Assembly: GCA_903870545.1 (NCBI GenBank)
Contig: CAIQDI010000004.1
Span: 27,848-91,847 of the forward strand
DNA: 64,000 bases
Source: an uncultured Pseudomonadota bacterium
Lineage (GTDB): Bacteria; Pseudomonadota; Gammaproteobacteria; Methylococcales; Methylomonadaceae
Reading direction: 5' to 3'
Shown here: piece after piece, positions 1-64,000 of the stretch
Position numbering within the stretch: the first letter of the stretch is position 1
How the letters are laid out: each line of letters begins with the position of its first letter
Notes under the pieces: generated by a model
The model's input: the letters and a program-made list of their open reading frames with translations, nothing else
The model's database searches: none
What the model was told of the DNA's origin: nothing
Made by a program: the position numbers and the translations under genes

Positions 1-173
1 ACGTCTAAATGCGTGACTTTTTTAACTAACGGCTCGGTCAACGCGCCCTGCCCTGCGCCAATTTCTACCCAAAGTTGACCGCTGCGAATCATCGCGTTGC
101 CGATAATGTTAGCGATGATATTTTGGTCAACCAGAAAATTCTGCCCAAACCGTTTGCGTGCTTGATGTGCCAT
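1..173 (-). CDS. rsmA: 16S rRNA (adenine-N6)-dimethyltransferase RsmA/KsgA, N-terminal fragment (gene runs off the window)
   Basis: Hand translation from ATG at 173..171 gives [58 protein letters not shown]. This contains the KsgA RKRFGQNFL and EIGxGxGxLT motifs. The start overlaps the pdxA stop (TAATG), as in the conserved pdxA-rsmA operon. Confidence 0.8.
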   Translation of the reverse strand, partial: MAHQARKRFGQNFLVDQNIIANIIGNAMIRSGQLWVEIGAGQGALTEPLVKKVTHLD

Positions 174-1150
174 TAAATCGAACTCATGGTGATGGCGGTT
201 TTCACCGCATAATGCAAACTGCCTAAATCGGCGGTGCCTGTTCCTGCTAAATCTAACGCGGTGCCGTGATCGACCGAGGTGCGAACAATTGGCAAACCTA
301 AGGTGATATTGACCGCATTACCAAAACCTTTGTATTTCAACACCGGCAAACCTTGGTCGTGATACATCGCTAAAACCGCGTCAGCATTTTGCAGATATTT
401 GTTGGTAAATAGCGTATCCGCTGGCAACGCGCCCTCTAAATTCATTCCTTCGGCGCGACATTTTTCCAAAATCGGATTGATAATATCAATTTCTTCGCGA
501 CCCAAATAACCACTTTCCCCGGCGTGCGGATTGAGTCCGCACACCAAAATTTTCGGCTGGGGAATGTGAAAGCGCGTTTGTAAATCGTGGTGCAAAATGC
601 GAATCACGGTTTCCAAACGTTCCGGCGTAATCGCTGCGCTGACTTGTGAAAGCGGCAAATGCGTCGTCACCAACGCCACGCGCAAACCTTCGGTTGCCAA
701 CATCATCACCGGATGTCCGCCCGTTTGCAGCGCAATGTGTTCGGTGTGACCGGTGAACGCAAAACCCGCTTCGTTAATCACGCCTTTATGCACCGGTGCC
801 GTCACCATCGCGGCAAAGGTTTTATTCAAACAGCCGTGCGTGGCGCGATCCAAAAGTTCGAGAACGTATTCACTATTTTCATGATTCAACACGCCCGCTT
901 CGACGGGAACTTTCAACGCGATAGGCAAAATGGTCAAATGGCTTGGCGGCAAAATAAGGCGCGGTTTTTGAGGGTCAAAATGATGCAACGTCAGCGGCAA
1001 ATTTAATTGTTTGGCGCGTTGTTGCAACAATGCTGCATCCGCCAACACCACTAATTCACACGCGGGCAGAATTTGTTGCGCCAATTGAATACACAAATCC
1101 GCACCAATGCCAGCGGGTTCACCGGCTGTTAACGCAATCCGTGGCAACAT
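173..1150 (-). CDS. pdxA: 4-hydroxythreonine-4-phosphate dehydrogenase PdxA
   Basis: 325-aa ORF with PdxA hallmarks: [40 protein letters not shown]. Its start overlaps the ispG stop by 1 nt. Confidence 0.95.
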
Positions 1151-2373
1151 TATTCCGTTTTCCCGTAATGTGTTTCGATGTAACGTTCGACAATCGCCTG
1201 AAATTCTTCGGCAATAAAATCACCTTTTAACGTGACGGTTTTTTCACCGTCTTCATAAACGGGCGCGACCGGCGTTTCACCCGTTCCCGGTAAACTGATA
1301 CCGATGTTGGCGTTTTTACTTTCGCCTGGGCCATTCACCACGCAACCCATCACCGCCACTTCCATCGTTTCCACGCCGGCGTATTTTTCGCGCCAAATCG
1401 GCATTTGGTCACGCAAATAGGTTTGAATGTTCAACGCCAATTTTTGAAAATAATCGCTGGTCGTCCGTCCACAACCGGGGCAAGAAATCACCATCGGCGT
1501 GAAAGCGCGAAAACCCATCGTTTGCAGAATTTCTTGCCCGACAATGACTTCTTGCGTACGCGACGCACCCGGTTCTGGCGTGAGTGAAATCCGAATGGTG
1601 TCGCCGATGCCTTGTTGCATCAGCACCGACAACGCCGCCGCCGACGACACAATCCCTTTTGAACCCATGCCGGCTTCGGTCAAACCTAAATGCAGCGCGT
1701 AATCACACCGCGCCGCTAAATCTTCATAAATCGAAATCAACTCTTGAACGTTGCTGATTTTGCACGACAAAATGATTTTGTCTTTGCCCAGCCCAATTTC
1801 TTCGGCTTTCGCGGCACTTTCTAACGCTGATAACACAATCGCTTTTCGCGCCACAGCGGCTAACGGTTCGGGTTGTGCAAGTTGACGATTTTCATCGAGC
1901 AAACGGGTTAAAACCGCTTGATCCAAACTGCCACCGTTTACACCGATTCGCACCGGTTTATTATATTGGCAAGCGAATTCAATCATTTGCTGAAATTGCG
2001 GATCACGCGCTTTGCCGCGTCCGACATTGCCCGGATTGATGCGATATTTATCCAGAGCTGCCGCGCAATCGGGATATTTTTCGAGCAATTTATGCCCGTT
2101 AAAATGAAAGTCGCCAATAATCGGCACGAAACAATTTCGGGCAATCAGTTGTTCTTTAATTGACGAAACAGCGGCGGCAGCTTCTTCGGAATTCACCGTA
2201 ATTCGCACCATTTCTGAACCGGCGGTTGCCAGTTCGATAATTTGATTCACGGTCGCTTTGATGTTGACGGTATCGGTGTTGGTCATCGACTGCACCACAA
2301 TCGGTGCGCCGCCGCCGACTTTGACGTTGCCGACTAAAACTTGCTGCGTGATTTTTCTAAGACGTGTAGACAT
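1150..2373 (-). CDS. ispG: 4-hydroxy-3-methylbut-2-en-1-yl diphosphate synthase IspG (GcpE)
   Basis: 407-aa ORF with [22 protein letters not shown], the TIM-barrel part, and a C-terminal Fe-S cysteine set (SCPGCGRT ... GCVVNGPGE). Confidence 0.95.
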
Positions 2374-2600
2374 AAGTGAAATTAAATCGAAATTAAGAAA
2401 ATGATAATTGTACAGGCAATTGCGGTTTTCTCATTTTTTAGACCATGAAAAAACAAAAAGGGCGGATTTGTTATAATTACTCAAAAAACTTTGCCAATTG
2501 AAAAAATTGTCTTCACAATCGTACGACAAATTTTAGGTCAATTGTGACTCTATCAAATAATTGCACATTCTCTTTTCACTAAATTGTTAAAGCCAACATA

Positions 2601-5237
2601 ATGTTAAAGCACATCGTTCAACGCCCATTTTTAATGCACGTCCTCCAAATTCTCGGATTAGCGACCGCCTATTTTATCGCTGGGATATTGGGCGATATGC
2701 TCGTGATTCCACCCAGTTATGCGACAGTTATTTTTCCTTCGTCAGGTATTGCGTTGGCGGCAATTCTATTTTATGGAAACCGCATGGCGTGGGGCGTGTT
2801 GCTCGGTGCATTTTTGCTTGTGGGTATAATGTCTATCATGGCAAGCAACTTGTCTGAAAGTTTACATTCCCTACATATTACGTTAGCGATTGCCTGCGGT
2901 GCAACGCTGCAAGCCCTTGTAGGGGCTTATTTGGTGCGCCGATGGGCGGGAAAACCCGAAATTTTGTCTAATGAAAAAAACATTCTGTTGTTTTTTTTAT
3001 ACGGCGGTTTCGTCAGCGCGTTGGTGAATTCAACGCTTTCCGTTTCGTTGCTGGTTGCCACCGAGCGAATGCCGGCTGAAGCCTTTTTTGTCAATTGGCT
3101 GTCGTGGTGGGGCGGCGATGCGTTGGGTATTATTATTTTTGCGCCGCTGGTTTTGGTCGGGTTATCGCAGGAAAATCCCGTTTGGCAAAATAAAAAATGG
3201 TCGATTACGCTGCCCATTGTCGCCATGTTTTTGCTGACGATTATGGCGGTTTTTTATGAAATAAAAACCAGTAATGCCCGCATAAAAATAGAATTCGACC
3301 AACACGCAAACGCATTAAGCACCCTTATAGAAAGCTCTATTAACAACGATTTGAACGCGCTCAGATCGCTGAATAATTTTTACGAGGCAGCACACTATAT
3401 TGAAGCGGATGAATTTAAAACGTTTGTTTCGCATTCGTTAAAAAATTTTCCACCTATACTGAACATGGGGTTTTCACCGATTATCAAAGCCAGTGAACGC
3501 GAAAAATTTGAAAATAATTTAAAGCGTGAAGGCGTTTCAAATTTTCAAATTACCGAACAAAATCCGGAGTTGAACAACCAATTAGTCCCTGCTGGAAATC
3601 GTCCGGAATATATGCCCATTCGTTATATTGAACCGCTACAATTGAATAAAAATATCCATAATTTCGACATTTATTCGACTGTGTCACGGCGTGAAGCCAT
3701 TGATAAAGCCAGAGATACCGGCGAGCTTTCCATTACAAAAAAAGTGACGTTAGTTTACGAAATGGGCAAATACACCGGCATTGTCGCGTATCTCCCCGTT
3801 TATCAAAATGATTTGCCACACGAAACGGTGGCAGAACGACGTGCCGCTATTTTAGGTTACAACTTTATCGCGTTTCGCACTGTTGAAATGATGGCATTTG
3901 CGCTCAAAAATCAAAATTTAGCGGACTTGGTTTATCGGCTGATTGACGAAAACGCAGCCGTTGACGAGCAAATTCTGTTTACCAGCGACGCACAGGAACC
4001 GCCATTCAAAACGGCACAAGAAATAGAATTGTTGAAAGAATCCCAATCATTCATCGGGCGCACAACATTTGATATTGGTGGGCGAGTGTGGCGGCTTGAA
4101 ATTACGCCAACGCCTAAGTATTTTATCTGGCACCGCTCCACAAACGTTTGGTTGATTTTGTTGGCGGGATTTTCATTAACGCTGATTGTTTCCATTACGG
4201 TACTGATGTCTAGCATTAGTGAATATCAAGTTCGACAGCTGAATGGCAAACGCCTCGAGGAAAAACAAAAGTTAGAGTTTCAAGCGATGAAACTGGCTAT
4301 TTTGGATTCTCAAAATACGGAGAAAGAAAAGCGTGCCAATGAACTTTTGATTGCTAACGAAAAATTTCTTTCTGCTAACCAAGAACTTATTGCGGCGAAT
4401 GAACAGTTGGTATTTCAAAATGAGGAGAAAAAAAAACGGATTGAAGAGCTTGCGCTGTCGTATGAACAAAATATGCTTTTGAATTTCCAATTGAATCACA
4501 TCCAAAAGTTGGAAAGTATCGGGCGAATGACTTCGGGAATTGCTCACGATTTCAATAACATTTTGAGCTGCATTCTCGGTTACAACGAAATGAATCAATA
4601 TGTCAGTGATGATCTGAACAATGAAATTTTAAAAGCGGAACTGGAAAATAACACCAAGCAAATCGATTTAGCCGGCAAACGCGCGGCAGATTTAATTAAC
4701 AAAATGCTGGCGTATTGTCGCCAAGATACGCCCAAAACCAACATAAAGGTTCAACCCACGCAAATCGTCATTGCAGAAGTTTTGGCAATGTTGCGCCCAG
4801 CGTTAACCAGTCGAATCAAATTTGAAACGGTGTTTGAAAGTGACCACATTATTCAAATAGACGCGATAGATTTACACCAAATTCTGACCAATTTAGCCAT
4901 CAATGCGCGAGATGCGATGAAAGAACGCGGTGGAATTATTACGATTTCGTTGAAAAATGTGATGAATATGAAAGCGCATTGTGTCGCGTGTGCCGCTGTT
5001 ATGGAAGGTGATTTTATTGAATTGAGCATGGCGGATAATGGCACTGGAATCGAATCGAAAATTATTAGTCGTCTGTTCGATCCGTTTTTCACCACCAAAC
5101 CACAAGGCGAAGGCACGGGATTAGGCTTATCGGCGGTGAGCGGCATGGTGCATAAATCGGGCGGACATCTTTTGGTCGATTCCAATCAAAGCGAGTTTGA
5201 TCACGGTAGCGCGTTTAAATTATTTTTTCCTATTTGA
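2601..5237 (+). CDS. Membrane sensor histidine kinase (multi-TM MASE1-like N-terminus, CHASE-like periplasmic domain, coiled coil, HisKA + HATPase_c)
   Basis: 878-aa ORF. About 210 aa of TM helices are followed by a CHASE-like region (PEYMPIRYIEP), a closing TM helix (WLILLAGFSLTLIVSITVL) and a coiled coil. Then come the H-box SGIAHDFNNIL and the N/G boxes NLAINARDAM, DNGTGI, GTGLGLS. Confidence 0.85.
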   Translation: MLKHIVQRPFLMHVLQILGLATAYFIAGILGDMLVIPPSYATVIFPSSGIALAAILFYGNRMAWGVLLGAFLLVGIMSIMASNLSESLHSLHITLAIACGATLQALVGAYLVRRWAGKPEILSNEKNILLFFLYGGFVSALVNSTLSVSLLVATERMPAEAFFVNWLSWWGGDALGIIIFAPLVLVGLSQENPVWQNKKWSITLPIVAMFLLTIMAVFYEIKTSNARIKIEFDQHANALSTLIESSINNDLNALRSLNNFYEAAHYIEADEFKTFVSHSLKNFPPILNMGFSPIIKASEREKFENNLKREGVSNFQITEQNPELNNQLVPAGNRPEYMPIRYIEPLQLNKNIHNFDIYSTVSRREAIDKARDTGELSITKKVTLVYEMGKYTGIVAYLPVYQNDLPHETVAERRAAILGYNFIAFRTVEMMAFALKNQNLADLVYRLIDENAAVDEQILFTSDAQEPPFKTAQEIELLKESQSFIGRTTFDIGGRVWRLEITPTPKYFIWHRSTNVWLILLAGFSLTLIVSITVLMSSISEYQVRQLNGKRLEEKQKLEFQAMKLAILDSQNTEKEKRANELLIANEKFLSANQELIAANEQLVFQNEEKKKRIEELALSYEQNMLLNFQLNHIQKLESIGRMTSGIAHDFNNILSCILGYNEMNQYVSDDLNNEILKAELENNTKQIDLAGKRAADLINKMLAYCRQDTPKTNIKVQPTQIVIAEVLAMLRPALTSRIKFETVFESDHIIQIDAIDLHQILTNLAINARDAMKERGGIITISLKNVMNMKAHCVACAAVMEGDFIELSMADNGTGIESKIISRLFDPFFTTKPQGEGTGLGLSAVSGMVHKSGGHLLVDSNQSEFDHGSAFKLFFPI

Positions 5238-6020
5238 CAACGGTTTGAAGGCTTTTTTGTACAAACTGCTGCCTAAAATAAGACAAACTAGAACAAAGCT
5301 CAAAATGGGTAACGCCGAAAGCGGAAGGGTGACGATTGACAAAAAAATCCAGGTCACTAAAAAAATTAAAAAAAGCACTCGAACCATTTGATATGTTTTT
5401 GCTGCGCCAAATCGCACCGCAAAAGTATATTTATTGGCTCGCCGGTCGGTGTTAATTTGGTCGGGTTGATGTGCCAATAACAACGCCACGGCAAGCGAAC
5501 CAAAAGACAGCGAACCCAAAATAATCGCGTTTCCCAGTTCTTGACTGGAGACTAACCAAAGACAACTGAAAACGCCCCCGTAACAAATTGCTGTGACCCA
5601 TTCGCCTGAACGTGAATACGACAACGGTTTTTGCCCTGAATTATACAAATAACCTAAACCCACCAGCGGCAACGCAATCCACACAATCCATAATTTTTCC
5701 AGCCAAACCAACGTCGCTAATCCTAATAATCCGCCGGCAATAAAACTAAACCAACCATGACGAATCGCGACGCTCAAATTTTGATTATGAAAACGAACCC
5801 ACGAATCCCACTTTTCAACATCCGCGCCTAGTTTCCAATCTGCGACATCGTTAAGTAAGTTAATGGCGTGCTGGATTAACACCACCGCAAAAGTCGCCAC
5901 AAATAAAGCCAGTTGCGTTTGACCTTCGGGTTTTGCAAGTAACCACACGCCAATACCTGGCAAAATGGAGATGAGGTAAATGGCAGGATTTAACGCCTGC
6001 CACCCATGCACATTTCGCAT
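5220..6020 (-). CDS. UbiA-family aromatic prenyltransferase (MenA/UbiA-like integral membrane protein)
   Basis: 266-aa polytopic membrane ORF with the Asp-rich motif NLLNDVADWKLGAD typical of UbiA/MenA prenyltransferases. Its start abuts the stop of the upstream diiron protein gene (TAAATG). Confidence 0.75.
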   Translation of the reverse strand: MRNVHGWQALNPAIYLISILPGIGVWLLAKPEGQTQLALFVATFAVVLIQHAINLLNDVADWKLGADVEKWDSWVRFHNQNLSVAIRHGWFSFIAGGLLGLATLVWLEKLWIVWIALPLVGLGYLYNSGQKPLSYSRSGEWVTAICYGGVFSCLWLVSSQELGNAIILGSLSFGSLAVALLLAHQPDQINTDRRANKYTFAVRFGAAKTYQMVRVLFLIFLVTWIFLSIVTLPLSALPILSFVLVCLILGSSLYKKAFKPLSNRKK

Positions 6021-6575
6021 TTACGCCGCAGCCGCTTGTTTAAAATCCGTCAGCGCGGTATGAAACCATTCCGCGTGTTGACGTTCAGAATCCACCACGC
6101 GCTGATAAACGTCGCTGGTTTTATCATCATTTGCGGCTTTGGCTTGGTCTCTAAAACGGGGATAAATGTCTAAGTATTCACGCTCTTCCACGCGAATGGC
6201 GACGGTTAATGCTTTTTCAATCACCGCTTGCGGATTGGTTTTAATTAACTCGTCGCAATTTTCACGAATCGTTTGCAATGCGTCAATGGCGCGTTGCGTA
6301 TCTTCGCCACGTTCCGGCACACCAATATCCTCATACAAATCGCGCAACCAAACAGAATGTAATTTTTCTTCGCCCGCCACTTTGCGAAACAAGGTCGCTA
6401 ATTTGGGATGACCGGCTTTTGCCGCCCAACGCGCAAACTCCGGATACATTATTTGCGCTTCATATTCTTCTACGTCGATAAACGAAGCCGCCGTTTCGCC
6501 TCTGTCTTCTGATTGTTGGGCAGCGGCAAAGCATTGAAAAATCATCTCTTCGGTAATTTCTGTGTTATTTAGCAT
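6021..6575 (-). CDS. Ferritin-like / rubrerythrin-family diiron four-helix-bundle protein
   Basis: The ligand pattern E...ExxH...E...ExxH is visible (VEEYEAQ, EEKLH, VEEREY, SERQH). ATG at 6575 is preceded by GGAGA, whereas the ORF-track start at 6587 is a TTG. Confidence 0.7.
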   Translation of the reverse strand: MLNNTEITEEMIFQCFAAAQQSEDRGETAASFIDVEEYEAQIMYPEFARWAAKAGHPKLATLFRKVAGEEKLHSVWLRDLYEDIGVPERGEDTQRAIDALQTIRENCDELIKTNPQAVIEKALTVAIRVEEREYLDIYPRFRDQAKAANDDKTSDVYQRVVDSERQHAEWFHTALTDFKQAAAA

Positions 6576-6605
6576 GGTATTCTCCAAAAAATAAATTGAA
6601 CTCGA

Positions 6606-6824
6606 TTAAATATAATCGCGCACATAATTATGCGCGAAGTGATGAACAGGTACTTGATGCTGTTGAAATTCTTGATAAGCTCTGTCTACGTCCATCGGTG
6701 TAACGTGTGCGTAAATGCCAAATCCGGTTTGTTTAAGAAACTCATCGCTCAATGCGTCCATGAATTGTTGCCACGAGGAATCATCGTTTTTATCGTATTC
6801 AATGGTCATTTTTTTAGCTCTCAT
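6606..6824 (-). CDS. Small hypothetical protein (72 aa, or 67 aa from the ATG at 6809)
   Basis: Open frame between the CZB gene and the diiron gene on the same strand. I recognise no motif. Confidence 0.4.
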   Translation of the reverse strand: MRAKKMTIEYDKNDDSSWQQFMDALSDEFLKQTGFGIYAHVTPMDVDRAYQEFQQHQVPVHHFAHNYVRDYI

Positions 6825-6866
6825 GGTTGTTTAAAAATTAAATCAAATAAGAATACTGCAAACTGT

Positions 6867-7349
6867 TCACAGGTAATTCCTAATCTTTGTTTTCCACGAA
6901 TTATTGACAGGAACCGTTGGATTCTCAGCGATTACACGCGGATTGACATCGCTTTCCAATTTAAAAATTGTCGCAACGACTTCGGCAGATGAGCGATTAA
7001 AAGGAGAGTCGCCATCTCTTAGTAACAGCGCGGCTTCATCATATTTTTTAGCATTGATGACTTCTGCTACTTTTCCGGCAACAAGGTGAAAGGCGGCGTG
7101 TCTTTCCACACAGTCACGATAGCTTTCCCGCCGACCAATTTGTGAAACTGTATCGCTGCCGTATAACCATTTGCCAAGAACACAGCAGTCATCCTTAGAA
7201 ATTACCGTCACATCGAGTGTTGCTTTATTCCTGATGGCATCATGCAATTTTAATTTCCAACGGATGTGACTGGCTATCAATATGTCGCTATCGCTGGTCA
7301 TGAATTCACCGTCTACACGATGATTAGCTTTTAAATTTATAATTTTCAT
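6867..7349 (-). CDS. CZB (chemoreceptor zinc-binding) domain protein
   Basis: The CZB signature is present: HIRWKLKL ... CVLGKWLY ... HAAFH. GAGGAG lies 9 nt upstream of the ATG at 7349, and the track start at 7358 is a TTG with no spacing to the RBS. Confidence 0.7.
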   Translation of the reverse strand: MKIINLKANHRVDGEFMTSDSDILIASHIRWKLKLHDAIRNKATLDVTVISKDDCCVLGKWLYGSDTVSQIGRRESYRDCVERHAAFHLVAGKVAEVINAKKYDEAALLLRDGDSPFNRSSAEVVATIFKLESDVNPRVIAENPTVPVNNSWKTKIRNYL

Positions 7350-7364
7350 TGGTGGCAACTCCTC

Positions 7365-10300
7365 TTAAAAATTAAATACTTTTGCTTTTGTCGCTTGAAT
7401 CCTAAATTGCTCTTGCCACGATGTCCCTGACAATTTTTCTGCTAACGCTACTGCAAGATGTTGGGGTTCTACGCCCATACTTTTGTTTCGTCCTAAACCC
7501 TGAATGCAAGAAGGACAGTTGGTGAGAATGGTCGCTTTTCCTTCTTCTGGCATGGCTTCTGCCAACGAATCCCGTTTACGATGCAACATCGCCGCAGAAA
7601 TATCGGGACGGGACAACGACAATGTTCCCGCTTCAGAACAACAATCTGGCACTTTTTGAACATCACCAAATCCACCCAACTCATTCAGCACATCGAGAGC
7701 TTTGCCGCCCAACGAATCATGACACGGCGTGTGATACAAATAAGGCGTACTGTTATTTTCTGCACTGTCCAAATTCAAACCGCGTTCCAGCGCGTAATGG
7801 CTAATGTCAATCAACCGCCCGCCGAATAATTTGGCGGCTTCCATTTCATGCAAACCTTCACGGCACGTTCCACACGTCACCACGCAACCATCAAAATCTA
7901 AATGCGTGAACATATTCCGAATTTGATTGAGCAAAATGGTCACGCGCAACCCGTTCCGAGAATGCAATTCGCTCAAGCCATTGGCGTGCGCGGGGAATCC
8001 ACAACATAAAAAAGGCGGCGGTAAAATTACCCGCGTTTTTAACTTGGATAACAGATGAATTGTTGCCATCGAAATGGTCGATACCATGCGTTCAGAACCA
8101 CAACCTGGAAAATAAAAAATGGTGCGTTCGGCTTCTTCTTCAGGCTCAAACACCAACACTTCATCATCTTTGCAACTGGGCAACCAATCACGCAGCGTTT
8201 TTGCTGGCACTGACGGCATCGGCGAGCTTAATAATTGCAAGTGATAATGTTTCGATTGTCCTTTTTTAGGCTGAAGCGGCGCGGCGATTTTATGCGCCAA
8301 CTGTTGCCCCGCAAGCCCCGCTTGAAGCACGACGGCACGAAAAACTTTATTGAATGTCGGCGAACCGCTATTCAAATAACGCAACGTCATTTTTGTGGCA
8401 ACGGCGGTGTGCTTATAACCCCAATCTGCCAAAATTTGCCGTTCCAACACAGACACTTCACCCGAATCTATATCGACGGGGCAAGGTTTCGCGCATTTAT
8501 GGCACGTCGTGCAATGGTCGGCGACCTCTTCCAGATATTTTAATAATTCAAATTTCGTCGAATATTCGCGCTGTGCATCGAATAATAAGGCTTCGATAAT
8601 CGCGCCAATCGCCAAATTTTTATTACGCGGATGATAAAACAAGCCGCCCGCTGGATAAAAAACACAGCAGTCTGGCTTACATTTTCCACAACGAACACAA
8701 TTGGAAATTTTGCTCGCCAACTCTTCCAATTGTCCGTGTTGCAGAATGCGTGCTTCTAATCCCAACAGATTAAACGACGGCGTAAAAATGTGTTCAAGCG
8801 CGTTAAAGTCTTCTAACTTTCCAGGATTCATCAGCCCAGACGGATCAACTTCGCTCCGATAAACACGCAGAGCTTCTACCGTTTGTTTGTCCAAATACTT
8901 GAGTTTCGTTACGCCAATGCCATGTTCGCCCGACACCACACCGCCCAATTCCACGACTTTAAACATCACCTCATCAATCACGTCGTTTGAGCGTTTGAGC
9001 ATATCTCTATCGTTAGACAACACCGGCAAATTCACATGAACATTCCCGTCGCCGGCGTGCATGTGCGTGGCTAACACAATGCGGCGGTCTCGGATTTGTT
9101 GATGCGTCAGTTCGACGGCGGCGATAATTTTCGGAAAGCCACGCGCCAATTCGGTGAAGGCTTGTTTAAATTCGATGAGAATCGACAAATTACGCAGCGT
9201 TTTATAATCCGCCGTGGAAAGCTCGTTTTTAGCCGTTTCATAAAGTTCCAGCGCGAGACTGGTTTTGTCGGCAAATGAATCGTTACCTTCTTCAACAGGC
9301 GGATGACGAAACAAGGTCGCGGCTTTGTCCAAAAATTTGAGTTGAGCATAACGCTCTTCATCGACATTCACTTCGTCAATGTAACGCGAAAACTCCGGCA
9401 AGGCTTCCAACGGAATCACAATATCTTCGTTCATTTTGAAGGCATTGGTGCGGCGGGCAATCGCGCCAAAACGTTTACGATCCGCCCAATAACGCTCTGC
9501 CTCGGCATCGTCTTTAGCTTCAAACAGTTTGGTGTTTGGATATTGTTCTAAAATAGTACGAATTTTATGAATGCCATTTTGCGTTTGCTCGGCAGAATGC
9601 CCGGCAATATCAATCAGCAAAACCGCTTTTGGCGTTTGTAACAAACTGGATTTCACCTGATAATCGATGGCTCGCACATATTCGTCATCAAAATGTTCCA
9701 ACGCAATCAGCGTATCTTCGCCTTTATCGGGGAATGGAAAAGTTTTGGACAGCGCGATAATCACGCGGCTGGCTTCTTCCATATTTTGTCCGAAAAATTC
9801 TAAACAAACGGTGCGTGTGGCTTCATATTTTGGATAAAGTATAAATTTTGCGGAAGTGATAATGCCGTCGGTGCCTTCTTTTTGTAATCCTGGCACGCCG
9901 CCCAATGCTTTATTGGTGATGTCTTTCCATAAACCTTTTTTTCTAATTTCGCTGCCTTTTAAAACGATTTGTTTCAGAAATTCGCCGCTTTGATCAGCGA
10001 TTTCAAACGTTACGTCATCGTCTGGCAAAATTTTTCGTAATTGATGGTCGGTTCGGCGGACTTCCCAACGCTTTCCACCTGGCATCGCCATTTGCCACGA
10101 AATAAGATTATCAATACACGTTCCCCACCGCACCGCGCCTTTGCCGCCGGCATTTTCAGAAATGTTGCCGCCAATGGTGGAAGCCCACGCACTGGTTGGA
10201 TCGGTGGCAAATACCAAACCACGATGACTGGCGTATTGGTGTGCTTTTTCAGTAATTACGCCGACTTCAAGTTCAAGCACTTGCGCGACTTCTGTGTGAC

Positions 10301-11075
10301 CATTCCAAAGCGTAAATGTCACCGCTTGGGTGCCGCGAATCCGGTCGAGTTTTTCAGTATTCACCACCACACAATTCGGGCGTAACGGAATGGCACCGCC
10401 CGTCAAACCTGTACCGCCGCCGCGTGGCACCGCTTTTAATCCCATTTCGGCAATCGCGGTTAATAATGGCGCGAGTTGCTCTTCTTTGTCTGGCATCACC
10501 ACCGCCAGCGGCAAATATAAACGCCAATCGGTGGCATCGGTGGCATGAGAAACCAATGTGAATGGATCAAAAAGTACATTGTCAGCTCCGACCACATCGC
10601 CCAATTCTTTTTTCATGCGCCGACGTAACAAAGGAACGCTTTTAACATCATCCCGAAAATCGGCTAGTAACTGGCGCGACGCAATCAATACTTTTTTTAC
10701 GCGCTCTTCAACGCCCACATTGCGTTCAATAATGTCTAAATGTTTTTCGGTGTTCGCAAACATCCGTTTGCGCCGGCTGGCAGAAGCCACTAATTCTTGG
10801 AAAAGATACGGATTGCGCCGGTAAATTAAAATTTCGCCGAAAAAAGACATCAACAAACGTGCCGAGCGTCCCGTGACACGCAAATTACGCAATTCTTCCA
10901 ATGTAAAAGCCACTTCCGAACCCAACAGAAACGACACAATTTGCCAATCATTTGAAGAAGTGTAATTAAATGGAATTTCACGGTGGCTTCTAGGAATGTG
11001 AATCGTAGAATCAGATTTTGTTTTTGTGTTTGGCAACATAATAAATTCTATCCAAATGTAATGGGTTAATGGCAA
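7365..11075 (-). CDS. Large FAD-linked oxidase / Fe-S oxidoreductase fusion (DUF3683-like N-terminus + GlcD-like FAD domain + 2x[4Fe-4S] + CCG repeats; YdiJ-type 2-hydroxyacid dehydrogenase)
   Basis: 1236-aa ORF with an FAD-binding motif (PRGGGTGLTGGAIP). It has ferredoxin-type cysteine clusters (CVRCGKCKPDC, CTTCHKCAKPCP) and C-terminal Cys-rich CCG-type repeats. The true start may be the Met at 11039. Confidence 0.85.
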   Translation of the reverse strand: MPLTHYIWIEFIMLPNTKTKSDSTIHIPRSHREIPFNYTSSNDWQIVSFLLGSEVAFTLEELRNLRVTGRSARLLMSFFGEILIYRRNPYLFQELVASASRRKRMFANTEKHLDIIERNVGVEERVKKVLIASRQLLADFRDDVKSVPLLRRRMKKELGDVVGADNVLFDPFTLVSHATDATDWRLYLPLAVVMPDKEEQLAPLLTAIAEMGLKAVPRGGGTGLTGGAIPLRPNCVVVNTEKLDRIRGTQAVTFTLWNGHTEVAQVLELEVGVITEKAHQYASHRGLVFATDPTSAWASTIGGNISENAGGKGAVRWGTCIDNLISWQMAMPGGKRWEVRRTDHQLRKILPDDDVTFEIADQSGEFLKQIVLKGSEIRKKGLWKDITNKALGGVPGLQKEGTDGIITSAKFILYPKYEATRTVCLEFFGQNMEEASRVIIALSKTFPFPDKGEDTLIALEHFDDEYVRAIDYQVKSSLLQTPKAVLLIDIAGHSAEQTQNGIHKIRTILEQYPNTKLFEAKDDAEAERYWADRKRFGAIARRTNAFKMNEDIVIPLEALPEFSRYIDEVNVDEERYAQLKFLDKAATLFRHPPVEEGNDSFADKTSLALELYETAKNELSTADYKTLRNLSILIEFKQAFTELARGFPKIIAAVELTHQQIRDRRIVLATHMHAGDGNVHVNLPVLSNDRDMLKRSNDVIDEVMFKVVELGGVVSGEHGIGVTKLKYLDKQTVEALRVYRSEVDPSGLMNPGKLEDFNALEHIFTPSFNLLGLEARILQHGQLEELASKISNCVRCGKCKPDCCVFYPAGGLFYHPRNKNLAIGAIIEALLFDAQREYSTKFELLKYLEEVADHCTTCHKCAKPCPVDIDSGEVSVLERQILADWGYKHTAVATKMTLRYLNSGSPTFNKVFRAVVLQAGLAGQQLAHKIAAPLQPKKGQSKHYHLQLLSSPMPSVPAKTLRDWLPSCKDDEVLVFEPEEEAERTIFYFPGCGSERMVSTISMATIHLLSKLKTRVILPPPFLCCGFPAHANGLSELHSRNGLRVTILLNQIRNMFTHLDFDGCVVTCGTCREGLHEMEAAKLFGGRLIDISHYALERGLNLDSAENNSTPYLYHTPCHDSLGGKALDVLNELGGFGDVQKVPDCCSEAGTLSLSRPDISAAMLHRKRDSLAEAMPEEGKATILTNCPSCIQGLGRNKSMGVEPQHLAVALAEKLSGTSWQEQFRIQATKAKVFNF

Positions 11076-11087
11076 TCAAATCGTCGG

Positions 11088-11152
11088 CAAAATAAAGTGC
11101 GTCAACATCACTAGGAGACACTTCATTTCGTGTGCCTCCTAACGATGTCAAC
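11088..11152 (-). terminator. Rho-independent terminator after the cysteine desulfurase gene
   Basis: On the minus strand, GUUGACAUC-GU-UAGGAGGCAC [10-nt loop] GUGUCUCCUA-GU-GAUGUUGAC forms about 19 bp of stem. It contains G-U pairs that only work on this strand. The stem is followed by CACUUUAUUUUG. Confidence 0.6.
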
Positions 11153-11163
11153 ACCTTGGAATT

Positions 11164-12912
11164 CTAAAAATCTTTACGACCTTTAATCTGTCTTACAGCG
11201 GTCACTAACCTGTCCACTTCGTCATGCGTGTTATAAAACGCAAGTGACGGACGCACCGTGGTTTCTAAGCCAAAACGGCGCAAAATCGGTTGAGCGCAAT
11301 GATGCCCAGCACGAACAGCAATTCCTTCTTGGTTTAACGCTTTGCCAATGGCGAGCGTGTCGTGACCTTTCAACACAAACGACAACACACTCGTTTTTTC
11401 TTTTGCCGTGCCGATGAGCGTTAAGCCATCAATACGACGCAAAGCCTCTATCGCATACGCCAGCAAATCATGTTCATAAACGGCGATGTTTTGAATGCCA
11501 ATTTTTTGCACATATTCCAACGCCGCGCCTAATCCCACCGCATCCGCAATGTTTCCTGTTCCCGCTTCAAACTTCGCAGGCGCAGGTTGATAAACGGTTT
11601 TTTCAAAGGTGACATCTTCAATCATGTTGCCACCGCCTTGCCAAGGTTGGGTCGCCTCAAGCAAATCGGCTTTGCCATAAACTGCACCAATTCCCGTCGG
11701 GCCAAAGATTTTATGACCCGAAAACACTAACCAATCACAATCTAACGACTGCACGTCAGCCGGAATATGCGACACCGATTGCGCGGCATCGAGTAACACT
11801 TTCGCGCCAACACGATGCGCCGCTTCAATGATTTCGTGCGCTGGCGTAATGGTACCGAGCGCATTTGACACTTGTGTGAACGAAACCAATTTCGTCTTGG
11901 AATTAAGCAACTTTTGGTATTCACCGAGCAAAATTTGACCGCTATCATCGACCGGAGCCACCCGTAATTTCGCGCCAGTGACTTCAGCCAATTGTTGCCA
12001 CGGCACAATGTTGGCGTGATGCTCCAACCAAGTGATAACAATTTCATCATCTTTGCCAATGTTTTGAATGCCCCAACTTTTAGCGATTAAGTTAATCCCT
12101 TCGGTTGTGCCACGCACAAAAATGATGTTTTCAGGCGATGGCGCGTTGACGAAATCCGCCACGGTTTGCCGCGCTTTTTCATACGCATCGGTTGCCCGCG
12201 CCGCTAACTCATGCGCCGCACGGTGAATGTTGGAATTTTCGTGTTCGTAAAAATACGAAACTCGATCAATCACCGATTGCGGTTTTTGCGTCGTCGCCGC
12301 GTTATCAAACCACACCAACTGATGACCATTCACCCGTTCATTGAGAATTGGGAAATCCCGACGCACCGAATGCACATCAAAAGCAGCATGCCGACTTTGC
12401 GGTTTAGGCAAATTTTTAGCGGGCGTGAAGGGCTGTTTTATTTCGTTCAAAAAATAAAACGGCGATTCGTGAGGCACCACGGCTGTTGCCGGTTCAAAAA
12501 TGTTGCGTGGCACAATCAGTTTTTGAATATCGATACCATTTGGCAACACAAAAGCTGGTGGTGATGCAACATTTAATCCCGAACTTAAACTACGCGGCGC
12601 GGCATTCAGTTCGGAAACATTGACATCCGCCGGCAAATCAAACGCATCGGGCGTTGGCGCATTTTGCCGCGAAGCTAAACTTCGCGGCGGCAAAATACCA
12701 CTGATATTTGACGTTGCGAAAGGTTGCAACGCCGTTGGCAAATCAGCTGGAAGTTGCGCTGGCGAAGGAGCGTGGGAAGCAACCGAATTGCCGCCCAAAT
12801 GCGAACCACCTGTTGGTAATTCAGCAAAAATTTCATTCGCTAATTTCGTCAACTGTTGCTCAAACGCGGCGGTATCTTGTGAATGTTGAGGTGTGAAATT
12901 ATTTATAGTCAT
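11164..12912 (-). CDS. Cysteine desulfurase (SufS/CsdA class V aminotransferase) with ~178-aa disordered N-terminal encapsulin cargo-loading extension
   Basis: Residues ~180-582 carry RRDFPIL, FDNAATTQKP, FSGHKIFGPTGIG (PLP Lys) and RAGHHCAQP (catalytic Cys loop). Residues 1-178 are Pro/Ala/Ser-rich and contain LTKLANEIF. The gene overlaps the encapsulin stop by 14 nt. Confidence 0.9.
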   Translation of the reverse strand: MTINNFTPQHSQDTAAFEQQLTKLANEIFAELPTGGSHLGGNSVASHAPSPAQLPADLPTALQPFATSNISGILPPRSLASRQNAPTPDAFDLPADVNVSELNAAPRSLSSGLNVASPPAFVLPNGIDIQKLIVPRNIFEPATAVVPHESPFYFLNEIKQPFTPAKNLPKPQSRHAAFDVHSVRRDFPILNERVNGHQLVWFDNAATTQKPQSVIDRVSYFYEHENSNIHRAAHELAARATDAYEKARQTVADFVNAPSPENIIFVRGTTEGINLIAKSWGIQNIGKDDEIVITWLEHHANIVPWQQLAEVTGAKLRVAPVDDSGQILLGEYQKLLNSKTKLVSFTQVSNALGTITPAHEIIEAAHRVGAKVLLDAAQSVSHIPADVQSLDCDWLVFSGHKIFGPTGIGAVYGKADLLEATQPWQGGGNMIEDVTFEKTVYQPAPAKFEAGTGNIADAVGLGAALEYVQKIGIQNIAVYEHDLLAYAIEALRRIDGLTLIGTAKEKTSVLSFVLKGHDTLAIGKALNQEGIAVRAGHHCAQPILRRFGLETTVRPSLAFYNTHDEVDRLVTAVRQIKGRKDF

Positions 12913-13829
12913 GGTAGTTGCCTACGTCGACATTTTCTAACACGCCCAGCGCGTCTTCAGTCAATACGGCTAGTGAAGAATAAAGCGAAACCAAATACGA
13001 CGCGATGGCGCGGTGGTTGATGCCCATAAAACGAACCGATAAACCCACACTTAATTCGCCCGCTAAATTAGGCTGATACAAACCCACCACGCCTTGACGA
13101 CTTTCGCCGGTGCGAATCAACAAAATGTTGGTTTTGCCATTCGTAACTCTTAACTTATCGGTCGGAATTAACGGAATGCCACGCCACGTTAGGAATTGTG
13201 AACCGAATAAACTCACCGTTGCAGGTGGTACGCCACGACGAGTGGCTTCACGACCGAAAGCCGCAATTGCCGCTGGATGCGCTAAGAAAAACGCAGGTTC
13301 TTTCCAAACACGCGCAATCAATTCATCCAAATCATCCGGCGTGGGCGAACCCAAAGCGTTGCGTGGTTGAACTCTGAAAGCCGGTGCCACGTTGTTCAAC
13401 AAACCGTATTCAGCGTTGTTAATCAATTCACTTTCTTGACGTTCTTTGATGGTTTCGATGGTCAAACGCAACTGTTCATTGGTTTGATTATGCGGACTGC
13501 TGTACAAATCCGCGACGCGAGTATGCACATCAAGCACCGTGTTCACCGCGTTCAAACGGTATTCACGACCCCATTCGTCATAATCTGCGAACGTTTGCGG
13601 CAAGATTTTTTCGTCCAAACTGGAGCAATCAACCGCTAAATCGGCGGCATTTTTCACTCTGTTGACGCGATAAATACCCGCTTCAACTGGCACCCACTGT
13701 AACAAATGCACCAACCAACGGGGGGGTGATGGTTGAAAGCTGTGGGACAGTTTTGGTTGCGTTGGATAAAGTACGCGCTGCAACATCACCTAATGCGGTA
13801 TGACTTTGACCTTCATGAATATCTGACAT
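12899..13829 (-). CDS. Family 2A encapsulin shell protein (SrpI-like, HK97 fold), reading frame interrupted by a 1-nt indel in a C7 run at 13720-13726
   Basis: The track ORF (12899..13789) contains PRWLVHLLQWVPVEAGIYRVNRV ... ERQESELINNAEYGLLNNV ... VWKEPAFFLAHPAAIAAFGREATRRGVPPATVSLFGSQFLTWRGIPLIP ... GESRQGVVGLYQ ... SVRFMGIN. ATG at 13829 has an AGGAAG RBS and encodes MSDIHEGQSHTALGDVAARTLSNATKTVPQLSTITP. That peptide joins PRWLV... only if one C of the run is removed. Confidence 0.85.
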
Positions 13830-13977
13830 GATTTTCTTCCTAAATTTAAAGTTAATGAATTAAATAATTAAGTTTTTTCCGACCTCCAGATCGGAAACTT
13901 ACAGCTTGGAACATCTACTTTCCACTTACCAGAAGCTGGAGCCTCTATCTGTCTACGCGCAACGTAGACGCGATTCT

Positions 13978-14907
13978 TTATATTCCTGTTCCATCGCTAA
14001 ACAATTCGTTGCGAGCTTTTGCTTGGGTGATATTACTGCCAGGCGGTACGCCATGCGTCAGCCAAACATTCCCACCAATGCTTGAACCTTTGCCGACGGT
14101 AATACGCCCCAAAACGGTTGCGCCCGCGTAAATTACCACCTCATCTTCAATAATGGGATGTCTCGGTTCACCTTTGACGATGATGCCGTCTTCGTCTTTG
14201 CGGAAACTTTTTGCCCCTAACGTGACCGCTTGATAAATCCGAACATGTTTCCCAATAATGGACGTTTCGCCAATCACCACGCCGGTGCCATGATCAATAA
14301 AAAAACTATTCCCAATTTGTGCGCCAGGATGAATGTCGATGCCTGTTACCGAATGGGCAATGTCAGAAATAATGCGAGCAACCAGCGGAACGCCTAATTT
14401 ATAAAGGATGTGTGCCAATCGGTGATGAATGACGGCTTTAATACCTGGATAACAAACCAACACTTCATAAGCCGCTCGCGCGGCGGGATCACCCTCGAAC
14501 GCCGCTTTAATATCACTGTCTAAATCTTCTCTGACTTCGGGTAAATGCGTGGCAAATTTTTGGGTAATCGCCACCGCTTTTTCATGGGATTCTTGGTCAG
14601 TAAGCGTCTCTGAAATAAATTGCAACTCGCATTGAATTTGCTTGTAGAGTTCAAACAGCACCGTATTAAGCGTGTGTCCCACAAATGAATCGATGCCTTT
14701 ATTATTCAAATCGGGCGGGCCTAAACGGCGCGGGAACAAGGCTGCGCCCAATCCGTCAATAATGGTTTCAAGTATCTTGCTTGACGGTAATTTCGGATTG
14801 CGTTGTTGTTGCGCTTCAAATATGTTCTGGCGCGACTGACGCAAGCGCACCACTAAATCATCAACGCCCCAATCTAATTCGATATTTTGATAGCTAAAAC
14901 TGCTCAC
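13978..14907 (-). CDS. cysE: Serine O-acetyltransferase CysE
   Basis: 309-aa ORF with an N-terminal SATase helical domain and a left-handed beta-helix with hexapeptide repeats ([31 protein letters not shown]). It has a 4-nt ATGA overlap with cysK. Confidence 0.9.
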
Positions 14908-15884
14908 GCTACGTTACCTGCCGTTGCATCAAACACCCCTTCAAAAAGGGGCGAACTCAAATACCGCTCGCCAGAATCAGGGAGGATTACCACAATGGTT
15001 TTGCCTGCATTTTCAGGGCGTTTGCCCACTCGAACCGCGACAGCCACGGCAGCACCGCAAGAAATTCCGGAAAGAATGCCTTCTTCTACCGCAAGACGAC
15101 GGGCAAAAGAAATGGCTTCTTCATTGCTGACTTGTTCAATTTCGTCAATCAACGATAAGTCCAACACATCCGGTACAAACCCCGCACCAATGCCTTGAAT
15201 TTTATGCGGCCCTGGTTTTAACTGTTCGCCGGCGCGGTTTTGGGTCAAAACGGGGCTGGCTTCAGGTTCCACCGCAATTGAGACAATCGCTTTGCCTTGT
15301 GTTTGTTTGATATAACGCGAAACACCGGTAATTGTGCCACCCGTTCCGACACCCGAAACAAGAATATCAATTTCGCCGTCGGTGTCATTCCAAATTTCGG
15401 GACCGGTTGTTTGTTCATGAATCGCGGGATTTGCGGGATTTTTGAATTGTTGCAATAGTACATAACGATTCGGATCGGAGGCGGCAATTTCTTCGGCTTT
15501 TGCTATCGCACCACTCATGCCTTTTGCGCCTTCGGTTAAGACTAACTTTGCACCGTAAGCAATCAACAATTTACGTCGTTCTAAACTCATTGTTTCGGGC
15601 ATGGTCAATGTCAGTGGAATGCGTCTTGCAGCGGCGACAAACGCTAACGCAATGCCGGTGTTACCGCTTGTTGGTTCGACGAGTTCTTTGCCTTCACCAA
15701 GCAAACCACGTTTTTCGGCATCCCAAATCAATGCGGCACCAATTCGGCATTTAACAGAATAAGCCGGATTACGCCCTTCGATTTTTGCCAATATCGTAAC
15801 CGGCAAACCTTCAGCGATTCGATTGAGTTTAACAAGTGGCGTATTCCCGATAGAGCGAGAATTATCTTCGTACCAATGTGACAT
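14904..15884 (-). CDS. cysK: Cysteine synthase A / O-acetylserine sulfhydrylase CysK
   Basis: 326-aa ORF with the PLP-Lys motif [11 protein letters not shown], plus [10 protein letters not shown] and [11 protein letters not shown]. Confidence 0.92.
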
Positions 15885-16049
15885 AAAAATTCCTCTTAAA
15901 TTCAGAAAATGGTTGTAATTTGCTAGGGTATTTTCAAACTTTCAGCCGTCTTAAAACGTCTCAAAACTGGCAACGATTGTTTGCTCGGTGGTGATGTTGA
16001 GCAGAGTATAAAAATTTTTTTCCCCTTTTAAAATCAGTATTTTCAGATG

Positions 16050-16089
16050 GTAATATCTATATTGTTCATATCGAATGAATAGATATTAC
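16050..16089. promoter_or_regulatory. Candidate operator: perfect 11-bp inverted repeat GTAATATCTAT-N18-ATAGATATTAC in the divergent cysK/serC intergenic region
   Basis: The arms are at 16050-16060 and 16079-16089. The spacer contains a nested TTCAT/ATGAA pair. The site lies about 170-200 bp upstream of cysK and about 140 bp upstream of serC. Confidence 0.4.
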
Positions 16090-16229
16090 TATCTAATCTT
16101 GCTGTTTTACTTTGCAGCGGTTTCTTTCTAGTATTGGAAAAAGTGCGCTTCTAAAATCTCAATTGTATTGGGTTGACAAAAACGTATTTTTTTAAAAAAT
16201 GAATTTTTAAACAAATTTGGAGAAAAACG

Positions 16230-17312
16230 ATGAGTCGAGTTTATAACTTTGGTGCGGGTCCTTCGACATTGCCAGAATCCGTGTTGAAAAAAGCGCGTGA
16301 TGAATTGTTAGAATGGCATGCCACGGGAATTTCCGTGATGGAGATGGGGCATCACAGCAAGGAATTTGCCAGTATTGCTGAAAAAGTGGAAGCAGATTTG
16401 CGTGAATTATTAGTCGTTCCGCCCGGGTATCAAGTGCTATTTTTACCAGGCGGTGGCACGGGACAATTTGCCGCAGTGCCTTTGAATTTAGGACGAGATA
16501 ATCCGAAATTTGCTTATCTGCATACAGGACAATGGTCTGGAAAAGCCATTGTTGAAGCCAAACGTTATGGCGAGGTGCAAGTTGCCGCGAGTACAGAGCA
16601 GCAAGGTTTTACTTCTATTCCACCCCGCGCCGACTGGCAATTCGATTCGGATGTTGCTTACTTTCATTACACCGCAAACGAAACCATTAGCGGTGTCGAA
16701 TTTCAAAATCCACCCGAAGTCGGCGACATTCCACTGGTCGCGGATATGTCTTCAAATATCTGTTCTCGCCCGATTGATGTTAGCCAGTTTGGTGTTATTT
16801 ATGCGGGGGCGCAAAAAAATCTTGGCCCCGCAGGGATCGCCATTGTGATTGTACGCGATGATTTAATGGGTCATGCTCATCCCTTTACGCCTTCTATTTT
16901 TGATTACAAATTACAGGCAAACGCCCATTCTATTGTCAATACGCCACCGATATATAGTTGGTATATGCTCGGATTGGAATTGGAATGGTTGAAAGAACAA
17001 GGCGGTGTTGTCGCCATTGAAAAACAAAACATCCGCAAAGCTGAAAAAATTTATGCGGTCATCGATAACTCTGCGTTTTATTTGAACAAGGTTGATGCCG
17101 CTGTTCGGTCGCGCATGAACATCCCCTTTCATTTGGCAGACGACAATCTTGAACAAGCCTTTTTAACGAAAGCCAAAGAAAATGGTTTAGTGAATTTAGC
17201 CGGTTATCGAACCATTGGTGGATTGAGAGCCAGTATTTATAACGCGATGAGTGAAGAAGGTGTCGATAAATTGGTGGCTTTCATGCGTGAATTTGAACGA
17301 ACACAAGGCTAA
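16230..17312 (+). CDS. serC: Phosphoserine aminotransferase SerC
   Basis: 360-aa ORF starting MSRVYNFGAGPSTLPESVL, with GAQKNLGPAGIAIVIV (PLP Lys) and a GGAGA RBS. Confidence 0.95.
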   Translation: MSRVYNFGAGPSTLPESVLKKARDELLEWHATGISVMEMGHHSKEFASIAEKVEADLRELLVVPPGYQVLFLPGGGTGQFAAVPLNLGRDNPKFAYLHTGQWSGKAIVEAKRYGEVQVAASTEQQGFTSIPPRADWQFDSDVAYFHYTANETISGVEFQNPPEVGDIPLVADMSSNICSRPIDVSQFGVIYAGAQKNLGPAGIAIVIVRDDLMGHAHPFTPSIFDYKLQANAHSIVNTPPIYSWYMLGLELEWLKEQGGVVAIEKQNIRKAEKIYAVIDNSAFYLNKVDAAVRSRMNIPFHLADDNLEQAFLTKAKENGLVNLAGYRTIGGLRASIYNAMSEEGVDKLVAFMREFERTQG

Positions 17313-17456
17313 GTTTAGCCGTTATTTTGGGGGCTTCAAATTTAAACGGAGAGATTTTAGATTACGCTTTGCAAATTGATTTGTTTTGGAACCGGCGGAA
17401 TTTCTATCGAAGCCCCAAAAACTTATTTCAATAAAAGTTTGAGGATTTTAACCGTT

Positions 17457-17674
17457 TCATAATGCCGCAAAATCAAACGTTTCTTTGATGAATTCTCGAC
17501 CACGCAAAGATTCTTCAGCTAAAAAACGATTCGCATCCACAACCATTTTTATGGCTTCAAATAAATTTTTACGCGCTTCGTCTAACGTTGCGCCTTGTGT
17601 GTTTGCGCCTGTGTGTCTTCCACGAAAGCAAGATAACCTTCTGGCACTTTTTGAAAAACAGCGGTTAATTTCAT
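17457..17674 (-). pseudogene. hicB: HicB-family antitoxin, frameshifted
   Basis: ATG at 17674 (GGAG RBS) gives MKLTAVFQKVPEGYLAFVEDTQ. Another frame continues GANTQGATLDEARKNLFEAIKMVVDANRFLAEESLRGREFIKETFDFAAL*. The two halves join if 1 nt is added near 17608-17612. The total length of 218 nt is not divisible by 3. Confidence 0.55.
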
Positions 17675-17714
17675 TTCAACTCCAAGATAAACAATAACGG
17701 CGGTAATCCTACAC

Positions 17715-17753
17715 AAAAAAGCCCCGACGGCGTGATGCAATCGGGGCTTTTTG
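17715..17753. terminator. Bidirectional rho-independent terminator-like hairpin
   Basis: AAAAAAGCCCCGA-N13-TCGGGGCTTTTTG: an 8-bp GC-rich stem flanked by an A-run and a T-run. Confidence 0.5.
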
Positions 17754-17816
17754 TTTACGCAGCAATTTATCGAATTGATAATTTGCGTTTGTTGCCGATA
17801 AACTGTTTCATAACAA

Positions 17817-17909
17817 CTGATGTTACGCAGGCTTTAGAATAATTAACGGCTCTAGCGTGTCAATTTTTCTGTAAGTCGTTGATTCTTCGTTATCGGTGCG
17901 TAACATCAG
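17817..17909. repeat. Perfect 13-bp inverted repeat CTGATGTTACGCA ... TGCGTAACATCAG separated by 67 nt, just upstream of the lipoprotein gene
   Basis: The arms are at 17817-17829 and 17897-17909. A sigma70-like TTGATA-N18-TAAACT lies at 17775-17804, so the repeat would fold in the 5' UTR. Confidence 0.4.
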
Positions 17910-17934
17910 ATAACAACTAAGGAAACAAATAACT

Positions 17935-18327
17935 ATGAAAGTTTTTAAAAATAACAAATTACAGCGACTAGCTTCATTTGTATTAGTTCCGATTGTTTTA
18001 TCAGCGTGCGTCAAAGGAGCAACAACTAGGCTTGACCCGCAATCCTATAACTTAATTCAAGAAGGTACGATTTTACCTCAGAGTGGTTTAGCATTTTCAG
18101 TCTGTTTGTTAGATGGTTTTGATGGATTCAGAGGTTTTAGTAGGCAAACTCGCCGCACCAACTCTTATCGAGTGGATTTAATGGGAATGGGCGGTAGCTC
18201 TGTGATGCTTAGTGCCGATATTTTTGATGACGGTAAAATTAAGTTTTTTGAGAGTACATCTTCCATATTAAGTACCACAGAACCACAGGATGTTTTTAAA
18301 TCCTGCCTATCGAAGTATGCGAAATAA
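17935..18327 (+). CDS. Hypothetical lipoprotein
   Basis: 130-aa ORF with an AAGGAAA RBS. It has a signal peptide with lipobox LSAC (MKVFKNNKLQRLASFVLVPIVLSAC). Confidence 0.6.
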   Translation: MKVFKNNKLQRLASFVLVPIVLSACVKGATTRLDPQSYNLIQEGTILPQSGLAFSVCLLDGFDGFRGFSRQTRRTNSYRVDLMGMGGSSVMLSADIFDDGKIKFFESTSSILSTTEPQDVFKSCLSKYAK

Positions 18328-18360
18328 TAGTAAACATAGGAAACTGAATCAGTTGTGCTA

Positions 18361-18398
18361 TCAAAAAGCCCCAATTCGCATAACAGCAAATCGGGGCT
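18361..18398 (-). terminator. Terminator of the NTase/nuclease-like operon
   Basis: On the minus strand, AAGCCCCGAUU-loop-AAUUGGGGCUU is followed by UUUUGA, 15 nt after the stop at 18413. Confidence 0.5.
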
Positions 18399-18412
18399 TG
18401 TATAGATGTTGA

Positions 18413-19165
18413 TTAAATTTCTAACTGTTTCGCATAAGCATTCCAATCAATAGCTGGTACTGTACCTAAAGATTGTAATTTTTGAAGAAGCCTAAACAAA
18501 AAAAACATCAATGTATTTTGATTTGAACGTACAGTCAAAATTTTGTCAAAAGTATCAAACGATGCACCGCTCACAGCTAAACCACAATCCAGTTTTTGAA
18601 TTTCAGGCAATTTGTCATGAGTTTCTTTAAACGATTTTCCAAAATCATCAGCCCACTCAATATTGGTTGCTATAATTCCAGCGATTATTGAAAAAAGTAG
18701 TTTTGGTGGATATTCACCTCCTGCATGAGCAATTGGTACGCTTGTCCTGTTTAGTTTTCTAACAGATTCGGCTTTTTCACCTGCATATTTTAAATAGTTT
18801 TTGTCTATGTGAGGTTTTACTTCAAACACAGCATAAACTGATTCGACTGGAATGAAGCGGTGGTTTTGTTGGTCTAATAACGTTGGTGTGTACTGATTAT
18901 CAAAGATAACAACATCTATTTGATCGCTAGTTTTACCATCAGAGTCAATTATTATTCCAGTATCAACAGCATAGCGATCTGGCATATATCGTTTAATTAT
19001 TTCTATAAAGTGTTTCTCATTAACGTCACCCATAGTTCCATTGTGTGTTACTGACACACTCGACATTTCTAACTGTGTTTTCAACATTGCTTGTTGCATG
19101 GCAAAAGACTGTTGTAAAAAAGTTTTTCCGTCAATTTCAGACATCACTTTTGCTTTGCAACTCAT
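18413..19165 (-). CDS. PD-(D/E)xK nuclease-fold protein (DUF6602-like as I recall the family); putative effector of the upstream nucleotidyltransferase
   Basis: 250-aa ORF. The core is GDVNEKHFIEIIKRYMPDRYAVDTGIIIDSDGKTSDQIDVVIFDNQ ... FIPVESVYAVFEVKP, which gives the D ... D(V/I)xxxD ... E-x-K arrangement of restriction-endonuclease-fold enzymes. It has an ATGA overlap with the upstream gene. Confidence 0.6.
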   Translation of the reverse strand: MSCKAKVMSEIDGKTFLQQSFAMQQAMLKTQLEMSSVSVTHNGTMGDVNEKHFIEIIKRYMPDRYAVDTGIIIDSDGKTSDQIDVVIFDNQYTPTLLDQQNHRFIPVESVYAVFEVKPHIDKNYLKYAGEKAESVRKLNRTSVPIAHAGGEYPPKLLFSIIAGIIATNIEWADDFGKSFKETHDKLPEIQKLDCGLAVSGASFDTFDKILTVRSNQNTLMFFLFRLLQKLQSLGTVPAIDWNAYAKQLEI

Positions 19166-19911
19166 GTGACAATGTCCTTCCAGTATTGCTGACTTGCACT
19201 ATTTTTTGCAGCATTGGCGAGTTTTCTTTTTTCAGATGTACCAATCTGGTCTGATATGCAGTTATTAGTGTTAGCGGGATCATAATAAACTTTACTTTCA
19301 AGAGAATCAGCTATGAAGTTCAGAATCTTGAGAAAATTAACGTCAGTAGCACCGATTTTGCAGTTGTAAAGAGCTTCAATAACGACTAACTCCAGATAAA
19401 ACGATGGAAAATCCAACTCATTTAAGTTTCTCCATATTTTTGTGAGTTTAATTTCATCTAATCTATTAGATTTTGAAACTTCCAAAATATGGATGTCGAT
19501 GTTTGTTTTTGTCCACGAATTTTTCTTACTCACATACAGGCTGTGATCGTTACCATACTGACTTTGTCTTCTTCCAGGTACAAGATCAATTTGGTCAGAG
19601 TTGTAATCAATACCGATAGATACGTTTTGCTTTCTTGCTTTAAAGCCTTTGTTCGTCATATAAGAGAAAAGGGACGAGTATAAGTCACAGAGTGTGTCGT
19701 TACTTGTTGATGTTATCGAAATGAACAAATCCACATCTGTTCCGCTGGAAACAGCGGTACCTTTTTTTGATGAGCCAGATATTTTTATATCAACTAAACC
19801 ATTTGCCCATTCTTCAATGTAAGGTGAAAAAAATTTATGATATTGAACCGCCTTATTTGGATTAACAGCATATTTTCGCAGTACCTCATTTACATATTCT
19901 AAACCTGTCAT
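19162..19911 (-). CDS. Minimal Pol-beta-fold nucleotidyltransferase, SMODS/CD-NTase/OAS-like
   Basis: 249-aa ORF with ISGSSKKGTAVSSGTDVDLFISI (G[SG]xxxGT ... DxD) and a third acidic residue in SDQIDLVPGRR. The helical C-terminal half resembles OAS/CD-NTase substrate-binding lobes. Confidence 0.7.
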   Translation of the reverse strand: MTGLEYVNEVLRKYAVNPNKAVQYHKFFSPYIEEWANGLVDIKISGSSKKGTAVSSGTDVDLFISITSTSNDTLCDLYSSLFSYMTNKGFKARKQNVSIGIDYNSDQIDLVPGRRQSQYGNDHSLYVSKKNSWTKTNIDIHILEVSKSNRLDEIKLTKIWRNLNELDFPSFYLELVVIEALYNCKIGATDVNFLKILNFIADSLESKVYYDPANTNNCISDQIGTSEKRKLANAAKNSASQQYWKDIVT

Positions 19912-19931
19912 ATAAACCCCAAATCAAACGT

Positions 19932-19969
19932 AAAAAAGCCCCGATTGCTTTTTAAAAACAACCAAGGCT
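19932..19969 (-). terminator. groESL terminator
   Basis: On the minus strand, AGCCUUGGUUG-loop-CAAUCGGGGCU forms 11 bp including 3 G-U pairs. It is followed by UUUUUU, about 45 nt after the groEL stop. Confidence 0.5.
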
Positions 19970-20012
19970 TTTATGAAAAGTAAAAAGCCAAAAAAAGCGT
20001 TAAGCCAGCAAA

Positions 20013-21671
<1,659 letters not shown>

Positions 21672-21700
21672 TTAAATTGAAATGTTTGTTTGAAAAAGGA

Positions 21701-21988
21701 TTAACCTAAAACCGCTAAAATGTCGTCTTCGCGCATCACGATTACGTCTTCGCCGTCGATTTTAACTTCGCTGCCAGAATACTTGCCGAATAACACTTTG
21801 TCGCCGATTTTGACGTGCATCGGGTGAATTGTTCCGTTGTCTAAAACTTTGCCTGCGCCAATTGCCAACACTTCACCTTGGCTTGGTTTTTCTGCGGCTG
21901 AACCGGGTAAAACGATGCCGCCTGATGTGACGGTTTCTTCTGCAACACGTTTAACGATAACGCGGTCATGCAATGGGGTAATTTTCAT
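21701..21988 (-). CDS. groES: Co-chaperonin GroES
   Basis: 95-aa [34 protein letters not shown], located directly upstream of groEL. Confidence 0.98.
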
Positions 21989-22038
21989 GTAAAACTCCTA
22001 AGATAGATTAAAATACAACGGGATAAAAAAATAAATGG

Positions 22039-22093
22039 GCAAACCAAGGTTTGCACTCCAGCTTACAATTTTGGAGTGCAAACCTTGGTTTGC
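22039..22093. promoter_or_regulatory. Perfect 22-bp inverted repeat (CIRCE-like) upstream of groES
   Basis: GCAAACCAAGGTTTGCACTCCA-N11-TGGAGTGCAAACCTTGGTTTGC. The inner part, TTTGCACTC ... GAGTGCAAA, differs from the CIRCE half-site TTAGCACTC by one base per arm. It lies 51-105 nt upstream of the groES ATG, between the divergent groES and moeB genes. Confidence 0.5.
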
Positions 22094-22129
22094 AACCCTT
22101 AAAAACAACTTACTGCCAATCGAAAAACC

Positions 22130-22876
22130 ATGAATGACAATCAACTTTATCGCTACAGCCGCCAAATAATGCTTCCGCAAATCGACATTGCAGGACAACT
22201 TAAATTACTCAATGCCAACGTCTTAATTGTCGGTGCGGGCGGTTTAGGTTCACCTGTCGCCATGTATCTTGCAGCGGCTGGCGTGGGTCATTTAGTGATT
22301 TATGACGATGACAGCGTGGATTTGTCCAATTTACAACGGCAAATTGCTCATCACACGGCAGATATAGGGGTAGCAAAAGTCATTTCAACCCGCAACACGA
22401 TAAAAAATTTAAATCCTGACGTGAATGTGCGTGCGGTAAAAGAAAAATTGGCGGGTGAAACACTTGAAAACGAAGTGAAAAATGCCGATGTCGTTTTGGA
22501 TTGCAGTGATAATTTCACCACTCGTTTTGCGATTAACGCCGCGTGCTTTCGACAAAAAACGCCGTTAGTTTCGGGTGCGGCAATTCGTTTTGAAGGACAA
22601 GTTTCGGTTTTTACCGCTGGAAAAAATAACAGTCCGTGTTATAACTGTCTTTACCAAAGTGACGGCGAAGAATTACAAACCTGCTCGACCAACGGCGTGA
22701 TTTCGCCAATTGTCGGTATTATCGGCAGTATTCAAGCCCTAGAAGCAATCAAACTCATCACGGAAATCGGCGAAACATTAACCGGACGTTTATTGGTAAT
22801 TGATGGATTAAGCATGGAATTTAACACGCTTAAATTACGACGCAATCCACATTGTTTAACGTGTGGCGAAATATAA
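22130..22876 (+). CDS. moeB: Molybdopterin-synthase adenylyltransferase MoeB (ThiF/MoeB family E1-like)
   Basis: 248-aa ORF with YSRQIMLPQI, the Rossmann motif GAGGLGSPVAMYLAAAGVG, and CxxC pairs (CYNC ... CLTC). Confidence 0.8.
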   Translation: MNDNQLYRYSRQIMLPQIDIAGQLKLLNANVLIVGAGGLGSPVAMYLAAAGVGHLVIYDDDSVDLSNLQRQIAHHTADIGVAKVISTRNTIKNLNPDVNVRAVKEKLAGETLENEVKNADVVLDCSDNFTTRFAINAACFRQKTPLVSGAAIRFEGQVSVFTAGKNNSPCYNCLYQSDGEELQTCSTNGVISPIVGIIGSIQALEAIKLITEIGETLTGRLLVIDGLSMEFNTLKLRRNPHCLTCGEI

Positions 22877-22896
22877 ACGATAGATTCATTTTTTAA

Positions 22897-24305
<1,409 letters not shown>

Positions 24306-24306
<1 letters not shown>

Positions 24307-24716
24307 TGAATAATTTTAACCTGCATATTCTTTCCAGTAATCAACAGCAATCGTTTTCGAATGTGTGTTCGTTTGTCGGTATCGATGCCAGCGGTTCGTT
24401 TGGCATTCAAGCGAATCACGCGCATTTCATGACGGTTTTGGCGGAAGGTTTGTCACGTTTTCGGTTCGATAATGAAACGTGGCATTATTTGGCGTTACCG
24501 AGTGGCTTGGCTTCCTTTCGCGCGAATCAACTCACTATTAGCACGCGGTATTTTTTAATCGATACCGATTTTGACCGTCTCAGCGATTTATTAGAACAAC
24601 AAGCCGCGAAAGAACAAGAAAGTCGGCAAGCCATTTGTGATAGTTTGCAGCAAATAGAATGGGCGATGCTCAAAAAAATTAGAAATTTAAAACATAATTT
24701 ACAGTGGGAATCATGA
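24306..24716 (+). CDS. atpC: ATP synthase F1 epsilon subunit (N-ATPase type)
   Basis: ATG at 24306 overlaps the atpD stop (TGATG). The product is about 136 aa starting MNNFNLHILSS, with a beta-sandwich followed by a helical tail. The assignment rests mainly on position. Confidence 0.7.
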
Positions 24717-24979
24717 TGCTATTGAAATTAAAAAACCAAATTGAACAGCAAGTGAAACGCATCAAAAAAGCGCAAAACCAGCCTGCCACCTTGTTGTCAC
24801 AAACCGTTTATGTCGGTACGTTGGGATTAGTAATGGTGTTGCCGATTGTTGCCGGTGCGTATTTAGGTCATTGGTTAGACAGTTTAAGTGCCGGCTATTC
24901 CGCGCGTTGGACATTGAGTTTATTGTTTACCGGTGTTGTCGTGGGAATGTTCAACGTTTATTCGCTGATTAAAAATTGA
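24704..24979 (+). CDS. atpQ: AtpQ/AtpZ-like small membrane subunit of N-ATPase (ATPase_gene1 family)
   Basis: 91-aa ORF with two TM helices and the pattern PIVAGAYLGHWLDS ... RWTLSLLFTGVVVGMFNVY. It sits between epsilon and subunit a. Confidence 0.6.
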   Translation: MGIMMLLKLKNQIEQQVKRIKKAQNQPATLLSQTVYVGTLGLVMVLPIVAGAYLGHWLDSLSAGYSARWTLSLLFTGVVVGMFNVYSLIKN

Positions 24980-24990
24980 GACTATCATTT

Positions 24991-25659
24991 ATGGAGCATG
25001 AATTTCCGTTCAATTTAGACAGCATCCACATTAACGGTTCGGTCATGACGACGTGGGCGATTATGCTCATGCTGGCATTGGTAGCGTGGCTTTCGACGCG
25101 CCGTTTGTCATTGTTACCGACACCGTTACAAACGTTAATGGAAAGTATCGTGACGATAATGGATGAATCGATTCTCGCCGTCGCACCCGAAAACGGTCGC
25201 CGTATTTTGCCCTTGATTGCGACGTTATGGATTTTTCTCACCGTGGCGAATCTCGTCAGTTTAATTCCTACGCTGCATTCACCCACTCGTGATTTATCCG
25301 TTACCTCTGCGCTGGCGATATTGGTATTTTTATCGGTGCATTGGTTTGGTATCAAAACCCAGGGCATTAAAAAACACCTGCATCATTACATAACGCCCAG
25401 CCCCATTTTGCTGCCGTTTCACATCATCAGCGAATTCACCCGCACGTTAGCGTTGGCGATTCGGTTGTTTGGCAATATGATGAGCTTAGAAACCGCCGCC
25501 ATGTTGGTTTTATTGGTGGCGGGATTTTTAGCTCCCATTCCCATTTTAATGCTGCATATTATCGAAGCTCTTGTGCAAGCCTATATTTTTGGCACGTTGG
25601 CGTTAATTTATTTAGCCAGCGCAATTCAAACTCAACAACATCAACCCCCACTGGAGTAA
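24991..25659 (+). CDS. atpB: ATP synthase Fo subunit a (N-ATPase type)
   Basis: Polytopic membrane ORF with the conserved stator Arg region LALAIRLFGNMMS. The alternative start at 24976 overlaps the atpQ stop. Confidence 0.8.
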   Translation: MEHEFPFNLDSIHINGSVMTTWAIMLMLALVAWLSTRRLSLLPTPLQTLMESIVTIMDESILAVAPENGRRILPLIATLWIFLTVANLVSLIPTLHSPTRDLSVTSALAILVFLSVHWFGIKTQGIKKHLHHYITPSPILLPFHIISEFTRTLALAIRLFGNMMSLETAAMLVLLVAGFLAPIPILMLHIIEALVQAYIFGTLALIYLASAIQTQQHQPPLE

Positions 25660-25662
25660 TTT

Positions 25663-25929
25663 ATGAGTGATATATCCCTAATTGTTTTCGGTTCAAGTAT
25701 TGTCTCGCTGATTACGATTGCTGTAGGAGTCATGCTGCCCGCATTAGCAATGGGTAAAGCCATTAGCACCGCACTGGAAGCCTTATCGAGACAGCCCGAA
25801 TCCGAACAATCCATCATGCGAACGTTGTTTATTGGTTTGGCGATGATTGAATCGCTCGCCATTTATTGTTTAGTGATCGTGCTAATTGTGCTGTTTAAAA
25901 ATCCGTTGCTTGAATACATTGTGAAATAA
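25663..25929 (+). CDS. atpE: ATP synthase Fo subunit c (N-ATPase type)
   Basis: 88-aa helical hairpin with the loop SRQPE. Helix 2 is LAMIESLAIYCLV, carrying the carboxylate Glu followed by Ser, with Tyr at +5. Confidence 0.85.
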   Translation: MSDISLIVFGSSIVSLITIAVGVMLPALAMGKAISTALEALSRQPESEQSIMRTLFIGLAMIESLAIYCLVIVLIVLFKNPLLEYIVK

Positions 25930-25931
25930 CT

Positions 25932-26681
25932 ATGTCTATGGAATTTGATGTTTCGACGTTTATTTTGGAAATGCTCAATTTTCTGGTTTTAGTTTGGATT
26001 TTGCAGCGATTATTTTATAAACCCTTGCTCGCCACCATTGCCCAACGCAAACTGCATATTGAAGACACCTTGGCGAAAGCGCAAAGCGTGCAACAAGAAG
26101 CTGAAACGCAGCGTGAATTGTATGAAAATCGGCAAAAATTGTGGGAACAAGAAAAACAAATTGCGCTGGTAGCATTGCATCAAGACCTTGACACAGAACG
26201 TCGGGCGCAATTCGACCTGCTGCAAAAAGAGTTGCAACAAGAACGCCAACGAAACCAAGAAAATCTCAGTCGTCAACAACATGAATTTGAACAACACGCG
26301 CAACAACTCGCGTTGAAAAATGCGGCTCAATTTGCTCATATTCTGGTGCAACACACCGCGAGTGCTGAATTGGAAACGAAATTGGTGCAATTTTTGTTGG
26401 AGCAATTAAAAACCTTGCCCGACACGTTAAATGCGAGTTTTAAACGCCTTCAAAATCCGCCCGTCGTCAACATCAGCAGCGCGTTTCCGCTGAATGCGAT
26501 TTATCGACAACAATTGGCGGACTGTTTTTCGACGTTGATAGTGTTGCCGCTCACGTTTCATTATGTCGAAGATGCCACGCTGCTGGCGGGTTTACGAATT
26601 GAGCTGGGTTCGTGGGTGTTGCAAGCTAATTTACAACACGAACTCAGCGGTTTTGCGGAGTTGGCGCATGATTTTGAATAA
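25932..26681 (+). CDS. atpF: ATP synthase Fo subunit b (long, N-ATPase type)
   Basis: 249-aa ORF with one N-terminal TM helix ([19 protein letters not shown]) and a long charged coiled coil. It sits between c and alpha. Confidence 0.7.
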
Positions 26682-28134
26682 TTCATTTGATTTATTGGAG
26701 TTACAAACCGATTGGTTAAATCGTTATAAACCGGCGTTGGGCGTGGAAGAACAAGGCACAACGGTTTCGGTGGGCGACGGTATTGCGTGGATTAACGGTT
26801 TACCGTCGGCAGCGATTGAAGACATTTTGATTTTTGCGGAAGGCAGTCGCGGCATGGTGTTTGATTTAAGTTGCGACCGCATTGGCGTAATTTTACTTTA
26901 TGAAACACCTTCGCTCACCGCCGGAACTACCGTGCGCCCTGCCCGTCATCCGTTGAGCATACCAGTGGGCGAGGCATTTTTAGGGCGCATCATTGATCCA
27001 CTCGGTTTGCCGTTGGACGGTGACGCGCCACCGGAGGCTTCGACCCGCGAAAAATTGGAAAAAAATTCTCCCGTGATTACCGCTCGCGATTTTGTTAATG
27101 AACCGCTTTATACCGGCATCAAAATTATCGACGCGCTTATTCCAATTGGCAAAGGACAACGCCAGCTGATTATTGGTGATGAAGGGTTAGGACGCAGTTC
27201 AATTGCGCTCGATACCGTTATCAATCAAAAAGATAAAAATGTGATTTGCATTGTGGTGTTGATTGGGCAAAAACGTTCGACCGTCGTCAGCACAATTGAA
27301 ACGCTCAAACAACATGGCGCATTAGCGTACACCGTTTGCGTGGTTGCCGAAGCTAATGCGTTACCCGGTTTGCAATATATCGCGCCGTTTGCGGGGTGTG
27401 CTTTGGCAGAGTATTGGATGGCAAAAGGACGCGACACGCTGATTGTTTACGATGATTTGTCCACGCACGCCCGAACGTATCGGGAATTGTCATTGTTATT
27501 GCGTCGTCCACCCGGTCGTGAAGCGTATCCGGGTGATATTTTCTTTATTCATTCACGTTTGTTAGAGCGTTCCACTCGTTACAACCCCGAACACGGCGGC
27601 GGCACGATGACGGCATTGCCGATTGTCGAAACGCAACAAGGCGAAATTGCCGCGTACATTCCGACGAATTTAATTTCGATTACCGACGGGCAGATTTATT
27701 TAGACAGCAATTTATTTACGTCGGGGTTTCGTCCGGCGATTGATATTGCAAAATCGGTGTCACGCATTGGCGGCAAAGCGCAACACCCCGCGATTCGCAA
27801 TCAAGCTGGACAAATGAAACTGGATTATTTGCAGTTTTTAGAACTCGAAATGTTCACCCGTTTTGGTCAACGTTTGGAAGCGTCGATGGAACAACGTATT
27901 CAACGTGGGCGATTGCTGCGTGAATTACTGAAACAAGACCGGTTCACGCCGTTATCGAGTTTGTGTCAACTGGCGTGGCTGGTGGCTTTCAACAGTGATT
28001 GTCTGAATGCGTTGGAATTCTCTGACCTTGAACAGGCTTTAGAACGACTCGCGCAAGGCGTGAAAAATACCGATTTAACGCTCGACAGTTCGCATGAACA
28101 ATGGCAACACGCCGTCACAAATTGGTTAGCCTAA
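26668..28134 (+). CDS. atpA: ATP synthase F1 alpha subunit (N-ATPase type)
   Basis: ATG at 26668 overlaps the atpF stop. Motifs present are GDEGLGRSS (a degenerate Walker A, as in alpha subunits), [18 protein letters not shown] and ITDGQIYL. Confidence 0.9.
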
Positions 28135-28135
28135 A

Positions 28136-28927
28136 ATGAGCCGAAGCCGCGATTTATACCAACACATTCACCAACTCGAAGATATTCGCGGCATTCTCAA
28201 TGCCATGAAAAATCTCGCGTTGATGGCGGTGCATAAACTTACGCAGTTACAGCTGTTGCAATCGCAAATAGTCGCGCACGTTGAAAGCAATTCGGCGCGT
28301 TTTCTGGCGGCGTATCCGCATTTTGTCAGCGACGATAACGGTCAAATCGTTTATCTGGTGCTGGGTTCAGAACGCGGATTTTGTGGCGATTTTAATGAAA
28401 AGTTGCTGGACAGCCTGAAAAATAAACCGTATGCCGGCATTATTGCGGTCGGCAATCGGTTAATTGCGCGAGCTGAAGCGTACGATTATCAGCTAATTGC
28501 ACGCTTGAACGGCATGAATGTCGTGGAAGACGTGCCGCTATTGCTCGAACAATTGATGCAATGCCTTAACAATTTAGACGCTGATTGCACGTTGATGGCG
28601 GTTTATCACGACTTGCACAGCAATCAAATTCAACACCGACAAATTTTGCCACTGCCGCGACCGCCCAAAACCGAAGAAGAAGCACCGCTGTTGAATGTGT
28701 CGCCTGAACTTTTTTTTGTAAAAATGCTGGAACAGGTTCTGCTGCCGATATTGCACGACATTATTTATGTTTCGTCGCTGGCTGAAAATCGTCGCCGACT
28801 CCAGCATTTGGAAGGCGCGGTACAACATCTCGACGCACAAACCCAAAAACTACATCACAAATCCCAAATTTATCGCCAAGAAGAAATCACCGAAGAACTC
28901 GAAGTCATTTTGTTAAACGCCGAATAA
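28136..28927 (+). CDS. atpG: ATP synthase F1 gamma subunit (short, N-ATPase type)
   Basis: 263-aa ORF starting 1 nt after the atpA stop. It has the N-terminal motif IRGILNAMKNLALMAV and the C-terminal helix YRQEEITEELEVIL. Confidence 0.8.
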   Translation: MSRSRDLYQHIHQLEDIRGILNAMKNLALMAVHKLTQLQLLQSQIVAHVESNSARFLAAYPHFVSDDNGQIVYLVLGSERGFCGDFNEKLLDSLKNKPYAGIIAVGNRLIARAEAYDYQLIARLNGMNVVEDVPLLLEQLMQCLNNLDADCTLMAVYHDLHSNQIQHRQILPLPRPPKTEEEAPLLNVSPELFFVKMLEQVLLPILHDIIYVSSLAENRRRLQHLEGAVQHLDAQTQKLHHKSQIYRQEEITEELEVILLNAE

Positions 28928-28957
28928 TCGAAAATAGCCGCTCTCATTTCTCATTTA

Positions 28958-31246
28958 TTGAAAATCATGACCATCAATCAAACACTTGCCCAAGAATTAG
29001 CCGTTCACGTCAATCAAATTAACGCCGCCGTCGCACTTTTAGACGAAGGTGCAACCGTGCCGTTTATTTCCCGTTATCGAAAAGAAATCACCGGCGGTTT
29101 GGACGACACGCAATTGCGTTTACTCGAAGAACGTTTGGGCTATTTGCGCGAGCTGAACGCCCGTCGCGCCACGATTTTAGACAGTATCGCGTCGCAAGAA
29201 AAACTCACACCCGAATTAGAAACTGCGATTAACGCTGCTGAAACCAAAACCTTGCTCGAAGATTTGTATTTGCCATTCAAACAAAAACGCCGCACCAAAG
29301 CGCAAATCGCCCGTGAAGCGGGTTTAGAGCCGTTGACGCACGATATTTTGGCTAATCGAAACGTTGCGCCCGAAGCATTTGCCGCCAACTATGTGAATGC
29401 TGAAAAAGGCGTGGTCGATGTTGCTGCTGCATTGGACGGCGCACGGCAAATTGTGATGGAAGAATTATCTGAAAACGCGCCACTGTTGGCAGATTTGCGT
29501 GAACACGTTTGGCAACAAGGCGTTATGCACGTTCACGTTGTCGCGGGTAAAGAAGCGCAAGCGGAGAAATTCAAAGATTATTTTGATTACCGCGAACCGC
29601 TACAAAAAATGCCGTCGCACCGCATTTTGGCGATGTTACGCGGTCGAAATGAAGATTGTTTGGTGGTGACGTTGCAACCCGCGTCGGACGAAAAATTGGG
29701 TCATGAATTGTGCGCTCAGAAAGTGGCGCGACAATTAAACGTCGGTGATATTTCCCAACCCGCGAATGCGTGGCTGGCGGAAACCGCGCGTTTGGGTTGG
29801 AAAACGAAATTGTTTACGCGCTTAGATTTGGACTTGAAAAGCCAACTTCGTGAAGCAGCGGACGCGGAAGCGATTCGGGTTTTCGCCCACAATTTGCGTG
29901 ATTTATTATTAGCGGCACCCGCTGGCGCGAAAACGACGATGGGTTTAGATCCTGGCATTCGTACCGGTGTGAAAGTGGCGATTGTCGATAAAACCGGCAA
30001 AGTGGTTGCCACCGATGTCATTTATCCGCATCAACCGCGCAACGATTGGGACGGTTCGATTGCAAAATTAGCGAGGTTGATTGCGCTGCATAATGTGGAA
30101 CTGGTCAGCATTGGCAACGGCACAGCGTCGCGCGAAACCGATGCTTTGGTCGCCGACGTGTTGAAACGTCACAGCGAGTTGAAATTCAACAAAATTACGG
30201 TTTCCGAAGCGGGCGCGTCGGTGTATTCGGCTTCGGAATTAGCGGCAAAAGAATTTCCCGATTTAGATGTGACCTTGCGCGGCGCGGTGTCGATTGCGCG
30301 ACGTTTGCAAGATCCGTTGGCGGAATTGGTGAAAATCGATCCCAAATCTATCGGAGTGGGGCAATATCAACACGACGTAAATCAAACGCAACTGGCGCGA
30401 ATGCTCAATAATGTCGTGGAAGATTGCGTGAATAAAGTCGGCGTGGATGTGAATACCGCGTCGGTTTCGTTGCTCAAACAAGTTTCGGGTTTGTCGGCGA
30501 GCGTGAGTGAAAATATCGTCGCATTTCGGAATGAAAATGGCGCGTTTCAAAATCGTAAACAGTTGAAAAAAGTGCCGCGTTTGGGCGAAAAAGCGTACGA
30601 ACAAGCGGCGGGATTTTTACGGATTTTGAACGGTGATAATCCGCTCGATGCGTCGGCGGTTCATCCGGAAGCGTATCCTGTCGTTGAAAATATCATCAAA
30701 AATACCGGCAAAAATATCCGCGATTTAATCGGACAACCCGCATTTTTACGCGGGTTGAATGCCGCGAATTTTACGAATGAACATTTTGGTTTACCGACCG
30801 TGACGGATATTTTGCAAGAACTCGAAAAACCAGGACGCGACCCGCGACCCGAATTTAAAAATGTGGAATTTAAAGCGGGCGTGGAAAAAATTACGGATTT
30901 AGAAGTCGGAATGCGCTTGCAAGGCGTGGTCACGAATGTGGCAAATTTTGGCGCGTTCGTTGATATTGGCGTGCATCAAGATGGGCTGGTTCATATTTCG
31001 CAACTCGCTGATACGTTCATCAAAGATCCGCGCGACGTGGTGAAAACGGGCGACGTGGTGACGGTAATCGTGACGGAAATTGACGCGCCCCGCAAACGCA
31101 TTGCGCTGACCATGAAAAGTGCGATTGAACCGAATGAAATGAAACGTGAATCGCGCAAAATCGAACCCACGCCCAAAGTGAAACCGCAGCCGCCGTTACA
31201 AAATAATTTGATGGCGAATGCGTTGGCGAATGCGTTTAAAAAATAA
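28958..31246 (+). CDS. tex: Transcription accessory protein Tex (S1 RNA-binding domain protein)
   Basis: 762-aa ORF with LLDEGATVPFISRYRKEITGGLDD, a YqgF-like domain, HhH motifs, and a C-terminal S1 domain (GVVTNVANFGAFVDIGVHQDGLVHIS). Confidence 0.93.
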   Translation: MKIMTINQTLAQELAVHVNQINAAVALLDEGATVPFISRYRKEITGGLDDTQLRLLEERLGYLRELNARRATILDSIASQEKLTPELETAINAAETKTLLEDLYLPFKQKRRTKAQIAREAGLEPLTHDILANRNVAPEAFAANYVNAEKGVVDVAAALDGARQIVMEELSENAPLLADLREHVWQQGVMHVHVVAGKEAQAEKFKDYFDYREPLQKMPSHRILAMLRGRNEDCLVVTLQPASDEKLGHELCAQKVARQLNVGDISQPANAWLAETARLGWKTKLFTRLDLDLKSQLREAADAEAIRVFAHNLRDLLLAAPAGAKTTMGLDPGIRTGVKVAIVDKTGKVVATDVIYPHQPRNDWDGSIAKLARLIALHNVELVSIGNGTASRETDALVADVLKRHSELKFNKITVSEAGASVYSASELAAKEFPDLDVTLRGAVSIARRLQDPLAELVKIDPKSIGVGQYQHDVNQTQLARMLNNVVEDCVNKVGVDVNTASVSLLKQVSGLSASVSENIVAFRNENGAFQNRKQLKKVPRLGEKAYEQAAGFLRILNGDNPLDASAVHPEAYPVVENIIKNTGKNIRDLIGQPAFLRGLNAANFTNEHFGLPTVTDILQELEKPGRDPRPEFKNVEFKAGVEKITDLEVGMRLQGVVTNVANFGAFVDIGVHQDGLVHISQLADTFIKDPRDVVKTGDVVTVIVTEIDAPRKRIALTMKSAIEPNEMKRESRKIEPTPKVKPQPPLQNNLMANALANAFKK

Positions 31247-31250
31247 AAAC

Positions 31251-32705
31251 TTACAACAAAACAACGTCGTATTGCTCCTGATTGTAGCCAGCTTCGGAAC
31301 GAAATTTAATTTGCACGTTCAAAAAGGTTTCTAAATCCGACAACATATCGGCTTTTTCATCGAGCAACATTTCCACCACTTCGTTTGAGGCTAACACTAA
31401 CATTTGTTGAACTTTGTATTGTCGAACTTCGCGGATAATTTCCCGAAAAATTTCCAAACAAATCGATTCCGCTGTTTTCATTACGCCCCGTCCGCCGCAC
31501 ACGCAACACGGTTCGCATAAAATATGCTCCAAACTTTCGCGGGTGCGTTTGCGGGTCATTTCGACCAATCCTAAAATCGATACTTCCGAAATTTTGGTTT
31601 TGGCACGGTCTTTTTCTAAATGCCGTTCAAACGCTTGTAACACTTGCTGCTTGTGTTCTGCGCCTTTCATGTCGATGAAATCGACGATGATAATGCCGCC
31701 TAAATTTCGCAAACGCAGTTGTCGCGCAATCGCTTGAGCGGCTTCCAAATTGGTTTTAAAAATCGTTTCTTCTAAATTTCGTCCGCCCACATAACCGCCA
31801 GTATTTACGTCAACGGTGGTCATCGATTCGGTTTGATCAAACACCAAATGTCCGCCAGATTTGAGATTTACTTTTCGTGCCAAGGCTTTTTCAAGTTCAT
31901 CTTCAACGCTGTAAATATCAAAAACAGGGCATTCGCCGTTGTAATGTTCAATTACGGGAATAATTTCTGGCGCGAAAACTTCAGCAAATTCGACCAGCCG
32001 AATATACGTTTCTTTGGAATCTACCCGAATGCGTTCAATGCCTTCGCGGTACAAATCCCGCAATGTGCGAACACTCAATGGCAAATCTTTATGAATAAAT
32101 TGTTTGGGCGCGGCGGTGGCGATTTTCGCATTGATAGATTCCCAAAGTTTCAACAAAAATTCCATATCCGCCCGCAACACCGATTCCTCAATGCCTTCTG
32201 CTGCCGTGCGAGCAATGAATCCGCCACATTCGTTTTCTTTTTTAAATTGATCCAAACAAATTTTTAAACGAGTGCGTTCTTCGGCACATTCGATACGCTG
32301 CGAAACGCCGGTGTTACTCGAATACGGCATATAAACTTGAAAGCGTGACGGAATCGAAATGTCGGTGGTTAAACGTGCGCCTTTGCTACCGAGCGGATCT
32401 TTAAACACTTGCACGATAATGCGTTGCCCTTCGCGCAAATAATGTTCGATGTTCGCCGAACCTTTTTTTTCTAATTCGCTAGAACATAAATCCGACAAAT
32501 GTAAAAAGGCGGAACGTGATAAACCAATATCCACAAACGCCGCCTGCATGCCGGGTAACACGCGACACACTTCGCCTTTGTAAATGTTGCCGACTAACCC
32601 GATTTTACAACTTCGCTCAATAATCAATTCTTGTAACACGCCATTTTCAATCACCGCGACGCGCGTTTCGGGTGGGGTGACGTTAATTAAAATCTCTTCG
32701 CTCAT
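31251..32705 (-). CDS. rng: Ribonuclease G
   Basis: 484-aa ORF with an N-terminal S1 domain (GNIYKGEVCRVLPGMQAAFVDIG) and the RNase E/G catalytic core (TTVDVNTGGYVG, GGIIIVDFIDM). Confidence 0.92.
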   Translation of the reverse strand: MSEEILINVTPPETRVAVIENGVLQELIIERSCKIGLVGNIYKGEVCRVLPGMQAAFVDIGLSRSAFLHLSDLCSSELEKKGSANIEHYLREGQRIIVQVFKDPLGSKGARLTTDISIPSRFQVYMPYSSNTGVSQRIECAEERTRLKICLDQFKKENECGGFIARTAAEGIEESVLRADMEFLLKLWESINAKIATAAPKQFIHKDLPLSVRTLRDLYREGIERIRVDSKETYIRLVEFAEVFAPEIIPVIEHYNGECPVFDIYSVEDELEKALARKVNLKSGGHLVFDQTESMTTVDVNTGGYVGGRNLEETIFKTNLEAAQAIARQLRLRNLGGIIIVDFIDMKGAEHKQQVLQAFERHLEKDRAKTKISEVSILGLVEMTRKRTRESLEHILCEPCCVCGGRGVMKTAESICLEIFREIIREVRQYKVQQMLVLASNEVVEMLLDEKADMLSDLETFLNVQIKFRSEAGYNQEQYDVVLL

Positions 32706-33274
32706 GTTAATAACTCAATGCCTTCGCGGGCTAATAATTGTGCAGTTTCAAACAACGGCAAACCCATTACGCCAGAAAAACTGCCGTTAATATGTTCGAT
32801 AAATAAACTGCCCTGCCCTTGAATGGCGTAACTTCCGGCTTTATCTAGCGGTTCACCGCTGCGCCAATACGCGCGGAGTTCTGTTTCGGATAAATTTTTA
32901 AAAGTCACGTCGGTGATGCTAATTGCCGCGTGATTGTCGCGCCCGACTAATGCAATCGCGGTAAATACTTGATGCGTTCTGCCGGAAAGCAAGCGCAGCA
33001 TGGTCAGAGCGTCATTTTCATTCGTGGGTTTTCCCATAATTTTATCGCCCAAAACGACGGCGGTATCTGCGGCAAGAACGGGGATTTTTGGATTAAATTT
33101 TTGCACGCACGCGGCGGCTTTTTCGGTGGCCAAACGCTGAACGTAATTTGTCGGTGCTTCGTTAAAAAAGGGCGTTTCATCTATTTCAACAGTTTGAACA
33201 AAATGCCGGACGTTTATTTGATTAAGCAGTTCGTGCCGGCGCGGCGAGGCTGAAGCGAGAATAATTTGCGGCAT
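32702..33274 (-). CDS. maf: Maf-like nucleoside triphosphate pyrophosphatase
   Basis: 190-aa ORF with ILASASPRRHELL and DKAGSYAIQG. It has a 4-nt overlap with rng, as in the conserved maf-rng pair. Confidence 0.9.
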   Translation of the reverse strand: MPQIILASASPRRHELLNQINVRHFVQTVEIDETPFFNEAPTNYVQRLATEKAAACVQKFNPKIPVLAADTAVVLGDKIMGKPTNENDALTMLRLLSGRTHQVFTAIALVGRDNHAAISITDVTFKNLSETELRAYWRSGEPLDKAGSYAIQGQGSLFIEHINGSFSGVMGLPLFETAQLLAREGIELLT

Positions 33275-33489
33275 AAAATATCGGAGTTAAAGTTAAGTTA
33301 CCCCGTATTTTAGTTGAATTTTTTCAGAATTCATAAAGGCATTTAAAGTAAATTGTTCGTTTTTTGAGTTAAATTTTTATTTATGATTTTGACATCGTAC
33401 CTAAATTTATGATAAAAATACGCCGTCGTTTAGGACGACCTCTTCGAAGAAAGAGACAAAAAATTATAATAACTATTGAGGATTTAACA

Positions 33490-33678
33490 ATGTCAGATGC
33501 ACAAGAAAAAGATTATTTTTGGTTCTGGATTGGCGGTTTGATTGCTGCAACGATTGTTTTAGTTTTAATGCTGAAATCTGATGAAACTAAACATTTGCAA
33601 AGTGGCGCGGTAGCGCAAAGCCAAGCGGAAGTGTTCCAAAAAATTGAAAACAAACATTCTAACAACAGAACCCAATAA
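33490..33678 (+). CDS. Small hypothetical membrane protein (62 aa)
   Basis: ATG at 33490 is preceded by GAGGA. The product has one TM helix (FWFWIGGLIAATIVLVLML). The longer track ORF from 33409 lacks an RBS. Confidence 0.35.
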   Translation: MSDAQEKDYFWFWIGGLIAATIVLVLMLKSDETKHLQSGAVAQSQAEVFQKIENKHSNNRTQ

Positions 33679-33708
33679 TTTTTAGCTAAAGATTATCCTG
33701 TTGTAATT

Positions 33709-33743
33709 TAGCCTGACTTTTGACAAGCTCAAAAGTCGGGCTA
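33709..33743 (+). terminator. Hairpin after the small membrane ORF
   Basis: TAGCCTGACTTTT-N9-AAAAGTCGGGCTA forms a 13-bp stem with one G-U pair. The following tract is only weakly T-rich. Confidence 0.35.
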
Positions 33744-33759
33744 AGTTGTTTCTGGGGCT

Positions 33760-34800
33760 TTAGTTTTTCAATTCCAATTGCGCTAATCGTGCTTCTAATT
33801 GCCTAATCGTTTTCACTAATTCCGGCAATTGGCTTAACGCCACTTGTTCACGATACGCCACCCGCTTTTCTTTTGCGGGACTGCCAAAAACCTGCGTTTT
33901 CGGTGCCACGTCATTTGCCACACCTGCTCGCGCCATCACTACCGCCCCCTGCCCAATTTTGACATGATCCGCAATACCCGCGCTGCCTGCCAAAATCGCG
34001 TAATTTTCAATCGTACACGATCCCGAAATTCCAGTTTGTCCACAGACAATAACGTGCTGCCCAATTTTATTGTTGTGTCCAATCTGAACTAAATTATCGA
34101 TTTTACTGCCCGTGCCAATTTCCGTACTGCCCAACGCGCCGCGATCAACGCAAGTATTCGCACCAATTTCGACGTTGTCACCAATCACCACATTCCCAAT
34201 TTGCGGCACTTTAATGTGTTGTCCGTCGCGGAATTTATAACCAAAACCATCTGCGCCAATAATCGCACCCGAATGAATCATCACGTTGTCGCCAATTTCC
34301 ACGCCGTCATAAATCACCGCGTAAGGATAAATGCGCGTATTTTTGCCAATTTTAACGTTCTGCCCCAAATAAACGCCCGCCAAAATCTCACTATTTTCGC
34401 CAATTTCTACGCCGTCATTTAGCACCGCAAATGCCCCAACGTGGCAATTTTCATGCAGTGTCACACTTTCTGCAATCACCGCTTGCGGCGAAATCGTCGC
34501 GGCATAATTGATAGGCGGATGCAACAATTTCACCGCGTTGACAAATGCCATTTCTGGATCCGCACAACGCAGTAAAACTAACGATTCGGGGACGTTTTGC
34601 GCGTCAAAATCCATCGCCACGAAACACGCGGAAGCCTGCGATGTTTGCAAATAATGGCGATAACGCGCCTGCGTCAATTGCGTCACTTGTCCAATTTGCG
34701 CGGCGGTAATATCGTTTGTCGCTGTAATGATTTGCGCGGCATTATCGCCTTCCATTATCGCGCCACAGGCAGTCGCTAATTCGTGAATTTTCAGAGCCAT
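33760..34800 (-). CDS. lpxD: UDP-3-O-acylglucosamine N-acyltransferase LpxD
   Basis: 346-aa ORF with an N-terminal uridine-binding domain, long hexapeptide-repeat beta-helix and a C-terminal helix. Confidence 0.92.
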
Positions 34801-34827
34801 ATTGGTTTCCTGTTAGTTTGAATTGAA

Positions 34828-35319
34828 TTAAATTACGTTATCTGCGTGCCAGTGTCCGGATTGTCCACCCGATTTTTCAAGCAAGCGCACGCCGTCAATC
34901 ACCATGCCGCGATCCACCGCTTTACACATATCGTAAATGGTCAGCAGCGTGATTTGTGTCGCAGTTAAGGCTTCCATTTCGACCCCGGTTTGACCGTGTG
35001 TTTTTGCTGTCGTTTGGCAACGAATGCGTTGATTTTCGAGTTCAGGTGTGAGAGTTATTTCAACGTGCGTCAGCGGCAACGGATGACACAACGGAATCAA
35101 ATCAGCGGTGCGTTTGCTCGCCATAATGCCTGCAATTCGCGCAATGCCGAGGACATCCCCTTTTTTGTGTTCGCCGGTGAGAATTAACGCCAGCGTTGCC
35201 GGTTGCAAATGAATAAATCCTTCGGTAATCGCCACGCGATAGGTAAAATTTTTGTTGCCCACATTCACCATGTGCGCGTCACCGGCGGCGTTGAAATGCG
35301 TGAGTAATTTTTTTGTCAT
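34828..35319 (-). CDS. moaC: Cyclic pyranopterin monophosphate synthase MoaC
   Basis: 163-aa ORF with [29 protein letters not shown] and YDMCKAVD. Confidence 0.93.
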
Positions 35320-35377
35320 GTTTTTTAAATTTGAAATTTAAGTGGGGGAATTGAAAAATTAGAGGAATGTTTTTGAT

Positions 35378-35824
35378 TTAACGATGCGCTAAAAAATTGT
35401 CTAATTGATTAGCAAACGCTTGAACATCTTGTGAATTTTGTGGCGCAACACCGCCAGTGTGAATCCCGCTGCTGCGTAAATTGTCCATAAAATCACGCAT
35501 ATTTAAACGCTCTTTGATATTTTCCAGCGTGTAAAGTTCGCCGCGTGGATTGATGGCGTGACCACCTTTTTCAATCACATCATTCGCCAACGGAATATCG
35601 CCCGTAATCACCAAATCCCCGCGACTTAATCGCTTCACGATTTCATTGTCCGCCACGTCGTAGCCCGATTGCACTCGCAACATTTTGATAAACCGTGACG
35701 GCGGCATTGCCAGTGTTTGATTCGCCACCAACGTCGTTAGAATTTCGGTTCGATTTGCCACACGAAACAAAATATCTTTAATCGCTTTCGGACACCCGTC
35801 CGCATCGACCCATATTTGCATCAT
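35378..35824 (-). CDS. yaiI: YaiI/YqxD family protein (UPF0178/DUF188)
   Basis: 148-aa ORF starting [23 protein letters not shown], with VITGDIPLA. Confidence 0.85.
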
Positions 35825-36430
35825 TTACGCCTTTTGTTCAATCATAGCGGCGAGAATGCCTAAAATTTTTGCGGTGTTATCGATGTGATATTCCTTTGAA
35901 TCAATCGACACGGTGCGGGTTTGCAACTTTAAAAACTTCCACGCATTACCCGTCGTCACAATGCCGTAAATCGTCGAAATCGATTGTTTTTCTTCTGCGT
36001 TAAATTGTTGGGCGGCAATCATTTCAGCAATACATTGTCCTAAACCGCTGATGATATTTTCGTTTTTTGCTTCCACGACAGCAATAATCGGCGCGGTAAT
36101 AAACAACTGTTCAGGCGACGATGAAATAATAAAATCACAAAAACCATTTAGATTTTTTTCACTATCCACATCAAATTTCACCCCCGAAAACAAACTGATT
36201 TTGTGGTGATATTTTTTTCGCAGCTCAATAAACAGATTGATAATAATCAGTTCAGAACGCGCTTTTTCTGTGCTAATCGACAACGCTAACGGCACGTTTT
36301 CATTGAGTGTTTCGATTAAAAAATCACTCGGTGACACGCTAGGAATGTCAGCAAATAAATTTTTATCTTCCGACAACGTCAACTGAAATTCTTGCACCAC
36401 TTTTTTTAAGGTGAAATCACTGTAAGCCAT
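35825..36430 (-). CDS. Hypothetical protein with PD-(D/E)xK-like core (HsdR-N-terminal-like)
   Basis: FCDFIISS ... APIIAVVEAKNENIISGLGQCIAEM fits the D ... (E/D)xK ... Q nuclease-fold pattern. ATG at 36430 (AGGA RBS) lies just after the terD terminator, and the track start at 36469 lies inside that hairpin. Confidence 0.5.
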   Translation of the reverse strand: MAYSDFTLKKVVQEFQLTLSEDKNLFADIPSVSPSDFLIETLNENVPLALSISTEKARSELIIINLFIELRKKYHHKISLFSGVKFDVDSEKNLNGFCDFIISSSPEQLFITAPIIAVVEAKNENIISGLGQCIAEMIAAQQFNAEEKQSISTIYGIVTTGNAWKFLKLQTRTVSIDSKEYHIDNTAKILGILAAMIEQKA

Positions 36431-36444
36431 TTTCCCATCCTTTG

Positions 36445-36476
36445 AAAAAAGGCGGATTTGAATGACCAAATCCGCC
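36445..36476 (-). terminator. terD terminator
   Basis: On the minus strand, GGCGGAUUU-N8-AAAUCCGCC is followed by UUUUUU, 12 nt after the terD stop. Confidence 0.65.
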
Positions 36477-36487
36477 TCAAAAGCCGT

Positions 36488-37063
36488 TTAAATATGGATG
36501 CCAAAGCCACGCGCTAACGGAGCTAATCCGCCCGCGTAACCTTGTCCAACCGCTTTAAATTTCCATTCACCATTGTGGCGATAAATTTCACCAAAAATCA
36601 TCGCCGTTTCAACCGACGCATCTTCGCTCAAATCATAACGAGCAATTTCCGCTCCCGAATCTTTGTTCACCACGCGAATAAACGCATTCGACACTTGTCC
36701 AAAATTCTGTTTACGCGCTTCAGCATCGTTAATCGTCACCGCAAAAACCACCCGTTCAACATCAGCGGGAATTTGGTTCAATTGTAAAACCAACGATTCA
36801 TCATCGCCGTCGCCTTTACCGGTTAAATTATCGCCCAAATGTTCAACAGAACCACAGCTTGAACGCAGTTGATTGTAGAAAATAAAATCGGCATCGGAGC
36901 GCGTTTTGCCGTCGTTGTTCAACATAAACGCGCTGGCATCCAAATCGAAATCTTGACCGTCAGTCGGTCTCGCATCCCAACCTAAACCAATCAACATATT
37001 TTGCAAAGATGGATCGGTTTTTGACAAACTGAGGTTGCCGCCTTTGTTCAGAGAAATAGCCAT
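36488..37063 (-). CDS. terD: TerD-family stress/tellurium-resistance protein
   Basis: ATG at 37063 is preceded by AGGAG. The product begins [15 protein letters not shown] and contains [27 protein letters not shown] and FKAVGQGY. Confidence 0.9.
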
Positions 37064-37162
37064 GTTAACTCCTTGGGTTAATGTAAAATTTGAATGATTT
37101 TGATTTTTGCCACACACCAAAACCGTTTTTATTATCGTTGAGTTTGAAACGGGCGGCTAGTT

Positions 37163-38389
37163 TTAATCAATGGTTTCTGTCCATTCGCAACGGTCGTGAA
37201 TGAGTTTTGACGTTTGCGCGGTGCCAATGCCTTTCGCAATCAGCGCAATGACGCGGTCGTCGGTATCGTAACCAATGTGCGCTTGCATCGGATTGGCAAT
37301 TTTGCCAAAGCCAAACGCATCAAACACATTCGCAATGTTGATGTTGATATTGGTCACATCAAGGCATAAACGCGAATCCAAATACGTTTCGACAAACCCC
37401 GGTGGAATCGCATAACTGAGTAAATCGTTTGGATCACTGAACGCAATAATCGGTGTTTTTGCCAATAATCGTTCGCCGTATTTTTCACCTTTCGCGTCGC
37501 AATATAACGCTTTTTGATTACTGACTTCGGGCAACGCGCGACCAAGTTGCAACATTGGCAATTGATTCGACATCATGAAAATGGGAATTTCTTTTTGTTG
37601 CAACGCGGCACGAAAATCGGCATCTCTATCTTTCGCAATCGAGGCGAGTCGCTGCATGCCGTCAATGGTTATGCGACTGCCCAAACTGTGTGACACCACC
37701 GCGTAATTGTCCGCCAAAATATTTTTAACCGCTTCATCGTCATTGAATGAACACGGCGGCGTGATTCCGGTCGGCAAATCCTGCCAGCTACTTTTCGTCA
37801 TCCAACAAAAGGCTTGCGAAAAGGACAATAAAATATCATCTCGACTGTCGCCCAAATAAATAATCGGATCGGGCGCGGTGTCGTTGGAAAACTTTTTCAT
37901 TAAATTATTTGCTTCCGCCCGCCGAAACGCATATTCGCCCGAATTATCGTACGACAGAATTTCTTTTTGTTTCGCGGTAATCGGCGACCAGGTTAATTCG
38001 TAAAACAATAATTCTTGCTGCCGATTTTTACTCAGCAACCGACTAATTCGCAAATTACCCAACTTTTTTTCCGTGTCGCGGCGACTGGTCAGCGCAATAT
38101 CTTTGTATTGCGATGCCCGAACGGGCAGATTTAATTCACGCGCTAATTTTTCGACAAACTGCGTCGAATAACCTGCTAAATGTGCGCCCACGCCGTGAAC
38201 CATCAACACTTTCATGCGCCCGTGCTGATTGTCTAAATGCGGCGCGAAACCGTCGAACGGCTTGCCCCAAATTTCGCACGCGCGAGTATCGACGGCATCT
38301 TGTTTTGCCATCACCGCTTCGGCGATTCCCTGCCCCAAACTCGCGCAACCCGTTAATGCTAACGCGCCCACTAAAACCAGTCGTTTCAT
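37163..38389 (-). CDS. Lipoprotein, putative alpha/beta-hydrolase (esterase/lipase-like)
   Basis: 408-aa ORF with the lipobox LALTGC and the nucleophile-elbow-like motif VVSHSLGSRI. Confidence 0.5.
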   Translation of the reverse strand: MKRLVLVGALALTGCASLGQGIAEAVMAKQDAVDTRACEIWGKPFDGFAPHLDNQHGRMKVLMVHGVGAHLAGYSTQFVEKLARELNLPVRASQYKDIALTSRRDTEKKLGNLRISRLLSKNRQQELLFYELTWSPITAKQKEILSYDNSGEYAFRRAEANNLMKKFSNDTAPDPIIYLGDSRDDILLSFSQAFCWMTKSSWQDLPTGITPPCSFNDDEAVKNILADNYAVVSHSLGSRITIDGMQRLASIAKDRDADFRAALQQKEIPIFMMSNQLPMLQLGRALPEVSNQKALYCDAKGEKYGERLLAKTPIIAFSDPNDLLSYAIPPGFVETYLDSRLCLDVTNININIANVFDAFGFGKIANPMQAHIGYDTDDRVIALIAKGIGTAQTSKLIHDRCEWTETID

Positions 38390-39117
38390 TACGGTTTAAT
38401 CGCCGTCACCAACGCATTCACCGCGACTCGGTGCGTCAAATGAATGTCCACAAACCCCGCCGTTTGTAATTGTTCTAACGCGACCGTTTCACGCATCACA
38501 TAATTTTCAGATTCATCATTGAACAAATGAATAATCCAATGTTCGAGTAAATCCAATTTATTTTCAGCTATTAACACCCGAAAATAACCTGCCACTTCGT
38601 TTTGAATCGTGCGCGTGTGTTGCGAAATATCGTCGAGCGCGTAACGGTCGCCATTGATAAATTGCCCGCCCGATTTTAAAACACGAAACATTTCATTGAT
38701 AACTTCGGCACGGTAATTATTCGGGAAATTATGCAACGTGTACGCCGACGCAATCGCGTCCACGCTGGCATCGGGCAGATTTTTCAACGCCGTCAGCGCG
38801 TCATTTTGCGAAAATGTCAATTGTTCATTTTCAACCCAAGCGTTTAAACTTTTCTTCGCCTGATTTTGCATGACAGGTTCATTATCGACGCTCAAAATTT
38901 GCGTATTTTCACTGGCATTGAGTAACGCCAATGTGGTAATTCCAGTGCCGCCGCCCAATTCCACCACGGTTAATTTTTCAGATTTCGGTGCCGCGTAATC
39001 GTGCAAGGTTTCGCCCACCAAATGACTCATTTTGGTTGCAAACGGACAAATCAAATTGAGCATATCGTAATCTTCGCCGATGACACCTGAAAATAACGCT
39101 TCGTAGTTCGCGCTCAT
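38389..39117 (-). CDS. Class I SAM-dependent methyltransferase
   Basis: 242-aa ORF with motif I VVELGGGTGITT, plus post-I and motif II regions. Confidence 0.8.
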   Translation of the reverse strand: MSANYEALFSGVIGEDYDMLNLICPFATKMSHLVGETLHDYAAPKSEKLTVVELGGGTGITTLALLNASENTQILSVDNEPVMQNQAKKSLNAWVENEQLTFSQNDALTALKNLPDASVDAIASAYTLHNFPNNYRAEVINEMFRVLKSGGQFINGDRYALDDISQHTRTIQNEVAGYFRVLIAENKLDLLEHWIIHLFNDESENYVMRETVALEQLQTAGFVDIHLTHRVAVNALVTAIKP

Positions 39118-39120
39118 TTT

Positions 39121-39420
39121 TTATAACTCCGCTGGTTTTTTGGCTTGATAGGCGGCAAGTTGTTCGGGCGTGGCTTCGGTTTGAAATTTCTCTTTCCAGT
39201 CGCTGTAAGGCATGCCGTAAATGATTTCGCGGGCTTGTTCATAATTCAGTGTTACGCCGTGTTCTTCGCCAGCGGCGGCAAACCATTTCGCCAAACAATT
39301 TCGACAAAAATCTGCCGTAATCATCAGCTCGATATTTTGAACTTCGGTGTGTGTTTGTAAATGTGAAAGTAAGTGCCGAAATGCAGCGGCTTCTAATTCA
39401 GTTTGTTGTGTCGGTGTCAT
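39121..39420 (-). CDS. DUF1244 family protein
   Basis: From the ATG at 39420 the product is MTPTQQTELEAAAFRHLLSHLQTHTEVQNIELMITADFCRNCLAKWF, the DUF1244 signature as I recall it. Confidence 0.7.
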   Translation of the reverse strand: MTPTQQTELEAAAFRHLLSHLQTHTEVQNIELMITADFCRNCLAKWFAAAGEEHGVTLNYEQAREIIYGMPYSDWKEKFQTEATPEQLAAYQAKKPAEL

Positions 39421-39571
39421 GTTGTTTCCATTTGTAGTCAATTGAACGTTTCGCAGCATTTTAGCAGAATTATTCTGCCTATACATTGCGCCGCAAAGAT
39501 TTTACAATACCGCCCAAGTTGGGGTTTTGACCTTGACCGTTCACATTTTCCCTCATCACCTACCGCGCTAT

Positions 39572-40114
39572 TTCATGATTAAACAACTCGTTGAATTTTT
39601 CCCGATTTTACTTTTCTTTATTGCTTTTAAACTTTACGATATTTACGTCGCCACGGCGGTCGTGATTGTGGCGACAATTGTGCAAGTCGGTTATGCGTGG
39701 TTCAAAACCCGCAAAGTCGAAACGATGCAATGGATTACGCTGATTTTAGTGGTGGTGATGGGCGGATTAACGCTGATTCTGCACGACGAACAATTTGTAA
39801 AATGGAAATTGTCGATTATCGAATGGCTGTTCGGCGTGGCATTTTTGGGCAGTCAATTTATCGGCAAAAAACCATTTATTGAACGCATGATGTCGAGCCA
39901 ACTCACGTTGCCCGCGCCAATTTGGAAAGCGTTGAATCTGTGTTGGGCAGCATTTTTTATTGGCGTAGGCTGCTTGAATGTTTATGTGATGTTTCATTAC
40001 GACACCAACGATTGGGTGACGTTCAAAACGTTTGTCGTGCCAAGTATGATGGCGGTTTTTATCGCGCTACAAATGATTTTTCTTTATAAACATTTACCTG
40101 ATAGCGAGTCTTAA
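39572..40114 (+). CDS. yciB: Intracellular septation protein YciB/IspZ
   Basis: From the ATG at 39572 the product is MIKQLVEFFPILLFFIAFKLYDIYVAT, with five TM helices. The conserved yciB-yciI pair follows. Confidence 0.88.
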   Translation, partial: FMIKQLVEFFPILLFFIAFKLYDIYVATAVVIVATIVQVGYAWFKTRKVETMQWITLILVVVMGGLTLILHDEQFVKWKLSIIEWLFGVAFLGSQFIGKKPFIERMMSSQLTLPAPIWKALNLCWAAFFIGVGCLNVYVMFHYDTNDWVTFKTFVVPSMMAVFIALQMIFLYKHLPDSES

Positions 40115-40117
40115 ATT

Positions 40118-40420
40118 ATGCTTTACGCGATTATTAGCGAAGACGTTGCCGATAGTTTGTCAAAAAGACAATCTGCCCGCCCCGCCCATTTGGCACGATT
40201 GCAAGCCTTGCAAGATGCCGGACGTTTAATTCTCGCCGGGCCACATCCCGCCATTGATTCTGAAAATCCAGCGGAAGCAGGATTCACGGGGAGTTTAGTG
40301 GTGGCAGAATTCGCCTCGCTCGAAGACGCACAAAGTTGGGCAAATACCGATCCTTATTCTGACGCTGGCGTTTATGCTCGCGTTGTTGTTAAACCTTTTA
40401 AACGAGTTTTTCCTTTATGA
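40118..40420 (+). CDS. yciI: YciI family protein
   Basis: 100-aa ORF with RPAHLARL ... GPHPA ... DPY ... V.PF. Confidence 0.85.
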
Positions 40421-40701
40421 AAGAAACCACAGATTTGATTCGCCACAACTTAACCACGGCGTTGAAACCGTCATTGTTAGAAATTATTGATAATAGCGCG
40501 GCACACGCGGGTCACGCCGGCGCAAAAAAAGGCGGCGGTCATTACAACATCACGATTGTCAGTGCTGAATTTGAAAAGAAAACACTCGTCCAACGCCATC
40601 AACTGATTTATGCCGCGTTGGGTGATATGATGAAACAGGAAATTCATGCGCTCGGCATTAACGCCCTCTCCCCTACTGAAGAAACCAAAGGAACCCAATA
40701 A
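40417..40701 (+). CDS. BolA family protein
   Basis: 94-aa ORF with [11 protein letters not shown] ... F ... VQRHQLIY ... IHAL. Confidence 0.8.
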
Positions 40702-41655
40702 ATGAAACTTAAATTACTCCCTACTTTGCTTGTCGCTGGTTTAGTTTTAACGGCATGTGATCAAAAACCGGCTGCCAATAACGCAGCGGCTACACCAACT
40801 GCGACACCGACTGCTGCCGCGCCAACCGTTAATAAAGCGGATGCCATTGCGGTAGTAAATGGTCAATATATTTCAAAAGCGGCATTGGAAGAATTAGAAA
40901 AAGAAATCGCGACGCGCAGTCACGGTCAAACTTTTCCTAAAGAAAAATTGGTTGAAGAATTGATTCAACGCGAATTGTTAATTCAAGATGCCACGCAAAA
41001 GAAATTGGATCAATCGCCTGAATTTGTGGCGCGTTTAACCGATGCTAAAAAAGCCTTGTTGTCACAAACGGATTTACAAAACTTTATCGCTGCCAATCCT
41101 GTCACCGATGCGGAAGTGAAAGCCGAATACGACACCAAAGTCGCCGCTGAAAAAGGCGTGGAATTTAAAGCGCGTCATATTTTGGTTAAAACGGAAGCAG
41201 AAGCGAAAAAAATTATTGCTGATTTAGACAAAGGCGGCGATTTTAAAAAATTGGCTGATAAATTGTCGTTGGATGGCAAAGAAGCGCAAAACGGTGGCGA
41301 TTTGGGTTGGTTCTTAGCGGCACAAATGGTTGCGCCTTTTTCAGATGCCGTCGCGGCATTGGAAAATGGCAAATACACCAAAACACCCGTGCAAACTCAA
41401 TTCGGCTTTCATGTGATTATGCGTGAAGAATCGCGTCCGCAAACGCCCCCAGCGTTGGATGCCGTGAAAGATCAATTAACGCCATTCTTACAACGTCAAA
41501 AAATTGAAACGATGTTGAAAGGTTTGCGTACCGCTGCAAAAGTTGAAGTTTTAATTCCGTTGACGGAAGCAAAACCAGTCGCTGCACCCGTACCCGCAAC
41601 GATTGAATCGGTCGAACCGACGGCAGCCGAACCTGCGGCTGAACCCACGAAATAA
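40702..41655 (+). CDS. Parvulin-type peptidyl-prolyl cis-trans isomerase lipoprotein
   Basis: 317-aa ORF with the lipobox LVLTAC and a PpiC domain (FKARHILVKTEAEA ... GGDLGWF ... FGFHVIM). Confidence 0.85.
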   Translation: MKLKLLPTLLVAGLVLTACDQKPAANNAAATPTATPTAAAPTVNKADAIAVVNGQYISKAALEELEKEIATRSHGQTFPKEKLVEELIQRELLIQDATQKKLDQSPEFVARLTDAKKALLSQTDLQNFIAANPVTDAEVKAEYDTKVAAEKGVEFKARHILVKTEAEAKKIIADLDKGGDFKKLADKLSLDGKEAQNGGDLGWFLAAQMVAPFSDAVAALENGKYTKTPVQTQFGFHVIMREESRPQTPPALDAVKDQLTPFLQRQKIETMLKGLRTAAKVEVLIPLTEAKPVAAPVPATIESVEPTAAEPAAEPTK

Positions 41656-41705
41656 TTTTTGGGGCGAGTTCACGACGCGGTTGTGAATTCGCCTAAACTT
41701 TCATT

Positions 41706-41963
41706 ATGTCTGAAGTTGCTTTTTATGTTTGTACGAATCGCCGTTTGTCTACCGTGAATCCATCGTGCGGAGCGCGGGGAAGCGAAGAATTATTGCAACA
41801 ACTCCAAATTGCGACACACGAATTGAATATCAGCGTCGAAGAAATTTGTTGTTTAGGGCATTGCGCGGACGGAATGGTGGTCAAAATTTCGCCCAGCGGC
41901 ACGTTTTATCATCATGTTACCGAGCTTGATATTCCAACGCTAATCGCTCGCTATACTTCCTAA
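41706..41963 (+). CDS. Thioredoxin-like [2Fe-2S] ferredoxin domain protein
   Basis: 85-aa ORF with the Cys pattern VCTN ... PSCGARG ... CCLGHCADG, typical of (2Fe-2S) ferredoxin-domain proteins. Confidence 0.6.
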   Translation: MSEVAFYVCTNRRLSTVNPSCGARGSEELLQQLQIATHELNISVEEICCLGHCADGMVVKISPSGTFYHHVTELDIPTLIARYTS

Positions 41964-42041
41964 TTAAAATCTTTTGCCAATCATTTTGTGCTTTAATTCA
42001 AAAAAACGCCGTTTTTATTTTCATCCTAAACCTTGAATTTT

Positions 42042-43148
42042 ATGACTACGAATATTTATTCTCTCGCCGTCGAAGGCGTACAAAAATTGATTCCTTACAA
42101 AGCAGGTAAACCGATTGAAGAATTGGAGCGTGAATTGGGAATTTCCAACATTATCAAACTCGCGTCAAACGAAAACCCGTTAGGAATTGGCGAAAAAGCG
42201 CGTGCCGCCATTCAAAATGCCATCGCTGATTTAGCGTTATATCCGGACGGAAGTGGATTTGATTTAAAAAATGCGTTGGCGAAAAAATACGCGCTGACTT
42301 CGGAACAAATTACGCTTGGTAACGGTTCCAATGAGATTTTAGAATTGGTCGCACGAGCTTTTGTCACGCCTGAAAATGAAGTAATTTTTTCGCAACACGC
42401 TTTCGCCGTTTATCCGATTGTAACGCAAGCGGTTGGTGCAAAAGCCGTCGTCACGCCCGCGATCAATTACGGACATGATTTAAACGCGATGTTGGCAAGT
42501 GTCACAGCGAAAACGCGCGTCGTTTTTATCGCGAATCCAAATAATCCGACTGGCACGTTGCTAAAACAAGAAGCGGTCGAACACTTTATTAGCATGTTGC
42601 CGAATCACGTTATTTGCGTGCTGGACGAAGCGTATTTTGAATTTGTCAGCCAAACCGAATCCGTCGATTCCGTTTCATGGTTGCAACAATTTCCGAACTT
42701 AATTATCACGCGCACTTTTTCCAAAGCCTACGGTTTAGCAGGTTTGCGCGTCGGTTACAGTTTGTCGAGCGGTGAAATCGCGGATTTGTTAAACCGTGTT
42801 CGCCAACCGTTTAACAATAATTCACTCGCGTTAGTCGCGGCGAAAGCGGCGTTGAATGATGCGGAACACGTTCGCGCCACGGTCGAAAACAACGCGCTGG
42901 GCATGACGCAACTCACCGACGATTTCAAAGAATTGGGGCTAACGTGGATTCCGTCGGCGGGCAATTTTGTTTCGGTGGATTTGCGGCAAGAAGGTTTGCC
43001 GATTTACGAAAAATTGTTACGAAAAGGCGTGATTGTACGTCCCGTTGGTGTCTATGAAATGCCGAATTTTCTACGCATCAGCGTTGGCACACAGACTGAA
43101 AATGCAAAATTTCTCATTGCTTTGAAAGAAGTGTTGGCGGATGTTTAA
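42042..43148 (+). CDS. hisC: Histidinol-phosphate aminotransferase HisC
   Basis: The product contains KLASNENPLG, NPNNPTG and TFSKAYGLAGLRVGY (PLP Lys). The track start at 42033 is a TTG, and the first ATG is at 42042. Confidence 0.9.
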   Translation: MTTNIYSLAVEGVQKLIPYKAGKPIEELERELGISNIIKLASNENPLGIGEKARAAIQNAIADLALYPDGSGFDLKNALAKKYALTSEQITLGNGSNEILELVARAFVTPENEVIFSQHAFAVYPIVTQAVGAKAVVTPAINYGHDLNAMLASVTAKTRVVFIANPNNPTGTLLKQEAVEHFISMLPNHVICVLDEAYFEFVSQTESVDSVSWLQQFPNLIITRTFSKAYGLAGLRVGYSLSSGEIADLLNRVRQPFNNNSLALVAAKAALNDAEHVRATVENNALGMTQLTDDFKELGLTWIPSAGNFVSVDLRQEGLPIYEKLLRKGVIVRPVGVYEMPNFLRISVGTQTENAKFLIALKEVLADV

Positions 43149-44010
43149 ACGATTATGTGTGATTGGCGTGGGTTTAATTGGCGGTTCAATTGCTAAAGCC
43201 GCTCGCGCCTATGATTTAGCACAAACGATTGTCGGTTTTGGGCGTTTGGATGATGTTGAAAATTTGCAAATTGCCCAAAATTTAAACGTGATTGACGAGT
43301 TTTACGTTGATATTGAAACGGCGGTTTTGAATGCGGATTGCGTGATTATTGCTACGCCCGTTGCCGCGACTGAAAATGTGTTCAAACTGCTCAAGCCGTT
43401 TTGGTCAACACAAACGGTTTATTTCGATGTCGGCAGCACGAAAGGCAATGTGATTGCAGCGGCGCAAACTGTTTTTGGTTTTGTCCCAGACAATTTTATT
43501 CCGGCTCATCCGATTGCCGGCGCGGAAAATAGTGGCGTGGGCGCGGCGTTGGTGGATTTATTTTTGAATAAACGGCTAATTATCACGCCGGTTGAAAATA
43601 CCAATGTGGAAGTTTTGCAAAAAACGCAGCATTTTTGGGAAAAAATAGGCGCGGTGGTGTCGATAATGGCGGTGCAGCAACATGATAACGTGCTTGCCGC
43701 GACCAGTCATTTGCCGCATTTATTGGCGTTTGCGTTGGTCGATATGCTGGGGCAACGTGACGAACAAGAAGCGATTTTCAACTATGCGGCGGGAGGATTT
43801 CGAGATTTTACCCGAATTGCCTCCAGTGATCCAACCATGTGGGCGGCGATTTGTGCCGCCAATAAAACGGAACTTTTGCCGTTGTTGGAGCAATTTAAAA
43901 CGGAACTCACCAAAATTCAGCACCTAATTGAAACTGACCAGAACGAAAAAATTTTTGAATTGTTTGTTTATGCGAATACGGCGCGAGAACGTTTTATAAA
44001 AAGTAGTTAA
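43141..44010 (+). CDS. tyrA: Prephenate dehydrogenase TyrA
   Basis: 289-aa ORF with the Rossmann motif CVIGVGLIGGSIA, plus DVGSTK, AHPIAG and SHLPH. It overlaps the hisC end by 8 nt. Confidence 0.88.
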   Translation: MFKRLCVIGVGLIGGSIAKAARAYDLAQTIVGFGRLDDVENLQIAQNLNVIDEFYVDIETAVLNADCVIIATPVAATENVFKLLKPFWSTQTVYFDVGSTKGNVIAAAQTVFGFVPDNFIPAHPIAGAENSGVGAALVDLFLNKRLIITPVENTNVEVLQKTQHFWEKIGAVVSIMAVQQHDNVLAATSHLPHLLAFALVDMLGQRDEQEAIFNYAAGGFRDFTRIASSDPTMWAAICAANKTELLPLLEQFKTELTKIQHLIETDQNEKIFELFVYANTARERFIKSS

Positions 44011-44124
44011 ACCAGATTTCAATTACACCGAAATCGACATTAAACGTAAAAAAAATAGCGCAGAATTTTGAATTTAATGGTTAAATTAGCCGGTTAAATT
44101 AACGGATTTGAATTTTGTTAAAAG

Positions 44125-45318
44125 TTGAAATTTAAGCCGCAATTACAAGTAAAAACAATTATAAATAGTGAGGACGTTTTGAGTATAGAACAATATAACG
44201 CAGTTGACAGAGAGCAACTCGCTAAAGACGTTGATGCCATTCAACGCGACATTTTAAGTAAAACGACTATCGACGATTTTCATCATTTGAAAAAAATTGA
44301 ACGTTGGGGACGGATTTGCACCGGTTTAGGTTATGCCACAGCGTGGATGATTCCGAATCCGATTTCGGCGTATTTGATTAGTCAGGGAAATTTCACTCGT
44401 TGGACGACCGTCGCGCATCATATTTTGCATCGTGGTTATGACAAAATTGAAGGCATTCCAAAACATTACACCAGCAAAGGTTTTGCGAAAGGCTGGCGAC
44501 GTTATCTTGATTGGTTGGATTGGATGTATCCAGCGGCGTGGGATGCGGAACACAACGACATTCATCATTATCATTTGGGTGAAGAAGTCGATCCGGATCA
44601 AGTCGAATTTAATATGGAAGGATTGCGCGATTCTAACATTCCACGCTGGGGACGTTATGCGTTGTTGGCAATCATGGCGGCAAGTTGGAAAATTATTTAT
44701 TATGCGTCTTCAACCTTGACCGAATATCGGGCGATTGAAGCAAAAAAAGCCGGCGGAACGCGCGGACAAATTTCACGTTTAGATATGTGGAATCCGTTAA
44801 AACCAGCCGGCAAAGATTTGTGGCTGAGTTGTATGTTGCCTTACAGCATCGTGCAATTTGTGGTGATTCCGTTGTTGTTTTTGCCGATTGGTGTGATTGC
44901 CGCAACGAACGTTTTTATTAACGTGTTAATCGCGGAAGTATTCACCAATTTGCATTCGTTTTTGGTCATTGGCCCGAATCATACTGGCGACGATGTGATG
45001 ATGTTTGAAAACAAAGCGAAAGGCAAAGGCGAGTTTTATTTGCGCCAAATTGTCGGCTCGGTAAATTATCGGACTGGTACAAATACCGTCGATTTTTTAC
45101 ACGGTTGGTTGAATTATCAAATCGAGCATCATTTGTGGCCAGAAATGACCGCGAGCCAATATCAAAAAGCGCAACCGCTGGTGAAAGCGTTGTGCGAAAA
45201 ACACAACATTCCGTATATTCAAGAATCTGTTTTTAAACGATTGGTGAAAACGCTTGATGTGATGGTGGGAAAAACATCGATGTTGCGCCCTCATTTGGTC
45301 GAACCTATTTCTGCTTAA
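44125..45318 (+). CDS. Membrane fatty-acid desaturase family protein
   Basis: Three His boxes are present: HHILHRGY, HNDIHHYH and QIEHHLWP. The start is uncertain. A TTG at 44179 preceded by GAGGA is an alternative. Confidence 0.85.
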   Translation: MKFKPQLQVKTIINSEDVLSIEQYNAVDREQLAKDVDAIQRDILSKTTIDDFHHLKKIERWGRICTGLGYATAWMIPNPISAYLISQGNFTRWTTVAHHILHRGYDKIEGIPKHYTSKGFAKGWRRYLDWLDWMYPAAWDAEHNDIHHYHLGEEVDPDQVEFNMEGLRDSNIPRWGRYALLAIMAASWKIIYYASSTLTEYRAIEAKKAGGTRGQISRLDMWNPLKPAGKDLWLSCMLPYSIVQFVVIPLLFLPIGVIAATNVFINVLIAEVFTNLHSFLVIGPNHTGDDVMMFENKAKGKGEFYLRQIVGSVNYRTGTNTVDFLHGWLNYQIEHHLWPEMTASQYQKAQPLVKALCEKHNIPYIQESVFKRLVKTLDVMVGKTSMLRPHLVEPISA

Positions 45319-45341
45319 AACACGCTTTTTTGCAGCGCGAC

Positions 45342-45377
45342 AAAAAGGCGGTGTGATATTCTCACACCGCCTTTTTT
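45342..45377. terminator. Bidirectional rho-independent terminator
   Basis: AAAAAGGCGGTGTGA-tattc-TCACACCGCCTTTTTT forms a perfect 10-bp stem between convergent genes. Confidence 0.7.
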
Positions 45378-45405
45378 GTTCGTCACGCTTTGAAAGTCGC
45401 GGCGT

Positions 45406-45696
45406 TTAGTCTTTTGTCCAATCTTGCAAAATGGTAATCATACTTTTCGCTTGATCAACGCTCGAAATGTTGAATTTCGATTTTTGCTGATAATTGCCAT
45501 CGCGTTTTTGATAACGGCGAATGGTAAATTTATCCGCGCTGTATTCGCCTTTTGCCGCGCTCCATTCTTGATAACGATACATAATCGTTGCCCACGCGCC
45601 TTTCGTCAGCACTTTTTTATCAAGTTCTTTAACGGTTTCGATGCCATCTTCTTCGTATTTGATGGTTAAATCATCTACGGTTGAGGTTTCTGCCAT
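45406..45696 (-). CDS. Hypothetical protein (96 aa) downstream of purA
   Basis: Open frame 13 nt after the purA stop on the same strand, followed by the terminator at 45342-45377. I recognise no motif. Confidence 0.5.
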   Translation of the reverse strand: MAETSTVDDLTIKYEEDGIETVKELDKKVLTKGAWATIMYRYQEWSAAKGEYSADKFTIRRYQKRDGNYQQKSKFNISSVDQAKSMITILQDWTKD

Positions 45697-45709
45697 GATT
45701 TTTCTCCAG

Positions 45710-47017
<1,308 letters not shown>

Positions 47018-47051
47018 TTAGATTTAAAATTTGTATGTTTTGATTTTGTTT

Positions 47052-47381
47052 TTAATAGACTAATTGCTCAAGTGAAATACCTAAAGCCTCTGTCGCTTTT
47101 TGACGCATTTTTTTTGATGGACGTTTCATGGTTTCTAGTTTCGTATATTCCACTAACGTAATCCCCATTTGTTGTGCAATTTCAGTTTGAGTATGTCTTA
47201 GATATTCGCGCCACGCTTGCAACATCGTTGAACCACCAACCACTAAACTCACAACTTCATGCGGCACATACCCTTCTTTTATCGTCGGACGGGGTTGAAA
47301 AAAATCATCGTAAGGAATCACGACAAAAGTTGGTTTGCCATTGTTGCCTAAAATAGTTTGATAATTAGTAAGTGTGTTCAT
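47052..47381 (-). CDS. higA: HigA-like antitoxin (HTH-XRE C-terminal domain)
   Basis: About 109 aa, with the HTH segment HTQTEIAQQMGITLVEYTKLE. It overlaps the upstream RelE-fold toxin gene. The toxin-first order is the HigBA arrangement. Confidence 0.7.
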   Translation of the reverse strand: MNTLTNYQTILGNNGKPTFVVIPYDDFFQPRPTIKEGYVPHEVVSLVVGGSTMLQAWREYLRHTQTEIAQQMGITLVEYTKLETMKRPSKKMRQKATEALGISLEQLVY

Positions 47382-47622
47382 CACGTTTTTTCACCTCTTC
47401 AATTTTAATAATTCTGATTTCACCATCGAATTCAAAAAATACACGATAATTACCAACACGCAAACGGTAGCTATATTTGTGGTCGGTCAATTTTTTAACG
47501 CTAAGACAATCAGGAAATACAGGCAATTTGTTTTCGACATTATCACGAATTGTTATTTGTGCTGATTTGTCTAGCTTCATCAATTGTCGAGTAGCTCTTA
47601 ATTTCCAAATAATTCGATTCAT
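47365..47622 (-). CDS. higB: RelE/ParE-superfamily toxin (HigB-like position)
   Basis: 85-aa ORF with YRLRVGNYRVFFEFDGEIRIIKIEEVKKRDE, the typical RelE/ParE C-terminal sheet. Its start overlaps the stop of the upstream 222-aa gene by 1 nt. Confidence 0.8.
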   Translation of the reverse strand: MNRIIWKLRATRQLMKLDKSAQITIRDNVENKLPVFPDCLSVKKLTDHKYSYRLRVGNYRVFFEFDGEIRIIKIEEVKKRDEHTY

Positions 47623-48290
47623 TATTTCTCAAAACCAACCAATTTCTCACTTGAGCTTTCCAGCAACGCCGTCGTTTCCACCGACAACCCAATCAACTGA
47701 AATTGCTCAAGGTGTCTTTGAATGAAATTCTGTCCGCTCGTCGTGATTAAATTGATGTCTTTGCTAATAAGTTGCATATCGTCATTCAATTGCACAATAA
47801 AGCGCGTTGCGTTATCAATAATTCCCGCTAATTTTTTATCAACTGCGTTAATCATGATATTTCGGCTCGCTTCACTCATATTCGGATTTCCTTCAATCCG
47901 TTCAAGTTGGTCTTGCGCTTGTTGCAACGCTCTATCTTGCAATTCGTTATACCGTTCCGTTTTTTCGTGAATCAAATCGTAGGCTTTTCGTTGCAATTCA
48001 ATTCGCATTGAACCAATTGCCTGAACCGCTTCAACGTTAATTCGGGTTAATTCGATTTGATACGCCATCATCGAATCAGAAACGGCTTTCATTCGTTCAA
48101 ATTCTTTATCTTTTTTGAGCTGCTCAATTTCTGTGATGATTCGGACAATTTCAGTTTCACGGGTCATGTGCCTTTCAAGTTCTCGGTCTTTAGCGGCTTC
48201 TTGACGCTTATGCTCCGAACGTTTAGACCCATTACTTAATAATCCACCACCCGCCGATAAAATACTGCCTAGTCCACCAAAAAATCCCAT
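47622..48290 (-). CDS. Hypothetical protein C (222 aa): Gly-zipper-like N-terminus + long coiled coil
   Basis: A long ORF in AT-rich DNA. The N-terminus is MGFFGGLGSILSAGGGLL, followed by a charged heptad-rich region. It starts 3 nt after gene B. Confidence 0.6.
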   Translation of the reverse strand: MGFFGGLGSILSAGGGLLSNGSKRSEHKRQEAAKDRELERHMTRETEIVRIITEIEQLKKDKEFERMKAVSDSMMAYQIELTRINVEAVQAIGSMRIELQRKAYDLIHEKTERYNELQDRALQQAQDQLERIEGNPNMSEASRNIMINAVDKKLAGIIDNATRFIVQLNDDMQLISKDINLITTSGQNFIQRHLEQFQLIGLSVETTALLESSSEKLVGFEK

Positions 48291-48293
48291 GAT

Positions 48294-48773
48294 TTATATT
48301 TCCATCTCGCTTAATTTTTTAATTTCTCGGTCGAATATCACGCGATTCTTGTCTAACGTAATTTCTAACGTATTTCGCATCAACTCGGATTTTTCGCCCG
48401 CTTTAATAAAATGATTCAAAGCCGTTTCCATGTCTTTAACTAACGAAATCCCCAAATTTAATTGTCCCGCATGGTCTGTTTTTATAATCGACCATTTGCC
48501 CAACAATTTAAGAAAAACCGTCGCAAAAATCGCTTCGGTTTCTTTTTGTTTATCAGTGAAAAACGTTGCTTCGTGACTAAACAATTGCCAATGACTGCTC
48601 AACCACGTCATAAAGTATTTTTCACGCGCCAAATTCAACAACGCAGGACTGTCTTCATATTTAAAAGACGGCGCGTAAATCTCAGGTTTATGGTCTAAAA
48701 AATCTTGCACCATTTCAGCCCTGCCTTGTTTTAACACTTGCAACGCGGCAAATGTTTCTTTTTTATTCAGCAT
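48294..48773 (-). CDS. Hypothetical protein B (159 aa)
   Basis: ATG at 48773 overlaps the end of gene A by 11 nt. I recognise no motif. Confidence 0.6.
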   Translation of the reverse strand: MLNKKETFAALQVLKQGRAEMVQDFLDHKPEIYAPSFKYEDSPALLNLAREKYFMTWLSSHWQLFSHEATFFTDKQKETEAIFATVFLKLLGKWSIIKTDHAGQLNLGISLVKDMETALNHFIKAGEKSELMRNTLEITLDKNRVIFDREIKKLSEMEI

Positions 48774-49332
48774 CAACTACTTTTGAAGAATTTGCACCGA
48801 TGTCATCCAGTTTCGCTTTTGAAACTTCTTGTTTGGCTTCTTCTTTGAAAATCCCCAACACTTGAACAACGTGTGTTTTCGCCAAATCACTACTCAAATC
48901 GATGCTTTTTGTGTAGCTTGCAACCAATTCTTCAATCCATTGAGAAGCCACTTTTTTATCAATTTCTTGAGCTTGCAACGTTTGCACAACTTCGCGCAAA
49001 GTTTGGGTGAAAAATTGCGAACGTTCACGGCGCAAATCTTCCTGCAAAGAAGATGCGAATTTGATTTCTTCTTTGTAGTCCTTAATCAATTCGAGATAGT
49101 GTTTTTCATATTGATAAAGTAAATCAAGTTTCGATTTTGTTTCAGATAATTGGTCTGGTATTACATTTATTTTTTGTAATCGTGAAACATAACCTAACAA
49201 ACTGGTTTGTGATTCATCAGTCAACGAACTATCCATATTCGCTACTGTCATCGTTTTTCTGACCTCGGTGAGCAATTCTTCTGGTGATATACCTAAAATC
49301 GTTGCAAATTCTTTTACTGTTCTAACTGCCAT
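48763..49332 (-). CDS. Hypothetical protein A (189 aa): short N-terminal helix-turn-helix/IF2_N-like motif + coiled coil
   Basis: The product begins MAVRTVKEFATILGISPEELLTEV, and the rest is a charged helical region. Its RBS and start are part of a 34-bp repeat shared with the antitoxin gene at 49837. Confidence 0.6.
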   Translation of the reverse strand: MAVRTVKEFATILGISPEELLTEVRKTMTVANMDSSLTDESQTSLLGYVSRLQKINVIPDQLSETKSKLDLLYQYEKHYLELIKDYKEEIKFASSLQEDLRRERSQFFTQTLREVVQTLQAQEIDKKVASQWIEELVASYTKSIDLSSDLAKTHVVQVLGIFKEEAKQEVSKAKLDDIGANSSKVVDAE

Positions 49333-49363
49333 TTTATTTTCCTTTTGTTTTTAAATTGATTTG
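49330..49363. repeat. 34-bp direct repeat, copy 1 (CATTTTATTTTCCTTTTGTTTTTAAATTGATTTG)
   Basis: Identical to 49835-49868. It covers the start codon and RBS of gene A and the last codons of the RelE gene. Confidence 0.9.
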
Positions 49364-49623
49364 TAAATCTTTGAACGATGCCCAATTTCAACCACCAAAA
49401 TCGTTATTTCGTTGTCGATGATTTTGCAAATCAGACGATAATCACCGACTTTGTAACGCCAATAAGTATTTAACTCACCTTGCAAAACGTCACCTTTTTC
49501 GCGTGGATTTTCTAACTTCGGCAACGTTTCATTTATAAACTTTAAAATTCTGTTGCGAACTGTTTTATCAAGTTTTGCTAAAGTTTTGATTGCGTCTTTG
49601 GTGTAATCAACCGACCAATTCAT
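49351..49623 (-). CDS. RelE/ParE-family toxin
   Basis: About 90 aa: MNWSVDYTKDAIKTLAKLDKTVRNRILKFI ... WRYKVGDYRLICKIIDNEITILVVEIGHRSKIY. It overlaps the antitoxin gene. Confidence 0.85.
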   Translation of the reverse strand: MNWSVDYTKDAIKTLAKLDKTVRNRILKFINETLPKLENPREKGDVLQGELNTYWRYKVGDYRLICKIIDNEITILVVEIGHRSKIYKSI

Positions 49624-49837
49624 CAAGCATCCTCATTGCTTCAGCTTGTGATAACGTTTTTTCTTCGCCACTCAACAATTTTGCCATTGCCGCATCAGCC
49701 GCCTTGATGTCTTCGCGGTCTTCCAATTCTTTGATAAAACTTTGCATTGCCTGTTCTAAAACACTTTCTGGCGCGATGTGTTCAAGTTGAGCAATGTGCA
49801 TCACTTGTTGTTCAACGTGTAATGGTAAAGTCATCAT
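49607..49837 (-). CDS. Antitoxin of the RelE/ParE module (RelB/StbD/ParD-like)
   Basis: 76-aa acidic helical protein directly upstream of the toxin gene and overlapping it. Confidence 0.65.
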   Translation of the reverse strand: MMTLPLHVEQQVMHIAQLEHIAPESVLEQAMQSFIKELEDREDIKAADAAMAKLLSGEEKTLSQAEAMRMLDELVG

Positions 49838-49868
49838 TTTATTTTCCTTTTGTTTTTAAATTGATTTG
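49835..49868. repeat. 34-bp direct repeat, copy 2
   Basis: Identical to 49330-49363. It covers the start codon and RBS of the antitoxin gene and the intergenic DNA after the DUF2442 gene. Confidence 0.9.
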
Positions 49869-49872
49869 ATAT

Positions 49873-50151
49873 TTACGCACATAATTTTAAATCGTGAAAA
49901 TGCTCTAATTCGTTGTGATACAAGTCCGCAATTGGAAAGCATAAATCATAATCACCCCAAATCAATTCACCGTATTCAAGACGAAATGTTGAAAATTTTT
50001 CTAAATTTAACCATTCACGAATATCAGGATGGCGTGAACGTGACAAAAACGGTTTGAAGTTAATCACTTGTTCGCTTTCGTCGTCAAATTGGAGAAAAAT
50101 TTGGTAATCGCCAATTTGTTTCGCCGTTGTGATGTTGATAACGTCAGGCAT
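49873..50151 (-). CDS. DUF2442 domain protein
   Basis: 92-aa ORF with ITTAKQIGDYQIFLQFDDESEQVINFKPFL, the DUF2442 pattern as I recall it. It is paired with a DUF4160 gene. Confidence 0.75.
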   Translation of the reverse strand: MPDVINITTAKQIGDYQIFLQFDDESEQVINFKPFLSRSRHPDIREWLNLEKFSTFRLEYGELIWGDYDLCFPIADLYHNELEHFHDLKLCA

Positions 50152-50456
50152 TATTTCAACCTCCGAGTGATATTTTCAGCAGTAACGTGTTTGTGCAATA
50201 CGAAAAAATCAATCCATTTTTGAACGATTTCATCTGTTTTAGCCGTCACAATTTCTTTGAAATAACGCATTTCATTCGGCTGTAACGGTTGTCGTCCTGT
50301 TACATCTACGAAGTTAATTTCAATCACGTTACCTTCAACAATAATAAATTCAGCTCGCGCTTCACGTCCTTGGCTTTTACCGTGAACATGAATCGGTTCA
50401 TGTTCGTTAGCGTAAAACATGACAATTAAGCCGAAATACTCATAAAGTTTTGGCAT
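50151..50456 (-). CDS. DUF4160 domain protein
   Basis: 101-aa ORF starting MPKLYEYFGLIVMFYANEHEPIHVHGK, the DUF4160 signature. It starts 5 nt after the hisZ stop. Confidence 0.75.
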   Translation of the reverse strand: MPKLYEYFGLIVMFYANEHEPIHVHGKSQGREARAEFIIVEGNVIEINFVDVTGRQPLQPNEMRYFKEIVTAKTDEIVQKWIDFFVLHKHVTAENITRRLK

Positions 50457-50461
50457 GATGT

Positions 50462-51691
50462 TTATTTCAAAATTGATTCAACAACCCAAACATCATTCAA
50501 ATTTTTCACCAAAACCGCTGTGCAATTTAACTCAATCGCGCCACCGATTTGATTCGGTAATTGTTGCACCACAGCACGATTTTGAGCGCGGCAATCACGA
50601 ATCGTTTCACACAAATTCACATCGTCAACATACGGCGCAAAAATCAATTCGCGTTCGGGTTGTTCAATGCCATTTTGTTTATTGAGAGCCGTTAAAACTT
50701 TCAAATCGGCACTGAAACCTGTTGCGGGACGTTCACGTCCGAAAATTGCACCGATATTGTCATAACGTCCGCCGCGTGCGATTTCTTTACCGATTGATGG
50801 CACAAATGCCGCAAACACAATCCCCGTGTGATAGTGATAACCGCGCAATTCGGCTAAATCAAAACTGATTGAAAGCGACGGAAAATAACGCGCCAACGCG
50901 GTTGAAATTGCATCTAAATCGTCTAACGCTTTTTGAGTATTTTCAGATTTAAATAATTCGCGGGCTTTTGCCAAAACGGTTTTATCGCCGTTCAATTCAG
51001 GCAGTTTTAACAACGCGATTTTTAAATCATTCGGCAAATTATAACTTTCGAGTAGCTCTTTTAATTCGGGACGCGCTTTGCGTTGCAAAACGTCGAATAA
51101 TTTACTTTCTTGAGCGCGTGTTAAAGCGGCTTCTTCTGCCAATGCGCGATAAATGCCAACGTGACCCAAATCTAAATGCACATTCAAAACGCCTGACATT
51201 GCCAACATTTCAAGCATCAAACGAATCACTTCTAAATCGCTTTCTTTGCCCGCGTGACCATAAAGTTCTGCGCCAATTTGCATTGGTGAACGTGACTTTT
51301 CCAGCGCATCGCCGCGCGTGTGCAAAATCGTTCCGACATAACACAAGCGCGTTGGATGGTCGTGTTTTAAATTATGAGCATCAATTCGCGCCACTTGCGG
51401 AGTCATATCGGCTCGCACACCGAGCATTTTGCCGCTGATTTGGTCGGTTAATTTAAAGGTTTGCGAATCTAAATTGTGTCCCGAACCGGTCAACAATGAA
51501 TCTAAAAAATCGATAAATGGCGGCACAACCAACTGATAACCCCAGTTCGCAAAGGTTTCGAGCAATTTTGCGCGAAGAATTTCCAAACGTTGTGCTTCGT
51601 CAGGAAGCATTTCATCTATGCCGTCAGGTAATAACCACGCATCCGAAATGACTTCATGATTATGCGGCAGGTTAAAAAATTTGTTTTGCAT
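50462..51691 (-). CDS. hisZ: ATP phosphoribosyltransferase regulatory subunit HisZ
   Basis: 409-aa HisRS-like paralogue without an anticodon domain, containing LPDGIDEMLPDEAQ, RADMTPQVAR and GGRYD. It sits downstream of hflKC. Confidence 0.9.
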   Translation of the reverse strand: MQNKFFNLPHNHEVISDAWLLPDGIDEMLPDEAQRLEILRAKLLETFANWGYQLVVPPFIDFLDSLLTGSGHNLDSQTFKLTDQISGKMLGVRADMTPQVARIDAHNLKHDHPTRLCYVGTILHTRGDALEKSRSPMQIGAELYGHAGKESDLEVIRLMLEMLAMSGVLNVHLDLGHVGIYRALAEEAALTRAQESKLFDVLQRKARPELKELLESYNLPNDLKIALLKLPELNGDKTVLAKARELFKSENTQKALDDLDAISTALARYFPSLSISFDLAELRGYHYHTGIVFAAFVPSIGKEIARGGRYDNIGAIFGRERPATGFSADLKVLTALNKQNGIEQPERELIFAPYVDDVNLCETIRDCRAQNRAVVQQLPNQIGGAIELNCTAVLVKNLNDVWVVESILK

Positions 51692-51710
51692 TCTTTTTTC
51701 CGTTCAAAGA

Positions 51711-51738
51711 AAACGCCCCAAACTCGGAGCGTTTTTTT
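51711..51738 (-). terminator. Weak terminator/attenuator hairpin between hflC and hisZ
   Basis: On the minus strand, ACGCUCC-gaguuu-GGGGCGU forms 7 bp including one G-U pair, followed by UUUCUUUG. Confidence 0.4.
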
Positions 51739-51762
51739 AAAAAAATATATGTGTTTTACCGC

Positions 51763-52617
51763 TTATTTCCGATTTTTAAAATACTGAAAAAAATCAGAAT
51801 TCGGTTCTAATACTAGCGTACTCGAACTGGTGAAAGTCTTTTTATACGCATTCAAACTGCGGTAAAACGTGAAAAATTCACTGTCTTGATTATAGGCTTT
51901 CGCATAAATATCCGCCGCTGTTGCATCGCCTTCACCGCGTAATTTTTCAGCGTCCCGATACGCATTTGCCAACGTGACAACACGTTGTCTATCGGCATCG
52001 GCGCGAATACGTTCGGCGGCTTCAGCACCTTCGGAACGGAATTCTCGCGCGGTTCGTTCACGTTCGGCTTCCATTCGGCGAAATACGGAACTGCTGACTT
52101 CTTCGGGCAAATCGATTCGCATCACTTGCACGTCAACAATTTCCATTCCTAACGCCGCCGCTGGAGCTTTCGCATTTTTAATCAATAATTCGCGAATTTC
52201 ACCGCGATCGGTCGAAACCAATTGTTTGATATTCCGTTTGCCGAATTCACTGCGAAATAAATCTTTCACGATTTGGTCTAAACGCAAATTTGCTTGATCC
52301 GTATCGCCCGCGACCACGGTATAAAACGTTTTCACGTTGCCAATTTTCCATTTTACAAACGAATCTACGATGACATTTTTCTTTTCAGCCGTCAAAAAAC
52401 GTTCGGGCTTGGAATCCATGGTTTGAATTCGCGCATCGAAATGTTTGATGTTGTTAATCATCGGCAATTTAACGTGCAAACCCGCCGTGTAATCGTCTTT
52501 CACGATTTCACCGAGTTGGAATTTAATGGCTTTTTCGCCTTCGCTGACCGTGAAAACGCTCATCATGCCGACTAAAAATACGCCTGCTGCGCCGAGTACG
52601 ATTTGATTTGTGTTCAT
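51763..52617 (-). CDS. hflC: Protease modulator HflC
   Basis: 284-aa SPFH/band-7 protein with an N-terminal TM helix, immediately after hflK. Confidence 0.93.
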   Translation of the reverse strand: MNTNQIVLGAAGVFLVGMMSVFTVSEGEKAIKFQLGEIVKDDYTAGLHVKLPMINNIKHFDARIQTMDSKPERFLTAEKKNVIVDSFVKWKIGNVKTFYTVVAGDTDQANLRLDQIVKDLFRSEFGKRNIKQLVSTDRGEIRELLIKNAKAPAAALGMEIVDVQVMRIDLPEEVSSSVFRRMEAERERTAREFRSEGAEAAERIRADADRQRVVTLANAYRDAEKLRGEGDATAADIYAKAYNQDSEFFTFYRSLNAYKKTFTSSSTLVLEPNSDFFQYFKNRK

Positions 52618-52618
52618 A

Positions 52619-53854
52619 TTAACGTCCTCTCATGTCGGTTTGGCGAACGCGATTATTGGGATGTTCAACGCTGGGAATAATCGGCGCATTTTGGGAAATA
52701 ACCGGTTGTTCAACGTTGGTGTACGCGATAGGCGCAGGCGTTGTCGCAACAGGCGCATTGATGGGATTTTGTGGATTTTGCATCAATTTATCGAGCGGTA
52801 AATACATCACGTTGCTGCCATTTTTCACATCGACAATCACATTATTGGTATTGCTCAACACGGATTCCATCGTTTCAATGTACAACCGTTTGCGCGTGAC
52901 ATCAGGAGCTTTGGTGTATTCCGTCAGCAATTGCGAGAAACGACTGGTTTCACCTTGCGCCTGCGCTAAAACTTGTTCTTTGTAACCTTCGGCTTCCTGC
53001 ATTTTACGCGCCGCCGCACCACGCGCTTTTGGAATAACATCATTCGCGTAAGCCTGCGCTTCATTGATTAAACGTTGTTCATCTTCTCGCGCTTTAATCG
53101 CATCGGCAAACGCATTTTGAACTTGTTCAGGCGGCTGCGCGTCTTGTAAATTCACGCTGGTCACTTGCACACCGGAATTATAACTGTCCATCACTTGTTG
53201 AATTTCGGTTTTAATTTGCGCGACAATTTCGCCACGTCCTTCAGTCAAAACATAATCCATCGTGCTGCCACCGACCACGCCGCGTTGTGCGCTTTCGGTA
53301 ACGTGTTTTAAGGTTGCGGCGGGGTTGGCGACGTTGAAAATAAAGGCTTTTGCGTCTTTGACTTGATATTGAACCGCTAAACGCACATCCACATAATTTT
53401 CGTCTTTCGTCAGCATTAAGGCTTCTTTTGGAACGGAACCGCCGGCTAAATCGCTGCTACCATTGCTACGATAACCGACTTCGATAAAACGTTGTTGTTT
53501 GACGTTGACAAGCGCGACCGATTCGATAGGTTTAGGGTAGTGCCAATTTAAACCGGCTTGCGTGGTGCCAATGTATTTGCCAAAGCGCGTTTCGACACCG
53601 TGATTTCCCTCGTCCACAATATAAAAACCGCTTAATCCCCAAAGTACGCCAGCTCCAACCGCTAATAAACCCAAGCCTTTGAGCGAATTTCCTGAAAAAC
53701 CGTCGCCATTTTCGCCGTTGCCACCGCCACCAAAAATTTGCTCTAATTTTTTTTGCAATGAACGAATCGCTTCGTCTAATTCAGGCACATCTTTATCGTC
53801 ACCACGACCACTCCATGGATCTTTTTTACCGCCACCGGGTTCATTCCACGACAT
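52619..53854 (-). CDS. hflK: Protease modulator HflK
   Basis: From the ATG at 53854 the product begins MSWNEPGGGKKDPW, the typical HflK N-terminus. It has an SPFH domain and a Pro/Ala-rich tail. Confidence 0.93.
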   Translation of the reverse strand: MSWNEPGGGKKDPWSGRGDDKDVPELDEAIRSLQKKLEQIFGGGGNGENGDGFSGNSLKGLGLLAVGAGVLWGLSGFYIVDEGNHGVETRFGKYIGTTQAGLNWHYPKPIESVALVNVKQQRFIEVGYRSNGSSDLAGGSVPKEALMLTKDENYVDVRLAVQYQVKDAKAFIFNVANPAATLKHVTESAQRGVVGGSTMDYVLTEGRGEIVAQIKTEIQQVMDSYNSGVQVTSVNLQDAQPPEQVQNAFADAIKAREDEQRLINEAQAYANDVIPKARGAAARKMQEAEGYKEQVLAQAQGETSRFSQLLTEYTKAPDVTRKRLYIETMESVLSNTNNVIVDVKNGSNVMYLPLDKLMQNPQNPINAPVATTPAPIAYTNVEQPVISQNAPIIPSVEHPNNRVRQTDMRGR

Positions 53855-53906
53855 ATTTGCTCCGTTTTTGTTATTCATAATCAAGTTTTTCACCGTCTAA
53901 AGCACG

Positions 53907-54086
53907 TTATTTGTGATAAATCTGTTGCACCAAATTGTAAAACCATTTCGGTCGAAATAATACCACCCACATTAACGCCAAACCTGAAATCGGAACGGGA
54001 CCGACTTCTAAAATCGTTATCAATAATAATCCAAATAAGCATAAAAGCCGAAAAACAAGATTGTGAAACGAGGTGGGATATTTCAT
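53907..54086 (-). CDS. Possible small membrane protein (59 aa), not in the ORF track
   Basis: Hand translation gives MKYPTSFHNLVFRLLCLFGLLLITILEVGPVPISGLALMWVVLFRPKWFYNLVQQIYHK*, with two hydrophobic helices. The RBS is weak (AGG). Confidence 0.25.
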   Translation of the reverse strand: MKYPTSFHNLVFRLLCLFGLLLITILEVGPVPISGLALMWVVLFRPKWFYNLVQQIYHK

Positions 54087-54142
54087 AAAACCTAAGGTAA
54101 AAATTTACACACAGCTCGTTTTCACGTTTGTCTTCGACAGCG

Positions 54143-55141
54143 TTAATAATTGCGTTGAACTGCGAATTTTGCCAATAAAACCAGCGCATTTTTATAATCA
54201 GATTCGGGTAAAACGGTGAGTGCGTCGATAGCTTTTTGTGCTTCTTCGTCGGCGCGTTGTTCGGTATAAGTGATGGCTTGCGTGCGTTTGACGACGGCAT
54301 AAACGTCATTGAAAACGTCTCGATTTCCGGTTTTAATTGCGTCAATAATAATCGCCGCTTCTTCTGGCGTGCCGTTTTGAATGGCGTAAATTAACGGCAA
54401 CGTCGGTTTGCCTTCCGCTAAATCGTCACCCAAATTTTTACCCAATTCTTCTGCGCTGGCTTTGTAATCCAGCGCGTCGTCAATCAACTGAAACGCAATG
54501 CCTAAATGTTGTCCGTAATTCGCCAACGCGGTTTCGATTTCTACCGTTGAACCCGAAAGAATTGCGGCTAATTGGGTTGCGGCACTGAACAGAATCGCCG
54601 TTTTACGCGCAATCACTTCCAGATATTTGGCTTCGGTCGTTTCAGGATTGTTGCAATTTAATAATTGTAAAACTTCGCCTTCGGCAATCGCTGTGGTGGT
54701 TTTCGATAACAAACCCATCACGCGCATATTGTCGGTGCGAACCATCATTTCAAATGCGCTGGAATATAAATAATCGCCGACTAAAACGCTGGCGGCATTG
54801 CCCCAAACGGCGTTGGCGGATTCTTTGCCGCGCCGTAAATCCGATTCATCGACCACATCGTCGTGTAACAACGTGGCGGTGTGAATAAATTCAACTACGG
54901 CAGCGAGAATTAAATGTTTTTCGTTGACTTCGCCCAAGGCTTTCGCGGCTAGTAACAACAACATCGGACGTAAACGCTTGCCGCCGTTGCCAACAATATA
55001 ACGCCCAATTTCGTTAATCAAAATCACGTCTGAACGCAATTCGTCGATAATCAATTGATCAACGGCTTTGGCTTCATTTAGGGTTAATTGTTTAATCGCG
55101 TCAAAATCAATCGGAGAAGTGGAATCGGATGCTGAAATCAT
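54143..55141 (-). CDS. ispB: Octaprenyl diphosphate synthase IspB
   Basis: 332-aa ORF with the two Asp-rich motifs LLHDDVVDESDLRRG and FQLIDDALDY. Confidence 0.93.
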   Translation of the reverse strand: MISASDSTSPIDFDAIKQLTLNEAKAVDQLIIDELRSDVILINEIGRYIVGNGGKRLRPMLLLLAAKALGEVNEKHLILAAVVEFIHTATLLHDDVVDESDLRRGKESANAVWGNAASVLVGDYLYSSAFEMMVRTDNMRVMGLLSKTTTAIAEGEVLQLLNCNNPETTEAKYLEVIARKTAILFSAATQLAAILSGSTVEIETALANYGQHLGIAFQLIDDALDYKASAEELGKNLGDDLAEGKPTLPLIYAIQNGTPEEAAIIIDAIKTGNRDVFNDVYAVVKRTQAITYTEQRADEEAQKAIDALTVLPESDYKNALVLLAKFAVQRNY

Positions 55142-55202
55142 TAGTTTTATTTAGGTAGAAGTGAACACGGCGCATTATAACGTATATTGCTCTTTTTCAT
55201 TA

Positions 55203-58200
55203 TCAATACATCAACCGAATCGCGTCTTTTCCTAGCCACAATTTTAATTGATGCAACAATTCATCGGTCGTTTCAACGCGCCACGCTTGACCTAATCGCA
55301 ACATCGCCCGCGCGTCATTTCCAAAATAATCAATCATCACCACCGTTTCGCCCCCTTTCACGGTTTGCAAAATTTCCGCGAGTTTTTCAAATGGCGAATT
55401 GCCGGTTTTAAAGGTGAGCTGCAACGTTTTTCGAGCTTGTTCAATCGGATAAATTCGATCTACGCTCAATAATGGCGTGTTTAAATACGCATCCATCGCT
55501 AAATTCCCTTCCACAATCAGCAATCGATCTTTGTAATCCGCTTTGAAAATGGTTTGAAACTCGTCATAAACTTCTCGATACGCGCTAATATCAAGCCGCG
55601 CCGTATTGTCGTCGAGAATGGCAAAGCCGCGTGAAATGCCTTGTTTGTTTTGGCGCGAACCAATATCAATCGCTAAACCGGCAATTCTTACCGGCATGGC
55701 ACGCCGACCGGGTACAATTTCATTGAGTAATTGCACGAGTTTTTTGGGCGCGAGTTGGCGTAATTCGTCTGCGTATTGGTCAATCGGATGTCCGGTTAAA
55801 AACAAACCCAACACATTTTTTTCTTCGGCAAAACGTTCTTTGTCCGACCACGCCTCAACGGTTGTCGCATAAGTGGGCGTGGCAGTTTCTTCTTCGTTTG
55901 CTTCGCCGCCACCTAAACCAAATAAATCGCATTGTCCCGCGAGTTTCATTTTGGTTTGATGTTCAGCGACTTTTAACGCCGTCGGTAATTCGGCTAAATG
56001 CGCGGCACGATTGGGGTCGAATTCATCTAACGCGCCTGCTTTGATAAGGGCTTCGGAGACACGTTTATTAAATTTGCGTAAATCCACGCGCTGACACAAA
56101 TCGTACAAACCTAAAAATAAACCGTTGGCTTTGCGTTCGTCAATCATGTCTAAAATCGCACCTTCGCCCGCACCTTTCAACGCGCCCAAACCGTAAATCA
56201 ATTCGCCGTTATCGTTTACGGTGAATTTGTAATCCGACAGGTTTATCGACGGCGGAATAATTTTGAGGTTCAACAAACGGCATTCGTCGATGTTAATGAC
56301 GACTTTTTCGGTATTGTCCATATCCGCTGAAAGTACCGCCGCCATAAATGCCGCTGGATAATGCGCTTTTAACCACGCAGTTTGATAAGCGACGAGCGCG
56401 TAAGCTGCGGAGTGGCTGCGGTTGAAACCATAACCACTGAACTTGTCAACTAAGTCAAAAATGTAATTAGCAATATCAGCATCAACATTATTCGCTACTG
56501 CACCTGTTACAAAAAACTCACGTTGATTTGCCATTTCCTTTGCATCCTTCTTGCCCATGCAATTATGTGCGACAAAATCATTGGCAATAAAGTTGTGCGT
56601 TTCAAGAATGGTTAAATCAAAAACACGCTCTTCGCCAATCAATTCAATCGAAACAATTTTGTCCCAAAAAACTTCTGATTCAGCGATGGCTTGTAATTTT
56701 GAATCATTGAAAACTTGAGCAAAGTTCGCTACTCGATGACGTGATAATTCACTGCGCGGATTTTTGAAATTTAATCCACTCGACATCGTTCCTTTTTTAA
56801 AATCGCTTGCATCATCGATTCCAGACCAAGTCATTCCGCTTGCGTATTTTGCATTAGCAATTAAATATGTCACGGCACTAGGCAATTGATGTTTCGATTG
56901 AGTTTTAAGTTTCGCCTCAATTAAGTTGTAACAAATTTTTGCTTTTTCACGCTTTGCCGCGCTCATGAACGGCACAATCAAATCATAAAATTTCAACATA
57001 TCTTCACGTCCTGTAATTTGAACGCGATAAGAAATATAAGGCTGATTTTTATACGTCGAGTTTTTTACATTAAACAATCCGACAATGCCAAATCGTAACA
57101 ACAAGTGTTGAATTTGCTCAATTAACTTGCGGGATGTTGACGTGTAATCCGAATGCCCAATTGAAATATCAAACGTGCCGTCAGTTGACCATAATGTGCC
57201 TAAAAATAAGACTAATTGTGCTGACGATAATTCATAAACCCACAACGGAATTTCTTTATCGCGAGAAAGTGCGCGTTTAAGTTTTTCGTCAATCCAAGCG
57301 TTAAATTCGACAAATGAAAAACGCGCATACATGACGGATTTTTTTCCTTCATGATGTTGATAAGAAACGGGGGGTTTTTTACCAAAAAGCTCAAAACAAC
57401 AATCATTAAAATCACTAATCAATAATTCGTCGCTGTTACAAAAATAATTCCCAACCCGTTTTTTTTGCGATAAATAACCATCGCCAATTAAATAAGCCGC
57501 AATTTTTATCTCTGCTTCGCCGATTATATTTTCATGCGAAATTGGCAAATTTTTTGTTAAACCAATACTGTCGCCAACATTGAAATCTTCTAGTTTTTGC
57601 CAACCTGAAATGGTGTAAAACAAATGGTCGGCAGTGGCGCGAATTTTACGATTCGTTTTCGTGGTAATTTCCCAAACGTCACGCACACCGTTGTCGAAAA
57701 TCGCAGAAATCGGTTTAGTAACAATTTTTTGTGTCGTTAAATCGAGCGAAAAAACATCACGTCCCAACCAATAATTTTGATTATCTGCAATAGTTTGAAG
57801 CGTAACGCATTGACCCGTGGCGACATCGACAATTTGTGTTGAACCACTTAAACAACGTCGTAAAATATCCGCGCCACCCAGCGTATAACCTGACAATTCT
57901 CGTGCGATTTGCATGACTTGTTCTTGATACAAAATCACGCCGTTGGTCGGTTCCAAAATTGGTTCAAGAATCGGATGCGCGTATTCAGCAGCTTTGCGTT
58001 TGTGTTTCACGTTGACGTAATCATCCACCATGCCCGATTCGAGCGGACCAGGTCGAAATAACGCCACCAACGCAATAATGTCGTTGAAACAATCGGGCAA
58101 TAATTTTTTGATTAACTCTTTCATGCCGCGCGATTCCAACTGAAAAACGGCGGTCGTCAGTCCTTTTTTCAACAAATCATACGACGCAAAATCATCACGC

Positions 58201-59978
58201 GGAATTTGGCTAATATCAACGGGCGGTAAGCCTTTTTTCGCATTTTGCGCGTCAATGGTTTGCAACGCCCAATCAATAATCGTCAACGTTCGCAACCCCA
58301 AAAAATCGAACTTCACCAGCCCGACCGATTCCACGTCACTTTTATCGAATTGCGTCACTAAATTATTGCCTTCGTGGTCGCAATAAAGTGGCGTGAAATC
58401 GGTTAATTTCGTCGGTGCGATTACCACGCCGCCCGCGTGTTTCCCCGCATTTCGCGCCGTTCCTTCCAAAATTAACGCCATATCAATCAACGTTTTAACA
58501 TCTTCTTCGTTGTTGTAGGCTTGCTGTAAATCGGGGCTGCCTTTCAACGCATCGGTCAACGTAATGCCCACTTCGGTCGGAATCAATTTTGCCAATCTAT
58601 CGACAAAACCATAACCCAAACTCAACACGCGCCCCACGTCACGCACCACCGATTTTGCGGTCATCGAACCGTAAGTGATAATCTGTGAAACCTGATCGCG
58701 TCCGTAATGATCAGCCACATAATCAATCACTTCGTCGCGCCGATCCATGCAGAAATCAATATCAAAATCGGGCATCGACACCCGTTCTGGATTCAAAAAC
58801 CGTTCAAACAACAAATCAAATTCAATCGGATCTAAATCGGTAATTTTCAAAACGTACGCCACCAACGAACCCGCGCCCGAACCCCGTCCAGGGCCAACGG
58901 GAATACCGTGATTTTTCGCCCACTGAATAAAATCCGCCACAATCATGAAATAACCCGAAAATCCCATTTGCGTAATCACATCGAGTTCAATTTTCAATCG
59001 ATTCCAATACGCTTGTTCATTTTCTTCTGGCGTGCCGTCGCCGGTAATCGGATGTTTTTGCAAACGTTCGCGCAAACCTTGTTCGGATTCGCTGACAATA
59101 AAATCGTTAATCGTCATCCCTTCCGGCACCGGAAAATCAGGCAAAAAGTTTTTGCCCAATTCCATTGTAAAACTGCACCGTTTCGCGATTTCAACGGTGT
59201 TTTCTAAGGCTTCTGGCAAATCGGCAAATAACGTCGCCATTTCTTCCGCCGTTCGCAGATATTGTTGGTCGGTGTAATCTTTGGCGCGACGCGCATCGTC
59301 GAGGACGCGACTTTGATTGATACACACCCGAACTTCGTGCGCGGCAAATTCATTTTGTGTCAAAAAACGCACGTCATTCGTCGCAACAATCGGTAAATTC
59401 AACATCAATGCGAGTTCGACCGCACCAGAAATATAAAATTCTTCGTTCGGTTTGCCAACGCGCTGCACTTCCAAATAAAAGCGATTCGGAAACAGGTCGC
59501 GCCAATAGGTCGCACAACGCAACGCTTCGTCTTTTTTGTCGGCAATTAAGGCTTTGCCAATATCGCCTTGCATCGCACCGGACAGCGCAATTAAATTGTC
59601 GTGATTTTGTTCAATCCATTCACGTTTGAGCATCGGCACGGATTCTTTCGACGCTTGCCCGAGTTGATACGCTTTCGACACCAATTCGGTCAGCGTGACA
59701 TAGCCTTTGTGATTTTGAGCCAGCAACGTCAAACGGTACGGATTATTGGGTTCGTCGGGATTCAAAATCAAAACATCCGCGCCCGCAATCGGTTTGATTC
59801 CTTGCGACGTGGCGGCTTTGTACGTTTTGACCAAACCGAACAAATTAACGTGATCGGTGATGGCAACGGCGGGCATCTTCAATTCGCCCAGCCGTTTCAT
59901 GAGTGGTTTAATTTTGACCAAACCATCGATTAACGAATATTCGGTGTGAACTCTAAGATGTATAAAATCGGGTTGCAT
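55203..59978 (-). CDS. dnaE: DNA polymerase III alpha subunit DnaE, interrupted by an intein
   Basis: From the ATG at 59978 the product begins MQPDFIHLRVHTEYSL (PHP domain). It contains the polymerase core, an OB fold and a C-terminal tail. It totals 1591 aa with the intein and 1160 aa without it. Confidence 0.97.
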   Translation of the reverse strand: MQPDFIHLRVHTEYSLIDGLVKIKPLMKRLGELKMPAVAITDHVNLFGLVKTYKAATSQGIKPIAGADVLILNPDEPNNPYRLTLLAQNHKGYVTLTELVSKAYQLGQASKESVPMLKREWIEQNHDNLIALSGAMQGDIGKALIADKKDEALRCATYWRDLFPNRFYLEVQRVGKPNEEFYISGAVELALMLNLPIVATNDVRFLTQNEFAAHEVRVCINQSRVLDDARRAKDYTDQQYLRTAEEMATLFADLPEALENTVEIAKRCSFTMELGKNFLPDFPVPEGMTINDFIVSESEQGLRERLQKHPITGDGTPEENEQAYWNRLKIELDVITQMGFSGYFMIVADFIQWAKNHGIPVGPGRGSGAGSLVAYVLKITDLDPIEFDLLFERFLNPERVSMPDFDIDFCMDRRDEVIDYVADHYGRDQVSQIITYGSMTAKSVVRDVGRVLSLGYGFVDRLAKLIPTEVGITLTDALKGSPDLQQAYNNEEDVKTLIDMALILEGTARNAGKHAGGVVIAPTKLTDFTPLYCDHEGNNLVTQFDKSDVESVGLVKFDFLGLRTLTIIDWALQTIDAQNAKKGLPPVDISQIPRDDFASYDLLKKGLTTAVFQLESRGMKELIKKLLPDCFNDIIALVALFRPGPLESGMVDDYVNVKHKRKAAEYAHPILEPILEPTNGVILYQEQVMQIARELSGYTLGGADILRRCLSGSTQIVDVATGQCVTLQTIADNQNYWLGRDVFSLDLTTQKIVTKPISAIFDNGVRDVWEITTKTNRKIRATADHLFYTISGWQKLEDFNVGDSIGLTKNLPISHENIIGEAEIKIAAYLIGDGYLSQKKRVGNYFCNSDELLISDFNDCCFELFGKKPPVSYQHHEGKKSVMYARFSFVEFNAWIDEKLKRALSRDKEIPLWVYELSSAQLVLFLGTLWSTDGTFDISIGHSDYTSTSRKLIEQIQHLLLRFGIVGLFNVKNSTYKNQPYISYRVQITGREDMLKFYDLIVPFMSAAKREKAKICYNLIEAKLKTQSKHQLPSAVTYLIANAKYASGMTWSGIDDASDFKKGTMSSGLNFKNPRSELSRHRVANFAQVFNDSKLQAIAESEVFWDKIVSIELIGEERVFDLTILETHNFIANDFVAHNCMGKKDAKEMANQREFFVTGAVANNVDADIANYIFDLVDKFSGYGFNRSHSAAYALVAYQTAWLKAHYPAAFMAAVLSADMDNTEKVVINIDECRLLNLKIIPPSINLSDYKFTVNDNGELIYGLGALKGAGEGAILDMIDERKANGLFLGLYDLCQRVDLRKFNKRVSEALIKAGALDEFDPNRAAHLAELPTALKVAEHQTKMKLAGQCDLFGLGGGEANEEETATPTYATTVEAWSDKERFAEEKNVLGLFLTGHPIDQYADELRQLAPKKLVQLLNEIVPGRRAMPVRIAGLAIDIGSRQNKQGISRGFAILDDNTARLDISAYREVYDEFQTIFKADYKDRLLIVEGNLAMDAYLNTPLLSVDRIYPIEQARKTLQLTFKTGNSPFEKLAEILQTVKGGETVVMIDYFGNDARAMLRLGQAWRVETTDELLHQLKLWLGKDAIRLMY
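56562..57854 (-). mobile_element. Intein (431 aa) with LAGLIDADG homing-endonuclease domain inside dnaE
   Basis: The junctions read ...GGADILRR / CLSGSTQIVDV ... (block B TADHLFYT) ... AAYLIGDGYL ... LGTLWSTDGTF ... VFDLTILETHNFIANDFVAHN / CMGKKDAKE. The intein starts with Cys1, ends with His-Asn, and is followed by a +1 Cys. Confidence 0.9.
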
Positions 59979-60094
59979 GGGCGTTGTGGGTGGAAGCGAA
60001 AAAAATAACAATCGAGCAGATTGCAAAAGGTCGGTAATAATAACTGAACGCGGCGGGCGATGTTACCGATTAAACAACCGCCAAAATCTAAAGG

Positions 60095-60649
60095 CTAACG
60101 AATTTTTAGTCGAAAATCGGCAATTTGAGGCGTGGCAATCGCCGCGCAATAATCCGCTGAAATGTCGATTTTTTGAGTGAACCAGTTTTCATTATTCGGC
60201 AAATTTAAAAAATGATTGGGCTGATTCACGTCAATTTCACAACGATTTAAACCCAGCGCGATGCCGCGTCCAATGCCTTTCACAACGGCTTCTTTGCGTG
60301 TCCAAAAATCGTAAAAAACGACCAGCTTTTCATTTTCTGGCAAATCAAACCAATAAGTTTGTTCTGATGGCGCGAAACATTTTTTGACCAAATCAGCGAG
60401 CGAACGGCGTGGTTTTATATGTTCAATATCAATGCCAACGGGCATTTCGTAACTAATTGCCAGCAACATTTTTTCACCCGAATGCGAAACATTAAAATGC
60501 CATTCTGGAAAATCACGCAAAGTGGGTTTACCAAATTCGCCGCGTTCTAACACCAAATCATTTTCAGGAATATAACGCGCTAAAACTTGCCGCAAAAATG
60601 GTTCTGAAGATTGCTTCGGCTGCCAATCACTTTGCCAAATATCAATCAT
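60095..60649 (-). CDS. 4'-phosphopantetheinyl transferase (Sfp/EntD type)
   Basis: 184-aa ORF with GKPTL ... WHFNVSHSG ... GIDIE ... WTRKEAVVKG. Confidence 0.8.
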   Translation of the reverse strand: MIDIWQSDWQPKQSSEPFLRQVLARYIPENDLVLERGEFGKPTLRDFPEWHFNVSHSGEKMLLAISYEMPVGIDIEHIKPRRSLADLVKKCFAPSEQTYWFDLPENEKLVVFYDFWTRKEAVVKGIGRGIALGLNRCEIDVNQPNHFLNLPNNENWFTQKIDISADYCAAIATPQIADFRLKIR

Positions 60650-61616
60650 GGCGGGTAGCTTTGGAAAGTCTATCGTTAATGGCTGCCCACATTTCGCTTT
60701 GCGGCGGCTGTTCGACCAAAATTAAATTCAATTTTAGCGCGTCCAATTCGCGTAATTTAGCGTACAAGTTTTGGGCGTAAATCGCAGAATCAGTCGGCAA
60801 AGAAATTACGGTGCGATTTTCAGTTGACGCGATGTTTGAGCCGCACGTCAACACGCCGACTTTTTGATTTTCATCTTGCAAAAGTACGGCTAATAATTCC
60901 GAATCACACCGCACAGCGGGCGTGGTTGGCGCGTAATGAATCGCCATCATACCAGCGGTTTTCACGGTTATTTTCGCCAACGAATCGGGAACAAAAACCT
61001 CGGTTTTTAAAACGGCTTCCAACTCGCCGCGGGTAATTTGTCCAAAACGTAACAACGTGGGTTTGTCGCCGCTCAAATCAATAATCGTCGATTCCACGCC
61101 GATTTGACACGCGCCTCCGTCTAAAATCATATCAACACTTTCGCCCAATTCATCCGCGACGTGTTGCGCTTGCGTCGGACTAATTCGGCAAAAACGATTC
61201 GCCGACGGCGCGGCAATTCCACCATCAAACGCGCGTAATAATTCCAACGCAACGGGATGATTCGGTACACGCAATGCAATCGTTTTTTGTCCACCCGTCA
61301 CGGTTTCACTGACTTCGGGACGTTTTTTTAAAATCAACGCGAGTGGCGCAGGGAAAAAATGTTTTGCTAACACAACAGCCGATTCGGGAATATCTTGCGC
61401 CCACAAATCGAACTGTTCAAAGCTGGCAAGATGGACAATTAACGGGTGATTTTCAGGGCGATTTTTGGCGGCAAAAATACGTTTCACTGCGTCGGGATTA
61501 CTAGCATCCGCACCCAATCCATAAACGGTTTCAGTCGGGAAAGCGACTAAACCGCCGTTTTTTAAACATTGCGTGGCGCGTTCAATGTTTTCGGTGGTCG
61601 CGTTAAAAATAGTCAT
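60642..61616 (-). CDS. tsaC: L-threonylcarbamoyladenylate synthase (Sua5/YwlC long form of TsaC)
   Basis: 324-aa ORF with VAFPTETVYGLGADA, SANRF, and a C-terminal Sua5 domain. Confidence 0.9.
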   Translation of the reverse strand: MTIFNATTENIERATQCLKNGGLVAFPTETVYGLGADASNPDAVKRIFAAKNRPENHPLIVHLASFEQFDLWAQDIPESAVVLAKHFFPAPLALILKKRPEVSETVTGGQKTIALRVPNHPVALELLRAFDGGIAAPSANRFCRISPTQAQHVADELGESVDMILDGGACQIGVESTIIDLSGDKPTLLRFGQITRGELEAVLKTEVFVPDSLAKITVKTAGMMAIHYAPTTPAVRCDSELLAVLLQDENQKVGVLTCGSNIASTENRTVISLPTDSAIYAQNLYAKLRELDALKLNLILVEQPPQSEMWAAINDRLSKATRHD

Positions 61617-61694
61617 AAAAGTTCTGGGGAAAGGGATTTGTTAAATTTTGCGGTATTATAACGGACTACATCCACTCAACTTTTAAATTTCAAA

Positions 61695-62150
61695 ATGCAC
61701 AAAATTCAACTCAAAATTTTAGATTCACGTTTAGGCGACACGATTCCATTGCCCGAATATGCGACGACGGGTTCAGCAGGTTTAGATTTACGCGCGTGTT
61801 TGGACGACGCGATTATTTTACATCCAGGCGAAACTTGTTTGTGTCCAACGGGGTTGGCGATTCATATTGGCGATAATTCACTCGCTGCCGTTTTATTACC
61901 GCGTTCAGGTTTGGGTCATAAACACGGCATTGTTTTGGGCAATTTGGTTGGACTTATCGATTCAGATTATCAAGGACAAATTTTCGTTTCATGTTGGAAT
62001 CGTGGTAATGAATCGTTCACCATAAATATCGGCGAACGGATTGCTCAAATGGTGTTTGTTCCCGTGGTTCAAGTCGCGTTTGAACAGGTCGAAGATTTCG
62101 ACGAAAGTCATCGCGGCGAAGGCGGTTTTGGTCACACAGGGCGGCACTAA
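61695..62150 (+). CDS. dut: dUTP diphosphatase
   Basis: 151-aa ORF with [33 protein letters not shown] and the C-terminal GGFGHTG. Confidence 0.95.
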
Positions 62151-62211
62151 ATCACGCTAGAACGTGCTAGAATAGCCGCTATTCACGCCTTTAAACTCAA
62201 CGGATTTTTTA

Positions 62212-63120
62212 ATGACAGACTATAAATTAACCCATTTAAAACAACTCGAAGCCGAAAGTATTCACATTATTCGTGAAGTCGCAGCAGAGTTTGAAAAACC
62301 TGTAATGTTGTATTCGATTGGTAAAGATTCGGCGGTAATGCTGCATTTAACCATGAAAGCGTTTTATCCCGCGCGTCCGCCTTTTCCGATGATGCACGTT
62401 GATACGACGTGGAAATTCAAAGAAATGATTGAATTCCGCGACAAAATGGTCGAAGAACTCGGTTTAGATTTAATCGTTCACACCAATCAAGACGGCGTGG
62501 ATATGAATATCAGCCCGTTTGTTCACGGCAGTAAAAAACATACTGACGTGATGAAAACGGACGGTTTGAAACAAGCCTTGAACAAATATCAATTTGATGC
62601 GGCATTTGGTGGCGCAAGACGTGACGAAGAAAAATCGCGTGCAAAAGAGCGTGTTTATTCATTCCGCGATAAAAATCACCGTTGGGATCCGAAAAATCAA
62701 CGTCCCGAATTATGGAACATTTACAACGGTAAAATCGACAAAGGCGAAAGTATTCGCGTGTTTCCGTTGTCGAATTGGACGGAGTTGGATATTTGGCAAT
62801 ATATTCATTTGGAACAGATTCCGATTGTGCCGTTGTATTTCGCCAAAGAACGTCCCGTTGTGGAACGCGACGGCATGTTGATTATGGTGGACGATGACCG
62901 TATGCCGATTGGCGAACATGAAAAAGTTGAAATGAAAAAAGTGCGTTTTCGGACGTTGGGCTGTTATCCATTAACAGGCGCGGTTGAATCGGAAGCGACG
63001 ACGTTACCTGAAATTATTCAAGAAATGCTGTTGACCACGACTTCTGAACGGCAAGGTCGCTTAATCGACCACGATCAAGCGGGTTCAATGGAACAGAAAA
63101 AACGCGAAGGCTATTTTTAA
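62212..63120 (+). CDS. cysD: Sulfate adenylyltransferase subunit 2 CysD
   Basis: 302-aa ORF with [19 protein letters not shown] (PP-loop) and [14 protein letters not shown]. Confidence 0.95.
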
Positions 63121-63135
63121 ACGCGAGCAAAAATC

Positions 63136-63579
63136 ATGAAAGCACAAACATTATACGAAAAAGATTTTTACGCTTGGGCATTGCAAAATGCCGCGTTGTT
63201 GAAAGCAAAACGTTTTGATGAATTGGACTTTGAGCATCTCGTAGAGGAATTGGAAAGCATGGGCAAAAGCGAAGGACGCGAGCTTAATAATCGACTCAAA
63301 GAATTGTTGATGCACTTGCTTAAATGGCATTACCAACCAGCGCGTCAAAGTCGCAGCTGGCTTAATTCGATTAACAAACAGCGGATTGGTATCGATGAGG
63401 TATTAGACGAAAACCCGAGCTTAAAATACGAACTCGAAGAACGTTTCCAGAACAGTTACAAATATGCTCGCCGTTATGCGTCTACGGAAACACAGTTGCC
63501 ATTAAATGCGTTTCCTGAAGAATGCCCTTATCGTTTGCAAGACGCTTTAAACGGTGATTTTTTTCCCATCAATCAATAA
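63136..63579 (+). CDS. DUF29 family protein
   Basis: 147-aa ORF with LYEKDFYAWALQNAALLKAKRFDELDFEHLVEELESMGKSE ... LLMHLLKWHYQP, the DUF29 signature as I recall it. It lies between cysD and cysN. Confidence 0.8.
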   Translation: MKAQTLYEKDFYAWALQNAALLKAKRFDELDFEHLVEELESMGKSEGRELNNRLKELLMHLLKWHYQPARQSRSWLNSINKQRIGIDEVLDENPSLKYELEERFQNSYKYARRYASTETQLPLNAFPEECPYRLQDALNGDFFPINQ

Positions 63580-63591
63580 AAAAGAAAATTT

Positions 63592-64000
63592 ATGTCCCAC
63601 CAATCCGATTTAATCAGCACCGATATTAACGCTTATTTAGCGCAACACGAACGCAAAGAATTAGTGCGTTTTTTAACTTGTGGCAACGTCGATGACGGCA
63701 AAAGTACGCTCATTGGGCGATTGTTGCACGATTCAAAAATGATTTACGAAGACCAACTTGCCGCCGTTTTAGCGGACAGTGCAAAATCTGGCACGACGGG
63801 CGCAGGCAAAATCGATTTAGCGTTGCTGGTCGATGGGCTGCAAGCCGAACGCGAACAAGGCATCACGATTGACGTGGCGTACCGTTATTTCTCAACGTCA
63901 ACGCGCAAATTCATCATTGCCGACACACCTGGACACGAACAATACACGCGCAACATGGCGACGGGCGCATCGACGTGTGACTTGGCGATTATCTTAATTG
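63592..64000 (+). CDS. cysN: Sulfate adenylyltransferase subunit 1 CysN, N-terminal part (runs off the window)
   Basis: Translation gives [45 protein letters not shown] ... [12 protein letters not shown], carrying the GTPase G1 and G3 motifs. Confidence 0.93.

Follow-up and report, generated by a model that had tools for sequence, protein, structure and literature searches.

The working model for Family 2A cysteine-desulfurase encapsulins is taken from work on S. elongatus and Acinetobacter (Nichols 2021; Benisch 2024). The best functional model is the desulfurase encapsulin of Acinetobacter baumannii 118362, which has been reported to store elemental sulfur and to be induced when sulfur is limiting. 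Nichols et al. named two motifs in the N-terminal domain (NTD) of the cargo desulfurase (CyD), LARLANEFFS and AASPYYFLDG. It has also been reported that srpI and cyd knockouts of S. elongatus have no growth defect. According to published surveys, acetyltransferase–shell–desulfurase without rhodanese is a standard operon type; the acetyltransferase ranks among the top two accessory genes by enrichment, and rhodanese occurs in only ~50% of operons. In Family 2B, the shell has a cNMP-binding insertion and the cargos are mostly terpene cyclases.

The locus described here lies in a 64-kb stretch of DNA (hereafter the window) from a freshwater methanotroph of the Methylococcales. It is an encapsulin operon of the canonical Family 2A type with a cysteine-desulfurase cargo. 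Its shell gene carries a +1C insertion, which is probably a recent product of slippage that has abolished or strongly reduced this shell.

Gene Order and Flanking Genes

Four genes lie on the minus strand in the order cysK, cysE, shell, and CyD, followed by a terminator hairpin, at the coordinates given in the preliminary description of this DNA. cysK (14904–15884) encodes a cysteine synthase A (O-acetylserine sulfhydrylase) of 326 aa, with 456.8 bits for TIGR01139 cysK (cut-off, 351) and 3e-71 for PF00291 in the profile search; the sigma-70-like site at 16005–16032 is the only one on the minus strand in the intergenic region upstream of cysK. cysE (13978–14907) encodes an EpsC-type serine O-acetyltransferase of 309 aa, scoring 169 bits for NF041874 EpsC (cut-off, 150) and 174.7 for TIGR01172, which is under the 210.65 cut-off of that model. 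The start of cysE overlaps the cysK stop, and the junction, first read as ATGA, is GTGA with a GTG start. We infer that cysK-cysE is co-transcribed with shell-CyD. The operon is apparently chromosomal, with serC on one side and a DUF3683 FAD/FeS oxidase on the other, and no rhodanese was found within ~6 kb on either side by Pfam-annotated gene calls and tblastn, in agreement with the earlier remark that none adjoins it.

Identity of the Shell and Its Cargo

The shell had been assigned to SrpI-like Family 2 encapsulins from motifs, and HMM searches of both proteins had been proposed; these place shell and cargo above the NCBI curated family cut-offs. The shell ORF scores 482.5 bits for NF041162 encap_f2a against a cut-off of 380 and 1.2e-100 for PF19307 SrpI-like; when the reading frame is corrected, the NF041162 score rises to 513 and coverage extends to model positions 1–295. 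By phmmer, the shell aligns to SrpI (PDB: 6X8M) over residues 10–309 with E = 1.6e-146 and matches the Acinetobacter shell (PDB: 8T6R) with E = 4e-143, and its identity to these solved shells is 72–78%. All the shell motifs quoted earlier are present, but TPRWLV can be read only by silently skipping one C. Membership of Family 2B was considered and rejected, as the shell has no cNMP-binding domain and only 309 aa.

CyD (11164–12912) has 582 aa, and its ATG overlaps the 3′ end of the shell gene by 14 nt (12899–12912), as previously noted. Its description as a SufS-type cysteine desulfurase holds: NF041166 f2_encap_cargo1 gives 874.5 bits (cut-off, 800), TIGR01979 sufS gives 557, and the match to PDB 8KG1 has E = 6e-186. 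The SufS-like catalytic domain covers about residues 180–577 and retains the PLP lysine (K401 of SGHK) and the catalytic cysteine (C539 of GHHCA). The long disordered N-terminal extension is also borne out by composition and motifs: residues 1–180 (12373–12912) form a Pro/Ala/Ser-rich loading domain in which P, S, A, G, N, Q, and T make up 57% of residues vs. 42% in the catalytic domain. LTKLANEIF, likened earlier to the published loading motif, is found at residues 21–29 (12826–12852), and the second published motif is present as SPFYFL (12448–12465).

Spacer and Terminator

The coordinates of the spacer between cysE and the shell gene, re-read from the sequence, are 13830–13977. Its reported length of 148 nt holds if the shell gene begins at ATG 13829; its structured character is only moderate, with an MFE of −39.6 kcal/mol (z = −2.8) and no match of the 148-nt spacer in an Rfam search. 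It contains a hairpin directly past the cysE stop (13951–13969, without a U tail), a leader hairpin TTTCCGA-N-TCGGAAA (13876–13897), and a Shine-Dalgarno sequence AGGAAG (13836–13841) 8 nt upstream of the shell ATG. The spacer is 88% conserved over 104 nt in the compared sequence L006, and 14 of 19 Methylococcales loci have a hairpin at the corresponding place. After CyD, folding reveals an intrinsic-terminator-like element (11089–11155, minus strand) composed of a 23-bp hairpin (11097–11155) followed by the U-rich tail TTTATTTT (11089–11096); the hairpin has an MFE of −34 kcal/mol with z = −6.08, and none of 200 shuffles folds equally well, which supports the strong terminator proposed there. 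A simple scan misses this element because of its stem length and tail offset.

The C7 Frameshift

As written in the window, the locus encodes no intact shell. The reading frame from ATG 13829 ends at TGA 13683–13685 after 48 codons, and the long SrpI-like ORF (12899–13720) is in the +1 frame relative to this ATG; the two frames join at a run of seven C (13720–13726; G7 on the plus strand), the sole G/C run of seven or more in the window. The 5′ part (13722–13829, frame 0) encodes M1–P36, the N-arm MSDIHEGQSHTALGDVAARTLSNATKTVPQLSTITP, as indicated by the gain in NF041162 score and by the alignment to 6X8M from residue 10, and the 3′ part encodes R37–K309 plus the stop, that is, the HK97 body with A-domain, P-domain, and E-loop (PF19307, NF041162). 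Deleting one C from C7 restores a complete 309-aa shell covering the whole family model. The shell gene, taken in the preliminary description as one continuous gene, is instead split by the +1C frameshift into a 48-aa piece and a piece without the N-arm. No Shine-Dalgarno sequence was found ahead of the internal GTG codons at 13789 and 13711, and the one ahead of the CyD ATG is weak. A full-length shell would yield the tryptic peptide TVPQLSTITPR and then WLVHLLQWVPVEAGIYR.

C7 and C6 Among Strains and Relatives

C7 is genuine in this strain. It is present in all 100%-identical contigs, at least 17 of the window strain from several runs and assemblers, and agrees across ENA, MEGAHIT, and Logan assemblies of different runs; the 48-aa fragment occurs on 19 contigs and the 270-aa fragment on 17. 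A second genotype, with one cargo residue different, has the same split shell. Five sister-strain contigs (L086–L090; 99.0–99.3% nucleotide identity) have C6, read as ACC CCC CGT (T-P-R), and an intact 309-aa ORF. In ~9.7-kb alignments to three of them (L086–L088), the extra C is the sole indel, and the 3′ part of the shell gene shows no other stop or indel when compared with that of the sister strains. In 52 relatives, the C run at this site has a length of 2 (39 loci), 4 (12), or 6 (1), with ITPRW in one frame in all of them and a run of 2 in the two closest. These C6 and C7 states come from consensus assemblies, which hide minority alleles. The pN/pS ratio of the shell, 0.13 (7 synonymous, 3 non-synonymous), is comparable with the 0.08 of CyD, and at the three amino-acid differences in the shell, it is the sisters that carry the derived state and not the window.

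Alternative Explanations

Indel errors classically occur at homopolymers, and every C7 contig derives from a single family of lake metagenome projects, so that an intact operon with an artefactual C might be suspected; this is scarcely credible, as C7 is repeated by different assemblers, in per-run Logan assemblies (ERR4195093, ERR4195094), and in MAG records, sister strains assembled from comparable data show C6 throughout, and the exact intact shell protein was not found among 15 billion sequences. It is also very improbable that a truncated shell of ~270 aa is translated from an internal GTG and assembles into a functional compartment without the N-arm. In every assembly, gene callers start a SrpI-like product of 270 aa at GTG 13711, and the overlap of its ORF with the end of the 48-aa one makes termination-reinitiation conceivable; however, the internal GTG codons lack the Shine-Dalgarno sequence, and the ~39 absent residues form the N-arm, which in SrpI is intertwined with the neighbouring subunit in a chainmail-like topology and whose segment is highly conserved across phyla.

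G/C tracts of seven or more bases are hypermutable, and the tract could be a reversible phase-variable ON/OFF switch, in which slipped-strand mispairing toggles C6 and C7 and yields mixed subpopulations with and without the shell of this locus. Natural C6 and C7 alleles in strains at least 99% identical, the uniqueness of the tract in the window, and a C7 allele that is pristine besides its run length speak for such a switch, which is nevertheless unlikely: the alleles follow lineage, with window-identical contigs all C7 and C6 contigs all ~0.8% divergent, and no C5, C8, or C9 alleles were found. Since both the closest other species and the paralogous locus lack the tract, it does not behave as a contingency locus that is being maintained. 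A useful full-length shell might also arise by recoding, through a +1 slip of tRNA-Pro on CCC-C, a classical +1-prone site, or RNA-polymerase slippage on C7/G7. A +1 shift from CCC 13722–13724 to the overlapping CCC would bring CGT-TGG next and reproduce the intact sister sequence (ITPRWLV), and neither the downstream frame nor the coupled CyD shows decay. Recoding is still quite improbable: the site is not conserved (C6 in sisters, interrupted codons in other relatives), no Shine-Dalgarno-like stimulator lies upstream of it, and frame 0 has no stop or rare codon there, the next codon being CCG and the stop lying 12 codons on. Unstimulated slippage is typically ~1% or less, against the 60 subunits needed per shell.

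Proposed Function and Consequence of the Frameshift

In intact relatives, L-cysteine would be produced by CysE and CysK, and 60 shell copies would form a T=1 HK97-fold shell of ~24 nm, inside which the disordered NTD of CyD would dock through LxxLANExF and SPFYFL. Cysteine would enter by pores, CyD would remove its sulfur, which would be kept inside as elemental sulfur, and sulfur limitation would induce the system. The favoured reading is a recent shell loss, the window strain carrying a genuine C6-to-C7 insertion of the replication-slippage kind. Owing to this +1C insertion, ribosomes from the only good Shine-Dalgarno/ATG (13829) would stop after 48 codons, leaving the other 273 shell codons out of frame; the shell would be absent or made only through occasional +1 slips on CCC-C, and translational coupling to CyD would be reduced. 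Any CyD made from the C7 locus would either stay unenclosed in the cytosol or be packaged by the shell of a paralogous encapsulin operon. Such a second operon is present in the sister genomes, in the same assemblies and with matched coverage; its shell is 94% identical and the first 33 residues of its CyD are nearly identical. This second locus is not within the window, and because the sister genomes have it, shell loss may be tolerated in the window strain.

The lack of other decay in the shell gene indicates that the mutation is very recent. The undamaged downstream shell frame and CyD fit a very recent loss and also continued use by slippage or reversion. The success of the C7 strain (at least 17 contigs) suggests that the mutation is not strongly deleterious; it could even be adaptive.

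Comparison with Known Systems

Homopolymer-tract frameshift alleles are known as contingency loci, from +1 slippage at CCC-C, and from polymerase slippage that rescues frameshifted genes. In these, as here, a one-base change in a G/C tract of seven or more switches the frame and a +1 slip would restore the exact wild-type protein; unlike them, the window tract is not conserved and has neither stimulatory elements nor demonstrated length heterogeneity. Among encapsulins, Family 2B shells (PDB: 9BJE, 9BHU) share a homologous C-terminal HK97 body, matched by NF041163 at model positions 210–449. The major membrane protein I (MMP-I) shells of Mycobacterium leprae and M. avium (PDB: 8WOL, 9KSL, 8WON) belong to the same Family 2A (E = 1e-127) but are actinobacterial and less similar to the window shell. 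The A. baumannii 118362 operon, rhodanese-AT-Enc-CD (PDB: 8T6R), shares the AT-Enc-CD core; its first gene is the rhodanese and it lacks cysK, whereas the window operon is of the AT-Enc-CD type without rhodanese and has cysK upstream.

The archetype is S. elongatus (PDB: 6X8M, 6X8T). pANL of strain PCC 7942 likewise has cysK, an epsC-type SAT with a 4-nt overlap, shell, and CyD; its SrpI is 72% identical to the window shell at full length (tblastn), and its CyD has a disordered NTD with both published motifs. However, pANL is a plasmid, has a downstream rhodanese, and has a 234-nt gap in place of the 14-nt shell-CyD overlap, and it is the window shell that is frameshifted. The gene arrangement, presented earlier as unusual and informative, is not new: it is archetypal, pANL being annotated cysK-epsC-srpI-cyd-rhodanese, and the same gene order is found in dozens of relatives.

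Composition of the encapsulin operon

The genes listed in the preliminary description of 11088–15884, namely cysK, cysE, a shell gene and a cysteine desulfurase (CyD) gene, were all found on the minus strand. cysK lies at 14904–15884 (minus strand; TIGR01139, 457 bits against a cut-off of 351), the serine O-acetyltransferase (SAT) gene cysE at 13978–14907 (minus strand; NF041874, EpsC-type, 169 against a cut-off of 150), and the gene for the 582-aa CyD at 11164–12912 (minus strand), whose product reaches 874.5 bits (cut-off 800) on NF041166, "family 2A encapsulin cargo" (f2_encap_cargo1). The shell and cargo genes overlap by 14 nt, as had been claimed, while the overlap of cysK and cysE, given as ATGA, actually reads GTGA. 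The encapsulin-linked acetyltransferase falls below the classical cysE equivalog cut-off (TIGR01172, 174.7 against 210.65). It carries an N-terminal extension of about 125 residues, and its counterpart on pANL, the Synechococcus elongatus plasmid with the SrpI/CyD archetype, is likewise annotated epsC; together these points suggest a dedicated, encapsulin-associated SAT subfamily. A strong terminator-like element does follow the cargo gene: a 23-bp hairpin and then TTTATTTT (−34 kcal/mol, z = −6.1).

The operon is flanked by serC (phosphoserine aminotransferase; 16230–17312, plus strand), which is divergent from it, and by a gene for a 1224-aa DUF3683/FAD-oxidase/4Fe-4S/CCG protein resembling YdiJ or GlcD (7365–11039, minus strand). 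The DUF3683 gene is kept downstream in the related loci L006, L007 and L012; in L007, cysK-cysE is absent and the shell gene directly adjoins serC. No rhodanese gene occurs within about 6 kb of the operon among Pfam-annotated gene calls, in agreement with the earlier observation, and a tblastn search with the pANL rhodanese against the window and 80 related loci gave zero matches, a result that is weak by itself since rhodaneses diverge quickly.

Beyond serC, a two-gene CBASS anti-phage system is present at 18413–19911 (minus strand), within a segment at about 17758–20976. It consists of a CD-NTase-type oligonucleotide cyclase (19162–19911, minus strand; PADLOC PDLC00803, 8.7e-85) and a NucC endonuclease effector (18413–19165, minus strand; PDLC00745, 5.7e-97; Pfam DUF6602). 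The segment is about 3.2 kb long, low in GC (0.36) and located between serC and groEL; since it is absent from the sister contig L089 (99.2% identical), it represents a strain-specific defence islet.

Family membership of the shell and the cargo

The assignment to Family 2A is correct, as both shell and cargo score above the curated cut-offs in the HMM check. The shell reaches 482.5 bits against NF041162 (encap_f2a; cut-off 380) as written and 513.4 bits when frame-corrected, in which form it spans model positions 1–295 of 295; it also matches PF19307 (SrpI-like) at 1.2e-100, and all the shell motifs quoted earlier are present. The HK97 fold with an extended N-arm is indicated by homology to solved shells: with phmmer, the shell matches the HK97-fold SrpI structure 6X8M from residue 10 to the end (10–309) at E = 1.6e-146 and the Acinetobacter shell 8T6R at E = 4e-143. 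An AlphaFold2 single-sequence model of the 296-aa ORF was uninformative (pLDDT 34.5); the fold is already settled by solved structures at 72–78% identity. According to Benisch et al. 2024, Families 2A and 2B are separated by a cNMP-binding insertion domain. This domain is absent from the shell, which has 309 aa and no cNMP/Crp Pfam match and is thus 2A rather than 2B; the Family 2B model aligns to it over model positions 210–449 only.

In the cargo, the motif LTKLANEIF reported earlier is present at residues 21–29, and a second motif, SPFYFL, at residues 150–155 is the counterpart of AASPYYFLDG; Nichols et al. described LARLANEFFS and AASPYYFLDG as conserved motifs of the N-terminal loading domain (NTD). 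A strict regular-expression count found the motifs in 27 and 14 of 73 loci, a crude figure that is no measure of prevalence. The long disordered N-terminal extension also stands, in that the first ~180 residues of CyD are rich in Pro/Ala/Ser and the NTD is 57% P/S/A/G/N/Q/T, disorder here being judged from composition only. The catalytic domain retains the PLP lysine and the active-site cysteine.

A single-base frameshift in the shell gene

The preliminary description treated the shell as a continuous gene and missed a frame break between ATG 13829 and the long shell ORF; a frameshift can be silently repaired in a sequence-only reading. ATG 13829, the start implied by the 148-nt spacer of that description, is the sole start with a good Shine-Dalgarno sequence (AGGAAG). 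The frame from this ATG reads MSDIHEGQSHTALGDVAARTLSNATKTVPQLSTITPPLVGAFVTVGAS and stops at 13683–13685, giving a 48-aa product, while the SrpI-like body (RWLVHLLQWVPVEAGIYRVN...) sits in the +1 frame relative to it; no intact full-length shell ORF is found in the window strain. The two frames join at a run of seven cytosines (C7) at 13720–13726 on the minus strand, the sole G/C homopolymer of at least 7 in the 64-kb window, and removal of one C yields a continuous 309-aa shell protein. The frame-restored shell reads TVPQLSTITPR followed by WLVHLLQWVPVEAGIYR, whereas the truncated product ends ...STITPPLVGAFVTVGAS. The first 36 residues of the corrected shell are real family sequence, given the rise in NF041162 score from 482 to 513 with the whole model covered and the alignment to 6X8M and 8T6R. 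The frameshift cuts off the N-arm; in SrpI this arm is interlaced with that of an adjacent subunit's structure, which makes the shell chainmail-like (Nichols et al.). As a warning for annotation, gene callers split the shell gene into 48-aa and 270-aa products.

The extra C is real. Every contig that matches the window at 100% identity (for up to 13.7 kb) has C7, the sources being an ENA scaffold, a MEGAHIT assembly and Logan assemblies of single runs (ERR4195093, ERR4195094). In a collection of 15 billion proteins, the 48-aa fragment is found on 19 contigs and the 270-aa fragment on 17, and the exact intact 309-aa protein is absent; a second genotype, differing by one cargo residue, has its shell split likewise. 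Five contigs of sister strains at 99.0–99.3% nucleotide identity, namely L086–L088 (including MAG GCA_037140555.1) and the two JGI metagenome contigs L089 and L090, have six cytosines (C6; ACC CCC CGT) and an intact 309-aa shell, and the single C is the sole indel in ~9.7-kb alignments of the window with L086–L088. Besides L086–L088, a metagenome scan for other run lengths (C5–C9) returned just two C6 contigs. Sequencing or assembly error was considered and ruled out as exceedingly improbable, because C7 recurs across assemblers and runs and C6 across sister strains, and a clean split by lineage is not what a systematic homopolymer error would produce. For the C6 allele, T=1 icosahedral self-assembly into shells of ~24 nm would be expected from its identity to SrpI and 8T6R.

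Conservation and age of the frameshift

Among the 80 related loci fetched, the shift site was recognisable in 52, and in all 52 the sequence ...ITPRW... lies in a single frame, with C runs of length 2 (39 loci), 4 (12 loci) and 6 (1 locus). The nearest two other species, whose shells are 95% and 93% identical, read ACA/ACG CCA CGT at the site. No Shine-Dalgarno-like stimulator, 0-frame stop or rare codon was seen beside the C7 run. A conserved programmed +1 frameshift was ruled out, since neither the site nor the split-frame arrangement is conserved among orthologues. The C6 tract therefore originated by synonymous changes in a narrow lineage and later slipped to C7. The frameshift appears to be very recent, because shell pN/pS is low and near that of CyD and the amino-acid differences are derived in the sisters: the shell of the window and those of the sister strains differ by 7 synonymous and 3 non-synonymous changes (pN/pS 0.13; CyD 0.08), and at each of the three differing amino acids it is the sister strains, rather than the window, that have the derived state.

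A second encapsulin operon in the sister strains

Following proteins of the same 90%-identity cluster revealed a second, paralogous operon in sister strains, here called locus 2 (L092, 2558–8151; also L093–L095 and L098–L099), as distinct from the window-type operon, locus 1. Its order is an EAL-domain protein, a 303-aa SAT, a 141-aa HTH protein, a 307-aa shell, a 567-aa CyD and an opposite-strand MarR; it does not occur in the 64-kb window. The locus-2 shell (P0003) is 94% identical to the corrected shell of the window, the CyD 75% and the SAT 60%, and at the shift site locus 2 reads ACT CCG CGT. Both operons almost certainly reside in one sister-strain genome, as they share assemblies, have matching coverage (23.7x for NODE_48 and 22.2x for NODE_173 in ERZ4200879; 10.0x and 9.95x in ERZ4201038) and have accessions in one series (MEI7840902 for the locus-2 shell and MEI7841050 for the locus-1 cargo). 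It may be common in the clade for one genome to carry two desulfurase encapsulin operons, and C7 and C6 strains probably both occur alongside a second paralogous operon. The first 33 residues of the locus-1 and locus-2 CyDs are nearly identical, including LTKLANEIFAELP, and the locus-2 shell could plausibly take up the locus-1 cargo. A related shell, P0008, on a JGI contig of 1867 bp, is a clean mosaic, locus-2-like at informative columns 7–229 and locus-1-like at 256–306, which points to gene conversion between paralogous loci or, alternatively, to a short contig assembled as a chimera.

Possible meanings of the frameshift

The window strain has probably undergone a recent loss, or strong reduction, of its locus-1 shell. 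It has been reported by Nichols et al. that shell and cargo knockouts of S. elongatus show no growth phenotype, which fits a naturally tolerated shell loss. Full-length shell might instead be made by functional recoding, since a tRNA-Pro +1 slip on CCC-C, or one C lost in transcription, restores the exact wild-type sequence and leaky shell expression is therefore possible; nothing suggests, however, that such expression is efficient, and this reading is very unlikely. That the C7 tract is a reversible phase switch is unlikely, and that a shell lacking its N-arm still works is highly improbable.

A broader proposal, quite unlikely as a whole, is that the poly-C tract acts as a natural switch, through reversible slippage or leaky +1 recoding, which silences or lowers the locus-1 shell, and that the still-intact locus-1 CyD, with loading motifs nearly identical to those of the locus-2 cargo, is then loaded in trans into the locus-2 shell; if true, two encapsulin systems of a single cell would naturally share cargo and tune their stoichiometry. 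With recent loss or reduction as the favoured reading, the strain amounts to a natural experiment, in which an abundant lake methanotroph carries a single-base shell knockout next to an undamaged cargo gene. Strains diverging by ~1% keep the intact shell and provide a ready-made comparison, which bears on shell dispensability in situ, tolerance of an unencapsulated desulfurase and cargo sharing between paralogous shells.

Transcription and the cysE–shell spacer

The spacer between cysE and the shell gene is 148 nt long if the shell starts at ATG 13829, as had been described; its structured character is weaker than suggested, the folding being moderate only (z = −2.8). An Rfam scan of 10900–16400 (E ≤ 1) gave zero matches, and the spacer thus belongs to no known riboswitch or leader family. 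Only one minus-strand sigma-70-like site was found in an intergenic region, at 16005–16032, upstream of cysK. Read-through from cysK is favoured, on weak evidence, since no sigma-70-like site was seen in the spacer and the hairpin that follows the cysE stop lacks a U tail, the spacer containing no U-tailed terminator; these two absences are also the sole, indirect hint of co-regulation.

Of 19 Methylococcales loci, 14 have a stem-loop 40–70 nt before the shell ATG (z ≤ −1.4, with a mean of about −1.65); in the window it lies at 13876–13897 (minus strand), with equivalents in L006–L019, L007 included. Its arms change symmetrically, the stem sequence is wholly replaced in several loci, and a conserved CAYTAAC..ACAA..AGGAA leader follows downstream. 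The recurrence of the stem-loop and its persistence in L007, where serC and not cysE is upstream, suggest that shell-CyD may be a separable unit with its own leader; the stem-loop may serve to stabilise or process the mRNA, or may act as an operator. In Methylobacter tundripaludum SV96, the corresponding spacer (L012, 5601–6000) has 397 nt and is packed with palindromic hairpins; among these are repeats centred on AGCTCCAGCT/AGCTGGAGCT, in four copies and both orientations, so that the hairpins resemble REP-type elements. In ten Methylococcales spacers the hexamer CTCCAG/CTGGAG has a density of 6.1 per kb, compared with 0.49 per kb in the loci around them; as a candidate operator it was dropped, because no more than 5 of 23 spacers contain it, those of the window and of 4 related loci, and because it lies inside palindromic hairpins.

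Comparison with known systems

The host is a Methylococcales methanotroph from stratified-lake metagenomes, and its shell is 95% identical to that of a Methylococcales MAG and ~85% to that of M. tundripaludum SV96. The gene arrangement had been flagged as physiologically informative, but it is the order of the 1995/2021 archetype without the optional rhodanese, as the same order occurs in pANL and in related loci and published surveys agree. The pANL annotation, from which the archetypal order was taken, lists cysK, epsC (with a 4-nt overlap, as in the window), srpI, cyd and a rhodanese, the last of which the window lacks. Most of the 80 related loci have cysE-shell-CyD, and the full cysK-cysE-shell-CyD order recurs among Methylococcales, M. 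tundripaludum SV96 included, and outside them in Microcystis, Azoarcus and 'Ca. Methylophosphatis'. Benisch et al. 2024 analysed 1462 operons and defined four standard types from rhodanese, acetyltransferase (AT), encapsulin (Enc) and cysteine desulfurase (CD), with the rhodanese in ~50% of operons; the window operon is of type AT-Enc-CD, without rhodanese. Among 1281 Family 2A desulfurase operons, no accessory genes were more enriched than serine O-acetyltransferases and rhodaneses (Andreas & Giessen 2021).

Experimental systems have T=1 shells of ~24 nm and load their cargo via the NTD; encapsulation enhances desulfurase activity (S. elongatus CyD), elemental sulfur is stored inside the shell, and induction under sulfur limitation is ~10-fold. 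By analogy, function may be transferred from these systems with reasonable confidence. The operon itself adds nothing new, the system being well described and named automatically by current annotation models, and GenBank already labels the sister-strain proteins as this encapsulin system; the new fact is the strain-specific +1C frameshift in the shell gene.

What the first reader, a model, noticed from the sequence alone, without database searches (positions are those of the whole stretch)
18413..19911. Two-gene module: minimal SMODS/CD-NTase-like nucleotidyltransferase + PD-(D/E)xK nuclease-like protein (candidate signalling defence system)
The genes overlap by ATGA and share one terminator.

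- Gene 1 (249 aa) has the Pol-beta NTase triad context GSSKKGT...DVDLF...IDLVP seen in SMODS/CD-NTase/OAS enzymes. It is shorter than typical CBASS cyclases, which I recall as roughly 300 aa or more.
- Gene 2 (250 aa) has a restriction-endonuclease-like core (SDQIDVVIFD ... ESVYAVFEVKP). It has no recognisable SAVED, STING, TIR or TM sensor domain. I recall its N-terminal half as DUF6602-like.

The architecture is that of a type I CBASS (cyclase plus effector) but with non-canonical, minimal parts. It may be an undescribed nucleotide-signalling or nucleotidyl-modifying anti-phage pair, located in an AT-rich islet.
Basis: partly seen in the sequence, partly recalled or inferred. Interest (0 to 1): 0.75.

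Follow-up and report, generated by a model that had tools for sequence, protein, structure and literature searches.

The report
Type I CBASS: CdnC03 cyclase plus NucC
The two overlapping genes are an ordinary two-gene CBASS anti-phage system, made of a small clade C03 cGAS-like cyclase and the cyclic-tri-AMP-activated DNA endonuclease NucC; this kind is already catalogued and a relative has been tested, so it is a new copy of a known system and not an undescribed one.

Summary
Two co-oriented minus-strand genes (19162-19911, 249 aa; 18413-19165, 250 aa) overlap by ATGA. They end at one strong terminator and sit in a 34.6% GC islet against 44.2% for the window.

- **Gene 1** matches a PADLOC CBASS cyclase model end to end (E 8.7e-85). 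Its model (pLDDT 93) best matches P. aeruginosa CdnD (PaCdnD) and E. coli CdnC (EcCdnC). It is 49% identical to the CD-NTase clade C03 reference, against 22-34% for C01, C02 and D05. About 250 aa is the normal length of this large family.
- **Gene 2** is NucC. It is 59% identical to the solved Serratia NucC and has the IDx30ExK site, the cA3-pocket residues and the gate-loop His/Tyr.
- **Pairing:** NucC lies directly downstream of the cyclase in 66 of 74 informative related loci. No third gene is conserved.
- **Literature:** C03 cyclases are described as mainly NucC-associated, and an XpCdnC03-NucC operon is listed among phage-restricting type I CBASS.

Likely mechanism: infection activates the cyclase, it makes cA3, NucC hexamerises, DNA is degraded and infection aborts. 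Interest is low.

The parts
19162..19911 (-). CD-NTase (CBASS oligonucleotide cyclase), clade C03, 249 aa. Active-site residues are G46-S47, D59-x-D61 and D109.
   Evidence: - PADLOC Cyclase PDLC00803, E 8.7e-85, covering 252 of 253 profile positions.
- NCBIfam CBASS_cyclase_a/b, E about 1e-12, but below the curated cutoff.
- AF2 model with pLDDT 93.2.
- Foldseek best hits: PaCdnD 6p82 (E 1e-12, TMq 0.81) and EcCdnC 6p80.
- 49% identity and 141 bits to the CD-NTase017_C03 reference fragment, against 51 bits or less for C02, C01 and D05.
- G46, S47, D59, D61 and D109 are invariant in 37 homologs.
18413..19165 (-). NucC effector, a cA3-activated restriction-endonuclease-fold DNase of 250 aa. Active site I83-D84-x30-E115-x-K117; cA3 pocket R64, Y92, T235; gate loop H147 and Y152.
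   Evidence: - PADLOC Effector 'Endonuclease (NucC)' PDLC00745, E 5.7e-97.
- Pfam DUF6602, E 2.4e-33.
- PDB sequence hits: Serratia NucC 7zgv E 2.4e-93 (59% identity) and E. coli MS115-1 NucC 6p7o E 1.3e-45 (39% identity).
- Residues mapped from the functional residues listed in bioRxiv 10.1101/694703 and 10.1101/2022.06.20.496707.
19162..19165 (-). ATGA stop/start overlap, consistent with translational coupling of cyclase and NucC.
   Evidence: Read directly from the sequence. Relatives show the same 4-nt overlap or a short gap.
18366..18399 (-). Intrinsic terminator of the two-gene operon. A 14-bp GC-rich stem is followed by UUUUU. It is placed to act bidirectionally with the convergent gene 17935..18327(+).
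   Evidence: RNA fold dG -25 kcal/mol, z -6.5, with 0 of 200 shuffles as stable.
19934..19972 (-). groEL terminator, 22 nt upstream of the cyclase ATG. No sigma-70-like promoter was found between groEL and the cyclase.
   Evidence: Terminator scan and fold (dG -20.4, z -3.9). The promoter scan lists no site in 19911-20013 on the minus strand.

Best explanation
This is a type I (two-gene) CBASS anti-phage abortive-infection system. The proposed pathway has four steps.

1. The clade C03 CD-NTase is activated during phage infection by an unknown cue.
2. It cyclises ATP into 3'3'3'-cyclic tri-AMP (cA3).
3. cA3 binds the three-fold allosteric pocket of the NucC homotrimer. The gate loops close and two trimers assemble into a hexamer, which brings active sites together in pairs.
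4. NucC then cuts double-stranded DNA non-specifically, destroying phage and host DNA and stopping phage spread.

**Shown here**
- The identity of both proteins and their fold.
- Intact catalytic and ligand-binding residues.
- Operon structure.
- Strong conservation of the pair as neighbours.
- Absence of accessory genes.

**Inferred from characterised homologs**
- The cA3 product.
- Trimer-to-hexamer activation.
- Abortive infection.
- The phage trigger.
For: **Cyclase**
- Full-length match to a PADLOC CBASS cyclase model.
- The CD-NTase fold is closest to the cA3 synthases PaCdnD and EcCdnC.
- Profile hits go to EcCdnC (1.5e-9), BcCdnD 9sa4 (2.1e-10) and PaCdnD (5.8e-7), all of them cA3 makers (PMC13424991).
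- The XGSX motif is SGSS. This is the S/T-G-S type of the cA3 makers, not the QGSI of cAAG makers (PMC13424991).
- Best match among clade references is C03.
- Catalytic G46, S47, D59, D61 and D109 are invariant.

**Effector**
- It is NucC.
- It has the exact IDx30ExK spacing, plus R64/Y92/T235 and H147/Y152. These are the residues whose mutation abolishes cA3-activated cleavage in E. coli NucC.

**Pairing and context**
- NucC lies directly downstream on the same strand in 66 of 74 informative loci, with cyclase identity of 43-78%.
- Those loci come from Gamma-, Beta- and Alphaproteobacteria, Paenibacillus and metagenomes.
- Only recombinases recur nearby; there is no third conserved gene.

**Literature**
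- C01 and C03 CD-NTases are 'primarily associated with NucC' and were proposed to make cAAA (10.1101/694703).
- XpCdnC03-NucC is listed among type I CBASS operons that restrict phages in E. coli (10.1101/2023.05.21.541620).
Against: - I found no biochemical product assignment for any C03 cyclase, so cA3 is inferred from the partner and from relatives.
- Gene 1 misses Pfam SMODS at default sensitivity and scores far below the NCBIfam CBASS cutoffs (49 against 200 bits). Public records therefore call it 'hypothetical' or 'nucleotidyltransferase'.
- No promoter was recognised between the groEL terminator and gene 1, so expression here is unproven.
- A few C03 homologs are orphans without NucC (L002, L008, L080, L081).
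- Activity of this particular locus is untested.
Confidence: 0.9

Rival explanations
1. The NucC here works mainly as an accessory nuclease of a type III CRISPR-Cas system elsewhere in the genome, responding to Cas10-made cA3. On this reading the adjacent NTase is unrelated or only auxiliary.
For: - The closest solved relative (59% identity) is the Serratia type III-A CRISPR accessory NucC.
- Some C03 cyclase homologs sit next to Cas10/Cmr genes in cyanobacteria.
Against: - The immediate flanks of the pair are groES/groEL and housekeeping genes, not cas genes. The rest of the window was not screened for cas genes or CRISPR arrays.
- The ATGA-coupled pairing with a CD-NTase is conserved in 66 of 74 loci.
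- In the cyanobacterial cases it is the cyclase, not NucC, that sits next to Cmr.
Confidence: 0.04
2. The pair is a toxin-antitoxin-like or nucleotidyl-modifying module. The small Pol-beta NTase would modify or neutralise the nuclease or a target directly (MNT/HEPN-style), rather than make a diffusible cyclic oligonucleotide.
For: - The enzyme is small (249 aa).
- Pfam SMODS was not detected on this sequence.
Against: - The model has the full two-lobed CD-NTase fold. All of the top 15 structural hits are CD-NTases, not MNT-type minimal NTases.
- Many family members do hit PF18144 SMODS.
- The NucC cA3-pocket and gate-loop residues are conserved, which only makes sense for a ligand-activated nuclease.
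Confidence: 0.03
3. The cassette is a decaying or silent horizontally acquired remnant that is not expressed. It sits behind the groEL terminator and has no recognisable promoter.
For: - No sigma-70-like promoter lies between groEL and gene 1.
- The terminator ends 22 nt before the ATG.
- The low GC content indicates foreign origin.
Against: - Both ORFs are intact and of full family length.
- All catalytic and ligand-binding residues are present.
- An identical cassette in the same context was found on at least 17 contigs from several samples.
- Low basal expression is expected for abortive-infection systems.
Confidence: 0.03

Closest known systems
XpCdnC03-NucC type I CBASS operon (Richmond-Buccola et al., bioRxiv 10.1101/2023.05.21.541620)
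   Same: Same architecture of two genes, a clade C03 CD-NTase plus NucC, with no accessory genes. That operon is listed among type I CBASS operons that restrict phages in E. coli.
   Different: The window's system comes from an uncultured bacterium and is inserted downstream of groESL.
CD-NTase017 (clade C03, Sphingobium yanoikuyae; Whiteley et al. 2019 reference set, sequence fragment taken from the supplement of PMC10732462)
   Same: 49% identity over the 143 aligned core residues, without gaps. Shared motifs: SGSxxKGTA, GTDxDLFIS, DLVPGxRQS, WTKTN and FPSFYLEL.
   Different: Only a trimmed alignment fragment could be compared, and I found no product reported for it.
E. coli MS115-1 CdnC / P. 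aeruginosa CdnD + HORMA + TRIP13 + NucC (type III CBASS; Ye et al. and Lau et al., bioRxiv 10.1101/694695 and 10.1101/694703)
   Same: Same effector family (NucC, 39% identity to Ec NucC) with the same catalytic, cA3-binding and gate-loop residues. The cyclase has the closest fold (TMq 0.74-0.82) and an S/T-G-S motif typical of cA3 makers.
   Different: There are no HORMA or TRIP13 regulators. The cyclase is 50-70 aa shorter and only 18-26% identical. It belongs to clade C03, not C01 or D05.
Serratia sp. ATCC 39006 type III-A CRISPR accessory NucC (PDB 7ZGV/7ZGW; bioRxiv 10.1101/2022.06.20.496707)
   Same: Closest solved NucC, at 59% identity over 247 aligned positions, and 250 aa long like the native Serratia protein. 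It has the same ID-x30-ExK motif and the same R/Y/T cA3-binding residues.
   Different: The Serratia protein is signalled by Cas10, not by a CD-NTase. Its gate-loop sequence differs: here PIAHAGGEYPPK resembles E. coli NucC, whereas Serratia has VIKNIYGTAKPV.

Membership tests
CBASS type I (cyclase + effector only) | A CD-NTase/SMODS oligonucleotide cyclase gene is present. | tested here: met
   PADLOC Cyclase PDLC00803 E 8.7e-85 over the full length. Foldseek gives a CD-NTase fold.
CBASS type I (cyclase + effector only) | An adjacent, co-transcribed effector carries a cyclic-oligonucleotide-binding site. | tested here: met
   NucC overlaps the cyclase by ATGA. Pocket residues R64, Y92 and T235 are conserved.
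CBASS type I (cyclase + effector only) | No ancillary genes: cap2/cap3 (type II), HORMA/TRIP13 (type III) or type IV genes. | tested here: met
   - The flanks are groES/groEL, a ThiF-family gene, a 130-aa protein with no Pfam or PADLOC hit, and an aminotransferase.
- No third gene is conserved across 88 related loci.
CBASS type I (cyclase + effector only) | Confers phage resistance that depends on both the cyclase and the effector. | not testable with these tools
   This needs cloning and plaque assays. It has been reported for a clade-mate operon, XpCdnC03-NucC (10.1101/2023.05.21.541620).
CD-NTase clade C03 | Closest to the C03 reference sequence, not to other clades. | tested here: met
   BLASTP gave 141 bits and 49% identity to CD-NTase017_C03. 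The other clade references scored 51 (C02), 44 and 29 (C01) and 40 (D05) bits. All 37 family representatives also match C03 best. Caveat: only trimmed reference fragments were used and no tree was built.
CD-NTase clade C03 | Pol-beta NTase catalytic signature GS ... [DE]x[DE] ... D. | tested here: met
   G46-S47, D59-V-D61 and D109 are invariant in alignment A1.
CD-NTase clade C03 | Synthesises a cyclic oligonucleotide, predicted to be cA3. | not testable with these tools
   Inferred from the NucC partner, from the SGS motif and from the closest solved relatives.
NucC (CD-NTase-associated nuclease; DUF6602) | Restriction-endonuclease-fold core with the IDx30ExK active site. | tested here: met
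   I83-D84, exactly 30 residues, then E115-V-K117. Pfam DUF6602 E 2.4e-33.
NucC (CD-NTase-associated nuclease; DUF6602) | cA3-binding residues (Ec R53, Y81, T226/V227) and gate-loop latch (Ec H136, Y141). | tested here: met
   R64, Y92, T235-V236, H147 and Y152 align to these residues.
NucC (CD-NTase-associated nuclease; DUF6602) | Homotrimer that hexamerises on cA3 binding and cleaves dsDNA. | not tested
   Not modelled here. It is expected given 59% identity to the cA3-bound Serratia NucC structure 7ZGV.

The most novel reading that the evidence does not exclude
The C03 cyclases are the shortest CD-NTases I saw, at about 250 aa with no accessory regulators. I found no reported product or activation cue for them. 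In this genome the cassette lies 22 nt behind the groEL terminator and has no recognisable promoter of its own. Its expression could therefore depend on read-through from the heat-shock groESL operon, which would couple CBASS dosage to the proteotoxic stress of phage infection. Alternatively, the minimal cyclase may be regulated in a way unlike the HORMA- or Cap2-controlled enzymes, for example by a metabolite or by a direct phage-protein cue.
Probability: 0.08. Interest if true: 0.4.

Novelty: new member of a known kind. Interest (0 to 1): 0.1.

Why it matters
It matters little beyond annotation.

- The locus adds one more instance of a catalogued defence system, type I CBASS with a CdnC03 cyclase and NucC, in an uncultured bacterium.
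- The practical lesson concerns annotation. Pfam and NCBIfam thresholds miss this cyclase clade, so public records label it 'hypothetical' or 'nucleotidyltransferase' and label its partner 'DUF6602'. That makes a known system look novel when read from sequence or standard annotation, whereas PADLOC models recognise both genes at once.
- The clade C03 enzymes lack a published product and structure, as far as I could find. They are a reasonable but unsurprising target for biochemistry.

Tried and rejected
- **Pfam and NCBIfam on gene 1.** Pfam gave only a sub-threshold GH3 hit. NCBIfam gave CBASS cyclase hits far below cutoff. These are insufficient alone and were superseded by PADLOC, the structure prediction and the clade comparison.
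- **Empty site.** I looked for a site without the cassette by checking contigs that carry the exact flanking proteins, the 130-aa gene and GroEL. Every contig shown also carries the cassette, so no empty site was found.
- **Genome-contig scan.** The single protein query returned only 2 loci. The metagenome scan with the alignment was needed for the neighbour statistics.
- **Phage records.** There was no tblastn match in 50,697 phage genomes. Two IMG/VR contigs carry the pair.
- **Papers I could not open.** These were the published Cell Host Microbe version (PMC11239291) and the Lau et al. Mol Cell manuscript (PMC7036143); I used the bioRxiv versions instead. The XpCdnC03 sequence was not retrievable because no supplements are held.
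- **Panoptes-like inverted logic.** I considered a constitutive cyclase whose product restrains a toxic effector. I rejected it because Panoptes uses mCpol cyclases and TM effectors, and NucC is activated, not inhibited, by cA3 (PMC13577387).
- **Rfam and tRNA scans.** Neither found anything in the window, so there is no tRNA-linked integration site.

Full report
**Observation**

The stop codon of the first overlaps the start of the second in the sequence ATGA.

All quoted peptide motifs are present. No terminator-like site separates the genes. A strong hairpin with a U-run follows gene 2 at 18366-18399 (dG -25 kcal/mol, z = -6.5).

The segment between the two flanking terminators has 34.6% GC, against 44.2% for the whole window.

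**What gene 2 is**

- Pfam finds DUF6602 at residues 36-138 (E 2.4e-33).
- PADLOC gives 'Effector: Endonuclease (NucC)' at E 5.7e-97 and 'NucC nuclease' at E 3.5e-81, both nearly full length.
- Against PDB sequences the best hits are Serratia NucC 7ZGV (E 2.4e-93), E. coli MS115-1 NucC (1.3e-45), P. aeruginosa NucC 6Q1H and Vibrio metoecus NucC.
- Identity is 59% to Serratia NucC and 39% to E. coli NucC.

Lau et al. (bioRxiv 10.1101/694703) define the functional residues of E. coli NucC:

- the IDx30EAK active site (D73, E104, K106);
- the cA3-contacting residues R53, Y81 and T226/V227;
- the gate-loop latch H136/Y141.

Mutating D73, R53, Y81, T226, H136 or Y141 abolishes cA3-activated cleavage. 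In the window protein these residues map to I83-D84, exactly 30 residues, E115-V-K117, then R64, Y92, T235-V236, H147 and Y152. All are conserved. The Serratia paper lists the equivalent R63, Y91 and T236.

Gene 2 is therefore a bona fide NucC. The absence of SAVED, STING or TIR domains is expected, because NucC binds its ligand in its own trimeric allosteric pocket.

**What gene 1 is**

Pfam finds nothing significant on this sequence, and NCBIfam's CBASS cyclase models score only about 49 bits against cutoffs of 200. Other evidence is decisive:

- PADLOC's Cyclase model PDLC00803 matches at E 8.7e-85 over 252 of 253 profile positions.
- The protein database holds 2918 homologs at E<=1e-3. Almost all of the 120 best are 248-254 aa long, and many carry PF18144 (SMODS).
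- An AlphaFold2 model built on 37 homologs is confident (pLDDT 93.2, pTM 0.87).
- Foldseek against the PDB returns CD-NTases for all of the top 15 hits. The best are P. aeruginosa CdnD (6P82, E 1e-12, TMq 0.81) and E. coli CdnC (6P80).
- A family profile hits B. cereus CdnD (9SA4, 2.1e-10), EcCdnC (1.5e-9) and PaCdnD (5.8e-7). All three are cA3 synthases (PMC13424991).
- G46, S47, D59, D61 and D109 are invariant in the family.
- The XGSX motif is SGSS, with family consensus SGSxAKGTA as in EcCdnC SGSLAKGTA. This is the S/T-G-S type of the cA3 makers, not the QGSI of cAAG makers.

**Clade**

The supplement of PMC10732462 contains trimmed reference sequences from the Whiteley et al. clade set. 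BLASTP of gene 1 against these fragments gives:

| Reference | Clade | Bits | Identity |
|---|---|---|---|
| CD-NTase017 (Sphingobium yanoikuyae) | C03 | 141 | 49%, ungapped |
| CD-NTase016 | C02 | 51 | 34% |
| CD-NTase018 (E. coli) | C01 | 44 | 26% |
| CD-NTase023 (P. aeruginosa) | D05 | 40 | 25% |
| CD-NTase020 (Salmonella) | C01 | 29 | 22% |

All 37 family representatives also match C03 best. The 'minimal' size is thus the normal size of clade C03.

**Is the pair conserved?**

I collected 90 loci encoding homologs of the cyclase at 43-100% identity, from genomes, metagenomes and viral contigs.

- Of 74 loci independent of the window with at least 750 nt downstream, 66 have a NucC gene directly downstream on the same strand, within 150 nt.
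- Clustering all flanking ORFs found no third conserved gene. Apart from antisense shadow ORFs inside the two genes, only tyrosine recombinases (11 loci) and serine recombinases (6 loci) recur.
- Annotated examples read 'nucleotidyltransferase' followed by 'DUF6602 domain-containing protein'. They lie on a conjugative Cupriavidus plasmid and on a Paenibacillus plasmid.
- The Marinobacter psychrophilus chromosome has the same 4-nt-overlapping pair.

Both are answered in favour of a genuine two-gene system.

**Context in the window**

Upstream lie groES/groEL (20013..21988, minus strand). Downstream lie a convergent 130-aa ORF without family hits and an aminotransferase gene. None of the neighbouring genes is a HORMA, TRIP13, Cap2 or Cap3 gene, so the system is type I.

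The groEL terminator (19934-19972) ends 22 nt before the cyclase ATG. No sigma-70-like promoter was found in the 100-nt spacer. Transcription may rely on terminator read-through or on an unrecognised promoter; this is inference only.

A 14-nt direct repeat, AAAAAGCCCC(A/G)ATT, lies at both ends of the islet (18363-18376 and 19933-19946). Together with the low GC it hints at insertion into the groEL terminator region. I could not find an empty site for comparison.

**Comparison with what is known**

- Richmond-Buccola et al. list 'XpCdnC03-NucC' among the type I CBASS operons that restrict phages in E. coli.
- PADLOC has carried full-length models of both proteins since at least 2023.

The system is therefore a new member of a known, experimentally exemplified kind. 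What remains unknown is general to type I CBASS, namely the phage cue, or specific to C03, for which I found no published product or structure.

**Mechanism and confidence**

The most likely pathway is as follows. Infection activates the C03 cyclase, which makes cA3. NucC trimers bind cA3, close their gate loops and pair into hexamers. Non-specific dsDNA cleavage follows and infection aborts.

- Shown here: protein identities, fold, intact catalytic and ligand-binding residues, operon coupling, and conserved pairing without accessories.
- Inferred: the product, the oligomeric switch and the phenotype.

I put 0.9 on the system identity and somewhat less, about 0.8, on cA3 specifically. The rivals each get a few percent: a CRISPR-linked NucC, a non-signalling NTase module, or a silent remnant.

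**Verdict**

Interest is low (0.1).

Noticed in passing
window 47000-50460: A second AT-rich islet (GC 35-39%) lies between purA (45710..47002) and a HisRS-like gene (50462..51691). All its genes are on the minus strand: an HTH_3 protein (47052..47384); three co-oriented ORFs of 222, 160 and 189 aa, of which the first two have no Pfam or PADLOC hit and the third has only a sub-threshold IF2_N Pfam match (47622..49332); and a DUF4160 protein (50151..50456). It is possibly another mobile or defence-type insertion.
   Followed up: partly
window 18363-18376 and 19933-19946: A 14-nt direct repeat, AAAAAGCCCC(A/G)ATT (13 of 14 identical), brackets the CBASS islet. Each copy forms one arm of a terminator hairpin. 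The groEL terminator looks like a degraded copy of the one after NucC. This may be an insertion scar, but no empty site was found to test it.
   Followed up: partly
window 19911-20013: No sigma-70-like promoter was detected between the groEL stop and the cyclase start. The groEL terminator ends 22 nt before the ATG, so expression of the cassette may depend on read-through from groESL.
   Followed up: no
L008 (Tolypothrix sp. NIES-4075) 2410-7822; L002 (Scytonema hofmanni) 2855-7823: C03 cyclase homologs (54-55% identity) occur without an adjacent NucC. In Tolypothrix (L008) the homolog sits next to Cas10/Cmr and RAMP genes, and a tyrosine integrase follows. Scytonema (L002) has the same ORF layout and its downstream ORF clusters with tyrosine recombinases, but its upstream 802-aa ORF was not annotated. 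This may reflect exchange between C03-type CBASS and type III CRISPR loci.
   Followed up: partly
L080 and L081, 1600-6100: In these two metagenome loci the 250-aa C03 cyclase lacks NucC. In L081 it follows directly after a canonical SMODS (351 aa) plus SAVED-domain (418 aa) pair and precedes a resolvase. L080 has the same ORF layout, but its ORFs were not scanned.
   Followed up: partly
L009-L090 (NucC genes downstream of C03 cyclases): C03 cyclases pair with two NucC subtypes: 44 are closer to the Serratia CRISPR-associated NucC and 25 are closer to E. coli CBASS NucC. The window's NucC is Serratia-like overall but keeps the E. coli-type H-x-G-G-x-Y gate loop, which Serratia lacks.
   Followed up: partly
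L030/L031 and L073: Variant arrangements occur. In L030/L031 a 37%-identical NucC lies on the opposite strand upstream of the cyclase. In L073 about 1.4 kb separates the cyclase from NucC.
   Followed up: no
L089 (IMGVR_UViG_3300004369_000937), L090: Two IMG/VR viral contigs carry the C03 cyclase-NucC pair, so the cassette is sometimes phage- or prophage-borne. None was found in 50,697 GenBank phage genomes.
   Followed up: no
window 22918-28927: An ATP synthase operon has the gene order beta, epsilon, ATPase_gene1-like, a, c, b, then ORFs of 523 and 263 aa. The first six have Pfam support in the identical contig L003/L096; the last two I presume to be alpha and gamma, without annotation. This order recalls N-type ATPase operons rather than the standard atpIBEFHAGDC order.
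   Followed up: no

What the first reader, a model, noticed from the sequence alone, without database searches (positions are those of the whole stretch)
47052..50456. 3.4-kb toxin-antitoxin/unknown-gene insertion splitting the conserved hisZ-purA junction
hflK-hflC-hisZ-purA is a conserved gammaproteobacterial cluster, for example in Pseudomonas. Here eleven small genes, all on the same strand, lie between hisZ and purA:

- DUF4160 and DUF2442
- an antitoxin and a RelE/ParE toxin
- three unknown genes
- a HigB-like toxin and a HigA-like antitoxin

The first gene starts only 5 nt after the hisZ stop, and the last ends 49 nt before purA. The DNA is visibly AT-richer than the flanks, and no integrase or transposase is present. 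The insertion is transcriptionally in line with two essential biosynthetic genes. That could stabilise it, or make purA expression depend on read-through.
Basis: partly seen in the sequence, partly recalled or inferred. Interest (0 to 1): 0.6.

Follow-up and report, generated by a model that had tools for sequence, protein, structure and literature searches.

The report
Shuffling toxin-antitoxin cassettes between hisZ and purA
Nine small genes (three toxin-antitoxin pairs plus an unknown three-gene unit) lie between two biosynthetic genes that are otherwise direct neighbours, at a spot where related bacteria swap small gene cassettes, at least one of which went in by copying a 34-base junction and with no integrase in sight.

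Summary
A 3,459-bp stretch lies between hisZ and purA. It has 36.9% GC against 43.3% for the genome, and all its genes are on the minus strand. The gaps at its ends are 5 nt and 49 nt.

It is not one insertion. In 117 of 120 other genomes of the order, hisZ and purA lie 15-337 nt apart. Only this genus of freshwater methanotrophs fills the gap, in 16 of 25 genomes. The fillings are mosaics:
- DUF4160/DUF2442 (DhiTA-like), RelBE, a ParE-like/HTH pair, MqsRA and HicBA-like pairs
- an Eco47II-type restriction-modification pair
- a conserved trio of unknown function

Three near-identical genomes carry different alleles inside flanks that are 99-100% identical. All nine genes are under purifying selection.

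A perfect 34-nt direct repeat brackets RelBE, and genomes without RelBE keep one copy. Copies of the hisZ 3' end follow the DhiTA cassettes. There is no integrase, tRNA gene or attC site. The closest precedents are core-gene-flanked defence hotspots and the "insertion with long target duplication" described for restriction-modification genes.

Earlier notes of this scan describe similar cassettes on other DNA.

The parts
50462..51691 (-). hisZ (regulatory subunit of ATP phosphoribosyltransferase), the upstream anchor. Its last codons (ESILK*) contain the core sequence AATCAATTT.
   Evidence: Pfam tRNA-synt_His, 2.1e-120. The 3' ends of all congeners are compared.
50151..50456 (-). g1: DUF4160 protein of 101 aa, a DhiT-like putative toxin. 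Its ATG lies 5 nt after the hisZ stop.
   Evidence: PF13711, 42.6 bits against a cut-off of 23. dN/dS 0.07-0.17. DhiTA precedent: PMC8198452 and PMC12065111.
49873..50151 (-). g2: DUF2442 protein of 92 aa, a DhiA-like putative antitoxin. It overlaps g1 by 1 nt.
   Evidence: PF10387, 23.2 bits against a cut-off of 23.9. dN/dS 0.03-0.10.
49835..49868 (-). Junction repeat, copy 1: CAAATCAATTTAAAAACAAAAGGAAAATAAAATG. It holds the core shared with the hisZ 3' end, a ribosome-binding site and an ATG.
   Evidence: Perfect 34-nt direct repeat with spacing of 505 nt. None expected in shuffles. Only two copies in the whole genome.
49607..49837 (-). g3: RelB-like antitoxin of 76 aa. It starts ATGATG, and the first ATG belongs to the repeat.
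   Evidence: NF048017, 1.1e-5, below its cut-off. phrog_4085, 6.3e-8. dN/dS 0-0.06.
49351..49626 (-). g4: RelE/StbE-family toxin of 90-91 aa. Its last four codons and stop lie inside repeat copy 2.
   Evidence: PF05016, 60.7 bits. TIGR02385, 47.8 bits against 27.9. PHROG RelE-like, 3.5e-26.
49330..49363 (-). Junction repeat, copy 2, identical to copy 1. It supplies the RelE stop and the ribosome-binding site and ATG of g5.
   Evidence: Genomes without RelBE have a single copy at this junction.
48763..49332 (-). g5: 189 aa, first gene of the unknown trio. About 130 C-terminal residues are conserved; the N-terminal part varies between genomes.
   Evidence: Only weak Pfam hits (IF2_N, 4.5e-5, below cut-off). 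The N-terminus is non-homologous among near-identical genomes. dN/dS 0.03-0.17.
48294..48776 (-). g6: 160 aa, second gene of the trio, an all-helical protein.
   Evidence: 51 homologue clusters, those named being Methylococcaceae/Methylococcales MAGs. AlphaFold2 model with pLDDT 79.8. No PDB match by fold or sequence.
47622..48290 (-). g7: 222 aa, third gene of the trio. Gly-rich hydrophobic N-terminus followed by a long helical hairpin.
   Evidence: 134 homologue clusters. Model pLDDT 72.5 with helices 21-134 and 140-201. Best fold hits are Vipp1/PspA but not significant, E 0.2-0.3.
47365..47622 (-). g8: ParE/RelE-superfamily toxin of 85 aa, placed toxin-first as in HigB. It overlaps g7 by 1 nt.
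   Evidence: PF05016, 27.6 bits against 23. PHROG RelE-like, 1.2e-16.
47052..47384 (-). g9: HTH_3 (Xre-type) protein of 109-110 aa, a HigA-like putative antitoxin and repressor.
   Evidence: PF01381, 25.9 bits against 23. phrog_7241 transcriptional regulator, 2.2e-19.
47003..47051 (-). Spacer of 49 nt before purA. The 16 nt next to purA (AAAACTTGGAATCATT) are conserved in the genus with small variations, including at empty sites. The distal part looks like a decayed copy of the junction motif (TTAAAAACAAAATCAAAA).
   Evidence: Repeat family D2.
45710..47002 (-). purA (adenylosuccinate synthase), the downstream anchor.
   Evidence: NF002223, 656 bits.

Best explanation
The hisZ-purA junction of this methanotroph genus is a hypervariable hotspot without an integrase. 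Small, independent, mostly selfish or defensive gene cassettes accumulate there and are shuffled.

**Content in this genome.** The array has four modules:
- a DhiTA-like DUF4160/DUF2442 pair
- a RelBE pair
- a conserved three-gene unit of unknown function (g5-g6-g7)
- a toxin-first ParE-like/HTH pair

All are co-oriented with hflK-hflC-hisZ-purA and packed with overlapping or near-touching stop and start codons.

**How cassettes enter (part shown, part inferred).** It is shown that cassettes sit at or within a few bases of the stop codon of the upstream gene, and that a short stretch of the target is duplicated. The duplication is 34 nt around RelBE, including the ribosome-binding site and ATG of the next gene. 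It is 11-18 nt of the hisZ 3' end after the DhiTA cassettes. As a result, the insert and the downstream gene both keep their translation signals. The agent that does this is unknown and only inferred.

**How the array changes afterwards.** Homologous recombination between strains exchanges modules and alleles, using hisZ, purA, shared modules and the junction repeats as homology. Illegitimate deletions trim the array.

**Inferred function.** The TA pairs act as addiction or abortive-infection modules. The array is transcribed with the host operon, so purA is fed by read-through and/or by TA-internal promoters.
For: **Shown: the site.**
- hisZ and purA matches are 15-337 nt apart in 117 of 120 other genomes from 41 genera of the order.
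- Within the genus the gap ranges from 18 nt to 3,757 nt, and 16 of 25 genomes carry cargo.
- The purA-proximal 16 nt are conserved in empty and filled sites, with small variations.

**Shown: mosaic content and turnover.**
- Congeners carry DhiTA (two types), RelBE, the trio, MqsRA, a HicBA-like pair and an Eco47II endonuclease with a C5 methyltransferase.
- Sister genomes on a hisZ+purA tree differ in content.
- G000, G013 and GCA_037140555.1 have flanks that are 99-100% identical. Inside the island, identity switches between about 100%, 91-93% and 45-64% at module boundaries.
- Relics of deletions exist. The tail of g7 is fused to a methyltransferase in G004, and it follows hisZ directly in G012.

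**Shown: the modules are independent and functional.**
- The DhiTA+trio cassette also sits between leuD and leuB in G006 and G012.
- The trio occurs after ligA, between glyA and the formate-tetrahydrofolate ligase gene, between aroE and aroA in a Desulfamplus MAG, and on its own.
- dN/dS is 0.03-0.18 for all nine genes.

**Shown: insertion signature.**
- A perfect 34-nt repeat brackets RelBE. It has no other copy in the genome.
- Genomes lacking RelBE have one copy at the same junction.
- GTTGAA(A)TCAATTTAA, which is the native hisZ end, recurs after the DhiTA-a and DhiTA-b cassettes.
- Four of 12 DUF4160/DUF2442 pairs in this genome have flanking repeats beyond shuffled controls.
- A second array, on contig C22, has a 19-nt junction three times, and G014 shows the empty allele there.

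**Shown: no mobile-element machinery.** No integron integrase, no attC-like hairpin, no tRNA gene and no Rfam match.

**Precedents.** Core defence hotspots (PMC10250203). R-M insertion with long target duplication (PMC2853133).
Against: - Shared modules are about as diverged between species (87-97% nt) as the flanking core genes (85-92%). Much of the pattern could therefore come from old residence plus differential loss, rather than frequent gain.
- Most genomes are MAGs, and many break contigs at this locus. Some architectures are incomplete, and strain mixtures could mislead.
- The hisZ+purA tree may itself be distorted by recombination at the locus.
- The short A-rich junction motifs, apart from the perfect 34-mer and the 19-mer, are of low complexity. 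The 18-nt hisZ-end repeat around DhiTA reaches only p = 0.03.
- A RelE paralogue elsewhere also ends in YKSN*. Part of the 34-nt repeat may therefore be native RelE sequence used as microhomology, not a duplicated target.
- PADLOC recognises none of the nine proteins as a defence protein, apart from a generic HTH.
- Transcription, toxicity and the insertion mechanism are all untested.
Confidence: 0.7

Rival explanations
1. One recent horizontal insertion of a ready-made 3.4-kb island.
For: Low GC of 36.9% against 43.3% for the genome. hisZ and purA are adjacent everywhere outside the genus. The genes are tightly packed and co-oriented.
Against: Subsets of the same modules, about as diverged as the core genes, occupy the site in many congeners. 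Modules occur independently of each other and at other loci. Near-identical genomes differ module by module. Internal junction repeats point to serial events.
Confidence: 0.07
2. An old array inherited vertically from the genus ancestor, diversified only by differential loss and point mutation, with no continuing gain or exchange.
For: Module divergence tracks core divergence. All genes are under purifying selection. Relics of precise deletions exist.
Against: - Sister genomes carry unrelated cargo: MqsRA, HicBA-like, R-M and a second DhiTA type.
- Within flanks that are 99-100% identical, alleles differ by 36-55%.
- The cassette sits at a second locus, leuD-leuB, in two species.
- The 34-nt duplication is matched by single-copy empty junctions.
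- The deeper clade of the genus and all other genera lack cargo.
Confidence: 0.15
3. A degenerate integron cassette array (CALIN-like) whose cassettes were placed by an integron integrase acting at attC sites.
For: The cassettes are co-oriented, apparently promoterless and rich in TA pairs, with repeated junctions. The hisZ end contains GTTGAAT, which fits the GTTRRRY core. Earlier notes of this scan found DUF4160/DUF2442 pairs as integron cassettes in other genomes.
Against: No integron integrase in the genome: the best TIGR02249 hit is 84 bits against a cut-off of 265, as expected for Xer-like recombinases. The junctions are 5-35 nt and do not fold, with z-scores of +0.8 to +1.5. The junction sequence is unique to this locus.
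Confidence: 0.03
4. The nine genes form one integrated multi-gene defence system, not independent modules.
For: Translational chaining throughout. The same nine-gene order is kept in three near-conspecific genomes.
Against: Every module is found without the others: DhiTA alone in G021 and G004, RelBE without DhiTA in G014, the trio alone in L080 and L082, and the ParE/HTH pair replaced by MqsRA in G014.
Confidence: 0.04

Closest known systems
Core defence hotspots flanked by conserved core genes (cDHS1 and cDHS2 of Pseudomonas aeruginosa; Johnson et al. 2023, PMC10250203)
   Same: A fixed chromosomal site bounded by core genes. Its content of defence or addiction systems varies between close relatives, and many genes there have unknown function.
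   Different: This site is much smaller, 0-3.8 kb against medians of 6-26 kb. It lies inside an operon between two genes that are otherwise 18-24 nt apart. All cargo is co-oriented and translationally chained. The cargo is mostly TA pairs. Cassette junctions carry short target duplications.
Insertion with long target duplication of restriction-modification gene complexes (Furuta, Abe and Kobayashi 2010, PMC2853133)
   Same: Small selfish gene units inserted with no transposase or integrase, flanked by a direct repeat of more than 30 bp that is present once in the empty allele. The repeat can overlap the 3' end of the upstream gene.
   Different: The inserted unit here is a RelBE TA pair, and with shorter or imperfect repeats DUF4160/DUF2442 pairs, not R-M genes. 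The duplicated target includes the ribosome-binding site and start codon of the next gene. Several such cassettes are stacked in one array.
DhiTA, the DUF4160/DUF2442 type II TA system of Dickeya dadantii 3937 (PMC8198452; discussed in PMC12065111)
   Same: g1 and g2 have the same domain pair, the same gene order and overlapping genes.
   Different: Toxicity and neutralisation are untested here. g2 scores just under the Pfam cut-off. Here the pair has no evident promoter or ribosome-binding site of its own and starts 5 nt after hisZ.
Chromosomal integron cassette arrays rich in TA cassettes (Vibrio superintegrons, CALINs)
   Same: Stacked, co-oriented, promoterless cassettes, many of them TA pairs, separated by a repeated junction.
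   Different: No IntI and no structured attC. The junctions are 19-34 nt, specific to each locus, and contain the ribosome-binding site and start codon.
E. coli relA-mazEF-mazG (established knowledge, not tested here)
   Same: A type II TA pair sitting co-oriented directly downstream of a housekeeping gene and co-transcribed with its neighbours.
   Different: That is a single, fixed pair, not a hypervariable multi-cassette array.

Membership tests
RelBE type II toxin-antitoxin (g3/g4) | Toxin belongs to the RelE/ParE fold family | tested here: met
   PF05016, 60.7 bits (cut-off 23). TIGR02385 RelE_StbE, 47.8 bits (cut-off 27.9)..
RelBE type II toxin-antitoxin (g3/g4) | Small upstream antitoxin of the RelB family overlapping the toxin gene | tested here: inconclusive
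   Position and the 17-20 nt overlap fit. NF048017 gives 25.5 bits, below its cut-off of 50.
RelBE type II toxin-antitoxin (g3/g4) | Toxin arrests growth and the antitoxin neutralises it | not testable with these tools
   Needs expression in a laboratory strain.
DhiTA (DUF4160/DUF2442) TA (g1/g2) | DUF4160 protein followed directly by a DUF2442 protein | tested here: met
   PF13711, 42.6 bits (cut-off 23). PF10387, 23.2 bits (cut-off 23.9, marginal). 1-nt overlap..
DhiTA (DUF4160/DUF2442) TA (g1/g2) | Demonstrated toxicity and antidote activity | not testable with these tools
   Known only for the Dickeya pair (PMC8198452).
HigBA type II TA (g8/g9) | Toxin gene upstream of an Xre-type HTH antitoxin | tested here: met
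   g8 precedes g9 with a 17-20 nt overlap. g9 hits HTH_3 with 25.9 bits (cut-off 23)..
HigBA type II TA (g8/g9) | Toxin matches a HigB-specific family model | tested here: not met
   Only the general ParE_toxin model hits (27.6 bits), plus a RelE-like PHROG. No HigB model and no NCBIfam model matched. The accurate description is 'HigBA-like arrangement, RelE/ParE-superfamily toxin'.
Core-gene-flanked defence hotspot | Same flanking core genes, variable cargo among relatives | tested here: met
Core-gene-flanked defence hotspot | Cargo consists of recognised anti-phage systems | tested here: inconclusive
   Congeners carry an Eco47II R-M pair and TA pairs. PADLOC recognises none of the nine proteins of this genome except a generic HTH.
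Integron cassette array | Integron integrase present, or attC sites at cassette boundaries | tested here: not met
   Best TIGR02249 hit is 84 bits against a cut-off of 265. The junctions do not fold.
Insertion with long target duplication (criteria of PMC2853133) | Direct repeat longer than 30 bp flanks the insert and is single-copy in a genome without the insert | tested here: met
   Perfect 34-nt repeat around RelBE. One copy at the same junction in G006 (contig C65), with slightly diverged copies in G011 and G005.
Insertion with long target duplication (criteria of PMC2853133) | No other mobility gene in or beside the insert | tested here: met
Insertion with long target duplication (criteria of PMC2853133) | Inserted genes are a restriction and a modification gene | tested here: not met
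   The insert is a RelB/RelE pair. This is therefore the same mode of insertion with a different cargo class.
PspA/Vipp1/ESCRT-III (g7) | Significant fold or sequence match to the helical-hairpin core | tested here: inconclusive
   The top Foldseek hits are Vipp1/PspA, but with E 0.2-0.3 and TM 0.27-0.31. There is no sequence match.

The most novel reading that the evidence does not exclude
Small TA cassettes (DUF4160/DUF2442 pairs and RelBE) are promoterless mobile units that work without an integrase. They insert at the stop-start junction behind a host gene and duplicate 19-42 nt that include the ribosome-binding site and start codon of the next gene. This builds cassette arrays inside essential operons. 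It would extend to TA systems the 'long target duplication' mode known for R-M genes, possibly driven by the toxin's own nuclease activity or by short-homology capture of circular or transformed DNA. The g5-g6-g7 trio, with its swappable N-terminal domain and PspA-like hairpin protein, would be an undescribed conflict system riding in the same arrays.
Probability: 0.2. Interest if true: 0.75.

Novelty: new variant of a known kind. Interest (0 to 1): 0.55.

Why it matters
Most described defence or TA hotspots are large, lie between operons and show traces of mobile elements. This one is a few kilobases at most and lies inside an operon, between two biosynthetic genes that are 18-24 nt apart when the site is empty. 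It turns over even between genomes whose flanks are 99-100% identical.

The junction duplications give a concrete, testable signature for how TA cassettes without an integrase enter genomes. They also explain how such cassettes can sit inside an operon without breaking it, because the ribosome-binding site and start codon of the downstream gene are copied.

The locus also shows that expression of an essential gene (purA) may come to depend on selfish cargo. Finally, it marks a conserved, fast-diversifying three-gene unit as a candidate new conflict system in freshwater methanotrophs.

Tried and rejected
- **Promoter and terminator scan.** Promoter-like sites occur at chance frequency. Two weak ones lie on the coding strand, at 50179-50150 and 47650-47621. 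There is no terminator on the coding strand inside the island. This is suggestive only.
- **Rfam and tRNA scan.** Nothing found.
- **Integron model.** Rejected: no IntI and no attC-like folding.
- **Genome-wide recombination site.** Rejected: the 34-nt junction and its parts occur only at this locus.
- **Function of the trio.**
  - Pfam, NCBIfam, PADLOC and PHROGs gave nothing usable.
  - PDB profile searches were empty or gave only coiled-coil noise.
  - The g6 model (pLDDT 80) has no fold match.
  - The g7 model gives only non-significant Vipp1/PspA hits.
  - No known domain was found in the variable N-termini of g5 homologues.
- **Short inverted repeats as TA operators.** Nothing convincing upstream of g3 or g8.
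- **Literature.** A search for hisZ, purA and 'genomic island' together found no paper.
- **G000 against G013 over 20-kb flanks.** Identity is 94-97% on average. This neither proves nor excludes a recent sweep of the whole locus.
- **Not used.** The third homologous-protein search, the deep representative search, and the viral, metagenome and genome contig scans. They were not needed for the questions asked.

Full report
**1. What is in the sequence**

All genes of the region are on the minus strand of the window:

| Gene | Coordinates | Size |
|---|---|---|
| hflK | 52619-53893 | |
| hflC | 51763-52617 | |
| hisZ | 50462-51691 | |
| g1 | 50151-50456 | 101 aa |
| g2 | 49873-50151 | 92 aa |
| g3 | 49607-49837 | 76 aa |
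| g4 | 49351-49626 | 91 aa |
| g5 | 48763-49332 | 189 aa |
| g6 | 48294-48776 | 160 aa |
| g7 | 47622-48290 | 222 aa |
| g8 | 47365-47622 | 85 aa |
| g9 | 47052-47384 | 110 aa |
| purA | 45710-47002 | |

The count of eleven genes is not: there are nine. The internal spacings are -1, +35, -20, +18, -14, +3, -1 and -20 nt, so there is no room for more.

Family searches gave the following:
- g1 is DUF4160 and g2 is DUF2442 (marginal score).
- g3 is a weak RelB-like antitoxin and g4 is a RelE/StbE toxin.
- g5, g6 and g7 match nothing usable.
- g8 is a ParE/RelE-superfamily toxin and g9 is an Xre-type HTH protein.

A DUF4160/DUF2442 pair is the DhiTA toxin-antitoxin system of Dickeya dadantii (PMC8198452; PMC12065111). 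PADLOC recognises none of the nine proteins except a generic HTH.

The 3,459-bp interval has 36.9% GC against 43.3% for the genome. Only 1.1% of equal-sized genome windows are as low. Codon usage is only mildly atypical.

Searches show no integrase or transposase among the nine genes. There is also no tRNA gene, no Rfam match and no terminator-like site on the coding strand. All nine genes show dN/dS of 0.03-0.18 against orthologues, so they are real genes under selection.

**2. The site in relatives**

The genome is 2.68 Mb in 39 contigs. Close homologues in public data are labelled Methylococcaceae or Methylococcales MAGs.

Outside the genus I sampled 120 genomes from 41 genera of the order. 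In 117 of them the hisZ and purA matches lie on one contig, 15-337 nt apart. Two genomes lack a hisZ match and one splits the genes over two contigs.

Inside the genus (25 genomes) the gap varies widely:

| Gap | Genomes |
|---|---|
| 18-24 nt | four genomes |
| 116-153 nt, no genes | five genomes |
| 390 nt | G008 |
| 579 nt | G006 |
| 1,246 nt | G018 |
| 1,466 nt | G021 |
| 1,550 nt | G015 |
| 2,392 nt | G005 |
| 2,606 nt | G004 |
| 2,997 nt | G019 |
| 3,284 nt | G014 |
| 3,459 nt | G000 (this genome) |
| 3,757 nt | G013 |

Five further genomes have cargo next to hisZ, but their contigs break inside the locus.

The 16 nt before purA (AAAACTTGGAATCATT) are conserved, with small variations, in empty and filled sites alike. 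Insertions therefore fall between the hisZ stop and this leader. In the empty state the two genes are operon-tight.

**3. Mosaic content and turnover**

The cargo is modular:

| Genome | Cargo at the site |
|---|---|
| G021 | DhiTA, a 126-aa ORF and a HicB-like gene |
| G004 | DhiTA and an Eco47II-type restriction-modification (R-M) pair |
| G019 | DhiTA, RelBE and the R-M pair |
| G014 | RelBE, the trio and MqsRA (MqsR 122 bits, MqsA 188 bits) |
| G005 | DhiTA and the trio |
| G015, G020, G010 | a second type of DUF4160/DUF2442 pair |
| G015 | also a HicBA-like pair |

On a hisZ+purA tree, sister genomes differ. G001 is empty while G005 holds 2.4 kb. G023 is empty while G020 is full. G006 and G015 carry different cargo.

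The clearest evidence comes from three near-identical genomes: G000, G013 and the MAG GCA_037140555.1. Their hisZ and purA are 99-100% identical in nucleotides. Inside the island:
- g1 is identical between G000 and the MAG but 93% to G013.
- g2 is identical between the MAG and G013 but 91-93% to G000.
- RelBE is about 100% in all three.
- The g5 N-terminal region is non-homologous in all three.
- The g6 C-terminus through g7 is 54-64% between G000 and the MAG, while it is 94-100% between G000 and G013 apart from a g7 N-terminal indel.

This is allelic replacement by recombination at module boundaries.

Relics of illegitimate deletion also exist. The G004 methyltransferase is fused in frame to the last residues of g7. 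In G012 the tail of g7 follows hisZ directly.

Shared modules are about as diverged between species (87-97% nt) as the core flanks. The modules are therefore long-term residents of the genus gene pool, not fresh imports from far away.

**4. The modules are independent and move**

The DhiTA+trio cassette (89-93% nt identity) sits between leuD and leuB in G006 and G012, again co-oriented and tightly packed. G000 has an empty leuD-leuB junction.

The trio is a conserved three-gene unit with about 134 (g7) and 51 (g6) homologue clusters. The few that carry a source name are Methylococcaceae or Methylococcales MAGs, plus one Desulfamplus MAG. It occurs in several contexts:
- after ligA
- between glyA and the formate-tetrahydrofolate ligase gene
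- between aroE and aroA in the Desulfamplus MAG
- on its own

Its first protein keeps a C-terminal domain of about 130 aa and swaps N-terminal parts. g6 folds as a helical bundle with no known relative. g7 is a long helical hairpin behind a glycine-rich hydrophobic N-terminus, and its best fold hits, which are not significant, are Vipp1/PspA. Its function remains unknown. A conflict or defence role is inferred only from its context and its pattern of diversification.

**5. Insertion signature**

A perfect 34-nt direct repeat, CAAATCAATTTAAAAACAAAAGGAAAATAAAATG on the coding strand, lies at 49835-49868 and 49330-49363. It brackets RelBE exactly, giving a 505-bp unit. It occurs nowhere else in the genome.

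Genomes that have DhiTA and the trio but lack RelBE carry the sequence once at the DUF2442-to-g5 junction. The copy is exact in G006 (contig C65) and slightly diverged in G011 and G005. G004 relates to G019 in the same way.

The repeat contains the ribosome-binding site and ATG of g5. RelB begins ATGATG, where the first ATG is the duplicated one. The last four codons of RelE and its stop lie in the second copy.

The core of the repeat, AATCAATTTAA, is the native 3' end of hisZ (…ESI*) in the genus. Copies of GTTGAA(A)TCAATTTAA follow both DhiTA cassette types in G019, G004 and G010. In those genomes hisZ itself has acquired a substitute ending (ESILK* or ESL*). The native leuD end in G000 (…GTTTCAATTTAAAAAA) shares 12 nt with this junction, and the cassette in G006 and G012 sits in the last codons of leuD.

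In this genome, 4 of 12 DUF4160/DUF2442 pairs have flanking direct repeats beyond shuffled controls: 19 nt perfect, 36 nt and 42 nt imperfect, and 18 nt at hisZ.

In the 19-nt case, on contig C22, the junction TTTTGAAAAGGGAGAATGA occurs three times, each time just before an ATGATG or GTGATG start. G014 lacks the DhiTA cassette there and has one copy at that junction.

An integron explanation fails. There is no integron integrase and no attC-like fold. The pattern matches the 'insertion with long target duplication' described for restriction-modification genes: a repeat longer than 30 bp, present once in the empty allele, no mobility genes, and sometimes overlapping the 3' end of the upstream gene (PMC2853133). 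Here the cargo is a TA pair.

What produces the duplication is unknown. Capture of circular or transformed DNA by short homology, or homology-facilitated illegitimate recombination, are plausible inferences.

**6. How it most likely works**

Shown:
- The site is a genus-specific, integrase-free hotspot of independent cassettes, shuffled by recombination.
- At least RelBE entered or leaves by a 34-nt duplication.

Inferred:
- The three TA pairs act as addiction or abortive-infection modules.
- The array is transcribed with hflKC-hisZ-purA. The evidence is the tight spacing, the translational overlaps, the absence of a predicted terminator and the operon-tight empty sites.
- purA is therefore fed by read-through and/or by TA-internal promoters.
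- Placement between two biosynthetic genes protects the cargo from large deletions.

**7. Wider pattern**

The genome is rich in TA genes, with 16 DUF4160 and 17 ParE/RelE matches in 2.68 Mb. About two thirds of its DUF4160/DUF2442 pairs are wedged, co-oriented, within 0-60 nt of larger neighbouring genes.

Earlier notes of this scan describe related cases on other DNA:
- a DUF4160/DUF2442 pair between two copies of a gene's 3' end in Bacteroidota
- TA-bearing selfish DNA at junctions of a paa operon
- TA islets with stranded integron cassettes

**8. Verdict**

The 'single insertion' reading is replaced by a hypervariable cassette hotspot inside an operon.

In kind it belongs with core-gene-flanked defence or TA hotspots. 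It is a new variant in four respects: its position inside an operon, its small scale, the stacking of promoterless cassettes, and the target-duplication junctions that had so far been described for R-M genes. Interest is moderate. The mechanism of insertion and the function of the trio are the open and testable parts.

Noticed in passing
G000 contig C22, about 35.27-36.23 kb (locus L083:1279-2228); outside the window: A second cassette array. The 19-nt junction TTTTGAAAAGGGAGAATGA occurs three times, each directly before an ATGATG or GTGATG start. The copies separate a Zn-ribbon ORF, a DUF4160/DUF2442 pair, an antitoxin-like cassette and a 171-aa ORF. G014 (contig C84) lacks the DUF4160/DUF2442 cassette and has one junction copy at that point, with different cargo further on.
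   Followed up: partly
G000 contig C22, about 21.2 kb (DUF4160 hit at 21215-21400); outside the window: A DUF4160/DUF2442 pair lies, with overlapping stops and starts (-4, +5, -8 nt), between a 593-aa ORF carrying an N6-adenine methyltransferase NPPY motif and a 430-aa ORF. Together these look like the two halves of one large methyltransferase or type IIG-like enzyme. This may be a TA cassette splitting a gene.
   Followed up: no
G000 contig C18:112475-112669; outside the window: A DUF4160 domain lies inside an open frame of about 711-714 aa instead of a small stand-alone protein. This recalls the DUF4160 effector domains reported for Menshen NsnC-like proteins (PMC12065111).
   Followed up: no
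G006 contig C65 (L015:2100-4663, reverse-oriented copy) and G012 contig C259 (L033): The same cassette (DUF4160, DUF2442, g5, g6, g7) sits between leuD and leuB. leuD loses its last four codons to the insertion. The hisZ-purA site of G006 holds only a 153-aa ORF.
   Followed up: yes
G020 contigs C118 and C155; G012 contigs C49 and C22 (L031, L042, L032, L043): In two congeners, a hydrogenase maturation protease-like gene follows the array on the hisZ side, and a [NiFe]-hydrogenase large-subunit-like gene lies directly upstream of purA. A larger hydrogenase cluster may occupy the same site, but the contigs break inside it.
   Followed up: no
G004 contig C52 (L029), methyltransferase of 386 aa: The C5 cytosine methyltransferase of the Eco47II-type R-M pair is fused in frame to the last 40 or so residues of g7. 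This is a relic of replacement of the trio by the R-M pair.
   Followed up: partly
L076 (GCA_037140555.1) 4701-5529, compared with L077:419-1228: In the conspecific MAG the g5 homologue is called as 137 aa, with about 410 uncalled nt upstream. A metagenome contig has an intact 269-aa version with a different N-terminal domain. The MAG may have a frameshift or a miscalled gene.
   Followed up: no
G002 contig C28:5073-6360: purA matches in two pieces (residues 1-183 and 199-429) in a genome with an empty hisZ-purA site. This could be a frameshift or an assembly error.
   Followed up: no
window 2595-5242 and 17700-17760: The first stretch has many diverged copies (64-82% identity) scattered over G013 contigs, which suggests a multi-copy gene family. 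The second is a 40-50-nt element with many near-identical copies in G013, possibly a REP- or MITE-like repeat.
   Followed up: no
window 45406-45696 (minus strand): A 96-aa ORF directly downstream of purA is conserved at the same position in related contigs (L076, L077, L079). It has no Pfam hit on record.
   Followed up: no

Follow-up and report, generated by a model that had tools for sequence, protein, structure and literature searches.

A dnaE gene with an in-frame insert

The DNA analysed here (the window) is a 64,000-nucleotide stretch from a metagenome-assembled Methylococcaceae bin of a lake methanotroph, 2.68 Mb in size and 98.3% complete. Its dnaE gene lies at positions 55203-59978 of the minus strand, on which all features described below are located, and comprises 1591 codons plus a stop. 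The listed open reading frame spans 55203-60026, with its upstream end at a TTG (60026), and contains no internal stops; the ATG at 59978 (MQPDFIH) was taken as the likely start because homologues open with MQPxFIH. The resulting 1591-aa precursor matches the NCBIfam DnaE model PRK05673 at 1448 bits and contains the PHP, DNA_pol3_alpha, finger, HHH_6 and C-terminal domains of Pfam. In the whole-protein Pfam search the DnaE finger domain (PF17657) is broken at profile position 144 of 166 by a 431-aa insert (56562-57854; precursor residues 709-1139). The upstream part, or N-extein (57855-59978; 708 aa), ends in ...GGADILRR, its alignment to the E. coli Pol III alpha chain 2hnh running to position 710; the downstream part, or C-extein (55206-56561; 452 aa), begins with CMGKKDAKE, the first Cys (Cys+1) being encoded by the TGC at 56559-56561. 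Joined as ...GGADILRR-CMGKKDAKE..., the two exteins give a DnaE of 1160 aa. The neighbouring genes, a tsaC/sua5-like gene, a phosphopantetheinyl transferase gene, an ispB-like polyprenyl synthase gene, hflK and hflC, are ordinary housekeeping genes, and no mobile-element context was seen among them; inteins are not expected to have such surroundings. A PF07733 search of the genome found one Pol III alpha gene, which is this dnaE, and a PF14890 search found one intein, which is the insert.

The joined 300-aa flank of the insert served as a query against 25 species genomes of the genus. Fifteen are colinear over the full flank and intein-free, five (G000, G013, G014, G019 and G020) are interrupted at flank position 150, and four (G003, G005, G006 and G024) are interrupted about 48 residues further downstream; the remaining genome (G023) is uninformative, as its contig ends within the flank, short of the site. 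All 19 alleles that have no insert at this site, namely the 15 intein-free ones and the four with the downstream insert, read GGADILRR|AMGKK unbroken, with Ala after the junction (marked by the bar), and the intein-bearing alleles read RR|C...HN|CMGKK. Because the congeners without the insert read straight through, the boundaries are exact. At the DNA level, intein-less alleles have ...CGN CGN | GCN ATG GG... (Arg-Arg | Ala-Met-Gly), and in the intein-bearing alleles 1293 nucleotides are inserted and TGC replaces GCN; the intein-less congener site reads ...CGNCGT|GCNATGGG.... The original prediction had placed a surplus of 431 codons in dnaE at exactly these positions and had expected its removal to restore GGADILRR-CMGKKDAKE in a 1160-aa polymerase. 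Both statements hold to the residue, and in the alignment with intein-less DnaE that it named as a possible refutation, the ends of the insert coincide with Cys1 and with HN|Cys+1.

The insertion site falls between the residues that align with 710 and 711 of 2hnh, in the fingers domain of DnaE. It lies within the intein hot spot outlined in the survey of Novikova et al. (2016; PMC4760082), who describe insertion points a-d and g within 75 residues of one another, point 'a' being that of the split intein, and who counted 116 Pol III alpha inteins over nine phyla including Proteobacteria.

Sequence blocks and predicted fold of the insert

The insert has the layout of a class 1 intein (Cys1 ... 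His-Asn, followed by Cys+1), as seen in the profile searches, the structural model and the gap in the congener alignment. Block A (57828-57854) reads CLSGSTQIV and starts with the Cys1 codon at 57852-57854; its residues C1, L2, G4 and T6 are invariant in an alignment of 14 sequences. Block B (57624-57635) reads TADH and provides Thr74 and His77, again invariant in this alignment; in the alignment with the Ssp DnaB intein 1mi8 its counterpart is that intein's block B. A LAGLIDADG homing-endonuclease domain, together with a linker and DNA-binding helices, occupies approximately residues 106-384 (56703-57539) according to the Pfam LAGLIDADG_3 match and the model. Its first LAGLIDADG motif, IAAYLIGDGY (57474-57503), carries the catalytic Asp125 (codon 57480-57482) between the likewise invariant G124 and G126. 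The second motif, FLGTLWSTDGTF (57171-57206; LGTLWSTD225G), carries the catalytic Asp225 (codon 57180-57182), and W222, S223, T224, D225 and G226 are invariant in the 14-sequence alignment. Blocks F and G, VFDLTILETHNFIANDFVAHN (56562-56624), contain the block-F Asp413 and the terminal His430-Asn431 and match TIGR01443; in the same alignment V411, F412, D413, H420, N421, F422, H430 and N431 do not vary. The C-terminus thus reads VFDLT...FVAHN, and the next residue is Cys (56559-56561). The canonical splicing residues C1, T74, H77, D413, H430, N431 and C+1 are all present and are invariant among homologues. G+C content is 36.8% in the insert versus 46.2% in the exteins.

Pfam Intein_splicing (PF14890) matches the insert with E = 1e-24, the match being split around that of LAGLIDADG_3 (PF14528; E = 1e-17), and the NCBIfam intein terminal models TIGR01445 and TIGR01443 both match. 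Over its whole length the insert is matched best, within NCBIfam, by the DnaB model PRK07773, through the intein contained in that model. Given these Pfam scores and the colinear intein-less alleles of the congeners, the identification of the insert as an intein is far beyond chance.

An AlphaFold2 model of the intein, built on the 14-sequence alignment, has a mean pLDDT of 92.5 and a pTM of 0.90. In a Foldseek search of the PDB the best match was TliVMA (7qss; E = 1e-24, TM 0.71), and the other top matches, PI-PfuI (1dq3), PI-TkoII (2cw7), PhoVMA and PI-SceI, are all endonuclease-bearing inteins as well. On the strength of these matches we assign a two-domain architecture, in which the HINT splicing domain is interrupted by a double-motif LAGLIDADG endonuclease. 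The modelled HINT fold superposes on the splicing domains of the Ssp and Npu DnaB inteins and of the Mtu RecA intein with an rmsd of 1.1-1.7 Å. The modelled endonuclease domain consists of repeated alpha-beta-beta-alpha-beta-beta-alpha units in a pseudo-dimeric arrangement, and Foldseek also matches I-DmoI-type chimaeras and I-OnuI-type enzymes. A full-length LAGLIDADG intein at GGADxLRR|AMGKK, as originally called from the letters, is thereby borne out by Pfam, NCBIfam, the model and the congener alleles together; the elements then named in support (the CLSGSTQIV start, TxxH, two LAGLIDADG motifs, VAHN followed by Cys, and a full set of intact splicing blocks) are each found at the coordinates given above.

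Relatives, and probable splicing and endonuclease activity

Searching the database with the intein region gave over 1000 matches, the best of which, about 85, are DnaE proteins. Among the database matches at least 85 DnaE proteins share the junction LRR|C...HN|C[MIL]GKK. Their hosts include the cyanobacteria Okeania, Trichodesmium, Dapis, Aerosakkonema, Argonema, Coleofasciculus, Planktothrix and Cyanosarcina, as well as Allochromatium vinosum (purple sulfur bacteria), uncultured Gammaproteobacteria and other proteobacteria. Most of these homologues are full length (431-436 aa), and they are 51-89% identical to the window intein over approximately 431 aa and cluster with it in the intein tree. 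The full-length copies of Allochromatium vinosum, Okeania, Argonema and Coleofasciculus share with it the site, the length of 431-436 aa, both catalytic Asp residues and 60-89% identity, so that sequence divergence is the only difference between the inteins themselves; some hosts of the lineage (P0004 and P0043) have a second intein at GFNK|SHS, which the window genome lacks. The window intein is thus a member of a long-known and well-populated LRR|C DnaE allele that standard domain models recognise. The literature search for inteins in Methylococcaceae found none.

The lineage has been known since 2003, when Liu and Yang reportedly described the Ter DnaE-2 intein of Trichodesmium erythraeum. 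In a Trichodesmium DnaE-N protein from a metagenome bin (P0070), a tandem-repeat intein at ETYGVL|C comes first, an intein at LLRR|C second, and the split intein's N-half, at FAEY|C, third. The LRR|C intein is therefore the second of three, and from this position we take it to be Ter DnaE-2. On that basis the window intein is presumably an allele of Ter DnaE-2, with 51% identity to the P0070 copy over the whole intein. The two share the insertion (...ADLLRR|CLSGST...HN|CMGKK in Trichodesmium), Cys1, TxxH, two LAGLIDADG motifs, the terminal HN and Cys+1. They differ in host, Ter DnaE-2 residing in a cyanobacterial split dnaE with two further inteins and the window intein in a contiguous gammaproteobacterial methanotroph dnaE. 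They also differ in the endonuclease, both catalytic Asp residues being intact in the window and the Trichodesmium copy reading GEG and TSG at the LAGLIDADG motifs. PMC3620165 lists Ter DnaE-2 as one of the natural inteins for which splicing in E. coli has been shown, and gives 10-30% splicing for a mini-version of it.

From the intact blocks, the presence of a sole Pol III alpha gene and the reported splicing of Ter DnaE-2, we infer that the window intein splices. The case is strong, since an essential replicase encoded by a single gene needs splicing for its product to be made. In the scheme we propose, the 1591-aa precursor would be translated and the HINT domain would then excise itself. 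Cys1, helped by Thr74 and His77, would undergo an N-S acyl shift, Cys+1 would carry out the transesterification, and Asn431, helped by His430, would cyclise. The product would be a 1160-aa DnaE with Cys at the position where intein-less alleles have Ala. Cys1 and Cys+1 might also serve another function, in which the intein would be a conditional switch and a Cys1-Cys+1 disulfide or another stress-sensitive state would delay replicase maturation under the oxidising conditions of the lake oxycline. Both cysteines are present, Cys+1 replaces the native Ala, and among inteins of replication proteins the mycobacterial DnaB intein is reported to splice conditionally (PMC7360933). However, Cys+1 is universal in all 85 homologues matched and is simply the nucleophile that this lineage requires, and we regard such a switch as improbable.

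The endonuclease is also probably active, judging from the two catalytic Asp residues and a low dN/dS. The window copy keeps both Asp residues, as do 61 of 65 full-length homologues. By the Nei-Gojobori method, applied to four divergent congener copies of the intein, dN/dS is 0.09-0.17 in the endonuclease domain versus 0.04-0.16 in the splicing domain, the two ranges being comparable. These values indicate purifying selection on the endonuclease domain. They are what an enzyme still selected for would show, and a structural need for splicing rather than for cleavage could also account for them. Elsewhere in the lineage the domain decays. The Trichodesmium copy, with its GEG/TSG motifs, is probably endonuclease-dead, and Planktothrix and Coleofasciculus carry mini derivatives of 230-327 aa with the endonuclease partly or wholly deleted, which is the expected decay phase of the homing cycle. 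Because several lineages of the same intein have lost the endonuclease in this way, the sequence of the window copy makes its activity probable rather than certain. If active, the freed intein would cut the intein-less allele site-specifically (...ACG NCG T|GCN ATG GG...), and repair templated by an intein-bearing copy would insert both the element and the TGC codon, that is, homing would occur.

We are thus highly confident that the insert is a bifunctional class 1 intein in the sole dnaE of this bacterium, with a LAGLIDADG homing endonuclease of the double-motif type embedded in it. The genome being a metagenome-assembled bin, we also considered whether the insert might be a remnant without function, or the result of chimaeric assembly, with dnaE a pseudogene. 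Against this, the frame of 1591 codons is open throughout, four other species of the genus show the same arrangement in independent assemblies, the genome contains no second Pol III alpha gene, and the splicing residues are all intact with a dN/dS of about 0.1. We therefore rejected this explanation, whose probability is close to nil.

More distant inteins help to place the bifunctional intein of the window. The cyanobacterial split DnaE intein (Ssp/Npu DnaE) shares with it the host protein and the fingers-domain hot spot. In contrast to the window intein, it sits at FAEY|CFNKSH, 44 residues further downstream, is naturally split and has no endonuclease, and its sequence similarity to the window intein is weak (E of about 1e-3 to 1e-5). 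The upstream site and the contiguous gene rule out that the window intein is the split intein, in agreement with the original prediction, which had kept the two insertion points apart. Among solved splicing domains, those of the Ssp and Npu DnaB mini-inteins come nearest in sequence (E of about 1e-21 to 1e-20). The Ssp, Npu and Mtu DnaB inteins (E = 3e-21) show approximately 28% identity and an rmsd of 1.1-1.6 Å over about 100 splicing-domain residues, and for DnaB inteins taken at full length the identity is about 30%. Since their host protein and homing site differ, the DnaB inteins are paralogous to the window intein and not alleles of it. PI-SceI, PI-PfuI, PI-TkoII and TliVMA have the same combination of HINT and double-motif LAGLIDADG domains (Foldseek E = 1e-24 to 1e-9, TM up to 0.71) but are only 12-18% identical, occur in archaeal or yeast hosts and interrupt other target genes.

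Distribution and history of the intein

Between the window and cyanobacterial copies, identity over the intein is 60-65% (median 61.7%), and over extein residues 1-400 it is 37.7%. The intein being more conserved across phyla than the essential polymerase that hosts it, horizontal spread between cyanobacteria and proteobacteria is the best explanation. In the intein tree the window copy is one of 14 in a clade with exclusively proteobacterial-type hosts (SH-aLRT 90, just below the threshold for starring of branches), and the cyanobacterial copies lie largely together with few switches of host type. From this grouping, transfers between phyla are rare, and it is chiefly between hosts of related kinds that the intein spreads.

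In the genus itself the distribution is patchy, the LRR|C intein being present in five of the 25 species; like the low dN/dS, this is indirect evidence of site-specific cleavage. At least four other species have the downstream insert, which in the two congeners where it was read is a different intein, of 438 aa, and none of the 25 species genomes has both the LRR|C and the GFNK|S inteins. Between G000 and G014 or G019, dS is 0.50-0.58 for the intein and 0.97-1.16 for the flanking dnaE, so that the intein value is about half that of its host gene. This is suggestive of exchange of the intein between species after speciation, weakly so because the estimates are noisy and near saturation and the intein is AT-rich. 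The 900-nucleotide extein tree of the genus requires two gain/loss changes in its best topology, and its starred branches allow one. As the tree is poorly supported, one ancient gain with subsequent losses is allowed and may have occurred, a history that would fit an endonuclease which has ceased to home.

Such an endonuclease would belong to an intein that still splices but is fixed and inherited vertically in part of the genus, being kept only because its imprecise loss would be lethal. The starred branches permit the single origin of the LRR|C intein in the genus that this requires, relatives of the same lineage show decay or deletion of the endonuclease, and metagenome contigs, searched for alleles that combine an empty site with the flanks of this species, gave 0 matches, a weak negative. 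Set against these points are the two intact catalytic Asp residues, the endonuclease-domain dN/dS that is as low as that of the splicing domain, and the reduced intein dS, noisy and near saturation as it is, which hints at transfer after speciation. On balance we judge the loss of homing unlikely. No more likely, in our view, is a further proposal that we put forward tentatively: the two endonuclease-bearing inteins, LRR|C and GFNK|S, with sites 48 residues apart, may compete in this genus, with the LRR|C intein still homing between species. A more speculative addition to this proposal is that the Cys1/Cys+1 pair might make replicase maturation redox-sensitive at the oxycline.

For the gene itself, the product annotation of dnaE should read intein-containing precursor of a 1160-aa polymerase. 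The window intein offers an apparently intact copy, in both splicing and endonuclease blocks, of a lineage whose characterised relative, Ter DnaE-2, looks endonuclease-dead, and it is a reasonable source of a new LAGLIDADG specificity or of a Cys/Cys splicing module. The contrast of 62% identity for the intein with 38% for its host documents that cyanobacteria and proteobacteria have exchanged inteins. Two alternative and patchily distributed DnaE inteins in a single freshwater methanotroph genus are useful material for studying the homing cycle, and, if the two inteins do compete, the genus would be a natural system for the intein homing cycle and for interference between neighbouring inteins in lake populations.

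A second insertion point in DnaE

In at least four of the 25 species genomes of the genus, all devoid of the 431-aa intein inserted at GGADILRR/CMGKK in the window (56562-57854, minus strand; the LRR/C intein), DnaE is broken 48 residues downstream of that site. The junctions place the downstream insert after GYGFNK, starting with Cys and ending in IIVHN ahead of SHSAAYA, between positions 758 and 759 of the E. coli chain. The loci are L030/L010 (G005, contig C47), L039/L011 (G003, contig C125), L031 (G006) and L032 (G024). The inserts read in G003 and G005 are a LAGLIDADG intein of 438 aa with Cys1 and Ser+1, distinct from the LRR/C intein and matched by the Pfam intein model at E = 1e-24. 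In G006 and G024, DnaE breaks at this same point. None of the 25 genomes (0/25) carries both inteins together; unlike these, the database proteins P0004 and P0043 (Allochromatium) contain both in DnaE.

Short inserts at the two sites

In P0010 (1735 aa) and P0036 (1784 aa), two DnaE proteins from outside the window, the GFNK/SHS site is occupied by a short insert of 143-155 aa. Its first residue is Thr (N-terminus TVDENT or TLGSDT); it contains a TLDHKW motif resembling block B and ends in HNFLLASGLCCSN followed by Ser. Cys1/Ser1 and the penultimate His are absent, and no Pfam match was found at E <= 0.1. Judged by its sequence, the insert looks like a non-canonical mini-intein.

At the LRR/C site, the Planktothrix and Coleofasciculus copies (P0071-P0121) have the endonuclease deleted to graded extents, with intein lengths of 327, 320, 277, 249, 237, 234 and 230 aa. 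They represent one allele in a natural gradation from full-length to mini-intein.

The dnaE start and the cysteine at the predicted splice junction

The mechanical dnaE ORF opens at a TTG 16 codons 5' of the conserved ATG (MQPDFIH). No counterpart of the N-terminal extension, LQSARLLFFSLPPTTP, was found in homologues, and this stretch (59979-60026) is probably untranslated.

The codon at 56559-56561 leaves a Cys in spliced DnaE, straight after the conserved fingers-domain Arg-Arg and aligned with E. coli position 711, which is Ala in E. coli and all intein-less congeners. The Cys codon is restricted to intein-bearing alleles, consistent with co-conversion during homing.
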